Origin: Proteromonas lacertae
Lineage: Eukaryota
Reading direction: 5' to 3'
Length of the DNA: 64,000 bases
NCBI GenBank assembly: GCA_002245135.1
Contig: NGBS01000021.1
Location: 1-64,000, forward strand
Shown here: piece after piece, positions 1 through 64,000 of the stretch
Position numbering within the stretch: the first letter of the stretch is position 1
Layout of the letters: each line of letters opens with the position of its first letter
Notes under the pieces: generated by a model
Databases searched by the model: none
What the model saw: only the letters and a program-made list of their open reading frames with translations
What the model was told of the DNA's origin: nothing
Position numbers and translations under genes: made by a program

Positions 1-249
1 CAGAATCAGCTAAATCTTTATCTACATTAGCTGTAGGATTAGCTAAATTTGATAAATATCTAACTTTATTTTTTATTACTAGATAAATTTTTGTCTATTA
101 AAGATTTCAATTTTGTCTTAGATTAGATTGATATATAATTCATTTTCCTCACTATTTATTTCATCCTCATACTGTATCTTTCTCTTTTTATTATTATTTT
201 TATTATGTTGTTTATGTTTACGTGTTCTAACTTGTTTAATAACAGGCAT
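1..249 (-). pseudogene. Frameshifted/partial viral ORF, K-rich N-terminus, shares NLANP motif with the neighbouring ORF
   Basis: ATG at 249 reads MPVIKQVRTRKHKQH... and stops at 118-120. Another frame reads NKVRYLSNLANPTANVDKDLADS, resembling NNLANPIATNQRELDD in ORF 364-933. Confidence 0.35.
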
Positions 250-363
250 TAGAAAATATTTAAAAAAAGAAAATAGAAAAATAGAATAATCAAAAATAAA
301 AATATTATCAAAAGAAGAATATTATAATAAAGAATATTATAATATTTATTATATTTATTATTT

Positions 364-933
364 CTATACATCATCTGTTAACATACTATTTAATTTTTTC
401 ATAACTCTATCTTTAAAACCTTTTCTACTATCAGCTCCTGTTGGATCTAATTTAGAAACTTCTTCTCTTGCCTGAGCCAATTTCTTAGCATAGTCAAAAT
501 AATTTGGCCTATTCATGGACTGATACATCATTGAACCAAATAAATGTTGATCGTCTAACTCTCTTTGGTTAGTAGCTATAGGATTTGCTAAATTATTACC
601 TATTTTTAAATCGCTAACATATTGCTGATCTTTTATTCTATCCCTTTCTAACATTTCTTTCATAAGAGATAATTTTTTAATTTCAGAATTATTTTCATCT
701 TTTTTAGCTTCATTTATTTTACCTATTTTATGTTTTATTTGTTCTATTTGTTCATCTCTTAAATTATTTCTATTTTCTACTTCATCTTTTGCTGTTGATG
801 TTAAATAGCTTTGATATAAATTTTGATAATATCTGTTATGATCATATGTAGAATTTTTCTTCTTACCTCTAATTTTCTTTGTTATTTTCTTTTTAATTAA
901 GCGTTGTATGTTCTTTTTAAGATATTTACGCAT
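364..933 (-). CDS. Viral hypothetical protein with basic N-terminus and coiled-coil
   Basis: 189-aa ORF, K/R-rich start, co-oriented with the structural genes. Confidence 0.6.
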   Translation of the reverse strand: MRKYLKKNIQRLIKKKITKKIRGKKKNSTYDHNRYYQNLYQSYLTSTAKDEVENRNNLRDEQIEQIKHKIGKINEAKKDENNSEIKKLSLMKEMLERDRIKDQQYVSDLKIGNNLANPIATNQRELDDQHLFGSMMYQSMNRPNYFDYAKKLAQAREEVSKLDPTGADSRKGFKDRVMKKLNSMLTDDV

Positions 934-1020
934 ATTTTATTTATTTAATACAAAAGAAATAAAAATAAAAATAATAGTCAAAATAAAGATTTTAGATATA
1001 ATAAGGATCAATAGGAGTAG

Positions 1021-1668
1021 TTACAATTTCTCTTCCATTAATATCATTAGGAATAATAACATCACTTTCTTCTCTTCTTCCTTTTTTTCATCTTTAATTT
1101 TTTCTTCTTTATCATTTTTATCTTTTTTATTATTATTATTAATTTTAGATTTCATATATTTCTTTTCATATTTAGATAATTTTTCTTGTACTTCATTACA
1201 ATATGCTTGTAATTCCTTCTTTGTCATTCTAGATAAAGGAACACTATCTTCACCTTTTTTTGGTCTTCCACGACCTCTTTTACTAGGAGGTTCATCTAAT
1301 TTATTACTCTTACCTCCAGAATGACTGTGCTTAGATTTTCTAATTTCTATATCCTTAACACCTTTTCTTTTAGGTTTTTCACTATATTTTTTAGACTTTT
1401 TAGATTTGCTATTACTATTATTATTACCATTTCCAACAATATTTTTTATTTTATCTTTATATTGAACATATTCATCTGGATGTTCTGTTTTTAAATAAGT
1501 TTTAATTGTCTCATATAAGAGAGCATTGTCAGAATCATTTTTAATTTTATCGAGATCATCATCTCCTGACTCAGTACTTTCAGATGAATAACTCATTCTA
1601 TCATCCTCTTCCTCTGATTCTGAAGAATAAGATCCTTGTGATTGAGAGTCTTGTTCGCTATCACTCAT
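1021..1668 (-). CDS. Viral AT-hook DNA-binding protein with acidic N-terminus (C-terminus possibly frameshifted, true end ~992)
   Basis: KRGRGRPKK AT-hook motif and S/D/E-rich N-terminus. An alternative frame near 1065 reads SDVIIPNDINGREIVTTPIDPYYI*. Confidence 0.65.
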   Translation of the reverse strand: MSDSEQDSQSQGSYSSESEEEDDRMSYSSESTESGDDDLDKIKNDSDNALLYETIKTYLKTEHPDEYVQYKDKIKNIVGNGNNNSNSKSKKSKKYSEKPKRKGVKDIEIRKSKHSHSGGKSNKLDEPPSKRGRGRPKKGEDSVPLSRMTKKELQAYCNEVQEKLSKYEKKYMKSKINNNNKKDKNDKEEKIKDEKKEEEKKVMLLFLMILMEEKL

Positions 1669-1771
1669 AATATATTTTTTATTTTATTTATGAAAAATAA
1701 TAATAATAATAATCAAACAAATAATAATAATAGTAATATAATAATAATAAACATTATTAGCAATATTATTT

Positions 1772-2092
1772 TTATGCTCCAGGCACTTTAGTTTTCAAAT
1801 ATGCACTTAATAATGCTTGTTGGTTAGCGCCTCCATTAAAAGGCAATCTGGCACCTCCTCTTCTTCTATGTCTTCTTCTTCTTCCTAAGCCCATCATAGC
1901 TAAGCCATTGCCTACATTATTGTAGCCTAACTCTCTAGCCACTTTAGAGGCTATTTTGTGGTCTTTTGCCCAATTGAAGGCATTGCTTGCACCACTTTTG
2001 ATCTTACCCCATATTGACTTTAAAGAACCACCTCTTCTACGTCTACCTCTTCTAGCATGTCTTCTACGATGTCTTCTGCCACCTAAAACCAT
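1772..2092 (-). CDS. Arg-rich virion core-like precursor with GG cleavage-like sites and amphipathic helix
   Basis: MVLGG-RRHRRR...RRGG-SLKSIWGKIKSGASNAFNWAK...RRGG-ARLPFNGG-A. Architecture resembles adenovirus pVII/pX/pVI precursors. Confidence 0.7.
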   Translation of the reverse strand: MVLGGRRHRRRHARRGRRRRGGSLKSIWGKIKSGASNAFNWAKDHKIASKVARELGYNNVGNGLAMMGLGRRRRHRRRGGARLPFNGGANQQALLSAYLKTKVPGA

Positions 2093-2151
2093 TTTGATTA
2101 TGTTATTTTAAAAAAAGATGAAAAAAGTAAGAAATAAGTAGAATAATTATT

Positions 2152-2579
2152 TTAGAGAACTCTATCTTTATTATCTATATAACGATTATCTAAGTTTTTA
2201 GTACTATTACTTCTTCTTCTATATCTTCTTCTTCTTCTTCTTCTACCACCTGTTGAAATTCCTTCTTTTCTAAGACAAGAAGAAGGTCCACCTGATTTTA
2301 TGTGTAATAACTTATTTCCTGATTTATTGCCATATTTTTTAATTATTTCTGACCATTAGTAGCACCACCTCTTCTACTTCTTCTTCTTCTTCTCTTACGT
2401 CCATAACCTACATTACTTACTACATTACCTAGTGCTGGTCCTACACCAGGTATTAAACTAGCAGCTGTAGACAATATCTTAGTTTTCTTTAAAAAGCCTT
2501 TCACACCATCCCAAAACTTACCTTTTCCTATAACATATCTTCTGCAACATTTTCTTTTACTGCTTCTTCTTTTTACCAT
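2152..2579 (-). CDS. Second Arg-rich core-like precursor (one-base frameshift at ~2346)
   Basis: MVKRRSS...FWDGVKGFLKK...RRRSRRGGATNGQK. Adding one A continues it as IIKKYGNKSG...KSGGPSS...STGGRRRRRRRYRRRS...DRVL* to the stop at 2152. Confidence 0.65.
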
Positions 2580-2682
2580 AATAAATAAAACTATTTTAAA
2601 AATATGAAAATAAGAAATAACTTCTATTATGTTTATTATATCTATAAGCATTATATATTCAATCAATCAATAAAAGAATAAA

Positions 2683-2946
2683 ATGTCAGAAGGTCCTATT
2701 CCAGATTATCAATTTCAAAGTGGTGTTGCTCCACAAGCAGATGGTCATAATCCTGTATATATACAAACACCTCAACAACAGCAACAACAGCAGCAAAATG
2801 AACAAGAATTACAACAAATTCTTCAACAAATACCACCAGATGTTAGACAATTATTATCAACATTGAATCCAGGCACATATCGAGAAGCATTAAGAATATT
2901 AAATCAAATGGCTGACGAAGTATTAATGCAAGACATACCTTCATAA
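2683..2946 (+). CDS. Viral hypothetical Q-rich protein
   Basis: 87-aa ORF with poly-Q tract, divergent from the core-protein genes. Confidence 0.55.
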   Translation: MSEGPIPDYQFQSGVAPQADGHNPVYIQTPQQQQQQQQNEQELQQILQQIPPDVRQLLSTLNPGTYREALRILNQMADEVLMQDIPS

Positions 2947-3020
2947 ATAACCATAATATAAATATCTGTTATACTTTTAATAATAACTATTCTTTGTTTT
3001 TTCTTTTGTAATAATATAAA

Positions 3021-3560
3021 ATGAGTTCTAACAATAATAACAAAAAGTTCCAAACTACTAGGCACATATTTAACATAGTAGACGATGATTTGAGTGATAA
3101 TCCAGACCATAACTTAGAAAATATAACTGCTAAGAAAAGAAAGCATAATGCTCAACAGGATTATGAGGATATGATGGATTACTTCTATGGAGAAGCTGAA
3201 GGTTGTGGAGGTTCAGACGATGAGGATTCATACGATTCTGAAGATGATGAAAATGCATCAGATGTCGATTCAGAAGGTAACTTAATAGGTTTCATAACTA
3301 ACGATGACGATGATGATGAGTCATATGAGCCAACAGAATCTGAAGAGGAGGAGGAGGAATAAACATCTAGCGATGATGATATGCAAGATAAAAATAAAGA
3401 TGATATAATAATAATAAAAGGTAAAAGAAAAAATATAACAAATGCTTTATTAAACTCATTAGCTCCATTTAGGAAGCATTTAGTCAAAAAGGACGGTTCT
3501 AAAGCCGGTTCCGAAAACCGAGAAAGCGACTTAGTTGAAAATCTCTCAGATTCTGAGTAA
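3021..3560 (+). CDS. Viral acidic protein; in-frame TAA at 3360-3362, frame continues to 3560
   Basis: D/E-rich with DVDSEGNLIGFITNDD. After the TAA the same frame reads TSSDDDMQDK...VENLSDSE*. Confidence 0.55.
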
Positions 3561-3604
3561 TATTTTTATTAAATTTTTTTTGCTATTTTTTTTTTGTTAT
3601 TATT

Positions 3605-4225
3605 ATGTCAACAAAAAGTATATGGGAGCCTATGCAAAGTGATACTAACAACCAGGCTGTATATAAAATACCTTCTGTAGCTAACGCGCCAAATGCAGAA
3701 TCTAATAAATCTAATGAGTCTATAAGAAATGAAGTACCTGCATTAAATTTATCTGAAGCAGAAAGAATTAACCAGGAGGCAGAAGATATATTAAAGAAGC
3801 TAAGTCAAAGTAGATCAGTAAATGAATTACCTATAGGTGGTTGTAATGAGATTACTGGTCATGTAAACATAGCATCACCTCAGCAAATAGAAAATATACT
3901 ACTTATGTGGAAACTTGTACTTTTAGAGAATCCAAGTGAATGTAATATATTCAATCTATGTAATAGTCAAAAGATTAATTTCTGTGTAAGACATATAGAT
4001 CCTATTATTAGATTATGTGAAAATGCAAGTACTCCATATGGTATTATTATAAGAAGTTTAAATCAAACAGTGAAAGCATTATTTGAAATATCTTCAGAAA
4101 ATAGAAGTAATTTTATATGTGTATGTAAAACAGAGAGAGAATGGGATCTTTATGATAAGTTATGTTATCATATATTTAATACAATAAGCACAATTCAAAA
4201 TACAGAAATAGTTGCTTATTTTTAA
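3605..4225 (+). CDS. Viral hypothetical protein
   Basis: 206-aa intronless ORF with ordinary composition. Confidence 0.6.
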   Translation: MSTKSIWEPMQSDTNNQAVYKIPSVANAPNAESNKSNESIRNEVPALNLSEAERINQEAEDILKKLSQSRSVNELPIGGCNEITGHVNIASPQQIENILLMWKLVLLENPSECNIFNLCNSQKINFCVRHIDPIIRLCENASTPYGIIIRSLNQTVKALFEISSENRSNFICVCKTEREWDLYDKLCYHIFNTISTIQNTEIVAYF

Positions 4226-4375
4226 ATTTACAATTAATTAATATTAATTATAATTATTTCATTTTATATTTGAAATTTTGAAACGACTAAATAACTAAAA
4301 GCCTCACATGATCTTTATTTTGAATTTCTATTGGACCACTTGTAATTAGTAATTCATTGGTTGAGAATATCTTTT

Positions 4376-5119
4376 ATGTCTGTCACCTATCAAATAGATA
4401 AAGAGAATGTTTATGTAAGCTTACCACAAGTTAATATAGCTTACTTAACATTCCAAGGTAAATATAAACAAGTAGAAGCAAAAACTAATTATCATTTGTT
4501 ATCCTTTAATAGAATTAAGGTGCAGACATATAATAATGTAGCTATAAGAAATTTACAGAAGGAAGTGGTCCAACCATTAAACAAATTATATATTGGGATT
4601 ATTAATCAGATGTATTCCGAATTCAAGAACGATCCAGATTTATTGGAGTTGATTATGAAGTGGGGAAATAAGCTTTATTTCAAGTTCCCTAAAGAAAACA
4701 TGGAATCTCCTAAAGTTAATGTTTGGAGTTGGGATTCAAAAGGTTATAATATTATGGAAGGTAGACTTCATTGGTGTGAATTTGATGTAAGAATCAGACA
4801 ATTTTCTGTGATTCAATCTAAAGATGGTGTAGGCAACTTTTATATTTATCCTAAATTTGAGTTGGATTCTAGTATTGTAGATTTAACACCATCTACTAAA
4901 CTTATAGAAGATGTTAGTAATGTAGAATCAGAATCTGGAATTGTAGCACCTAATAATTCTGCTATTAATGATGATGATGATTTAGAGAATGCAGATACAG
5001 AACCAACAACACCTAATTTGAATTTAAGTGTTAAAAGAGAAACATATGGTTCTGCTAATGATTTTAATAATAATAATAATAGACAGAATAATGTTAACAA
5101 GAAGTATAAAAAGAATTAG
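4376..5119 (+). CDS. Viral hypothetical protein (beta-rich core, acidic low-complexity tail)
   Basis: ORF 4361-5119, first ATG at 4376. Confidence 0.6.
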   Translation: MSVTYQIDKENVYVSLPQVNIAYLTFQGKYKQVEAKTNYHLLSFNRIKVQTYNNVAIRNLQKEVVQPLNKLYIGIINQMYSEFKNDPDLLELIMKWGNKLYFKFPKENMESPKVNVWSWDSKGYNIMEGRLHWCEFDVRIRQFSVIQSKDGVGNFYIYPKFELDSSIVDLTPSTKLIEDVSNVESESGIVAPNNSAINDDDDLENADTEPTTPNLNLSVKRETYGSANDFNNNNNRQNNVNKKYKKN

Positions 5120-5127
5120 TTTAATTA

Positions 5128-5177
5128 ATACTAATTATTAGTAATTACTAATTACTAATTACTAATTACTACTACTA
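5128..5177. repeat. Short TAATTAC/TAC tandem repeat between convergent viral genes
   Basis: gtaattactaattactaattactaattactactact lies between the stops at 5119 (+) and 5178 (-). Confidence 0.6.
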
Positions 5178-5885
5178 TTAAAATGTTTCACCTTTATAAT
5201 ATCTGTTAGTATAAATATAACAAGTTTGAATAGGAATTTCAAAAATTCCTTCTTCTATATTCATATATTCAATACTAAAATGTATATTAGTATGAGCAAT
5301 TTGTTCGTTTAAATATAAAGATCGTAAAATATTAGATCCTCTATCATTTACTATAATTTCTAAACCCATACCTCCACCTACATCTATTAAATCAAGATAT
5401 TCATTTAAACTATTTTTATATGATTCATTTGGTATATTCCAATCATCTAATCTTTTGATTTCAAATTTACCATAATTACTAACATCTTGATAGAAAATAA
5501 TAGGTTGTTTGATCTTAAAAAGTATATAATTAGGATAAAAATCTAAATGAATTATGTGAGAACTTGAATATGTCTTACCAAAGTTCCAAACAGTAAAAGA
5601 GAATGAAACCATTTGTCTTCCACATAATGTTGGATATCCAATAGGAGTTAATCCTTGAGCTATATAACGTTGAATTTGTATCACATGTTTAGTTGTTGCT
5701 AATCCAATAATATCATCTTTCTTTACAACATCTTTAACATCTTCTTTAGATGCTAATACTGTAACATCTGGCATTTTAGTATTTTGTTCTTCAATCATAT
5801 TTTCAATCTTAGTTAATTCCTTACTCACTGCTCCTATATCTCCACTACTAGATACAGCTATTTTTTTTGCTACATGTCCAAACAT
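5178..5885 (-). CDS. Putative fibre/spike-like virion protein
   Basis: Likely start MFGHVAKK at 5885. Short coiled-coil, LASKEDV/VVKKDDI/LATTKHV shaft-like repeats, then a beta-rich C-terminal domain. Lies directly downstream of the ATPase. Confidence 0.45.
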   Translation of the reverse strand: MFGHVAKKIAVSSSGDIGAVSKELTKIENMIEEQNTKMPDVTVLASKEDVKDVVKKDDIIGLATTKHVIQIQRYIAQGLTPIGYPTLCGRQMVSFSFTVWNFGKTYSSSHIIHLDFYPNYILFKIKQPIIFYQDVSNYGKFEIKRLDDWNIPNESYKNSLNEYLDLIDVGGGMGLEIIVNDRGSNILRSLYLNEQIAHTNIHFSIEYMNIEEGIFEIPIQTCYIYTNRYYKGETF

Positions 5886-5970
5886 ATTTATGTTATATTG
5901 GCAATAAGAAAAAATAAATAAAAATAAAATAAAAATAATAAAAAACATTATTATTAAATAATAACATATA

Positions 5971-6777
5971 TTATTCACTATCAGAATTATTAGAAATATC
6001 AGTATCAATATCACTATCGCTTATATCACTATTAATATTATTAAACTTTAAATCAAAATTTATTCTAAATTCATGCGTTACGTTGTCTATGTATAAGAAA
6101 GAATGGTTATTATAAGTAGTAGCTGTTTTATAAAGATCTTTGAACTTATTAAAATCTATCCATATATTTAAACTATGATATAAGTTCTTTAAATTAGCTT
6201 GGGAAAGATTCTTAAAAACTAAGCAATAGTCAAGTTGTAACCTAGAACTAGGTGTTATATCAGTTATATATTGACTTGAAATAATTACTTTACTTTTATA
6301 ATGTCTATTAGACTTTAATAACTTTGAAATAGATCTATTGCATAAGTCATAAGATATATCATCAAAAATAAATATATTTTCAGGATAGTCAAAATTCTTT
6401 TTATCTACTTCTTTTATATTTTCTAATGCAGCATCTAAAACGTTTATTCTTTCATCATCTACTATACTATCATAACAGTGATACTCTATTTCATTATATT
6501 TCAACATATCTGTTATTTTTTCATAAATTATATCTTTTGTTATTGTGCCAACAAAGAAATAAACTACTTGATCACTTTTGGATAATAACAGGTGTTGAAT
6601 CATATTAAAAATTAAAGTTGTTTTACCAGAATTTTTCTTAGCTAATACAAAAATATTGCAGAAAGGTTTTGAAAAGTAATCATAACCAACAACAGATTTT
6701 TTACCCTTTTTCTTTTTTATTTTTTCAACAGACTCTACAGGGTTTATTGTAATATCGTTTATTTTTTCAAGTTGCAT
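5971..6777 (-). CDS. A32-like (FtsK/HerA superfamily) genome packaging ATPase
   Basis: Walker A AKKNSGKT, Walker B IFIFDD, SNRHY Arg motif and IISSQ motif, typical of Polinton/virophage/NCLDV packaging ATPases. Confidence 0.9.
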   Translation of the reverse strand: MQLEKINDITINPVESVEKIKKKKGKKSVVGYDYFSKPFCNIFVLAKKNSGKTTLIFNMIQHLLLSKSDQVVYFFVGTITKDIIYEKITDMLKYNEIEYHCYDSIVDDERINVLDAALENIKEVDKKNFDYPENIFIFDDISYDLCNRSISKLLKSNRHYKSKVIISSQYITDITPSSRLQLDYCLVFKNLSQANLKNLYHSLNIWIDFNKFKDLYKTATTYNNHSFLYIDNVTHEFRINFDLKFNNINSDISDSDIDTDISNNSDSE

Positions 6778-6864
6778 TTATTTAATATAAGAAATATTAA
6801 AAACAAAAAGAATAATAGAAATAGTCGATATAAGTAATATAAGAAGAATAAAGAGAATAGTTAT

Positions 6865-8291
6865 TTAAACAACACTAACAGTACCACTTCCATTAATAGT
6901 ACATAATCTACCTGTAATAATATAAAATTTATGACATATTCTATGTGCTGTAAATGCTGGATCTCCAGGACAACTAATTTCAAAAGTAATTTTTAAATCA
7001 GCAGCTAAAGGTCTACCTGCTTGATTTTTAATATTATCTAAATCTCTTGAACCAAAGTTTAAAATTTCAAAAATTTCTCATTGAAACTTTTATCTTGTCT
7101 GAAAACATCATACCAAGAATCTTTAAAATAATCTTGTACCATCATATAACTATCATAATATTGCATTAAAGCATAATCTGGTTGATGAACAAAGTCGTTT
7201 ATCATCCATCTAAATTGTGCATTTTCTGGTATACGTAACCATTTACTTTCGTCTTCATCCCAGGGTCTATAAATAATAAATCTTAAAAATGGTCCATTAG
7301 AACTATTCAATGTAAAACTATAATTGAATATTCCATTAGGAGAACTATAAGAAACTTGATGACATCTAAAATCATTGAATTGTATTGGTTTAGATAAACA
7401 ATAGTTTTTAGTATTGTTATTGCATTGACTATCTTTATTATAATATGCATAAAATCTCATATTTTCTATTTTTATGTTATTCTCAACAACTTCTGCTGTA
7501 CTAAAAGTACATGTATTATCTAAAGTATTGTCAGCTGTTTTATAAGCACCTTTAAGAGCATAAGATTTAAATGGACCAAATTTATCAATAGTTTGGAATT
7601 TAATACATATATACATACGTTCTGCAAAGAATACATCACTTTTCATTGCTGCAAATGTATTATAAAATCTTCCTAAAGGTATTTTAACATGTAATCTAAA
7701 TTCTGGCTCATTATCATATGTATAATGATCACCGTCAGAATTTGATATTTTATTATTATTATTCCATGGTATTTGAAACTCAGCTTCATCTTGAACAACT
7801 TTATCTTTTACATTATCATTCCATTTTAACTGTATGCCATCATAATAATTTGCTTGATAGTATTGATCTGGTCTTTTACGAACAATTTCATCCATAAATA
7901 TTCTAAAAGGTTCATAACTATCATCTAATCTTACTAAATCTGTACCTGTCTGGTTACAGATACGGAATGAAGCAATACCAAAACCTTCTTTTAATCCTTT
8001 AATAAAATTAGGATAACTATCTTTATCACTAGTTTTATCACCTGTCCATCCTTTTACAGTTTTTTTAATTTGTGTAGTTCTAACAACAAGATCATACTGA
8101 ATGTAAGACTTAGACAAGTAAATAATGTTATCTCCGCTTAATTCAAACTTTATTTCTTGAGTATATGTATCCCCATTTATAGTCCAATCACTTGCTGAGC
8201 CAACTGGACTTAATTTTACATACTGATAAAAAGGAAGCATAACAGGTGTCTCTACACCATGTTTTTGTTCTTTAGGAATAGATAAAGACAT
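6865..8291 (-). CDS. Major capsid protein candidate (Polinton-type), frameshift at ~7070
   Basis: N-terminal LSP...EIKFEL...IIYLSKSYIQYDLVV pattern. A shifted frame supplies the C-terminus FEILNFGSRD...LKITFEI...LCTINGSGTVSVV* (stop 6865). About 475 aa, located between penton and ATPase. Confidence 0.75.
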
Positions 8292-8327
8292 ATTAAGCAA
8301 AGAAATAATAGATTAAAAAGAAATTAA

Positions 8328-9105
8328 TTAAGTTCTTTTAAAAACAACAATACTCATACAAAACTCTATATTATCTAAATTCAACTCATAACCATTTTGC
8401 TGTGTAATCTGCAAAATGATCTGACCATTACTATAAGTATTATTAAACTTTTTACTAGTATTAAAAATATCATAATTCTGATAAGTGATAAAACTTGATT
8501 CAGGATTTGTTATTGGAATACTATCTAAAACATGACTATCTTGATCTATATTTACTATATCCATTCTAATAGTAATGGAAGTAACCCATATTAAAGTAGG
8601 TCTGAAAGGTAATTGAACTAATGGTAATTGTCTTTCAATATATCTTTCTTTGTTATCTTAATCATACCTGGTTCAAATTTAATATTACCTTCTGGATTAT
8701 AACAATCAAAATAACCTTTCTTTGATATACCAAAATATTTATATGCTAAATCCTTAGTAACTATTTTAATAGTTTTAATCCAACATATTGGATAACTATA
8801 TTTACCACTACTTCTAACAGGATCATATAAGACTGTTGTTTTACCAACTATTTGTAAGTGATTAGTTTGAAAATCATCTTTATCATCTATTTCAAATACA
8901 TCACCTATAAACATTTGCATATTCTTATCATCCTCTGATAATACTTCTTCATTATAAGGCATAAAATCTTTTAATGTAATATCTTTGAATAATCTTCATC
9001 GAATGCAGGTAAATGCAAAACTTTTTTATACTTAGTAGAAAACTGATTAGCAGAAGATACCATATCAGAATTAAGGTAATAAGTACGATGTTCATAAGGA
9101 ATCAT
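8328..9105 (-). CDS. Minor capsid (penton) protein candidate split by frameshifts at ~8985 and ~8630
   Basis: Three consecutive ORF pieces: RTYYLNSD N-terminus, LAYKYFGI middle, and SHVLDSIPI...FITYQN...IILQITQQNGYELNLDN C-terminus, resembling Polinton-like-virus pentons. Confidence 0.65.
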
Positions 9106-9213
9106 TTGTTTTTTTATGAGTGTGTAACCGAAATTGAAGAAATAAGCATAATAAGCATTATTAATATTATAAGCATTTTTGCACAATTTAATATTTTTAA
9201 TTTCTGTTTATAC

Positions 9214-9853
9214 AATGAGCGTAGAAAATTCTAAGCAATCTAAAAAGGTTAATCTATGTTTGAATAACTTAGATAAGCATATAATAATGCGATGTTTCAG
9301 AAATGATGGTAAAATTAGATCTCCCACAAGAACTAAACTTTATAATTACATCTCTGGTATGAAGTCTGAACTCACATACAACGAAATTAGATATATACTA
9401 CAGTACATTGATCCAGAGTATCAATGCGATGTAGAAGAAAGGCTTAAAAAAGGCTTATGGTTTAGAGACTTAAGTAAAGAATTCGCAATAGATGAGAACA
9501 ATTTACCTCCATTCTCATCATCATCATTCATTAGAAGTTTTAATAACAAAGAGAAGAGGACTATGGGTCAAAAAAGGATTATAGAAAACCAACAAAACAT
9601 TCAACAACAATTAAAGAAGATAATTAATCTAAATGAACAAGTCAAGAAGATAATCCCATCTGAGACACTTATTAAAAACACATCAAAAGTAATAAATAGT
9701 AATTATAATACACTTTATTCTCTAAATAATAGAGAAAGTAATAGTAATAGCAATCTATCTCTTGATAGCATTAATGATATCGCACGTGATGAATGTTATA
9801 TGAGTTACAACAATCTATTTAATGATAGTTTGAATAATGGTTATATGTATTAA
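9214..9853 (+). CDS. Viral hypothetical protein
   Basis: ORF 9179-9853, first ATG at 9214, divergent from the capsid module. Confidence 0.55.
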
Positions 9854-9937
9854 TATGTCTTTTATAGTTTTATTTTGTTTTTTTGTTCAATTTTTAAATT
9901 AAATTGTTCAATTAGCTTTTAAAAAACTCTGTTTTGA

Positions 9938-10258
9938 ATGGAAAACGATTATTTTAACATATTTCTAAGCGTCTTAGTCTTTATTCTCTATATTATAGCT
10001 ATGGCATTGTGGAAATATATGAAATCTCACAATTGCTTACCTAATTCACAAGAGCTGTCAGATATGAGAGTCAATATGAATGAGATTATAGAGAGAGGTC
10101 TTGCTCATGAAGAAACTATCAACAATTTAAAAAGTCAGATTGAAATTAATGACATTTTGAAAAGCAAATCAAATATAAACTCAAAGATAGGTAGATATTG
10201 TTGTTCCCCGTATGGCGGAACTCTATATTGCAGAATGATTCAATCAAAACTAATATGA
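9938..10258 (+). CDS. Small membrane protein (N-terminal TM helix, coiled-coil); 3' end runs into the palindrome arm
   Basis: IFLSVLVFILYIIAMALW hydrophobic stretch. Confidence 0.5.
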   Translation: MENDYFNIFLSVLVFILYIIAMALWKYMKSHNCLPNSQELSDMRVNMNEIIERGLAHEETINNLKSQIEINDILKSKSNINSKIGRYCCSPYGGTLYCRMIQSKLI

Positions 10259-10803
10259 TATTCATGATGTTCGGAGTTAGTTATTAACAAATATATAGTT
10301 AGTTTGTCATATGACCTACATCTGTGATATACTTATTTATGAACTTCATTATTATCAATATTAAACTAATTTTTGTATATTTTCTATTTTAATGTATCAG
10401 TCACTACTACAGTCTAAAATACATTATTTGATATGAATAGAATTCACTATTTTTAATATTAAGGCGGTTAAAAAAGAAAAAAGAAAAAATAAGTTCAAGC
10501 CTCACTCAAGCCTGCTCTTTAATTTCCTTTTTTATTACCTTAACATTAAAAATAATGTATTCTATTTATATCAGATAATGTATTTTAGACTGTAGTAGTG
10601 ACTGATACATTAAAATAGAAAATATACAAAAATTAGTTTAATATTGATAATAATGAAGTTCATAAATAAGTATATCACAGATGTAGGTCATATGACAAAC
10701 TAACTATATATTTGTTAATAACTAACTCCGAACATCATGAATATCATATTAGTTTTGATTGAATCATTCTGCAATATAGAGTTCCGCCATACGGGGAACA
10801 ACA
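10199..10803. repeat. 605-bp palindrome: ~229-bp perfect arms, ~50-bp imperfect inner stem, ~45-bp loop
   Basis: tgttgttccccgtatggcggaactc... (10199) is the reverse complement of ...gagttccgccatacggggaacaaca (10803). First mismatch at 10428. Confidence 0.97.
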
Positions 10804-10968
10804 GATATAAACAAACTATTAAAATATATGTTATTAATTTGTTGTTAAATTGTTTATATATTGTTATTTAAAGTTTTTAAAAATTTGGGTTATTAAAAAT
10901 AAACAAAAATAAATTAACCCATTTTACGTTTCATATTTTCTTAATTATTATTTTTTAAGTTAATATCT

Positions 10969-12039
10969 ATGGCTAGGACTAGACCAAGTTGTTGTATGAG
11001 AACAGGAAGATGTAATGTATTAATATTTGTCTATTTATTTTAGTATGCAACAAATGATAAAGAAAATGAGCATTTAAAAGCTCAATTAGAAACTGGTATA
11101 ATTTATATCTATACTTTTATAGAAGATAAACATATCTATAATGAATTAAAGAACACAGACAGCATAATTGTTCTTAATGATATAAATTTTTGTTGCCATT
11201 TTATATTTGAAATTTTAACCAGGAGTATAGGAGTTGATAACAGTTTTATAATGGTTCTAGTTGTTATTGTGGATGAAATATCAAAATTAATTCACAATTT
11301 CAAATATGATCTTATTAAAGACTGGTTAGAGAGCACAGTTATATTTATCTTATTAAAATATTACCAATATATATTATTATTATCCAAATACTCCAAAAAA
11401 ATACTTGATAACATTTATCCTCATTTACATTATCTTCATAATATTATACAAACAATAGAAAAGTATAATGGATTTAATGATATAAATATTTTAAATGCAA
11501 TGGAAAAGTTTCTTTTATATAACACTAATCTATCAAATATGGATTCTAATCGAAGAAAAGCTTTATATAACAATTTGGATATATGTAGCAGAAAATTCAA
11601 TAATACATATACTACAGAATTCATTAATTCATTCATTAGTGATTTTAAAATAACAATTATAGAAAATGAATTCAATTTAGAAAAATATTATATCAATTAC
11701 TTATATAAATATTATCCTAGTAATTATGCACAGTTTTACAATAGAAATGATAATGATATAGAGTTAACATTTTTCAAAGATTCATCTAATATTATGTCAT
11801 TGTGTTATAAATTAGAAGATGAGGTTAAACAAAAATAATCAAGTTATAAAAGGAAGCAAAGTTCATTTATAGAAAGTGAAGAAGAGAATAAAACAAAAAA
11901 ATCAGATTCTTTACTAAAGTAAATAATGAAGAAGAAGTTAAAAGAAGAAAGAGAAAAAGAAGAATATGAAAAAAAGCAGCTAATTATGCTTTTAAAACAA
12001 AACAAACTTGACGTAGTAGATGTGGATGAAGAAGATTGA
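10969..12039 (+). CDS. Spliced hypothetical gene near the element end; two in-frame TAA at 11836 and 11920
   Basis: ATG 10969. Two 27-nt GT-AG introns (11017-11043, 11097-11123) join in frame to ORF 11251-11838. The frame continues past two TAAs to TGA 12039. TGTTTGTT at 12101. Confidence 0.55.
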
Positions 12040-12507
12040 TAATTATAATTAAAATATAATAAATAATTAATTAATTAATTAATATCACTGTTTGAAATGG
12101 TGTTTGTTTATTAATATATGTAAATTAGATTAGAAAGAAAATTCTATAAAATTATATTAGAATATTCTAGAAAATGCAAAAATAAATTATGACCTAATAT
12201 GACATAGGTCACGTATTTTTAAAAAGTTTGGTTTGGTGTGCCAGGAGCCCGAGTCATACGGCTCGGTGTGTCAGGTCCTTTATTCTATATTATTATTGAG
12301 ACTGTGCGCATTACACCTAATATGTTCCTTGAGTGTGTTAACAAGATAAAGGAAAATGACTATATAAATTATATTTTTATTTACTATTATTATAAAGAAA
12401 AGTAATTACTTATACGAAACATGCTGTTCAAGCAAAAAGTAATACATTAAAACAAGATATACTATATACTATACCAATGAAATAAAAAATTATTTCTAAA
12501 TATCACC

Positions 12508-15500
12508 TTATAATCTTACTCCTTCTTCTATTTGCTTATCTTCATCTTGTTTTTCAAATACAGGAATCTTTTTTAAGGTAGATTTAGATGTACTTCTTTT
12601 TCTAAATATTCCTGTTCTTAATAAACAAAATAATATCACTAATATCACTATTAATCCACCTGCTACTGACCCTATTGCTATTCCAACTATTGCTCCACTA
12701 TTTACATTACATTCACTTTCATCAATTACACTCCAAACACCTTTCATTATTATCAATCATTAAACATTTTCTTCTCTTCATTCCACTTTTTGCTCCTCCA
12801 CATTCTATCAACACTTCTTTTCCTCCTTTCTCAGCTGGAGTTCTTGGAAATCCAGAATCAGATTCACAATATATTGCTTCAAATTCGATCTCTACTTCCA
12901 CAGTCTCAATCTCTACAGATGGAGGATTTCGAATTGTAAAGGTATATTTCGTTTTTTCAACATATTCTAATGGTGATCCATATATTTCTCCAGATTTTGA
13001 ATCTAAGGATAAGCCTTTAGGTAATTCTGGATTTACTGAAATCTCAAGATTTGTTCCAACTGCAACAAATAGATATACTGATTTTACTGATTCACCAAAT
13101 TGGAATATTTTATTTGATATTTTTGTTGATGGAACTATCACTGGAATATCAGGAATTGAACATGATAATATAAATGAAAATGAAACTTGTTTTCCACTTC
13201 CACTTATTAAGATTGTGGTATTTACTGCATCAAAACTATTAGATATATAACCACTTATTCTTCCTTTCGAAGAATCAAATTTCAAAGTTGAGAATGGAAG
13301 ATTGGGTATGATTGAATAAACTAAATTCTTTCCAGTTATTCTTCCTAATTCTAATCCTTCATATTCTTTTCCACCTTCGATTGTTATATTATCTACATGT
13401 CTAATTATTACTGGTTCTACAGATTCTTCAACATTTATTGTGATTGGATTGGATATTTCACCAGCATCATTATAACATTTGAATGTATATGATTTATTAC
13501 TTGGTGGTTCTACATTTACTTTTCCACTTATTATTCCACTATTTTCATCAAATTTCAATCCTTCAGGTAATGCTGGTTCAATTGAATATAATATAGTTTT
13601 TGCAACACATTCATATGGTTGAATATCATCATAACTCATTCCAAATATCATTATCACTTCTTTTTCATATTTTATATTATTAGGTTTGCATTGGTAATGT
13701 CACATTCATTTCAATTGTTATTTCAACATAATCAACTTCATTTGAAGCTGTGAATTTACTTCTCATTGAATTCTCTTCAATCACCATTCCAGAAATTAAA
13801 CCACTTCTTTTGTCTAAACTCAATCCATTTGGTATTTCATCTACACTATATTCAATATTTTCACCTATCACATAAAATAATTTCAATTCTTTATATTCTT
13901 TACCAGCATCTAATATTACTGATTCATTACTCCAGATTTTTATTGGATTTTTGGAAGGTAAAACAGTTATGAATATTTCAATTGTTATACCTTCATCACT
14001 TCCTGAATAAGCATTATTAGCTTTGAAATAAACTGGTTTTGATGATTCTTCAATATATGCTAGACCAGATATTAAACCAGTTTTATTATCTATTCTTAAT
14101 CCACTTATTTCAGGATTCATTGAATAAAATACATCTTTTCCTGAAACTGTGAATAATCTCACATTTTCATAAAAATCACCTGCTTTGAATCTATAAGATG
14201 TTTCTTTACTAATTAAAGATGGACTTTCATCACATGTATTTTCGATTTCATTCCAAAGTTTATCATTATTACAGTATAATGTTCGATTTCCTGTTATACC
14301 TGATGTTTTACATCCAATAGTTATTTCTGTTCCAGTTACAGTTTCTGGTATATCTTCTGCAGCTTCACAATATCTTAATGGACATAAATTGAAGTTTATG
14401 TCATTTATATCAATTCTATAACTCTTTGTAGCTGTTACATTGAATCTAATTGCTGAATACATAACAGAAGTAGTATAATTGGAAAATACTCTCTTTAAAT
14501 TATCTGGATATGTTATATCAGTAAAATTACCAATTAAAATCCATTTTGAATTGTAATATCCTTCCACTGAAAAATTTCGTGGACCAGTATCTTTATCATA
14601 TGGACTGATACTGAATTGATTAAAATATGTATGAAAATGATCTTTATATCTCATTATTGCCCATGCAGGTTGTATAGTATAATACCAATCTGAATTTGGA
14701 TTCTCGTCAAAACCATAGGCAACATGTAAATTTGCATGTCTTGTATTTGTTTCAGTTACTCTTTTAGCGTATTTGTTAAGAATTAAACAATCTTCTTTAC
14801 TTCCAATTATTCTTAATAAAGATGAACTTATTTCAGGGAAATTGGTTTCTCCATTGAATTTGTGTAATTCAATCGAAATTTCAACTGCATTCTCTTCTAA
14901 CCATACAATTGGTAAAATAAATACTTCATCAGTTAAAACATCATATCGATTATTTGCCATTGTATCTGGAGATATTTCACCATTTGGTAAATTATTTCGA
15001 AAGATTTCTTTTCCATTCACTTTTATTATTATTCCACTTATATAACTCACTTTTAAAGCAAATCCATTATATTTATCTTCATAATCAAATACATCTATCT
15101 TTCGTATATAAATCACATTTCCAGATACTTTGTTTAATTCAGATAATTTGGATTTTGACCATGTTAAATGTTCAGCATTTGGATTATCCCAACCATCTTC
15201 ATATTCAATTGAATTTTCCCATTCTGCATTATAATCATAATCTAATGTTGAATAAAAACTCTTTTCCAGTTTTGAAACATCCTTAGATAAAGATGTTCTA
15301 TCCACTGGAATTCCATCAACTAATACATCAATAAATCCTTTACCATAACCTGAATACGAAGATGAGCTTCCTCTATAGACAGCAGTATAATTATCATTTA
15401 ATAAACAATAATCATAATCATAAATATTATCACTTTCCCATCCTTCTTCTGATCCTTTTAATTCAATTGTTGCAGTTTTATTTTCATTATCCATTTCAGA

Positions 15501-18500
15501 TGTTTTATAAAGACTAATTCCCCAATTACTGGGATTTGTACCTATACTACCATTCACATGAAAACTTATCAATATTTTACATTGTTTTGAACATAATTGA
15601 TTCATTGTCTCACCATAAAATGTTAAATTTAAATATTTAGGTGTTCCTCCATTCATATTTGATCCTGTTATTGTATATAGTTGTTTTGGTGATTCTTCTG
15701 TTACTACACCAGTTATTGCGCAACTCTTTTCATCAAAATGTAAGAAAGATGGTAATTCTGGAGATATTTCACAATTATCTAAAACATCTACTTCTGGTCT
15801 TATTTCCACTACATCATTCAAATAATATTCTTCTTTTCTATTCTTAGAATAATCAACAATTGGCTTTTTGGGGATTGTATTTATAAAAAGGTTATTTGTT
15901 GCAGAGTATTTAGCTTCTTCTTTATCTGCTATCTTTCCATCAGTATAAAACTCAAAGAAATATGTTCCATCTCCTCTTTGAAAATCATTATAATAGAATG
16001 TATAATTTCCAGGAATTAAACATAAAACTGGAAAATATAATGGAGGTAATCCTTTTGGAAAGGTATAAGAAAGAATAATTTTTCCATCTGATATATATCT
16101 ACATGTCATTGTGGTTGTTCGAATGTTCTTATCAACAAGTTTTACAAAATGAGGTTTATATTCACCAGAACATCCACTTATTACATTTGTTATAATTTTT
16201 GTACTTACATATTCATTGTTAGCATAATAGGCTCTAATTTCTAATTCATAATTATTTAAATATTCGGTTGCTATTACGGTTATACTTCCACTATATTTAT
16301 CATATGTAAATCCATCAGGAATAACTGGTAATTCATAAAAAATAACAGATCCACTTTCAATACTTATCAATAAATGACTTTCATTTCCAATAAAAAGATT
16401 CAATTTATCTAGTTTTATACCTTGATTATCTAAATCTTTTATATGTAATCCTTGAGGTTTTACATCTCCTATCACTTTTATAGATATGGTTGTGTTTACT
16501 GTTGAACCATCAGATAATTTACCATTTATCACATAAGATTTCACATCTTGAACTGTTGTAGCTGTTCCTCGAATTGTACAACCTGATAACTCTAAACCAG
16601 GAGGTAAACTAGGTTCAGATACACATTCACTTATTTCTTTATCTTCTTCAGTAAATGGAATATTGTCAGATATTCGATTATTCACTACATAAATTGCATA
16701 ACTAACTCGATATTCAAAATCTCCTCTTGGAACAAAATATAAAACATCTTTCAATTCTTTAAACTCTGAATCTAACTCATTTTTATAAGATAATTTTATT
16801 CCACTTCCTCCTACATTCTTCATATAATTCACTCTTATGAAGTGATATCCTTCACTCAAATATTTTGTTCCTGTTTTGCAACTCCAATCATGAATTCCTT
16901 TGTGGTTGATTATCTCAACATAATCAATGAATAACCAAGATCCTTGAACAGATGTTAAATTGAATGTATAATTTCCTGATGTTTCTATCTTTATATAACC
17001 TTCCCAATTTACTCCAAATTCACTGGCAAAATTGGGAGTTAAACCATCCCAAATTGATTGGATTGGATTATATTCTTCATTTATCTCATCTTCTAATCGA
17101 ATTATTTCAGTTGTTACACCTTCACTTAAATGAGTATAAGGATTTGAACAACTAGTATCAAATTCATCAGATTTTAAGATAATAAGCAACTATTCCTTTT
17201 ATATATTTATCAGCTATATCGATATGGATTTTCATTTCATTTGTTGTGGATGATTCGCTTGAACATTGCACTCTTAATTCTAAACTGCTTACTTCATTTA
17301 CATGTCCTTTTAATACATTTCTAGTTACATCAACTATTATTCGATCATCTCCTGTTGTACATTCACTTGTTTTTCCTCTTTCTACTTTGAAAGGAATTTC
17401 AAAATAAGTATTTAAAGGCATTGTAAAATATTCACTATCAAATAAAAGATAAGAAACAATATTATAACCAATTTTAGATTGATAAAAATGGATTGATTGA
17501 TCTTCTTCGCCTGGTAATTTCCATTTCAACATTAATCTATAAGTTGAATTATTATCCATTTCAGTACAAACACCTGAAGCACATAAATCTTGTTTTAATG
17601 AATAATGACCAACTATTCTGATAGTATGATATCCTGATGTTAAATATTTAGTTTGATCCGATTCCGTTTTATCCCACCAACCACATTTAGTAGAATAGGT
17701 TTTACGGTCACTTGTATTATATTTGCTATAACCATGTTCATATATTCCAGTATAGCTATTATCAATAGTAACATCGAATTTAGTAAAATCTGACTGTTTA
17801 TGAAAAGTATAACTAGCCGTATTCTTAGCATATATCACTCCTTCCATTGTATAATTCCAATAGAATACATTATGAGAAGATAAAAAACCATCTAATTTAT
17901 TATCCCATACTGAATAAGCATCTTCTCCATCTAAACCATCTAAATTGTCAATTGTTGTTTCTTTACTGTTATATACTGTTGTAATATATTTTTCATAACC
18001 ACATTTAAAACTATTTACATCATCCACTTTTATATTCAATCCAGATCTTATAACCTCAGCAGCTTTGGAGATTATTATTGTAGTTGGAGTTTTACTTTTA
18101 CCAGCTGGATTTTCACCATTTATTGTTATTCTATTATTATTAAATATCATTCATATATACGTTATTGGATTTTCAGGAGGTGATAATTCATCTATCTTTA
18201 ATATTCCATCATCAGAGATTGATATTGGATAGGAACCAGATGGATTAAAACTAATTGACCAACTTTTCACTCTCTTGTCACTTTTACAGGGAAATGAATC
18301 TGTTTGAATTGCTCCAATTGTCATTTTGACCAAACCACAAGTTATTATTGTTGGTATATCCCAAACTACAAAAGTAATTTAGAATATATACCTTTCATTT
18401 CGATATTAGCTTTCATTACTAAACTATCTGGTGTTGTTAATGTAATTGTATAGCTGGCTTGATATTCTTCAAGTGGAGTACCACTAATTTCACCTGATGT

Positions 18501-18722
18501 TGGATCTAATCTTAACCCTTTACTCAATGAAGGTGAAATTGAGAATATTCCTCCTTCTACAGTAATATTTGGTTTATTTGGGATAATTTTTTCACCAACA
18601 ACGTAATCTGGTTTAGGATTATCATAACTGAAAGACTGTTGAGCTTCTGTATAAGCTAAGCACAAACCTATATTGATGTATAACACGAATATACATATGA
18701 TGAAAATTATAATATCCTTCAT
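12508..18722 (-). CDS. Giant type I surface protein (~2,000 aa): signal peptide, repeated putative-Ig (He_PIG-like) domains, two PA14-like domains, discoidin/F5-8-like domain, C-terminal TM
   Basis: Repeated P.LP.GL.LD..SG.I.G motifs; PA14 pattern FGVNWEGYI...GNYTFNL...GYHFIRVNY; TM IVGIAIGSVAGGLIVILVILFCLL. Introns at ~18366-18391 and ~18131-18160. One-base frameshifts at ~17172, ~13689 and ~12747. Confidence 0.8.
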
Positions 18723-18954
18723 TTGTGTTTTTTGATTCTAGAAATTTCTAGTAACGACTCTTTTTAATTTTATATACACAACAATATACTTGCTCTTTTA
18801 AAAAGATCTAAAATATTATGATATAGATAATGCTATATTAATATGTATTTATGTATATTTTGGTGTGAATAATGAAATAATCACATTTGTATGAAATTAA
18901 CCTCAAATTTATCAAATTATGTTATATAATATCATAAATATAAATATATCATAA

Positions 18955-19665
18955 TTACATTTTAAAATTTAGACCAACTAAAAATGCCTGTAAATGAGTG
19001 CTGATTAAGTAATTATCTTCTTTCATCAATTCTAATAATAATATAATAATTATATATATACTATCAATAATCGTAAATGGATCATTTAATGGAACTAAAA
19101 ATACTTCTATATATTCTGTCTCTTCTAAGTTCGGTTTGGGATTTTTATTTACTTCTAAATCTCCATCAATTTCCATAAATACTAGTTGAGTGTTTTCTCT
19201 ACTTTTCCATTGATCAATTTGAGATATTGGCATTATTCTTGTGATTATTCCCTCATAACCTGTCTCTTCTTTTAATTCTCTAATTGCTGCATTTTTAACA
19301 CTCTCATTTTCATCCACTAATCCTGCAGGAACTTCTATACACATTTTACCTACTGGAACTCTATAATTTTTTATCAAAACTATCTTGGATGGTCCTTCTT
19401 TATATTTTATAATAGGGTATATCTCAACACCATCAACTGGTCTTTCTTTATGTGTTGTTCTTTCAAATACTTCGTAATCCTATTATCATTAAATAAAAAC
19501 AAATTATACTCTATCTTCTTTCCATCCTGGATATCTGTAATACACAAGACCACCTTGAATGTAATTGCCTCTCCATTTAATGTCAATATCACTGACCTAA
19601 TTATATTATAAATGTTTTATTAATACCTTTATTTCTTTCGGATCAAAATGAGCTCTATCTGTCAT
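18955..19665 (-). CDS. Nudix hydrolase, ADP-ribose pyrophosphatase (NUDT5-like), multi-exon
   Basis: Nudix box IEVPAGLVDENESVKNAAIRELKEETGY and LEETEYIEV. Confidence 0.85.
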
Positions 19666-19829
19666 GAATAGAGAGTTTTTAATTCTTTGGTTTATGAAAA
19701 AAATAAGTTTTTGGTAACCAAGTTTAAAAATTAAAGAACATCCAATTCTTTTTATTATCATATCTTAATAACAAACACTACAATATCTACACATACCCAA
19801 ATAGTATAGAAAAGAAAATTATCATTCAA

Positions 19830-20295
19830 TTACTTATCATGTGTGATTGGAAGACCTGCATTCTCCTCAAGGTATTTATTGAATGCTTCGACTGTTCTTG
19901 GTCCTTCATAGTGAATTGGTTCATTCTTATCTTCTCTTGAATAGAACTAAAATATCAAAATTCATAAAAATAAATACAAGAATAGTTGGAAATCCTTTTA
20001 CGCCAATGCTACGTGCAATCATTTCATTCTCTTCAGCATTGAGTGATCCAATGACGATTTTGTCATTCTTCTCATAGAGTTTTTCTAATTCAGTCCATGT
20101 AGGAGCTAATGCTTTGCAATGTCCGCACCATGGAGCATATACTTTCAAGAATACCTCAGTATCAGGATCGAAAATTGTCTGATAGAAGTTCCCAGTCTTC
20201 AATTCTACTGTTTTAGCCTAAAATAATAATAAGATAATTATAAATACATTAACATAAACAGCAGCAATTATTAATATGAAGAAAATACTTTTCAT
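19830..20295 (-). CDS. Secreted/ER single-domain thioredoxin (PDI family)
   Basis: Signal peptide exon, YAPWCGHCK active site, VKGFPTI, YEGPRT; two ~30-nt introns. Confidence 0.85.
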
Positions 20296-20353
20296 TTTTT
20301 TGAAACTGAAATACAATACAATGCAATACAATACAATACGTGTATTAGGAAGA

Positions 20354-21617
20354 ATGAAGAATTACTCATTGCTTCTATTGGTATTATTTATATCATTTGC
20401 ATATTCAAAAGAGTTAGTAGATATTTATGATGTTGATGATAAAGAAATGCTTAGAATTCAATTTATAAATGACAGAAATGGTATTTTTGTTTTTTAAAAG
20501 TGCTTAGATAAATTATTGAAGTTAAAATCTTTAACTGATAATGTTAAGAATTCATCATTAGTATAAGTTCTACATTTCTTATGTTTGTTAGTTCAATTCT
20601 TTCTCAATAGTTATGGCAAAAGGTGTACCTCCTTCTGTAGAAAATATCACTTTTTATCCAGAAGGTACTACTATGTTAGGTTTTTATGACAATCCGTTTG
20701 AAGGAGTTGATAGTTTTATTAAATATATATATTCACTACTTTCATTAGAAGATATTTCATATTTTGAAACTCCAAAGTTTGTATATAGCCAACTTAGTGA
20801 TGCTTATATTTGTACTGAATCTTTATACAAATGGATATATTTCAGTAAAGAAAAGGGATTGAAAGGAAACTCAAAATGGATAAGAGACAATATTGTAAAG
20901 ATAATGAATAGTGAATATTATTCATTTGAATGGAAATTAGAGAAGAATATAATGAGAATGGAAATGTTATTATATAATCCTATGGATAAGAAATTATTGT
21001 CTAATTTTTCAGAGGTAAATAAGAATATAAAAATTGAATCAAAAACTTCACTAAAGTCAAATTCTATATTAGCTTCTTATCTTTATGAAAAATCATTATT
21101 TAATGGTCAATTAACTATCATATTAAACAATCCAAATGATTATAAAATGAGTGGAATAATAAATGTAATATTACCTCAACTGATTATTCCTGAATTTTAT
21201 AAACAAAAGATTACAGTGAATAATATTGAAGATAAGAAAAAATCAATAGAAAAGGTGTTTAATATTTATGAATTAAATAGTAAGAAATCGATACTTTATA
21301 GTCAAAATATCACTATAAATGAAAAATCAAATTATATTTGGGTTATTCCTTATAAAAAAACATTTATGAATTTGAAAAGTTATCCTTCTAATTGTGCACA
21401 TGGTTTAGATGTTCCTCCAATAGAATTTATTACAGCAAATAATAGTGAAATATACCATTCAACATTATCCACTACCATATTTCCATATCCAGATTTCAGT
21501 ATGATTTATAATATGGTTTGTTTTATTTCAGCTTGCTTATGTTTGCTTGTTACTCAGATATTAAGTCCAATTTCTTATATTCCAAACAAGAAAGAAGAAA
21601 AGAACAAGAAAGAATAA
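20354..21617 (+). CDS. PIGT: GPI transamidase subunit PIG-T/Gpi16-like
   Basis: Signal peptide, ICTESL, YPSNCAHGLDVPP and PYPDFSMIYN motifs, C-terminal TM and KK tail. Confidence 0.75.
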
Positions 21618-21657
21618 TATTTATATATTTTATTGTTATTTTAGTATTGTTTTTTGT

Positions 21658-24444
21658 TTAGTTTTTAATTCTATTTGATATTTTCATCAATAATTCCAAT
21701 ACTCCTTCATTCTCATTATCAACTATATATGAATGAGGATTTTCCAAGAATTTATTAAATTTCATCAAAATATTACATTTTAACTTTAACACTTTATTTA
21801 GGTATTGTCTATTTACTTTCAAACTGTAATTATTATTTATTCTATACACACAATCACCTAACAATGTGTTAACCTCAACCTTTTCTTTATAATCAAGACT
21901 ATGACATAATAACAACAATAGCAATGGATTGATAATACTAACCATTTTATAAAACGAATTACTTCTTCGTAGAAAACATAATTCATTAAAAACAATCACA
22001 GTTGTATCTCTACTTCTAATAAATGAATCACGAGAAATACAACTTCCTGGAAATATATAACCACCAGTATCTTTGTTAATAAAAGTTGAATTCTTAATAT
22101 ATCCACTTCTACATGCAATGTTTGGATATAAACCCATTGTGATTATTGAGTTAATATAGTCGAAGTTATTACTATACTTATTAATTACTAAAAGATCTTG
22201 TCTTTCAATGATTTTATGCCTTATAAGTATATCCTTGATTTCTATAACTATATTCTTTGCATATTCAACCTTTTCTAATAACAGGAAATTATCTTCACAG
22301 TATTTCTCTAATTCAGATGGAAATAATTCTTCTAATTCATTGAATATGTTTCTATAGAAAATAAAATTCAAAATATCTATACAAGTAACAAATAAAATCA
22401 CTATCAATAGATCTACTCATTCTCTTTTTATAACTATTGTTTCTATTCTTTTCATAATCATTATGATGTATTTTGAAAATATCTTTAACTGACAATATAC
22501 TAATGATCTTTAGAATTGAATCAAAACACTTAAACATTACACCAAATAATAACAATTTTGCATAATTTGGTTGTAATGGAATATCTACTAGGAAATGACC
22601 TAACCTTGTTAATTTTTCTTCATTTGTTAAAGCACCAATTGAAATTAGGTTACTTAATCCTTTCATAACATTCTCTCTTTCAGGAGGATCTAATAATCTC
22701 CCTAAGAATTCTTCAACTCTAAAATTCATTTGTCTATCTAATGATCTACTTCTTAATATCACTTCATCTAATGACATTCTTTGAATTTCTGGAATTGGAT
22801 AAGGTTCAAATCTCATGAAATCATTTTTTGTATATAAATGATAACAAATACCATTCTTTGTTCTTCCTGCTCTGCCTTTTCTTTGAATCACATTTGCTTG
22901 AGATATATACTCCGTAGTTAATGATGTAACACCACTCTTTGGATTATATACATTTACATTGGCTAAACCTGTATCAATAACATAAGATATTTCATCCATA
23001 GTCACAGATGTTTCTGCAATATTTGTGGATAAGACTACTTTTCTATCTCCATCTGTTGGAATGAACACTTTATTCTGATCTTCTGCTGATATTTCACTAT
23101 GAAGGAGTATGATATTCATATCATTAGCATGTATTTTTTCTTCTAATTGTTTTTTTACTTCACAAATATCTTTCCATCCTGGTAAAAACACTAAAATTCC
23201 TTCTTTAGGATCATTGGACTCTAAATGAATATCTCTTATTATATCAGCAACAAGATTATAGTTAACTTGTAAGTCATTTTCCTCTTCATTTGTATTATTT
23301 TCTATTGCACTGGTATACTTGTATTTAATATCTTCTAAATAGATATCTTCTACATCATATTCTCTTCCTGTCACTTGTACATGTTTACTTCCTGGTAAAT
23401 ACTCCATAAATTTATCCACTTGGAATGTAGCACTCATGATTATTACATGAATATTTGGATTTAGTTTTAATAATTTGTCTTTCACATATACTAATAAGAA
23501 ATCTAAAAATTGATCTCTCTCATGAGCTTCATCAATTATTAAATGAGTTATTCCCTCTAGCTTAGGATCATTATTCAATCTTCTTAATAATAAACCAGTT
23601 GTTACATATTCCAATTGAGTTTTACTACTCCATTTTGAATCAAATCGAATTGAATATGCAATTGTATCTCCCACCTCTTCTCCTCTTTCCTGAGCAACAC
23701 GAGTTGCTAAACTGATTGATGATATACGTCGAGACTGACAACAGATTATACATGCTTCTGGACCTAATTCTTTATCGTTTAATATCATTTGAGGTACTTG
23801 TGTGCTTTTACCACATCCTGTTTCACCTGTTATTATAGTTATTATATTGGACTTTATTGCAGCTATAATGCTATCTTTTTCTTTTGTTATTGGCAATTCA
23901 TTAACAGGTTGTCCATATTGCTCTATTTTCTGCTGTATTTTATTCCATCTTTCTAGCCAAGCTTCTTTATCCCTTTCAAGTATATTCTCTTCACTTTGTT
24001 TCTCAATAACTCCACTACAGTATATTAAAAGAAGTAATTATACAATAAATTACTATCATTAATATCAGTATCTATATTAACAATATTATTTCTTATCAAG
24101 TACATGTCTACATCTGATTCACAAACAGTTGGACATTTTAACTCAAATTTAGGCTTTTTAACAAGTACACTTTTACTTACTCCTAATTTAAACTATATAA
24201 TATATAAATCATACCACCACTAACAAATTCAGAATCAAGTCCTCTTTGTCTTGCTAAATTACATATTTTGCCATTTTGCTCAAATGTGTACCCTGAAAAT
24301 GTGGTACCTATATTATTATATTATGTTATGAATAATACTATCTCTGTCAGACTTTTTAAATACATTAATTTCATCAATCACTCTTTTATTAAAATTTTTT
24401 CTTTGATTTGAAATAAATCTGTTGTTATATCTACCGTTCAGCAT
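21658..24444 (-). CDS. DEAH-box RNA helicase (YTHDC2/DHX36-like), paralogue 1
   Basis: [34 protein letters not shown]2 region; short introns; degenerate R3H-like N-terminal exons. Confidence 0.88.
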
Positions 24445-24549
24445 GATATTTTGAAATGATAAGTTAGTCACAGTGAATGTCGAGCTTTTTGTGAAAGTTT
24501 TTACATAAATCCAAAACCAACAACTCTATAACTAAAGAATTACAATATT

Positions 24550-27423
24550 TCAAAGTTTTGATATTACTTTCATTAAGTTGAAAAAGTCAGAATCTTTATC
24601 TGTTCCTATACAATCTGAAGGATTGTTTATAAAAATGTGAAATAAATGCCTCATTTTCTTTTTTAAATATTTAATATACTCATAATAATCTTTATTAACT
24701 TTCATCCTGAACTTTTCACTCAACATCACAATCATTTCATCATCTTTGCTTTTCTCCTGAGGCTCAAAATTATAAGGACAACACATTAATATTGTAAGAG
24801 GTTTAACTACAGCAGCATATTTGAAATAAATCCTATTCTTATTATCTCTATTCACTTCATCAAAAATCAATAATCTTGAATCATCATCATTGTACAAATT
24901 ATATTGTTGTATTACACTGGATGGATGGACATATCCACCAGCTTCTTCATTGAACATAAATACATTTGACTTTTTTACATGAATACTAACTTGAGGGAAT
25001 AATGCCATTGATATTAACTGAGTTACTAAACTTAAATCTTTATCATTTTCTGAAATAGATTCTATATCAGTATTTGCAATTATTTTTGACTTAATCATTG
25101 ATCTAGTTATATCATTTACCATTTCCTATGATAATAAAAATATACAAATATATATTAATACACCAATAGTTTTAATCTTTTTCATCACTATTTTGTTCTT
25201 TACACATTCCTTTTCATCAATTACATTATTTTGTACATTTAAATATGTTTGTAATAAAAAGGCATAATCATTAGGTGCTTTACGATTATTCCTTTTGAAA
25301 TCTTTTATTATCTCTCTTTCTTTTTTGTTTCTTGCATTTTTAAATATATCATTCACATTCAGTATACAGATGATTGTAAGTATACTTTTGTAACATTTGA
25401 AAAAAATCCCCAACTAAGTAATAGAATATATATATATACTAATAATAGATATGCATATTTTGGTAAAACCGGTATGTCATTAATATATTCACCTATCTTA
25501 GTCAATTGTTCATATTTATCCAAAGCTCCATAAGATTTCAATAGTTCTATTCCTGTATTAATCATCTCAATATCAGGCGGATCAAGCAATTTTGATAAAA
25601 ACTCACTTATTTTATATACACGCTTTCTATCTAATGATCTTGTTCTTAATATAACTTCATCCAACAGAATTCTTTGAATTTCAGGAATTGGATATTCATT
25701 CATCTTTTCTTGTTGTATCTTTTTTGTATATAAATGAAAGCATTCTCCTTCTTTTGTTCTTCCTGCTCTGCCAGTTCTTTGTCTGACATTTGCTTGAGAA
25801 ATTAATTCAGTTGTTAATGAAGTAATTTTGGTTTGACTATCATACTTATTTACTTTCATTAATCCTGTATCTATTACATACTTAACTTCATTAATTGTTA
25901 AAGACGTTTCTGCAACATTAGTTGATAGGACTATCTTTCTAGCATTACTTTTATCTTCATCTTTTCCTTCAGATGCACTTTTAAATACTTTACCTTGCTC
26001 TTCATTAGTAAGATTTGAATGTAATGGAAGTATATTACATGTATCACATATTGGATCTTTCCTTAATTTTTCTTCTAATTCCAATATTTCACTCCAACCT
26101 GGTAAAAATATCAGAATAGCATCTTCTTCAGTAGATGATGTATTACATATGATATATCTACATATACTAACAATCAGTTTATTATCAATCTTAAAATCAA
26201 AATCATCACTTCTAGGAGTAGATTCTTCACTTGGAGGTACTGGTTCATCGCTTTTACCATCCATATCATCATCATCATCATCATCTTTATCATCACGCTT
26301 TGTTTCAGTTGATTCATTGATCATTTCCTTTATTTCATCAAGCCAATGTTCTTTAACAGGATACATTCTACCTTCACAATTAATCCTTTGGGGATCACCA
26401 AAATATTTGCTTATCTTTTCTATTTGTAAGGTAGCACTCATGATTATTACATGAATATTTGGATTTAGTTTTAATAATTTGTCTTTCACATATACTAATA
26501 AGAAATCTAAAAATTGATCTCTCTCATGAGCTTCATCAATTATTAAATGAGTTATTCCCTCTAGCTTAGGATCATTATTCAATCTTCTTAATAATAAACC
26601 AGTTGTTACATATTCCAATTGAGTATTTTCATTCAACTTAGTTTCAAATCGAATTGAATAAGATACTGTTTCACCGACTTTCTCACCTCGTTCTTCAGCT
26701 ACTCTCTCAGCTAAACCAACTGCACATAATCTTCGAGGTTGACAACAGATTATACATGCTTCTGGACCTAATTCTTTATCGTTTAATATCATTTGAGGTA
26801 CTTGTGTGCTTTTACCACATCCTGTTTCACCTGATATCATAAATACACGATTGGCTTTAATCCCATTAATAATTACTTCTGTATAATTATTTATTGGTAA
26901 ATCTTTAGCTGAAGATGGTAATGAAAATAATCCCTTTTCTACTCTTTCATTATATCTTCTTTTCCAATTTTCAACATCTCTTTTTATTTGATAAACTTCT
27001 TCTTTAACTTCAAGAGGCATTCTAGATAAGAATATATTCGATTATTATGAATATACGGTATATAATTTGCACCATTTAAATCTTCTTTATCTTTATTTTC
27101 TTCATAATATGTTTTAATCTCATCTTCATGTAAATTCTCACATTTTACATTAGAAAAGAATCTGTTAATTATAACAAATATAGGAGAGACAAGTCCTTTA
27201 ATTCTACTAATTAAACCTCTTTGTGTAGCTAAATGTCTAATAATGGCTATTTGGCTTTTAGTATTTGCTTTTAACGAAAGTTCTTCTAATATATATTACT
27301 TTGATGTATACTTTTCTTACCATTCTTCTCAAATTCAATTAATTCATTGATTACTCTTTCACGAAACTTTTCATCTGGTTCAACATCTATATGCAATGTA
27401 TAAGGGTCATCTTCTTCAAACAT
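24550..27423 (-). CDS. DEAH-box RNA helicase, paralogue 2
   Basis: Same motifs (QRTGRAGR); N-terminal IRHLATQRGLIS R3H-like segment. Confidence 0.88.
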
Positions 27424-27599
27424 CACTTTAATAATCAAGATTTTAATAAAGAGAATTTCACAAGCTAAAAATTGGCTTGATCTTCAAAATACATGACTAT
27501 TACAAACAAAGATGTTAAATATAAGTAACACAGACATTTATCTGTTTTAAACTTAATAATACAAACAAAGACACAAAATAAACTATAAATTAAATATAA

Positions 27600-28773
27600 T
27601 TATATCACTGGAATTCTGTTCCAGAAATCCATATCTAATTTCTTAGCAGTCTTCAATTCACTAGTCTTCCACATCTCTTGAGCGGTATACAGTGCAGATT
27701 CTGAGGTAGATTGCATAGGATTAGGATTCATTTCACCATGCCAATTCTCAGTAGCATTAGGGTAAAATCCAGCATAACCTTGCATATTATTATTCATAGT
27801 TATTCTTAGGTCATTAGTTCTATAATCAGTTCCACCTTCAAGATGCGCTTGTTGATGACTGAATTTATTCCATGTGTTTTTAGGAATATGACCACCATAA
27901 CCAGGTATTTTACAACTATTCTTAGTGGTGCCATTATATAAATCTGAAGTTGTACCAGTCATACCAAATTCAGTCTTTGCTACTCTCTTTGTTGGATTGT
28001 CTCCAAATTTACCAACATCATAGTGATAAGTAGTATCTGGTGGTGGTCCATTTATTATTCTATCTCTCTCTCTTCTTCGGTTCCATTCTGGAATATCATT
28101 GGGATTAGCATGTGTGTGAAGATCTTCCTTCAATTTTGCTTCTAGTACTGGTACTTTATTAATTAAATCATCTCTGGATATAAGACCATCTTTATTCTTC
28201 TCAAATGCTTTATCAAATTCATCAACTTCTGTTATTGTAGGAGTTCTACCTAATGTTGTTGTTAGTAATGGCTTGATATCTTTTCTTGATATATATCCAT
28301 CTTCTGCAGCTACTTTATCAAATGCTTTATCAAAATCATCGACTGGGTGATCTATTACATCATGAATGGTAGAAGAAAAATCTTTATAGTCATCTTTGTA
28401 TGTTGATATACCAATAAATGGTTGAGGAGGCAATACTCTTTCAGCTTGATGAGCTAAATAACCCATTCTTTCTGGTACTTTATAATCTTTTCTTTTGTAT
28501 GTATTTTGTGTACACGTTATTGTAGATTCAAATAATGGAGCTGTTGTTGTAGTTGAACCCAATCTATATTAAAATTTGAATTATAATGCAAAATACGTGG
28601 ATGATGGTCGATAATTAGTATTTTGTGCCATTTCTGAATAGAATGTATCTCTATTTTCAGTACCTACAGCGATTAATTACATAAACTATACCCACCGACA
28701 GAACCTCTTTATCAGTTCGTTTATATGGTACAAATCCTTTGTAGCCATATACTTTTGAGCCGTCTGGAAACAT
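27600..28773 (-). CDS. Ciliary microtubule inner protein-like (FAM166/CIMIP2-type PGY repeats) with EF-hand pair
   Basis: GYKGFVP, PGYGGHIP and GYAGFYP repeats; DGYISRKDI and KDGLISRDDL EF-hand-like loops. Confidence 0.6.
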
Positions 28774-28907
28774 GTTAAGTCTCTTAAAATAAGAAATAAA
28801 AAAATAAAACGGACGAGCCTAATTTGATAAAAACTAGATCTGAGTCAAGTATATATTCCCTATTTGCAAAATAGATATTAATTCTATTTTTCGTTTCTTT
28901 ATTTTTA

Positions 28908-29729
28908 ATGGTGGAAGGTATATTTTATAGTAATAGTAACATTTTAGATTTTGTTATCGGCAAACATAGAAGAGTTTACACTCCATTAGAAGTCTCATAT
29001 CATAATGTAGCAACTGTATGTTTGAGCATATAATGAATAGGATTGTTGGATTTCATTGTTCCAGAAAGTATATGATTTAACAGAATTAGTTAAACAAAAT
29101 GATAGTATAAATAAATGTGATTATTGTAACTATAGACGAATTATCTCAACCAATTATTCGTAATGCTGGTTTGGACGTGACAAAATGGTTTGACAAAAAA
29201 ACTAGAACTGTATTGATAATTTGTATTTATATGTGTAATAGTACAGACAAAAGTTTGATGAGAATAAGAAAATTATGGTTCCTGATTTACCAGAAGGCAG
29301 ATTCATCCATGTACCACCTTCAGAACCAGTCTCCAATTGGGCAACTGATTTTAAAACACCATGGTGGGATAATGATGAATTAGTAATAGGTTCATTATCT
29401 TCAAGAACACGTTATGTAGATATAATAAACACATTAACTGAACAAGAGTGTAGATTGGAAGTATCTAGTGAAGAAACGTTAATGGAAATATTAGATCGTT
29501 ATTTAGAATATAATAGTAATGCTAATAGTTACACATGGAAAGTATTGGATAAAGGTGAGTTTAGAGTGTTGGATATGGATAAGACGTTGGATGAAAATGG
29601 AGTATTTATTTAATTTTTGTTTACTATATATAGATTATTAACGAAGCCGATGAATTTGATCGTTTAGATATTCCCGAAGATTATTTCTACCCAATAATTC
29701 ACTTATACTACAATGATGATTTAATATAA
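28908..29729 (+). CDS. CYB5D1: Cytochrome b5 domain-containing protein 1 (flagellar radial-spoke associated), multi-exon
   Basis: YTPLEVSYHN, AGLDVTKWFD, PEGRFIHVPP, TPWW, EETLMEILDRYLEYNSNANSYTWK, HLYYNDDL. Confidence 0.85.
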
Positions 29730-29884
29730 CAATTATTTCTTTATTTTTTTTAATATTATTATTTGTGATATAATTATTAGCTTAATAACTAACAATTGAA
29801 TAATCTTCTTACAAATAATATAGAATAGGAAGAATATTTAAAACGAAGAAAAAAAGAAGTTTTGAGAATAAAACTATTTTAAAA

Positions 29885-30762
29885 ATGTCTACAAATGAAA
29901 TACATCAATCAGGAAAATCACTTTTTGACGAATGCGCTAAAGAATTTGATGAAGACCCACTAACTGCTGAAATGAGTAAAAAGACTTTAGAAATCTTCAA
30001 AGAAATGGATTTAATTAACAAAGAACAAGAATGCTTAGTATATGCCACACATAATAAATAGGATTTTGGTATTGGAACAGGTAATTTTTCACTTTCATTA
30101 ATTGATTCTGTCAAAAGCATTCATGGAATAGACACTTCTAATGGTATGCTTGAGATATTAAAGAAGAATATCGATGAGAAGAATGTAGGTGATAAAATAA
30201 CCTATGAAAATGTATTTTTGAGCAAACCTCGTATACTGGTTATAAATATATAATTGATCATTAGATCAATTGAATCATATGTATAATTTGATTTATACTC
30301 AACTAACTCTTCACCATTGTGAAGATCCTTCAATGATGATAAATTTATTAGTATATATCACTATTTGTTCAGAATATAACATTAGTCAACTCATTTACTA
30401 GATGATGGAATTATGGTAGTTGTTGAATTAGAAAAGAATGAGTATATATCTATAAACTATATTAACACATAGAGATTCTCATTATTTCTTTAATGCAACA
30501 AGCCACAAATGCCCTGATAGTAAAGATGATAACAAAGATAAAGGAATATTCCATGAAGGTTTAACTATTGAATCAATTGAACAAGCATTGAGAAATTCAG
30601 GAATAAAACCATTTGAACCTAAAAAGGTATATCCATATATTTATACTTATTTTTGTTATACAGTTCGAAATTGAAAGAGAAGTAAGAATTCCAGATGAAA
30701 ACATTGATAAAAAAATGAAATTCAATATGATTGTTGTTGTTGGAAGAAAAATGTCAGATTAA
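29885..30762 (+). CDS. Class I SAM-dependent methyltransferase, multi-exon
   Basis: Spliced motif I CLDFGIGTG (24-nt intron at ~30038), GIDTSNGML, TLHHCEDP. Confidence 0.75.
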
Positions 30763-30866
30763 ATTCGAATTTAATACTATTCTTTGCTGTTTCTTTGAAA
30801 TGATTGTTTTCAAGCAAAAAATAAAGGCTTGAGTCATAAAATTTTAAAATCTTAATTTTCTCAATA

Positions 30867-31300
30867 TGGAATGGCGAAAAGAGTATATAATCATTTTATT
30901 TGAAAAAATATAGATGTGAAGAGAATATGAAGAATAATAAGAAGAGTATAATTAACAAATTATTATAATCCTTCTAGGACAATCACCCAAATCTAACAAC
31001 AAAAGACAAAAAACTGGAGGTGATAGGATGAATAGAAATTATGGAGATAATAAGGATTATCAAAGTAGTTTATCAAAATCAGACAGTCAAGAACAAACAG
31101 CATATCAAATTCTATGGGACAGTATATAATTTGTTTTTAAGATTATATTTTAATAGTTTATAATGATGCTGAAAGGATGTATGACAAGTGTTCTAGTATT
31201 TTCTATATAATATCATAAAAATAGAAAAAGTAGATTTATTAGATCTTCCTATACACTATAAACTAGAAGATGTGTATTTGCAAGATATCTATCAATGTTA
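30867..31300 (+). CDS. Small multi-exon hypothetical gene
   Basis: ATG followed by several GT...AG ~30-nt intron-like segments; structure not resolved. Confidence 0.3.
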
Positions 31301-31464
31301 ATTTTTCTTTAATTTTTAATTATCAATTATATAGACGTTATTATGGTCATATTCTTTTCGATTATTGGTTGAATTGTAGTATAATCTGCGAATCTGAGTC
31401 TTAAAACAAATAAAACACTTTTATTGGACCACGAATCAAACGTTTCTCGAACCTTTTTTCTCAA

Positions 31465-32934
31465 ATGTTGTTATATTTAACGCTGCTTGTATATTTATGT
31501 GATTTATAAATGTAGTTTATGCTTTTAATTGTTGGTGCGGTTGAGATTACTCCGTCAAAATTAAGGTCAGCTGCTGAAAAAGCCTTTGTAGCAGGGGATT
31601 ACAATAAAGCAATAGGATTTTATTCAAAATGCATTAAATTAGAGCCAAATAACATTCAGAATTATTATAAAAGATTCAGAGTTTACTCTAAAATGCAAAA
31701 GTATTCAGAGGCACTTAATGATTTAGATTCTGCTCTTAAAATAGATCCTAAATTTTCACAAGCATTAGGAAGAAGAGCAAAGTTAAATCTTCAACTAGGT
31801 AACTTTGAATCAGCTATTAAAGATGCTACAGAGTTGAATGCAATTGATAAAGACTCATCAACAGCAAAAAGTGTAATAACAGATAGTAACACCTGCATAG
31901 AACTAGTTAGACAAGCAGACAGTTTATTCAATCAAAACAATTTTGATCAGGCAAAGGATATATATAATAGATTGTTAGAAATAGCAACATACAATATCGA
32001 TTATCGTCACAAGAAATGCGAATGCTTGTATCAACAAGGAGATTATTACAGTATCTTAAATGAAGCAAGTATATTGTTGAAATATGATAAAGATGATCTA
32101 TATGCTTTAAATGTAAGAGGAGATGCGCATTTCAACTTAGGTGAATATGAGATGGCAACTAGACACTATCGACAATGTCTATTATCTGATCCAGAGTATA
32201 AGAAGTGTAAAGTGGCAATGAGACTGGTGAAATCATTTACTAAGAACATTGAAAGAGTAGAAGAAGCTATTAACAATCAACAATATCAAGAAGGGATAGA
32301 GAGTATTAACAAATTATTGAGTTTGAAAGTAAGTGGTAATGAAAATGTAAAGAAAATAGTGAAATTACAATGTAAATTATATTCTAAAATGAAAAATAAG
32401 AAAGAAACAATGGAATACTGTGAGAAAGCAATTTCATTGGATAATAAAGATATAGACAGTGCAATATTAATAGGTGATTTATATATGGAAGAGGAGAAAT
32501 ATGAAGAAGCAGTAAGAGCCTATAAACGAGCACAAGAGATGGATAATGACAATCAACAAGCTAGAGAGAAAGTACAAAAAGCAGAGACAGCATTGAAACA
32601 AAGCAAGCAAAAGAATTATTATAAAATACTAGGCGTTTCAAGAACAGCATCACAGAAGGAAATTAAAAAAGCATATCGAAAGAAAGCCTTGGAAAACCAT
32701 CCAGATAAAGTACCTGAAGATAAAAAAGAAGCTGCTGTTAAGAGATTCCAAGATATTGGTGAAGCTTATGAGGTATTATCTAATCCTGAATCTAGAGGTA
32801 AGTATGATAGAGGTGAAGATCCATTGCATGAACAACAACAACCTCAACAAGGATCACCATTTACATTCCATTTTGGAGGTGGTCAAGGGTTTAATTTTGG
32901 TCAAGGAGGTAATTTTCATTTTAAGTTTGGTTAG
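31465..32934 (+). CDS. DNAJC3: DnaJ homolog subfamily C member 3 (P58IPK): TPR repeats plus J domain
   Basis: Signal peptide (one intron), TPR repeats, NYYKILGV...HPDK J domain, G/F-rich tail. Confidence 0.9.
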
Positions 32935-33055
32935 AAGGAATATTTGTAAGTTTAAGAGTTATATTTATCTTATTATTAAAAAAATCATTTTCCTTACCTG
33001 TTTTTTTGAGGTATGTTTGAATAGAAAGCTTGGCTATTCAGTGTGAAAAATAAGA

Positions 33056-35957
33056 ATGGATGATTTATTGGAATTTTTAAACATCTGCAATTGGGATTTT
33101 AGTGATTTACTTCCAGAAGATGAATCAACAAAGAGTATTGTCAGTCAGATTATAGAGTTTAAGAAATCAGACGAGCAAAGTATTATTTAATAATATAATA
33201 TTGTTAGCTAAAAAATATCGATAAACGATCTCCTGATCAGAACAAACTAATACGGGAAATTGCGACACATTTTGGATTACAGTCTAAAGTATATAATGGA
33301 GGTATTAGTATTCTTATAATGTATGATCTAGATTTTTCTGGATATACATCTGTCAATAAATTCCATTATGTCGTTAATTTTCCTTCAGATTTAACATATG
33401 AGTTGATTCAATTCACTAATATTACATTTAATTCATTTTTGGAAGATAGAGATAAAGATTAGTATATTATCATTTAGTATATTACATTTAGTTTAACACC
33501 CTTTGGCGATTCAGTTTCAAGAGATATTGTACGAGATAAAAGCAAATGGAAGTTGAATTATTTAACTCATGAATTAAAAGAAAGAAAATGTCCAAGAATG
33601 AGTAAATTACTTCCAATTAATAACAAAGAAGATGTAATTATAGAAACAATCAAAGCATTCAGAGTGGTAATGATATCAGGTGAAACAGGATGTGGTAAAA
33701 GCACACAAGTACCTCAAATGATATTAAACGATAAAGAATTAGGTCCAGAAGCATGTATAATCTGTTGTCAACCTCGAAGATTATGTGCAGTTGGTTTAGC
33801 TGAGAGAGTAGCTGAAGAACGAGGTGAGAAAGTCGGTGAAACAGTATCTTATTCAATTCGATTTGAAACTAAGTTGAATGAAAATACTCAATTGGAATAT
33901 GTAACAACTGGTTTATTATTAAGAAGATTGAATAATGATGCGTGAATTGAAAGGTATAAGTCATTTAATAATTGATGAAGCTCATGAGAGAGATCAATTT
34001 TTAGATTTCTTATTAGTATATGTGAAAGACAAATTATTAAAACTAAATCCAAATATTCATGTAATAATCATGAGTGCTACCTTACAAATAGAAAAGATTA
34101 GTGAATTCTTTAGTGAATATGATCCTGTGTTAATAAAGAATAAAGGAAAATCATTTAAAGTGGAAAATTTCTTTTTAACAAAAGAAGAATATGCTCCAGC
34201 AACGGATGAATATGATAATGATTTTGAAGTAAATACAGACATGATAATTCATCTAATAAAGAAAATTCATTCAGATTACTATGATCCGAAAGATGCAATT
34301 TTAGTATTTCTACCTGGATGGAAATCAATTATGGCAATATATGAGTATATAGATTATATATATGTTTAATATATATATATATATATATATATAGTAAATT
34401 ACAAAGTGAACCACTCTTCTTTGGATCTTTAAATGTTTTAGTTTTACATAGCAATATTTCATTTGAAGAACAGAAATTAGTATTTGATAAAAAGAATCCA
34501 CATAGAAAAGTAATATTATCAACTAATATCTCAGAAACGTCTATTACAATTGATGAAGTTAAATTTGTGATAGATTCAGGATTAACTAATGTTAATACAT
34601 ATGATCCTCTTAGTGGAGTATAATATTATTATTATATTAATGTTTATCATGATTAGATTAAATCTATTAATACTGTATGGATATCAAAAGCAAATGCAAA
34701 ACAAAGACAAGGAAGAGCAGGAAGAACTAAAGAGGGAATATGTTTTCATGCTTATACTAAAGAACAATATGATAAACTAGCAGATAATCCAACTCCTGAA
34801 ATTCAACGAATATCATTAGAAGAGGTGATATTAAGAATAAGATCATTGGATATAAATAAGATGTTTTCTATTGAAGGTTTTCTACAGAAATTGATTGATC
34901 CACCATCTCCTCAGTGTATTTCAAAAGGAATAAAGACTTTACAGTTTTTAGGTGCAATTGATAAAGATGAAAATCTTACTCATTTAGGTAGATATATTAG
35001 TGATATTCCACTAAGTCCAAATTATGCAAAATTATTGTTGTATAGTATAATGTTTAAATGTTTTAAACCAATTGCTAGATTAATATCTATGTTAACTTGT
35101 GGAGATATATTCAAAATTCCAAGAAAAGAAAAACATAAGAAAGAAGTAAGAGAGTTTAGAAAAAGACTATCAAATGGGTATATGAATGATTATTTGGTTC
35201 TATTAAACCTTTATAATGAAATAAAAAACTTAATGCCTTCTGAATTAAAGAAATATTGTAAAGTACATAGATTGAATTATGATAAATTACTATTAGCCCA
35301 GAAATTAGAATTTCAAATACGAAATTATGTTTTTGATACTAATATTATAAAAGAAGATGAACAAGAATTCATTAATACTTTCTCTACTGATATTAATTAC
35401 ATTACTGCAATAATAACATCATGTTTTTCTGATCAAATTGCATTTAAATCACCAAATAATCCTATTTTTGTATTTAATAACACTGCTGGTGGTTATATTC
35501 ATCCTTCTAGTTGTATAATGAGAGATGATTACATCAAATCAGCAGAGACATGTATTTTATTATTCAATGAAGTTACAAGTGGAGCAAAAATGAGGATTTA
35601 TTATAAGAATGTTGCTATGATTAACCCCTTGCCGCTATTTTTGTTTTGTATGGATGAAAACGACAGTGAAAAGATTGATAAGACATTATCAGAACATATA
35701 CAATAGTATCTTTCTTCAATTATTTAATTATAGTAAATACTTGGAAAATGTTTCATTTTTAGGTAAAACTGATGTTATTGAATCGCTATTTAAGATGAGA
35801 ACAACATTAAAAACATTAACCAATGAGTTCTTTGAAAATCCAAAAGATGTATATACTCTTTATATTATTATAGTTTATTAAAAACGATAAATACTTAATG
35901 TATTTAATAATGTTCCAAGAACTAATGTCTGAAGCATGTCTCAAGTGTCTTGAGTGA
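33056..35957 (+). CDS. DEAH-box RNA helicase, paralogue 3 (one-base insertion at ~33941)
   Basis: Helicase motifs present; gatgcgtgaa versus gatggtgaa in paralogue 4 shows the extra base. Confidence 0.85.
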
Positions 35958-36110
35958 TTAATTAATAATCAAATCTATTATATTTTATTATTTACTGTCT
36001 GGTTTGCATTTTGTTGTATTATTTTGCTGAATAACTATTTAGTTAGTGAGAAAATCAAAGATCCTTTTAATTCAAAAATTAATTCGTTTTATTGATTTTT
36101 TAATTTTGAA

Positions 36111-39044
36111 ATGAAACATTCATTCAACCGCAACTCAATAAATTCTGAACCACTCAGTCCTGCTTTTATGGATAGAGTAAAAAAGGAATTATTTGAGTTT
36201 TGCCAATCGACTGAAAAGCGTATTATAAGAAAAAGTTCATTATTTAGATAAAGAATACCCTGGTTTAAATGGAAGTGAGAGAAAATTCATCCACAATCAG
36301 TGCGCGCTTTTAGGATTGCAATCTCAGAGTCATGGAGGAAGTATAGAAGTATATAATGCTATAACTAGAAAATAATCGTGTATTGGTCATATCTAGATAT
36401 GATTATGAAATTGTTTGCCCAGAATATCAACCAAAACTACTCTCAAATTACATTGAAGCTAATCCAGTTACTACTGAGGAACAAAACTTTGATATTAAAT
36501 CTCAAATGTATAAGATAATACAATGATCTTATAATAATAGATTAATCTCAGATACAGTTAAAGATGTTTATCAAATAGGTAGAGATCCTGATTTGTGGTA
36601 CAACCGTTATCAGAATAGACAAAAGTGGCTTAAGACACATCCAGAACCGCCTAAGAATTTACCTATCATACCATGGACTGAAACAATTATTAATGGGATT
36701 AAAGCCAATCGTGTATTTATACTATCAGGTGAAACAGGATGTGGTAAAAGCACACAAGTACCTCAAATGATATTAAACGATAAAGAATTAGGTCCAGAAG
36801 CATGTATAATCTGTTGTCAACCTCGAAGATTATGTGCAGTTGGTTTAGCTGAGAGAGTAGCTGAAGAACGAGGTGAGAAAGTCGGTGAAACAGTATCTTA
36901 TTCAATTCGATTTGATACAAATCTGAGTAGATCAACTCAATTGGAATATGTAACAACTGGTTTATTATTAAGAAGATTGAATAATGATGGTGAATTGAAA
37001 GGTATAAGTCATTTAATAATTGATGAAGCTCATGAGAGAGATCAATTTTTAGATTTCTTATTAGTATATGTGAAAGACAAATTATTAAAACTAAATCCAA
37101 ATATTCATGTAATAATCATGAGTGCTACATTCCAAGTATGTTTAATGTATTTATTTTATAGATTGAAAAGTTTATGAATTACTTTGATGCACCTCATTTA
37201 TCATTAGAAGGAAGGATGTTTAATGTAGAGAATATATATTTAGATGATATATTAATGAAAAGAGAAAATTTCAGAGTTGCACCACAAACTAGTGAGTATA
37301 ATATATATATAATATATAATATATATATATATTAGACCAAAATTCACATGTTCAATTTGTCATCAAGTATTTTATGGGTATAAGTTATTTGGACAACATA
37401 TTGTAATATGTTATGAAAAACCAACTGAAGATTTGAACTTAGAATTATACAAAAGAATAGCCCACAAAGAACCAAATAATAATGGTGATGATGACAATAA
37501 TAACAAGTTAAAAACTGATAATAGTGTAATAAGACAAATTATGGAAAAGTATTATAAGATGCACCAAGATTTAGAAGTTGATTTCTTTCTTATTATTGAT
37601 ATTATTAAAGACATTGTATTACAAAGTCGAGTTGTACAAGATGCAATATTGATATTCTTACCAGGATGGAAGGAGATTTATACTTTATCAATGTATTATA
37701 TTAATATAATTATTATTATTGTATAGGTTATTGAAGAAAGAGAATCTATTAAAAGGTTGTGATATTCATATGTTACACAGTGGTATTTCATTACCAGAAC
37801 AAAAAACCGTATTTCAAAGAAGTTATTCAAAAAGAAAGATCATTTTATCAACAAATATTGCAGAAACATCAATCACTATTGATGAAGTAGCTTATGTAAT
37901 AGATAGTGGATTAGTAAAAGTGAATGGTTTTAATGCTAATTTAGGTATTGGTACATTATCATTGGAATACATTTCTAAAGCAAATGCAATACAAAGACAA
38001 GGAAGAGCAGGAAGAACTAAACCAGGAAAATGTTACCATTTATATACAGAACAACAGTTTAATTCATTTAATGAATATCCAACACCAGAAATTCAAAGAA
38101 TATCATTAGAAGAAGTGATTTTACAAGTTAGATCGTTAGATAGAAATTGTACATTTAAAGTGGAAGATTTTCTATCTAAATTAATGGAACCTCCTAATAT
38201 AGATAATATTAATCATGGATTAGAGAAATTGATATGTCTTGGTGCTTTAAGAGAAGAAGATGAGAAGTTAACAAAACTTGGAGAATATTTGAGTGATATT
38301 CCAATTAATCCTACTTATGGTAAATTATTAATTGTATATATATATATATATTCTATTATATGAATAGTTGGGAATATTGTTCCATTGTTTTGATGCTATT
38401 TTACATTTAGTATGTATTATGTCTAATGGTGATATATTTATGATTCCTAAAACTAGTCAACAAAAAGATAAAATCAAAAATTTCAAGAGAAATATGACAA
38501 ACGGAATTCCAAATGATTATCTGTTGTTGTTAAATGTATACAATTATTGTGAAACTTTATCACCTAATGAAAGATATAGATGGTGTTTATCCAATGAAAT
38601 ATTGCCAGAAAAGATTGAATACGCTAGAGTATAGTTTTATATTATTAATACAATAGCAATTATCACAAAAGTATAGAAATTATTTATACAGTAAGAAGTT
38701 ATTTACTGAAGTTGCTTTTATTAATGAATATTCTAAAGATATCAATTATGTAACTGCCATTCTTTGTATAGGATTATATCCACAAGTTGCTGTTGAAATG
38801 AATAAAAAGAGTGGTTATTTATTCAATAACAAAGTCAAAGGTGTATGTCATCCTGCTAGTGTAATTGGTTTGAATAAAAGTAATATTTCATATAATAAAA
38901 ACTGCAATATGTTGATATTTAATGAAGTTGAATTAAGCACTGATAATATAGTGAACTTTAAAATGAACACTTATATTAATCCTGTTATATTGTTATTATT
39001 ATGTTTTAGTCTTGATGATAATGAAAGTATTTATAATTTTTATT

Positions 39045-39080
<36 letters not shown>

Positions 39081-40226
39081 TTAATCAGTAGTGAAGACAT
39101 TATAAGTCATTATCAATTGAATGAAAGTCTAATATTTACTGTTGATACTAACTATTTGAAAGATATTTTAATATTGAAGAAGAAGATTCAAAAAGCATAT
39201 TGTGAGTTTTTAACTAAGCCATCATCAGTATTTTATTTATTTGTTTATAATTAATAGATGTATTCTTCAGATAAAAAGAGTTTAATTAATTTAGTTTACA
39301 ACTTATTCTGTAACAATGTAATAAAGAAACAGTTGAAAGAGTATATATATATATATATATATAGTTTTTTATTGAATTATAGAAATGGAATAATAGATAA
39401 TAATTCCTCTGAAGAAGAAGAAGAAGAAGAAAATGAAGTAGTAGAAGAAGAAGGTATATCATTGCCTCAACAAGAATCAAACGATCCAGTTAATTCATTC
39501 ATTGCATTAAAACAATTAGAAAAATCTACACAAAATAATGTTGTCCAACCAATTAATATTCCACATGATATAAAGAATAATAATCAAAATAGAAGACCAA
39601 ATCAATATCATCAAAATAGATATGAAACACCTATTCTTTATGACGATTCTATTACTTATGCTGTAGCTTCAGATAAGAACAACAAAGCACATTTCAAAAT
39701 ATTGAAGAGAAATAATAAAACTCAACCAAGTGAGTATTATAAACAACCAGTTCAACCACCTAATATTAATCTACATTCTTCACCAATTAGAGCTTCTTCT
39801 AAACCTCCTAAAGATCTTAATCCTTCTCCTATTGATTTAGGTGAAAATGATGTTCAATTCCCACCAAATGCTAAAGTATTTTCTTTAGCTGAAATTGAAA
39901 AGAATTTACAAAACACTTCTTTTCAATCACCACCATCTGCCCCTCCTCCACCTCCACCTCCACCATCAACTACTACAACAACAAAAGATTCAAATTCTAT
40001 TCCTTTTACATCTCCTCAAGTTACTCCTCAAAAGATATCAACTGTTAATTCTGCATATGTTGCTGGAGGAAAAGCAACTAGTGTTGTTTTTGTTGATAAA
40101 AGTAGTGAAAAGAAAACTCCAAATGTGAAGAAGGGTGAAATTACAGTTCAAATAACAAACAAAAAGGAGAAAGTTGTTCCTAAAATGATGCCCATAAGTG
40201 CTATTAAGAAGAACTTAAAGAAATAG
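36111..40226 (+). CDS. DEAH-box RNA helicase, paralogue 4: intact R3H, Zn-finger-like insert, Pro-rich C-terminal tail
   Basis: ERKFIHNQCALLGLQSQSHG R3H; FTCSICHQ...HIVIC insert between RecA domains; QRQGRAGR. Confidence 0.85.
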
Positions 40227-40629
40227 ACAGATTATAACTATAAATTGGAATTACTGTTGTGTTGGTTTTAATTATAATAATCATAATTTACATTTTATTA
40301 TTTTAATGAAAACTACAAAATAAAAAAGAAATAATAATAATAATAATATATGATGCTGGGTTGAATAATAAAGGGACAGGGCAGTGGCGGGACAAGGGCA
40401 TGTCCCGGGCAAAAATTGAAAGGGGCGTCCTTTATACTATCTAAAAATAGAAAAGGGTACAATTTGCCCTTTTCAATTATTTTATTTGAATTTTTATATT
40501 TTGTGCGATTTTAGGGATATTAAAAGCTATAGAAATATTTATTCTTTTCATAATTATGTATTATTATCTTATAACAATAACAAACAATAATATTTCATTA
40601 TAATAATAGCCTTAAAAGTAAGGGCTTTG

Positions 40630-40762
40630 AGATCCTTCATCACTAAAACCTTCATCACTAGAACTTTCATTTTCATCACTAGAACTTTTATCTTCATCAC
40701 TAGAATTTTCATCACTTAAACCTTCATCGCTAGAACTACCAGAACTTTCATCTTCATCACCA
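40630..40762 (-). repeat. Degenerate 15-18 nt tandem repeats encoding an acidic SSDE tail of the transposase
   Basis: Repeated ttcatcactagaact/ttcatcact units. Confidence 0.7.
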
Positions 40763-42324
40763 GAACATTGATAATCTAAAGTGTCATATACTATATTGTT
40801 ATCAATTTCATTCAGCACATCTAAATTATATTCTTCTTCACTAATATCATTATCATCTTCATTTCTATCTTTTTCTTTGTTTTTTTCTTTTAATAAATCA
40901 TATTTTATTCTTAAAATATTATTTATAGTATTAAGCTGTAATTTATTTCTAATATGATTATGAACTATTCCCTCAATACTAAATGAACGTTCAATAAATG
41001 AGCTTGTGACAGGAATAGTTGAAAGAATATCATATAGCTTCTTAACATTTGGGTAAAATACTCCATACATATTGTACCATATATTAGTTGATATCTTTTT
41101 CGAAAATATATCTGAAGGGCACTTTTTGCAGTATGGTTTTCTTCTTTCAAAATGATATATCTCATTTAATGCTTTCTGATTTAAAATAGGGCTGAATTTA
41201 GATAATATATATCTTTTTATATTATCCTTCTCCATGTCTGAAAATTTATGTTTACTGTTTATGTCTAAAAATTCATATAGAGCTAAAATGCTGTAGTTTG
41301 CATGTCTAGTCTCTTTTTTTATAATGTCTTTAATAAGTTCTTTTTCACTTGATGACCTTTTCATTAACTTTCTTTTAATTTTGGTCAATATTCTGAAACC
41401 ATCATTTAATGTAGATGAATCTTTGCATAATAAGTGTATATTTGTGGAAATATATTTTGCAATCTTGTAGCATTCTTTAATTTCTGGTATATCTTCTTCC
41501 TTTAATAATTTTATCTGTAATAAAATTTCTTTATTGAGTAATATTTTTCTAAATACATCGCTATAGCTTGACCATCTCGTATCACATCCCTTGCGTATTT
41601 GGATATTTTTTTGTATAATTGAATATATAATTTCTCTAATCTTTTGATTATTATTTAACTTATGAATAATGTCATTACACATGACTATCACTTTTTTGTA
41701 TTTCTCTATTTCGAATACTTTTTTACTGATTAAGTTTAGGATGTGTGCTAAACATCCAAACTTTACTACAGGTCTATTTATTTTTTTCTCTAAAATACTA
41801 CTTATCTTTTTCATGGTGTAGTTGTTATCACTACTCACAGCAACAATGTTTTTAATATCTAGTTTATACTTCACTAATGTTTGAATTATTAATTCCACTA
41901 TATTTTCTGATGTTTCTCGTTTATGTAAATAAATGGATTCCAAAAACGAAATATCACTGCTTTTCTTTATTGCCAAATTAATAACGTTTTCATTGGTTAC
42001 TGATTTCCAAGCGTCCACAATTATACATATTTTACTGTTATCTACAATTTCCTTTACTATTCTTTCTGCTTCTTCGTTCATTGATGCTTTTATTTTGTTT
42101 ATTGTTATTGACTTTGTAGTTGGATTTAATGCATATATTAGATTTTTAAAGGATTTAGATTGTATGGTTCTGAAAGCTAAGTTATTTTCTATAAGATATT
42201 TGGTCACCATTAAGTTTATTGCACGTTCATCATATCTCAATTCTGTAAGTTTTGATTGGATTAGCTTTTCACTACATCTAATTTAATAAATATAATAAAT
42301 ATATTTATACTTTTTGTAATGACG

Positions 42325-45300
42325 TGTCGCGCGCGATAAAGAAATTTGCGCGATAAAGGATTTATAAACTTTCCTTTGAAACTAATACTATATTTACAAT
42401 ATATACTACTTATACTTTACATACCATATGTTATATATATGATTTATGTTAAATGAGGCGATATCAGACAATAGAGCAGCATATATCATATTATAACATA
42501 TATCAAAACTCCTTATATTAACTATGTATATTATGAAATATTATGATATAAATCAATTTTGATGTTGAGAAAATTTAAAAAATAAGATCAAATTCCTTTT
42601 ATTTTTTACCCCCATATTTTTGTTCAAAAATTAAAATTTCTTTTTATTAAGAAATATTTTAGTACTTCTAAATATATGTGTAGATTAATATTGCTGCAAC
42701 ATACTTATTAGGTAAATAAAAAAGATGAGTTATAAATAGTTGTAAGTATCATTTTTACAATTCTGTAATAATATCATTAGAATGGTTCATTTATGAATTT
42801 TCTATTGTAATAATATCTTGTTATTCTTATTTTCCTATTCAAATGTTTAATCAAATAATAGAGGAAGTAAAAAGAAAATTTCAAATTTGCTATTTTCTTA
42901 TATATTTATTATTTTCTCTATTATTTATATTACAAATAAACTTTTGTTTATGATTATGAATGTTTATAAAGTCGTTTTTTATTGTTAATTATTGTAATTT
43001 AATATATTAATTAGATATTATATGTTATTATTTTATTTTTAAACTGTAATAACAATATTGTAAAACAAAAGTGATTATGAATGAGGTAATTATTATATCG
43101 TTACTGAGATTTAAAAACGATGTAAGGTATTCTTTTGGTAATTCTTGTAAAACTTAGCTTTTTCTTCCACAGTCAATTTACTCATAGCAGAGAATAAATC
43201 TTCTATAAAATAATTAATATTAAAACTCTCTATATTCTGTATTTCATCTATCCTTAGGTTTTTCAGTCTACATCCCAAATAAAAGAGGGTGTAATACCCA
43301 CAATTTACTTTATCACGATTACTTTGTTTCACATTAGTTTCCATAATTTGGTAACTTAATTCCACGTTACTCTCAAAAAATCTGTATATTCTATAGATAA
43401 TATTATCTCTTGCATCATTATAATCCCCTCTATAAATGTTTAAGCTGTCATAGATATAATATTTAATATATTTATTGCTGTTATATTTCACTTCAAATAA
43501 CGACCAATGTTGATAATCTTTGTCGCATACTGGGAAAAAATATATACCATCGTTCTTTATTTTACTTAATAAACGTAATTGTTCATCACTTTTATATATA
43601 TTACCTGGATCTATTACATTATCATTACACTGATTAATGAAGTGTATATAAAACACTAGATCTTCGGATTTTAATCTCTCTTTTAATAATAGATGATTAA
43701 CTATAATATTAAATTGTCTTAAGAAACAGTTCTTTTGCTTACCTTTTAGTGATATTGTATTATAATTGTATGGATTTATAATTAATCTAACAAAATTTAA
43801 TGTATTTTCTTCATTGCGTGAATAGAATAGAGAATCACCATCATCATCATCATGTATATTGACGTAAAAACAGGACAACTTCAGTCTGTATGATTTATAT
43901 TCTAATAGTTTAGAGATATATTCTCTTAGCAAATCGCTCATTAGAATAACATCTAACTCCAATACTTCAATATTGTTGTAATCAGAATTCATAATCATAA
44001 ATGTCACAGTAGCAGCAATATCTGTGGCTTCTGGAAAATTGCTCCTAACATTTATTATATTTATTTCATATTTACTTAGATTTGATATATATGAGGATAT
44101 ATATTTAAGATCTGTATTATAGTCATATGTATTAATTGAATCATATATTTTAATCATCCCTTTATCCTTTTCTATCATAATTAAATAGCATCGATGTGAT
44201 TTAATTAATATGCTCATACTTTTATTATTATATAATAACATATTGTTACTTAATAGATTAATGTCATTAAAATCATATAATTGAAGTATATACCATATCT
44301 GATATATATTTAACTCCTTTTTTCCTATTTTATCTCTTACTTTTATCACATTTTCTAATTGTTCTTCAGTTAAAGTATCTTTACCATCATAGTCAGAAGT
44401 AATTTTTCCAAATATGCTATAAACTGCATTTTTAGAAGGATGTCTAATGATATCTGATAGAATTTTTTGGTATGTATCAGTTTTTCTTTTCTTTTTCTGA
44501 GGATTGACCTATTTAATAAAATAATAATAATACTAATTGCATATCCATTTTTCTTTTGAGTTTTTCTTGAAGATCAGTTGATATAGGAATGACTTCCACT
44601 GCCGATGAATTAGTCAATCTTATTTCGTTATCTTTGTTACTATGTTAATTATTAATATACATATCTATACACTGCATATAATGAATCATTATTTTTGTTC
44701 TTTTTGATTATTCTGAACTCATTTTTATCTTTTTGATTTTTTATTTTCTTAGTAAAAACAATTGCATTGCCATGCTGGGGGTTTGATACTTTTTCACTCA
44801 ACTTTTTAATCGAATTCATTACCATCTTACTATTTTTTTTCTCTATTCTAATATTAACAGATTGTTTGATATTATCTATTACTGACTTATTCCTATTAAT
44901 ATCTTTATTTATTTTTTCATCATTTATTTCTTCATTGTCAATGTTATAACCATAATCTACATTATTATTACTTATATTGTAAAATAATTTTGGGTTTTCT
45001 TTTTGTAGTTCTTCTACATCCATAAAAAAAAGACTTCTTGGCTTGCAATGTGTTGTTGAAGAAATCGAAGTATTCATATCTTCAATTATATTTTCTATAA
45101 ATTCTGTCCATTCATGACCCTCATTTTCAGATAAGTAACCATCTACTAAGCGTTCTATAACTTGATTATAACGTTCAACCTTACCATTCGTTTGAGGATG
45201 ATAAGGCGAGCTTGTTATCTTTTTGGTATGATAATCTGCCATTAATTCATTCAATATATTGTTGACAAACTCAGGTCCGTTATCAGATTGAATAATTGAT

Positions 45301-46931
45301 GGGGCGCCAAAAATTCGTATATAACTTTTAATATTTTCTGCTGTTTCTTTGGCACTTTTTGTCTTTTGACAATAAATCATAATAAAACTACTATAATGAT
45401 CAATAATAGATAAAAGAAATTTTTCATTTGAATGATATTTGCTCATATTTATTAAATCAATCAGTATCCTTTCTCTTGGTGCATGAGATATGATTGGTTG
45501 CATTGGATTACTACGACTAATCTTCTTAATTTTGTGACAAACAGCGCATGCATTTAAATAGATTCTAATCATGTCTCTTGTTATACCAAAATATTTTGCA
45601 TCACAATTAATATATTGCATCATGAAACGCTCTCTTCTATGCCCATGAGATCTATGAATATCATCCAATATATCAAAACTTTCTTCCAATTTCACTACCA
45701 ACTTATCTTCGAAGTAGAGTTTATTATTCTCGACTTTATACTTTTTAAGTTTGTAATAATTAATGTTATTCAAATATTTGTCATACTTTTTCTGATCAAA
45801 TGTCCATGAGTTTGTACCACTTAAGCATAATTTATCTATTTCTTCGTAATAGTGTTTGACATGATCAGCTCTAAGCAATGTATCAAGATCTTCATCAGAT
45901 GACCTAATTATAAATATAGAATAATAAGTAAATAAAAGATATATAGGCTAATAAAGATTAGAACAATTTTGTAGATTTCAATCACATTTTCTTGCATAAC
46001 CTAAATAATGAGTAAATTGTTATTTTACCAATAAAATTACTCAAATTGTCTGATAATATTCTATCTTCACATGGTTTTGTTTCTGAATCTCTCATGTTCA
46101 TATAATAACATAAATCTAGGAATGATAATTGCAACTATCAGTTTGATGGATTATATGGTGTAGTTTTCTTCATTTAACGTGAATAGACTAACGCCTTAAA
46201 CAGCATAACCCCACTAGAGTAATTACAGAATATATTGCCATATTTGATGTAAATTCCTTTCAGTTATACAAATATATCAAATAACAAATATATATATATA
46301 TATATATATAGACTTACATTTTAAAAGATATAAATTTGAAAAGTTTGATATATGCTTGACATCATATTTATATTTTTCTTTAATGCTTAATTACATAATA
46401 GACTAAAATATATTATATCTCTTTATTATAGTATATTCAATTTTTCTATATTTTTTCCCTGGTAATATACGCTCATTGCGCTTAGATTTCAAGATACTTG
46501 ATATTTACGCTTGATATAAGACCTAAACACAAAACAATCACATCTACATTTTAATAATATTCTTATATTACAATAATCTAAACATATACTTTTAAAATTA
46601 CAAAAAAAGAAAAGAGCTTGAGAAAAAATTTGAAAATTGAAAAAATAATTCAAAGAGTATAATTCTTAATTCCTGTATAACTGATACATTTTTTCTATGC
46701 ATCATCTAATGAAATTAATATTATATTTAATATATAAGTCAATTTTACTATTTAATAATAGTGTTTTCTTTTCATATTATGACAGTTTTTATATGTCATA
46801 AAAAGTAGTTTATATAGCAAACTAACAATATATAAACGTAAAACAAAGGACATATATTACGATTATAATGCAACTTTTTCATAAAAGTTTATAACTCCTT
46901 TATCGCGCAGATTTCTTTATCGCGCGCGACA
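42325..46931 (-). mobile_element. Ginger/TDD-like integrase DNA transposon nested in hAT; ~48-bp TIRs starting TGT, 5-bp TSD TGACG
   Basis: TGTCGCGCGCGATAAAGAAATTTGCGCGATAAAGGATTTATAAACTTT at 42325 and its near-perfect inverse ending at 46931. TGACG at 42320-42324 and 46932-46936. Confidence 0.93.
43111..45903 (-). CDS. Gypsy-like integrase/transposase fused via two introns to tandem Ulp1 (C48)-like protease domains; 5' exon unresolved
   Basis: HHCC (HRSHGH...CAVC) and DDE (ILIDL, IQSDNG, KVERYN). Introns 44640-44670 and 44509-44533 join ORFs 44652-45878 and 43111-44349 in frame. Protease motifs QHWSL, YDSL, KQ...NCG. Confidence 0.85.
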
Positions 46932-47742
46932 TGACGTTTCAAATTAGTGCAATGAGCAATAATCATTGCCTTGCACCTTCTGCATTGAATTCTGTTGTAT
47001 TTTTCAAGGGGTTTCTTTAACACCACATCTTCATTAAAGTATCTATACACAGCATCTCTCGTTTTACCCATATACAATTGAAATGCAAAATGATAGCTCG
47101 AAATTCTCAAACCATTTTCTAAATATTCAAATAATTGCTTGAAATACATTAAGTAGTATGCAAAATATACTAAATAGTAATTTTGAAATAGTTTTTCTAT
47201 TAGTTTATGAAATATATTATGTTATTATCATAACAAGTACTATTGATTATCAATTAACTGAAAATACCCATTCTATAGCTATACTTCTTAATTATCTATA
47301 TGATATATGTGTAATATACAAAATTATTTATTATATAAATTTCATTTATGTTCAGTGACGTCAATCACCTTGAAATGTACATAATGTATATATATGCATA
47401 TCAGAATATGATATACAGTATGTATATTCTATATAATTAGTATATATGCATAAACATATGATATTATATAATCATAAGAAAAGTAGATGACTATTATGCT
47501 ATAATACACAATAATATATCCTTTTTAACATATGTTAGTATATCTAGATGATAATATGGAAAAGTTATAACAAAAAATCAGAAAAAATATACTACAGCAT
47601 AACACATGGTAATATTACTATGCCCGAGCAGTAAGGGGCAGGCTTCTTTTCAGCTGAAAAAAAAGGGGCAAAAATAGGGCAAAATTCGAAAAGGACGCCC
47701 TTTATCGAACCCAGATATGATGATAATAATAGTAATAATAAA

Positions 47743-50700
47743 CTAATTACTAGTGGGTGGAGATATTGTTGGAGTTGCAGCTGATGTAGCAGTTAGCGTT
47801 GTTCCTCCTACTGTTGATATCACTTTATATGATTCATTAAATGATACTCTATTTGATTCTTTACGAGGAGTAACGGAATTGTTATATGCTGATCCTAACA
47901 CTCCAGAATCAACATTTATATTTCTCGTACTACCTATCCTCGTGCTTCCTGTTCTTAGAGACTCTCTTGAAGATTTTCTAGACTGTCTACCATGTGTTGA
48001 TGAATTAGCGTTAGCAAGATTATAAAACATATATGGAAATGAGATAGTACACATTGCTAGAGGTTCTTCTATCAATACATTTGGTTTTACACTGAATCTA
48101 CCTCTATTAGCTTGTTGTTTAGCTAAACTTCTTGTTTTCTTTGAATTAGAAGCACTTGCAGATGATGAACCAGCTGTTGTTGTCATGGCATATAAAAATA
48201 TTGATGAAATCTTTGAAGCAAACTGTAATAACAAAACAGCTATCACTCCCAACTCAACTCCCAATCCTCTCATCATCATTAAAGTATCTGGTTGTTTCGA
48301 CATCATAAGATTTAATGGAATTTCTAATATACCTAATACCAACATAACAGAAATCATTGATGCTAATGTCATTGATTCATTGAATTCTGAGGTGGCTTTT
48401 CTTGTTTTCCATGCTAATCTTGCACCATATAAAAACATCACTATTACTGCACCAATTTCTACAAATGTAAATATATCATTTTCTGTACATTCTCTTCTAT
48501 AAACATCCTCTAAATAACTAGAATATTCTACACTGAATTCTTCTGTATAAACAGAAGGATCTACTACCCACCATATAGTAAGATAGACAATTTGAACTAT
48601 TTCAATTAAAAGAATTATCTTTATCAACATCATATTAGAAATTTTAACTCTTTGCAAATCTTTGTTGTTGAATAATTTGTGAATTCTCCATGCTTTACAC
48701 AACAAAATACCAAATAACAAATCAATTGATAATGCTAATAACCATACTCGACAGAAACATACTCCCCAATTTGGAACTAATGTAAAAATAAATCCAGATA
48801 TACTTAACATGATTAATGAAAATAATGTATAATATAAAAATAAAGGTGAAGATGTTCTAATAAATTTCATATGTTTAAAATTAAACACTAATCCAGCAGA
48901 GGCAAGACAAGCAATAATAATAATCACCATCAACACTATTATAAGTATTTGTAATGGTTTACTATATTCAAACACAGATCTACTCTTACCCATCATACAA
49001 TCATCAGATGATAGATATGTTAAAGTTGGATCTATTGATAATTGTTGTTTATTCTTTGGATAAGCTTGAACTAATGAACCAGATGTATATCGGAATATAT
49101 AAATTGATTTTGTGGCATGGTTATTATAATTTACTGCTAATTTACCACTTGGACTATCAAAAGAAACATACTTCAAACTCAGTTTTATATAATCACCTGT
49201 TGGCCATTGACCTTCACCAGTTGTATGTTGTTCTTTTGAAGCATATTCTATTGCAGATTTCCATAAATACAATGAAGAATAACTTGTTTCTAATAATTCT
49301 GTTAATTGAAATGAATTCTGGAATTGAGCTGCTACTGAATATGAAAAAGATTTAGCTGAGGTTGTTGAAACTGAATCTGCATAATTTGAAATAATATAAG
49401 TTCCAGATAACATTCTTTTAGCTTTGGCACTATAATCAGCTGGATCATAATTAGTTTGAATTAAGGTTAGAGAACTTACATCAATATCTAAGTCAACACC
49501 AGTTTCTAAGAATTTGTTACTCTCTTTACCTGCATATAACACCACTGTAGCTCTTGTGCTTTCTGTTAATCTCAAACTATCAATATCAGATATTAATCTA
49601 CTATAACTATTTGTATTATAAGCAGAACTTAAGAAAGAACCAATGAATTTCATTCCTTGACTTGGTAAATATCTTGCTATTGCATCAACTATTATTTTTG
49701 TTGAATTTTCTTCATTTCCTACTACATATAGTTCAGATATTCCCATTTCTTTTACATAAGATACTAATGGAATTACATTCTGAGTTATTGTTGATCCTGT
49801 ACTTATTACTTTATTATTACAAATAGCACCATTATCTTTTCCTATATAATAGAATATCACATCAACACCAGAAGCAGCATCTAAATATCTTGCCACTTCA
49901 TCTCGACATTTTGAAGTCATACAACCAAATATTGCTTTAGCTTCTGTTTCTGTTGATATTGATCTGGTTGTGGTATAGATTTTGTTAAATGTTAAAAAGT
50001 AATGATCACCTACTATTTGTCTTCCATTTACACCATTTTGTTCATTTATTAGACCAATAGCCATATCTTCAATCAATAAATTATATTGCTCAGTTTTACC
50101 ACCTACATCTATTTCATGAATAAATGCAATATGAATTGGATCAATAAAATAATCATTTGAATTATAATTCTTCCAATCACAAATATGACCAATATATTCT
50201 GAATTCCATTGATCATATATACTTGCATCAAAATAATCAGAAGGTTTCCAATCTATAAAGATTTTATTCTCTTTGGTAATATAACCACTATAAATATTTC
50301 GTTTGAATATATGACTTGGTGATAATTCGATTGTTCCTGATGGAACATCTACATAGTATTCATACAGTATCTTTATCTCATTTACATCAATACTATTTGA
50401 TGAAGCAATCATATTCTTCCAATATAATAATAAAGCAAATGCACTTTCATATTGTGTTCTTCCTTTCATCTGTTCACCAATATTGATATGCAATTCTTGC
50501 AAAAATGTTCCTGCTAATGTTGGAATATCTACACTTGTTAATAATGGATCACTTAATGATTCAAAATAACTTCCTATTACTCTATGACCTGATAAATATT
50601 CTGAACTCAATTCATTGAAAATGTTTTCATCAAATAATGTACTAATTATTGTATATTTCGGATATTTTATTCCTAAATTATAACAATCTTTAAAGAATTG

Positions 50701-53700
50701 AACATAATGCTCTTTGTTTTCTAATGTAACTATTATATAACCACCATTTCCAGCTGCTCCTTGTAATATTTGTCTTAGTTGTGATTCAGTATTTTCAACT
50801 TTTATACTGTATTCTAGATTACCCATTAATAATATATTTAAATAACCTAAATTTGATACTATAAAATCATTTAATGCAACAGTAAAATTAGACAGTGAAT
50901 GGACTAATAATACGGATGTTACATCTTGAAGAACTCTTCTTACTGTTGCTACTGCGAATTTGACTTGGATGTAATTCACTTGCTATTACATTCTGTGGAC
51001 ATTTCTGACTATAAACATGACCACAGAAAAAGAATAACTTCTTTGAACCTGACATTTCATCAACAATTGTGTCAAAATCATCTGCATCAAATCCACCAAA
51101 TATATAACTAATACTTGCATCACTCAATATTTTAGTGATTAATTTATGATAATTACTTCTATCAGAAGCTAAATCGTATGCTTTATAATATAATTGATAT
51201 TTATTCAGTAATGGCTCATTATTATTTATATATGTTATACCAGATATTACAGCATCAAATATTGGTCTTTCAACACTTCGATGAATGCCAGAAAACGATG
51301 TAATTATTCCAATTAAATAGGTTTCTACTTCACCACCATCTCCTATTAAGGGATTGTCAAAATCACATATCTTATATTTTGTATAATCATTTATCATCTC
51401 ATATGCACTTGGAAAATGAGCATATTTTGTTGAATACATCAATCTACTTACTTTCTTATCATCAATCCAAGATAACATCATTGTTTTACCCATATATTGA
51501 TTATTAGAAAATTGAACTTCACCTTCAGGTGATTCTAATGTTGTTTGTCTTAGTTGTTTTCTTAATGGACCTATTTCAGTTGAATTGATTGTATTTATTG
51601 CTTTGGCCCATAATTTTACTGAAGAATATAAAGATGAAACTATATCATTTAGATAAACTGTCTTTTTATCTATTCTATCCAACATATCATTTTTGAACTG
51701 TTCATTTGCTGGTGAATCATTTTCTAATCTGTAAGAATGAATTATTTCATATCCACCATAATCTGATAATAAAAATGTAGCAGTTGGATCAGACACAACA
51801 ATATGGAAGAATGGTTCTCCAAATTCATATTTATCAATTTCTTTCTTTATTGATGTATAATCTTTTAATGCTCCTTTAAAAATCATGCAGATCCTTTCTC
51901 CTACTTTGTTTTTCAAATCTACATATTCTTTCATATATTTAGCTACTAATTCAAAAGTTAATGCATCATCTACTTTTATATATAATCTATTCAAATAATT
52001 ACTTATATATTGTGCATTATTAGCATCATCTGTATTCATAAAGGCTATTAAAAACCTTGTATAAAATCGATTTGATAAAACATCTAATACTTCATCATAT
52101 AAACTAATATGATGACTAGCAACAAATGTATTTGGTCTACATTTATTAATGTCATATTTATAAATATAGAAAACTAGAATGTTATTCTTTACAAGTTCAC
52201 TTTCAACTTTATCCAAACATTGTCTTCTTACAGAAAAGAATATGGCTAATGGTTTAGATTGAGCAAATTCCAATAATTTTTCTGCACATATATCTGGGTT
52301 TGAAAGTGTATCATAGATTTGAGTCTTTAATTGCATTCCTTTTACTCCTCCTGCATTATTTATTTCATCAATTGCCATTTTAAATGCATCTACTTCACCT
52401 AAGTTATATTCTTGCAATTCACCAGTTAAACATGATTCAAGAACTACTTTTGCAGCATCAATCTTATAATAATTATCATTTTTACCTTTTGGATCAAATG
52501 AACACATATAACCAAATGTTGAATCTATATTCCAACTCCAAGGCATTGGAGATTCTTTATTTACTTTGGAAAAGATTGTTGTTATTTTTTCACCATTTTC
52601 ATCAAATTTTGCTACTACAAATGGTAAAGATACAAAATGACTTTCAGTAAATGAAATATCACCATTACCATCAGTCACTTTACATCTTTTATCTATTAAT
52701 TGAACTTTTATTGCTTCTGCTTCATCTGATTCTAATTGTTCTACAGCTTTCATCCACAATTTTATTGCAGCATATGATGAATCAGCAAATGCAGTTGGAG
52801 TGACACTATAAGTGTATTGATACACCAATGCATTAAATGTCTTAGCTGTTTCTGTATCAACATCATGGAAATAATGGGATAAAAGATAAACATCATGTTT
52901 TGAAGAGGATTTATAGGATAAGTATTTCTCTTCATCTGATACAAAATCAACAAATAAATATTTACTTCGATCTATTCGGAGAGTTTCCATATTATTCAAG
53001 AATAACTGTAGATTATTTTCATCAAATAATATTATTGCTATTATTCCACCATTTTCTATTTGTTGCACAGCAGATGATAATCTATCAAGTGTTGGTGGCA
53101 ATGAATCAGATATTATTAAATCTTCTTCAACTGTTGTAAACATACCACTTCCTTCATCTCTCAGTATTTTTGATACAATTGGAGATTCTACATCATCACC
53201 TGTTACTATTAATAAACTCTTTTCTACATCTATTGTAATTAGATATTCCAACAATCTTGAAACATATTGATTTGGCAATAAACCTAAATAGAATGTATCA
53301 TTTCGACATTCTTGACCTATAAATTTCTCTGGATAAAAGTAAAGAAGATTAGTATAATCATTCATTACATTTTGCACATGTTCTTTACAATCTGTATTAG
53401 AACAACCTACTATAACTTTCACATCATACTCATCTATTGCCTTTATTATTTCTTTTTCAACATCTGCTCTTGATGAATCTAAATTTATTATCACTGGCAA
53501 TGCAATATGTTCATTTAATGGACCTAAATCAATTCTCTCATGCAATGCTGTTAATGCACCATATAATCCTTCTCTATCTCTCTCTGTATCTAAACCTGAA
53601 ATTGAATATAATAATGCAACATAATATGGCTGATATGAACTATAATAGTCATTCTGAATATCACACCACAGTAAATTACTTTTTGAATATAAGGATATAA

Positions 53701-56700
53701 ACGGTAAATTAATAATCAATTGTTGTGACATATAATCTAATTCTTTTTCACCTTCAGACATTTTTACACCTTTCCATATCAACACTTTACTCTTTAAGTT
53801 ATTGTCTGACTCAAATCTTAATCTTCCAAGTATTGTATCTACATCTGTTGAATAAGCATATTTCTTAAAAGCATCTTTATCTGTTGAACCAGCTTTTGTT
53901 AATATAGCTGATAAATATTCAATACCTATTTCACCTCTTATAGAATTTTGATCAATTGAAGTTATAAAAGAAAATTTTGAAAAGAATTCTGAATCAAATT
54001 TTGCTTTTAATGGTCTTCCTATTTCATCATTTATATCAACAGTATTAATATAATAATGACCATTAAATGCATCACCTATTTCTTTAGCAGCTGCTCCATC
54101 AAGATTCATATTTATAGTAACATATTTTGGAGGTAGTAATTTGTATTTTGCCAAACTAGTGATAAACAAAGATGCTGATGGACCTTCTAGAAATGATACT
54201 AACAAAGTATAACCAGTTAATTTGTATTGCATGAAATTAACTATAGCATCCATATCATTATTTTCTAATGGTAAGGCTAATTCTATATCAAAAGATATTT
54301 GATAGTTCGATAATTCATCCTTTATATGACTAGCTAATGATTGTGAAAATGTTCTTTTAGAATATAACAATACCAAATTCTTCTGTCTATGAGCAATAAT
54401 CCAATGTAATAAAACATAATATGAAGTAGTTGGAAGACCACAATAGAAACAGGTTTTACAACATGTCTTTCCTTCATAATCAATTGGAATAAATATACTT
54501 CCATCAATTTCTTCAGTAACTTCTTGTAGAATTTCTCTAGCATTCTTCTCAAAACCTCCAAAGAAATAATAGGTATTATATTCTTTAACATATTTCATTA
54601 TTGTATTTCTTGTTTTAGTATTATCATCTGTAGCTGTAAATGCAATTACATTTATATATTTATTCAATATTCCACCATTTTCTAAATTCAATTTATCTGC
54701 TGTTAATTTTATAGCTGCAAAATAGGGAATTGAATCTTGGAAATAAACATCTCTATATGGCAATACTATTCCTATATTGAATGGTTCTTTGGTGTATTTC
54801 TCACCCAATCCATCTCTTATATTACATAAATAGATAGTTTCTGGATTCCAATCTGTGTAATATGGTTCTGGTTGATATGATTTGGATATTGTATCATATG
54901 GAATGATATAACCATTTGGCGATATTTTACCTATATATAATGGTAAATTCAAATGATTATTGGAATAAAACTTAAGTGTTCCTAATTCTGTTTCAGTTTC
55001 TACTTCATATAATTGTTTCTTTATTGCATCAGTAGTGAATTCTGGACTATTTCTTGCTGCATTTATTAATATCTTCAATGTATCATAAACAACAATATCA
55101 GCAAAATCAGGGAATGTTCCATTTCCAGATGCAAAAGAATAAGAAGTTAAGAATTTGTTTATTGATTCAGATCCATCATCTACAAATGGAGTAACAACAA
55201 AATGACCAGCAGCATGTTCATCAAATTTTAAATGATTCTCATGAAGCATATAAACTGTATATTTCTTTACACATTCTTCATTACTAGGATATAATCTACA
55301 GATTTTATTATAGAATATTTCAAAGAATTTTTCTGCATTTGTTTGATAGAATAAAGCAATTACTAATGCACCTGTTGAGGAAGTATGATATAAATCACTT
55401 ATTTTTAAACTCAAATCTTTATCAAAGTTTTTATCATCTATTGCATATTCATTATATGATAATTCTAATCCTTCTAACATTGATTTCATTAAATGAACTC
55501 TATTTTTATATCTTGTTACATTTGTATAGATTATACTAATTGGTAATCTATTGTTGAGACTTGAGATATATAACACAAATGGTAATATTAATTGATTTTG
55601 TGTTGGATAAGAATAATAAACAGATGTTTGACATTGATTTCCATTGTTATAACCAACAGACATAAATAATGACTTTTGAGGTAAAGCAGGAATGATCGCA
55701 TCTTTAACTTCATGATCACAGTTTGATATTATATACTGAATATCTCTTTGTTGTAATCTAATCAACAAAGCAGCTGCATCATCTTGATTTGCAGGACAAT
55801 CATGTAATTCATAGTTTATAAATCTTCCTTGAACTCCACCATCATGATTAAATGATGCTATTAATTCTATTTGAGCTAAATAAGTATAATGATATGCTAT
55901 GTTATAATCACTTCCAGTAATTGGAAATATTATTGCAATACCCATTATTGTATCTTCTATTTCTATTCTGGGTGGATCAATTGAAAAATCACTTGTTATA
56001 TATTTATTATCATGAATCAAGTAAAGATAAGGATTTGGGTTAATTGGAGATAAAATTCGAATGAATGTCTTAATCACTCTCTTTTCAAAATACTGTAAAT
56101 AGGATGGTAAAGACATATAATTGTTTTTAGACACTTTTACTTCACCTTGTGGACTTTTTATCACATTATTATAGAAATAGGTTCTTAAGGTAAAACTACT
56201 TAAATCTTCAGGATTAGTTTCTAAGGCTGCTTTGATTGCTATTAATGCATCATATAAACCTAATTGAAAATCAGCTGTCAAAGATTTATTATCTCCTTTA
56301 TATTTCTGAAGTATACTTAAAAATAACAGATTATCTTCATTTTCTACATCTGTTGAATAAATTGAAGTAAAATAAACATCATCTAAATAATCCTCATCTT
56401 CAGCAGAATAAAGAACTTCTTCAGTATAATCAGATAGGATTATTGTATCTGCCATTGTATTACCTGTATCATTCTTATAATCTCTATATGCTTTAACAAA
56501 TTCATATGAATCTCCTTTTATACAAGTTATTATTGTTACTGTTACATGATTTTCATCTGCATATTTGATTATTTCTTCAGCAACTGCTGTGAAATTATGA
56601 TTGTCTTTCTGTAAAGCAATTTCATGATTCACTTCATTAAAAGCACCTGTATATTCTTGAAAGTAAGTAAAGATGTTTTTACTATCTTTATCATCAGTAT

Positions 56701-59440
56701 AATACACAATTATCTGTTTAAATCCAAGTGCAAAACTAACATGCACAATTGGTGGAACATTTTGATTTGGAATACTATTTGCTTGGATTATATTCTGATA
56801 AGAAACTTCACCACCACTTGGAGTTAGACTAAACAATAATTTGTCTTGCTTTATTAATATATCAGATAAGGCATCTCTTTCTTCTGGAGTTTTTGTACCA
56901 CAATAGAATAAGACACTTGAATCATTCTCATAACTCTTTACTTGTTGTTGTAATTCTTCTATTGAATTATAATGAAAGTATAATGGAATGATTTCTCTTC
57001 CATTTATTCCTCCATCTTGATTGACAATATCAAATATTACATTCAAATGATCCATTATTACATTATTAATATATGTATGTTTATCATAAATCAAACCAAT
57101 TTTGTATTGTGGAAGATCTACTATTTGAACTACACCATTAGTATAAGCACATTTTACTGTTTTATTATGAATAGTAAATACTCTATCATTTGATATTTGA
57201 TTCAATATATGATCAGAATCAAATCTTTCTTTCAGTTGAAATATCCCTAATTTTCCTTGAGCATAACCACTATAATATATTTCATATTGATCATATGCAG
57301 GATTTTGAACTGCTTGATGATAAATATATTCTTTGTAATATGATGGTAAATAGGAATATGCAGATTGAATTGATTGTTGTAATAATGAAAAGACATTAAT
57401 TATCAAACCAAATTCTGGACACATTGGTATTTCTCTTCCTAATAAAGTCAAAAAATAATCTCTATATGGATCAACTAATTCAGATGACATGTTGTTACTT
57501 GAATGAGCTAAATAATAATAACCTTCTACATTGTAAGTAAATGTTTCATCATAGTCATTTTGTGATACAAATGATTCATCAAGATTATAAGCAATTACAC
57601 TGAAATTGTTGTTTATATTAATGTTATTCTCATTAAATGCTTTGAATAAATTGTTGAAATACCATTCTTCTGCTACAACAAATACACCAACTTTATCACC
57701 ACTTTCTACTGTCATATTTGATACAGTTCTTGTCACATTCAAAGCAGAATATTCATCATTATCTATCATATATGATATTACTATCATCTTTTCATCATAT
57801 CCTCTTGATACTAATTCATTCACCAATAATTCAACACTCTTTTCACCATATTCAGTTCTTGTTCCAACTACAATCATTCTGTTAAATTCATTTGTCTTTT
57901 GAACAAAATCAGCTGTCATTTTAGCATACATACTTGTCAAAAAATTGCCAAATATTACATTATCTTCACAATAATCACCTGCTGTTTTACCAATATAAAA
58001 CAATTGAATGTCATATGGTCTTAATGCACCAGCTAAATCTTTCATTTTATCAGGTTCAGCAAACATAAATAATGTGTGTAAATTTGATTCATTATAGTAA
58101 CCTAATATTTTACTTGTCATTGCTTCAACACCTGTATCTGAATCAATTGGAATTCCAGTTATTTTCATACCCTAATAAATCATCCTATTACATAGAATAG
58201 AAATAATAAAATATACTTCTAATCTGCTTATCATTTTCATGAACAAATATTCTTATTAATTTCATTTTAAAGTCTTTCATTCTAATCACAAATCCAATTG
58301 GCAAATAAGAAAGAGTTTCATTTCCATCTTCTTGAGAAGTTAGGAAATTACATCCTTCAGTTTCTAATTTTCCATAATACTGACTTGGAGTGAAGGATTT
58401 CTTTTCTCTTATTGTATATGCAGCTTTTAAATCACTTCCATCTTTCTTAACAAGATAAAATGGTGTTGATAAATAATGATTAGATAATAAATACATTGTT
58501 CCTCCCAAATATTCAATTGGTTTGTCATATAATAAAGATAGAAATGTGTGAATTTCAGTTGCAGGATATTTGGTTGATTGTTCAAATATTTTTGTTAAAA
58601 TACCAATCAAAACGACTTCATCAAATGAGGATGGATCTTTATCTAACCTATAATCAGTTATGATGTTATTTGGATCAGCTTCACTTCCTGTAAAACCAGA
58701 AACATATAAATTCTGTAAGTTATCCGCTACATTTAAATCTTTGAAAGATATTCCTCCTGGAAGATATACTATTGGATGCATATCATCATTCTCATTCGCA
58801 CTAATTCTAGCAGATATAATATTATCTATTTTCGCTTTACTAAATGTTGTTAATGTTGCAGTTTTAGGATATTTTGATAATGCATCTAAGTATTTTGCTT
58901 CATCGTATGTAGATTCAGTAGCATTATACACAATGGTAATACCATATAAATGAGCAGAATATTCAAATCTTTCTAGATAGAATTGATCATAAACTCCATC
59001 TCCCATCAATAACACAACTTTACCATTATCAATTATTGATATTATCGAAAATACTAAATAAAATATATTATGAATATCATACAGTCATCAATTACAGGAA
59101 TCACTGATATACCACTGATGAACGATTTTGAACATCTTCCTGTGCTTACAGTATTTAAACACCAAATGATTAACTTATCATTAGATAGCTCATCTGTTTT
59201 CCAATCAAACATCTCTTCAGTACAAACGGCAAAGGCTAAATTCCTATCATCATCTACAATGCTCTTAGTAGCTGTCTTAAAATCATTTTCACCTGAATAT
59301 GAATAGGCATTATAATCAAATCCATCATTGAGTTGTTTGAATTTTTCAAATATTGCAGTGTAATCTGTATCAGATGTAGTCTTCAAATATGCTATTTCAA
59401 GGGAATAGCAAGTTGTTAAAAGTGTTAAAAAGAGCAACAT
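47743..59440 (-). CDS. Giant class C-type (GABA-B-like 7TM) GPCR with about nine tandem periplasmic-binding-protein (UrtA/AmiC-like) domains
   Basis: Signal peptide at 59440; intron 59054-59082; unresolved junction at ~58170-58235; one-base frameshift at ~50960. 7TM at ~48950-48190 with IRTSSPLF, CRVWL, KAWRI and EFNES motifs. Confidence 0.85.
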
Positions 59441-59534
59441 CTAAATAGAATTGAAATAACGATTCAAAACGTCAAATTCTGATCTTCCTTTTATATTCCC
59501 CAAATGAAAAAATAAAGAGAATATAATCCACTAT

Positions 59535-62500
59535 TTAATATCGGTATGATCTATTATGACTATCTTCAGATAGTATTTTGTGATTAATTTCTTCTATCAA
59601 TAAATTATTTGTCCACAAATGTTTCAAATACTCATATCTTTTGATATCTAGATGCATCAACGAATTTGCAAGTCTTGGATTAACTTCACCATAATTATCA
59701 ATATAAGGCTTGATCAAACACACAGATGCTTCTTTATACAGTAAAATGATCTAAATAGCAACAAATATATGAAATAGATATACAGAATTCGAATCAAATA
59801 TATATAATATTCCCAATTCGCCATGATAGTTAGTTGTATGTATTGTGCCTTCACCTTTTCCATTTTTGTCTTTACAACAGTTAGACTTAGGACATATCAT
59901 CTTACCACATAATAAACATATACCTTTACCTGTTTTTAAAGGACAAACATCACAATGCTATTTAAAGAAATATATAATAATAATAATTATTATATACTTG
60001 TTTTGAATACTGTTTAATTAATTGATTTCTACTAACTGGCAAATCAAATAATACATTTTGTAATGGAATTCTCAATACTGAACAATCATAATAATTATAA
60101 CTCTTCATTAAATAACTCGTAATTTCAACAGTGGATGGATATAACAATCTATCTAAATAGAAGAATTTAAATAAACCAGTAGCTGTTAAATCTTTAAAAT
60201 CAAACACGTTTGATGTGTTAGATATACATTCCCATAGTAAGTAACATAACTGACTAATATGAAACAAGGAATCATTGAGAATTGTGTTTAACTGATTAAT
60301 AGAAAAATATCGTTGTTCAATTACATTTGTTTCAACTAAATAACATACAAAACTATGAATAACACTACAACAACTCTCTTCTTCTTTATTTCTAATTATT
60401 GTTTCATTACAATAACATCCATTGTCTATTAACCAGAAAAGAACTGACATTTGAAACTTTATTAATAAATTAAAATATGATGTATTACTATTACATTTAA
60501 ATAAATCAAATAGCAATCTACAGAATGGATCAGAGAGTAAATTAGAATCAATTTTCAAGGCAGATTTATAGATATGATACTGTATTGTTAAGAATAAACT
60601 TTGAATAGGCTTGAATGGTTCAAACTTTCTTTTGATCAAAATATAATGTTGCAAATTAAACACTAAGTAAGTGAGTAGATCTTCTGGCTTATCTGCTTTA
60701 ATACTATTAATATATTGCAGTGAAGGTAATGATGGGAATGGATAGCTATATCTCCACAAAGTATAATAATTATTATTATTGTAAGAACTAGATGGAGATG
60801 ATGAAGATGATGATGTTGTTAATGAAAATAGTAATAATTCATTTATATCTGGTTTAACAATATGACCTTCATATGGAGATGGTAGAATAAGATTATAAAA
60901 CATTTTGCAATATAAACTATATAATAATAATATATATATTATATATATATATATACCAATAGTCATATTCATCACCATCTACATCATTAAATGGTGATTC
61001 TATCGAATGCCTCATATAATTCCTTTCCATTGATTTATAACAACTAGAATGACAATAATGACCACAATAATTGAACATTTTTATCTTTGTATTGTAAAGA
61101 GGTGTAATTTGATGAAATGCGAAGAATATAAATGGATTATCGTATGTCTCAGTCTGTTTACATACTAAACAGAGTCTTATATTAGAAAGATCATTTGGAT
61201 TAATATCACCAAATACAGATGATGAGGGGATTAATGCGTCTATTATTGTATTCTCTTCAATATGGTTTAGTTTGGAGAATTTCTGTTGTTTTTTCTTCAT
61301 TTCTGCCATTCTTCTTTCAATCATTGTATTCTTTGTATTTTTCATTTCTTTTTGTTTTGCCTTATTTCTGTTTGCTATTGTTTTTATACTGATTTTTCTA
61401 CTTTGAATATTAGACTGAACATATTTCAATATTTCATTATTAGTTAAATTAATTTGAACGGAATTAATAATTTCAATCATCTCTTGATGTTGCAGTATAA
61501 AATTAAAGAAATTGTTGGAATTAAAATAGATTGCACGATGAATCATACTCAAGCATTCATAAGTAACAGTTTTAGAATTCCTATTCAAATATAATAAATA
61601 CTTCCATAACATTCCATAATATGTATTTGAACCATAAACATTATTCAATATATCAAAATCAGGTGAAGAAAAATTATAACAACTATTTAATGAATCAAAT
61701 GAAAATGGTATATGATCAACTTTAAAATTGAAAATTATATAATTTTCAATTGAAAAGTTGTTCATTTTTGGTTTATAATGACTGTTTATCTTATACAATG
61801 ACGGTTCTTTTATACTTTTATTCTCAACACTACAATTACATTCATTTATTATCCTATAACAAATATTTGAAATTTCTGTTTTAGATTCATTATTCATATG
61901 GAAATAATTCTTTACACTTTCCACAATCTTTCCAAATGACATTGATTGAAAGTACAATTTATTAATAATGAAGGATTTAATTCGATTATAATTATACTCT
62001 TCTATTTTACAGTTATTATTTGGAATATAATTGTTATTGAACAAGATAAATATAAAATATATAAATTGTATAACATAGAAGTCTTTATATTCACATTTAT
62101 TAATTTGAAACATTCCAAATCTCTTCATTATATATGCTAATGGATCATCTAAACCAGTAAGGAAGATCTGAAGATAGTGTATAAATATTTCTATATTGTT
62201 CATTGTGTATAGTGATCTTATTCTCTATAATTAATAAAAAAATGATTAAAAATACATAAAATTTCAAAATATTACCGTTTCTAATCCACATATTTGATCT
62301 GGCTTGAACATCAACAATCTAAATAAATACACATAAAGCATGAATAATATATACAAATAATCTAAGTGGTCCTTCTATCATTAATATTATTTGTTCATTA
62401 TCCATATCACAAATTATATCATTCAACGTAATTATGCCATTAGTTATTCCATATTCAGCTATAATACTATACAAATACTCCAAAGGCCAAAAGAAGCTAG

Positions 62501-64000
62501 CATTTGTTAAATAAGGATGAAAATTCGATTTACATTTGTTAAAATAATGACAATTTGACTGAAGTATATTTCCTTGAATAATTTTTAGTATTTTCATAAT
62601 ATAATCTCTATTCTTTGTCATTGTAAAGAATATAGAAATGGTATTAATAATGGAATATAATGAGAGAAGCGTATAGTTATTATATAAATGATTGATTTTA
62701 TCTAAGTCTTGAAGAATGTGCATTCTTATATATCTCTTTATATTACAGTGATTCTATGGATTAATTATTACATATATAAATAATATACATAACTTTCAAC
62801 TAGTAAATTAAGATATGATACAATATTTTCATCAATTTTAAGTTGATAAAATATTTCAGAAGATTCCAAGTCTGGTTTGAATAAACTAAAATTGGATATA
62901 TATTTCATGAATTCTACATTGATAAACTTTTTGAATAAACTACTTGTCATTCGTAGATTAAGGTTTATAGCATGATTATAAAAGAACTATTAATAAATAA
63001 TAATAATAATAATAAAGTAAATATACTGGAAATATCTTTAAATAATCACAAATACCTTTTTCTCTCTTCAACAATTCTATAGTAACTTCTTCATTTAATA
63101 ATTGGTATAAATTATGTGATTGTAATGTATATAAACCATGATGCATTTTAATTTGACATATTTGATATTGATATAAACTAATTAATACATTAATATATTC
63201 AATTTTGAAGTCTATATCGCTTACTAGTGACAATATATTTTCAATTAATTGACAATCATTGGGGAATAGTCTTTGAGATATTTTTACAAATAAATATAAC
63301 AATGATTTTGATCCAACATTCTTCTTTTCAATCTAATTAATATATTAATAATATATATATATATATATATATATACAAATAATCTACCTACAATATTAGA
63401 AAACTGTTGATTTGTATAAGCTGTATTAAATAACCACTTCAAACATACTTCAAACATTTTATGATGTAAGAATTGAGTTTTATCCATTATTACATAGGAA
63501 GGATAATTAGAAGAAAAAAATCTATCTATTTCTAATTGTTGTATATTTCTATATATAATTTTATTGTTATTTAATAGGGATTGAACTTCATCATTAATAT
63601 CATCGTTTGACTTTGTGATAAATATGTTTTCTATACATTCTCTAGCACTTTCACGAGTTAAAAAATAATTAGATAATATAATTAAATGTGAATGAGGTTT
63701 ATATCTCTGTGAAGCGAACAATTTAACATATTCCATAAAATATGAATGTATAAATGACAGTATTTCTCTACATGTTTCTTCATAAGCACAGATCGTTTTT
63801 TCTTGCATTATATAAGAGATCTCACCACTATAAAATCAATATACAAAAACTATACGAGTGTTCTGGACATGAATGAGATTTGATAATGTATGCATCATCG
63901 CCACAATCACATTTTCCATCTTGATAATGTAAGTAAGTGTAAGAATGGCCTAAATGTTCTTCTTCTCGAAAACACTCCAAACAATACACACTATCATTCA
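59535..64000 (-). CDS. UBR1/2-type N-recognin E3 ubiquitin ligase (5' end beyond window), multi-exon
   Basis: UBR box CLECF...H.GH...CDCGD...CPEH at ~63865-63990; RING CLVC...CGHYCHSSC; C-terminal CLLCG and PYIDNYGE motifs. Confidence 0.85.

Follow-up and report, generated by a model that had tools for sequence, protein, structure and literature searches.

A Proteromonas lacertae locus predicted to encode a GABA-B-like class C receptor with nine tandem UrtA/AmiC-type binding modules

Organization of the locus

The window analysed here is a 64,000-nucleotide stretch of Proteromonas lacertae DNA (contig NGBS01000021.1), similar in GC content to the 27.0% published for this species. Its minus strand, from 59440 to 47743, carries a signal peptide-like start, nine tandem type I periplasmic-binding modules of ~385 aa and one class C 7TM domain (Table 1), and the predicted whole protein is ~3,870 aa long. 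Four minus-strand ORFs span the locus (59054-59440, 58188-59084, 50888-58171 and 47743-50982), and the first strands of the modules lie at about 59400, 58300, 57100, 55940, 54775, 53620, 52460, 51313 and 50130. A previous reading made from the sequence alone (the sequence-only reading) had proposed about nine modules of this size at these positions, followed by one 7TM domain, and the ORFs, the Pfam matches and the leave-one-out profiles bear this out. The upstream gene ends at 59535, and its match to PRT6_C (E 7.9e-06) narrowly misses the cut-off of Pfam; a CFAP129-like ciliary gene is also found within the window (E 1.7e-05).

Table 1. Features of the receptor locus, in order of transcription
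Feature	Position	Strand	Evidence
Start codon and short hydrophobic signal-peptide-like segment, ~13 aa	59402..59440	-	by sequence
Module 1, shortest and most divergent, 357 aa, interrupted by intron 1	58311..59401	-	leave-one-out profile
Intron 1, 29 nt, GTAT...TAG, phase 1	59054..59082	-	in-frame join of first two ORFs
Module 2, divergent, holds break 1	57113..58310	-	leave-one-out profile, hhalign
Break 1	58172..58260	-	AT-rich, intron-like from 58216
Module 3, without both conserved Cys	55952..57112	-	Peripla_BP_5 63 bits
Module 4	54788..55951	-	Peripla_BP_5 51 bits
Module 5	53633..54787	-	Peripla_BP_5 72 bits; TIGR03407 78 bits, far under cut-off
Module 6	52475..53632	-	Peripla_BP_5 110 bits; AlphaFold2 model
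Module 7	51326..52474	-	Peripla_BP_5 79 bits, ANF_receptor 31 bits
Module 8, holds break 2	50143..51325	-	halves match Peripla_BP_5
Break 2, one-base frame shift directly after PSQ motif	50950..50965	-	no typical intron
Module 9, membrane-proximal	48997..50142	-	Peripla_BP_5 90 bits
Short predicted beta-strand stalk, without cysteine-rich domain, and class C 7TM	48211..48996	-	7tm_3 E 1e-38
Ser/Thr-rich cytoplasmic tail, ~155 aa, and TAG stop	47743..48210	-	by sequence

The first two ORFs are joined by one clean intron. Break 1 is most simply read, with typical splicing, as a 45-nt intron (58216-58172) together with one extra base upstream; alternatively, an atypical 73-nt intron would make the join without any indel. 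These alternatives scored 35-41 bits and the profile does not distinguish them. At break 2, the best frame shift, at 50959, gave 148.6 bits compared with 119-133 bits for four intron candidates, which rules out an intron among the candidates scored. Each break interrupts a module (module 2 and module 8, respectively) and so does not mark a gene boundary, in agreement with the sequence-only reading, which had noted the breaks at ~58200 and ~50960. The assembled stops at 58188-58190 and 50888-50890 and an ATG at 58168 would suit two or three separate genes, that is, secreted tandem binding proteins beside a shorter GPCR, but either boundary would split a folded domain. Furthermore, the large ORF starts with the second strand of that module, only 16 nt past the previous stop and within module 2, the last two ORFs share 95 nt, and the downstream ORFs, the large one included, have no hydrophobic leader; we regard separate genes as hardly credible.

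A recent pseudogene or broken allele, in which both breaks are real, is very unlikely in our estimation. The two interruptions are beyond repair by typical splicing, break 2 could be a real lesion, and a large receptor family would shed copies. However, five other one-base breaks of the same sign, without a typical intron, were observed in two unrelated genes of the window, a helicase paralogue and an Ig/PA14 gene; in the one of the five that was checked, the helicase paralogue pair was identical over 89 aligned bases but for one inserted base. Besides the breaks, the ~3,870 codons contain no further stops, and the GC3 of the locus (0.13-0.15) resembles that of neighbouring host genes (0.12-0.21). 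The nine-module architecture would, even in a pseudogene, still be that of the intact ancestor. Both breaks resemble the one-base insertions in the unrelated genes of the window and are likely assembly errors, and the locus is probably read as one protein in spite of them.

The binding modules and the 7TM domain

In the HMM scan suggested by the sequence-only reading (Peripla_BP_5, ANF_receptor and 7tm_3), run on 11 pieces of the protein, Peripla_BP_5 was found in modules 3-9 and 7tm_3 after module 9. Modules 3, 4, 5, 6, 7 and 9 matched Peripla_BP_5 with 51-110 bits, for a cut-off of 27 bits, and the two halves of module 8 with 27.2 and 34.8 bits (profile positions 3-118 and 188-358); joined with X, these halves gave 100 bits with the UrtA profile (positions 37-414). 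ANF_receptor matched module 7 only, and the pieces of modules 1 and 2 had no binding-protein match in Pfam. With leave-one-out profiles built from modules 3-9, the nine modules scored 25-103 bits, compared with maxima of 3-8 bits for shuffled controls (175-192 reported shuffles, of 200, per module). Module 2 reached 33.3 bits and an hhalign probability of 96%; module 1 reached 25.3 bits (shuffles no higher than 7.7) and is the weakest module, because hhalign gave 7% and 0.3% for its two pieces. By these scores modules 2 and 1 appear to be divergent homologues of the rest, module 1 weakly so.

Pairwise identity among modules is 8-20% and self-blastn of the locus returned a single 33-nt match; the array is therefore not an assembly duplication, and a recent tandem duplication or a collapsed repeat is ruled out. 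The closest solved relatives of the modules are UrtA and AmiC (profile E 1e-50 to 1e-27). The AlphaFold2 model of module 6 (pLDDT 84) had TM scores of 0.74-0.77 to the UrtA and AmiC structures (0.75-0.77 for the UrtA-type ones), and the models of modules 6 and 9 both matched UrtA/AmiC best, a ranking that is partly built in because both input alignments contained UrtA rows; single-sequence phmmer gave the same ranking of relatives. The type I fold assigned to the modules beforehand is thus upheld, by Peripla_BP_5 for modules 3-9 and by the models for modules 6 and 9. In a tree made by a quick method with the nine modules and 14 of 24 UrtA sequences, module branches were 4.7-10 changes per column long and unresolved; the tree is saturated, therefore neither a bacterial donor, which the sequence-only reading had considered possible, nor the duplication order is readable from it.

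The urea pocket of UrtA is described as W120, S122, Y141, Q144, E146, Y190 and N246 (PMC10392092). All seven residues are invariant in 24 bacterial UrtA sequences, Y141, Q144 and E146 being so by the search pattern. The modules keep zero to two of the seven, and at most one of the four hydrogen-bonding ones, the N246 column being alignment-dependent. Two are kept in module 9 (the equivalents of Ser122 and Tyr141), and the combination of pocket residues differs from module to module. With TIGR03407, the UrtA family, modules scored 23-83 bits for a cut-off of 492.75. The amide/urea binding put forward by the sequence-only reading was not borne out, and the term describes ancestry only, because no module keeps the UrtA urea pocket; the receptor likely senses small molecules other than urea. 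The Cys 'linkers' that had been seen as separate joining elements line up with the Cys at the C terminus of UrtA, and are the C-terminal cysteines of the modules themselves. A disulfide between a 'GQEC'-type Cys and this C-terminal Cys may staple each module; both are present in modules 1, 2 and 4-8, and both are absent from module 3.

Seven hydrophobic helices follow module 9, and seven long helices are also present in the model. The 7tm_3 profile matched with 134 bits (cut-off 33.5) over positions 2-251 of 251. The best PDB match of this domain was GABA-B2 (E 2.4e-15), and GABA-B2 and GABA-B1 occupied the top 15 of 54 PDB matches. In the alignment with GABA-B, the SSP loop, the K..WR of TM3, the cysteines of TM3 and ECL2 and the acidic FNES segment all have counterparts; conserved class C 7TM residues are given as the TM3 and ECL2 Cys, TM3 Lys/Arg, a TM6 acidic residue and TM7 PK (PMC3727952). 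In TM7, the Pro of GABA-B FVPK is a Ser (FASK). Judged by these matches, the 7TM domain is class C and GABA-B-like. Pfam found no NCD3G nine-cysteine domain before TM1, which module 9 reaches within ~15 residues, so that a type I flytrap adjoins TM1; the absence of NCD3G rules out membership of the mGluR/CaSR/T1R group. In the tail, Pfam gave no GBR2_CC coiled-coil match (7tm_3 only). An orthologue of the GABA-B receptors was also ruled out, given the nine modules, ANF_receptor on module 7 only and no GBR2_CC. In the model, strands at residues 383-390 and at ECL2 533-540 both lie in low-confidence parts, the 7TM part has a pLDDT mostly of 40-70, and its orientation to module 9 is unlike that of GABA-B (rmsd ~30 A). 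In conclusion, the architecture, as read from sequence, is nine tandem UrtA/AmiC-branch type I binding modules before one class C 7TM domain.

A signalling model and its alternatives

In GABA-B, which has no cysteine-rich domain, the signal passes through a beta-stalk of linker and ECL2 (10.1101/2020.04.21.053488), and for Proteromonas lacertae Table S5 of PMC12129017 lists seven G-alpha entries and two for G-beta. The reading that we favour, at slightly better than even chances, is that one gene encodes a ~3,870-aa GABA-B-like GPCR with nine UrtA/AmiC-type flytraps, which would signal by closure of module 9 on a non-urea ligand. The outer part would be a chain of nine anciently duplicated flytrap domains. 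A small ligand other than urea would close the membrane-proximal module 9, the presumed transducer; this closure would move the 7TM core through the short beta-stalk, and the 7TM domain is predicted then to activate a heterotrimeric G protein. By analogy with other class C receptors, the protein may work as a dimer. In class C activation as currently understood, closure of one flytrap per subunit shifts the dimer interface. Modules 1-8 would make up an elongated stalk that gathers or displays ligands or touches surfaces, rather than each switching the 7TM domain directly.

Alternatively, the receptor might integrate several ligands, as the sequence-only reading had suggested for gut metabolites: several modules would bind different metabolites, and a chain of rigidly packed modules would pass their closure on to the 7TM domain. 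The set of pocket residues, which differs in every module, would suit such a multi-ligand integrator, as would the fold signature kept in all nine modules despite their divergence, the short inter-module linkers of nearly constant length (14-17 residues), and the cooperation of tandem flytraps in the sensor kinase BvgS (PMC4352136). However, differing pocket residues fit decay equally well, and modules 1 and 2 are degenerate; we consider integration unlikely. Likewise unlikely is a broader proposal, that a protist lineage built a large family of class C GPCRs as modular antennas: a urea-binding domain from bacteria would have been amplified to as many as nine copies, each re-tuned to a different metabolite, and occupancy along the chain would add up to one G-protein output, so that a single molecule acts as a multi-ligand sensor.

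The loss of the urea pocket from every module would also be expected of ligand-dead scaffold modules, in an adhesion or mechano-sensing receptor whose long glycosylated stalk has a role like that of adhesion GPCRs. An ectodomain of 3,456 aa with 19 N-glycosylation sequons and 39 Cys points the same way, and on inspection of the pocket alignment no module fits the beginning of the amino-acid-binding flytrap motif (as given in PMC12965686). Yet the Ser and Tyr of lobe 1 are retained in module 9, which also has the GC-T-S loop closest to that of UrtA, and a Lys at the Gln144 position, common to four modules, looks re-tuned rather than random; we hold a ligand-dead scaffold to be distinctly unlikely.

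Comparison with known systems

Word-based homologue searches gave no match at E<=0.001, a result that says little because the clear matches GABA-B and UrtA were also missed at this low sensitivity. Two metagenome scans, also of low sensitivity, gave 190 and 135 pattern matches, none confirmed as a relative, and an exact look-up of nine window ORFs in a protein collection found 0 of 9. In the Atlas, which covers only clusters of at least 50 members, a search with modules 4-7 returned only prokaryotic binding proteins of 371-661 aa, recognition being just under threshold; Atlas features grouped module 9 plus 7TM with diatom ANF/7tm_3 clusters (0.96). The nine-module form was not found in the literature searched and is apparently undescribed, as the sequence-only reading had held.

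Single prokaryote-like binding domain/7tm_3 fusions are reported in diatoms, in chytrid and anaerobic gut fungi, and as Dictyostelium Grl (PMC3727952, PMC5168858, PMC3251606, PMC3971589, PMC10445921); what is apparently new here is the series of nine. The domains named in the text of these non-animal class C surveys are ANF, Bmp, OpuAC, SBP_bac_1, type II SBP and 'Peripla_BP', compared with the UrtA/AmiC branch here, which extends by one branch the range of binding domains found with 7tm_3. The passages on these receptors mention no tandem array, although the figures may show repeats. The longest N-termini that they give are 1,667 aa (PMC3251606) and 1,600 aa (PMC5168858), whereas that of the present protein is ~3,460 aa, an ectodomain about twice as long.

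Table S5 of PMC12129017 gives, for Proteromonas lacertae, 116 GPCR family 3 C-terminal, 182 PBP-like I, 54 leucine-binding and 7 G-alpha entries, and for eight Blastocystis columns, in the same order, 0, 0-1, 0 and 0. The table holds counts only, and the main text contains neither 'GPCR' nor 'periplasmic' and gives no architectures. These counts suggest an expansion of such receptors in this flagellate, a relative of Blastocystis, and their loss from Blastocystis itself; this pattern, if true for the lineage of the present receptor, would tie the receptors to chemosensory swimming.

That class C GPCRs normally have a single flytrap, as the sequence-only reading stated, is right for characterised receptors. 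GABA-B GB1/GB2 share with this locus the 7tm_3 domain, a type I flytrap and a short stalk to TM1 without a cysteine-rich domain, but have one ANF_receptor flytrap and a coiled coil; here there are nine Peripla_BP_5-branch modules, no coiled-coil match and a replaced TM7 Pro. With nine flytraps in series, the question arises of whether modules far from the membrane are able to pass a signal along the chain. UrtA (8TG1, 8HIC, 7S6E, 7S6F) and AmiC (1PEA) resemble the modules in fold, PNQ-type hinge motif and Cys pair, with 12-24% identity, whereas the urea pocket is lost in the modules; instead of working with an ABC transporter, the modules are fused in series to a 7TM domain. The array offers nine naturally occurring versions of the pocket in a scaffold that is used for biosensors. 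The flytraps of Bordetella BvgS are of type II. Tandem flytraps precede a membrane signalling domain in BvgS as in the present locus, BvgS having two modules and a histidine-kinase output, compared with nine modules and a 7TM domain here (PMC4352136).

Architecture and continuity of the receptor gene

The receptor region (59440-47743, minus strand) is covered by four ORFs, read-through of which gives a protein of about 3,870 aa. This has a single hydrophobic N-terminal segment, an ectodomain of 3,456 aa with 19 sequons and 39 Cys, seven helices, and a tail rich in Ser and Thr. A Pfam scan run on 11 pieces of this protein matched 7tm_3 across its entire length (E 1e-38), and Peripla_BP_5 above cut-off in modules 3-7, both halves of module 8, and the membrane-proximal module 9; it gave no relevant match for modules 1 and 2. 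With leave-one-out profiles all nine modules scored 25-103 bits, versus at most 8 for shuffles. Module 2 was supported by hhalign (96%); the hhalign match of module 1 was weak, and this module is best called degenerate. The sequence-only reading had proposed about nine tandem binding-protein modules and one 7TM domain; the profiles lift all nine above shuffles, and the Pfam scan bears out modules 3-9 and 7tm_3 but not modules 1 and 2. Since modules are only 8-20% identical, with DNA similarity nearly nil, the array is an old one rather than an artefact of assembly.

The ATG lies 94 nt from the end of the upstream PRT6_C-like gene (59535). Directly 3' of the stop codon, 47640-47735 is GC-richer, with short inverted motifs, and is possibly a mobile-element end.

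The first ORF junction is a clean 29-nt intron; the two others are frame breaks. Break 1 (~58200) falls in module 2, past its first helix and ahead of its second strand; it can be read as a typical 45-nt intron together with one extra base, as a 73-nt atypical intron, or in other ways, and these readings are indistinguishable at 35-41 bits. Break 2 (~50960) sits right behind the PSQ motif of module 8, where a one-base switch at 50959 gave the top score among 43 positions (148.6 bits), above four intron alternatives (119-133 bits). The earlier assumption of one gene is likely right: neither break is a sensible gene boundary, because both fall inside a domain, the ORFs lie only 16 nt from each other at break 1 and overlap by 95 nt at break 2, and a leader is missing from the downstream ORFs. 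Split genes are accordingly a very remote prospect. A DEAH helicase paralogue and the Ig/PA14 gene together carry five further breaks of the same sign, none with a typical intron; the one checked proved to be one inserted base, the sole difference in an 89-base alignment of two paralogues. Because such breaks recur in unrelated genes of the window, assembly error is most probably the cause of the two in the receptor gene; that they mark a pseudogene is improbable.

Modules, pockets and a model of signalling

UrtA, the bacterial urea-binding protein, and its relative AmiC ranked top in sequence, family and fold searches with the modules, the fold ranking not being independent since the model alignments held UrtA rows. 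Identity between the modules and 24 non-redundant UrtA-type sequences from bacteria is 12-24%; these 24 were retained from 120 loci, 76 of which gave sequences of a suitable length. The pocket residues, taken from an extract of the Prochlorococcus UrtA study (PMC10392092), are invariant in 24/24 bacterial sequences; each module keeps 0-2/7, in a set that differs from module to module, which makes urea binding unlikely and speaks against the amide/urea-binding role first assigned to them. Gln144 is replaced by Lys in modules 2, 6, 7 and 9, and Ser122 is kept in module 9 only; this Lys and the Ser122 of module 9 may favour anionic ligands.

The Cys first read as linkers align with the C-terminal Cys of UrtA itself. 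Modules 1, 2 and 4-8 have both this Cys and a GQEC-type Cys, and module 3 has neither, a covariation that suggests, from sequence rather than coordinates, an intra-module disulfide; in module 9 a Cys stands a few residues away from the conserved column.

We somewhat favour a model, inferred at every step, in which a ligand would close module 9, the stalk would then move the 7TM domain, probably inside a dimer, and a G protein would be activated as output; modules 1-8 would form an extended stalk, gathering ligands or touching surfaces. True integration of several ligands by the modules is unlikely, and a ligand-dead adhesion receptor or mechanosensor is less likely still.

Other genes and elements

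Features of the window outside the receptor gene
Feature	Position	Strand	Remarks
Intron-poor cluster	5178-9207	-	several frame breaks
P-loop ATPase in this cluster	5971-6777		weak terminase/AAA matches
Large surface protein	12508-18737	-	PA14, He_PIG Ig-like repeats; three one-base frame breaks
Four DEAH-box helicase paralogues	21658-27041; 33478-38634	-; +	core 70-78% identical
EF-hand, CFAP129/CMI2B-like ciliary microtubule inner protein gene	27600-28568	-	CFAP129 match E 1.7e-05
hAT-family transposase	40612-42282	-	DUF659, Dimer_Tnp_hAT
Candidate DNA transposon	42313-46943		flanked by 92-nt inverted repeats, 78% complementary
465-aa ORF inside the repeats	43111-44508		no Pfam match
rve integrase ORF inside the repeats	44652-45947		E 3e-12
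Upstream multi-exon gene	59535-63835	-	PRT6_C-like segment at end (UBR-type E3 ligase)

The window is AT-rich and eukaryotic (GC 0.21-0.31 per kb; published Proteromonas GC, 27.0%). Introns of 26-52 nt (GTAT...TAG) connect neighbouring ORFs at 16 junctions, with an intron score that itself favoured such features; they are short and spliceosomal. The CFAP129 match falls in the C-terminal half of its gene, and because of this ciliary gene the organism is probably flagellated. Traits of this sort would suit a Proteromonas-like opalinatan stramenopile better than Blastocystis; the window by itself does not establish the gut habitat assumed in the sequence-only reading. Two helicase paralogues are near-identical in DNA across the aligned stretch, which suggests gene conversion. 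The element with 92-nt repeats is likely a DNA transposon; the H-W-S / Q-C-G pattern of its 465-aa ORF we take to be protease-like. The 417-aa ORF of the intron-poor cluster had no matches; the cluster may represent an element endogenous to the protist, of the Polinton-like or virophage-like kind.

Comparison with known receptors

Homologue searches of low sensitivity found no homologue of the receptor, and no multi-flytrap class C GPCR was found in the full-text literature, covered mostly at abstract level, with figures and subscription journals largely outside. 'Tandem', 'periplasmic' and 'Venus' are absent from the main text of a choanoflagellate survey (PMC12716839). Receptors in which a single prokaryote-like binding domain is fused to 7tm_3 are already well documented: extracts of the sources describe them in diatoms (PMC3727952), fungi (PMC3251606, PMC5168858) and Dictyostelium (PMC10445921), and across eukaryotes (PMC3971589), with longest quoted N-termini of 1,667 and 1,600 aa. 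A supplement of PMC12129017 gives 116 class C 7TM, 182 PBP-I and 7 G-alpha entries for Proteromonas lacertae, and no class C 7TM or G-alpha entries for Blastocystis; the text of that paper does not discuss these counts. Should the window come from the Proteromonas lineage, the receptor gene would probably be one member of a large family.

Atlas features group module 9 plus the 7TM domain with diatom ANF/7tm_3 receptors, and of 54 PDB matches to the 7TM domain the best 15 all belong to GABA-B subunits. The ECL cysteines, the TM3 basic pair and the FNES segment are kept as in GABA-B, whereas its TM7 Pro is not. The receptor has no cysteine-rich domain; strands predicted with low confidence ahead of TM1 and in ECL2 resemble the GABA-B stalk, as described in an extract of bioRxiv 2020.04.21.053488. 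Judged by its sequence, the receptor is a real and striking architecture, a new class C GPCR variant with nine UrtA-derived flytraps.
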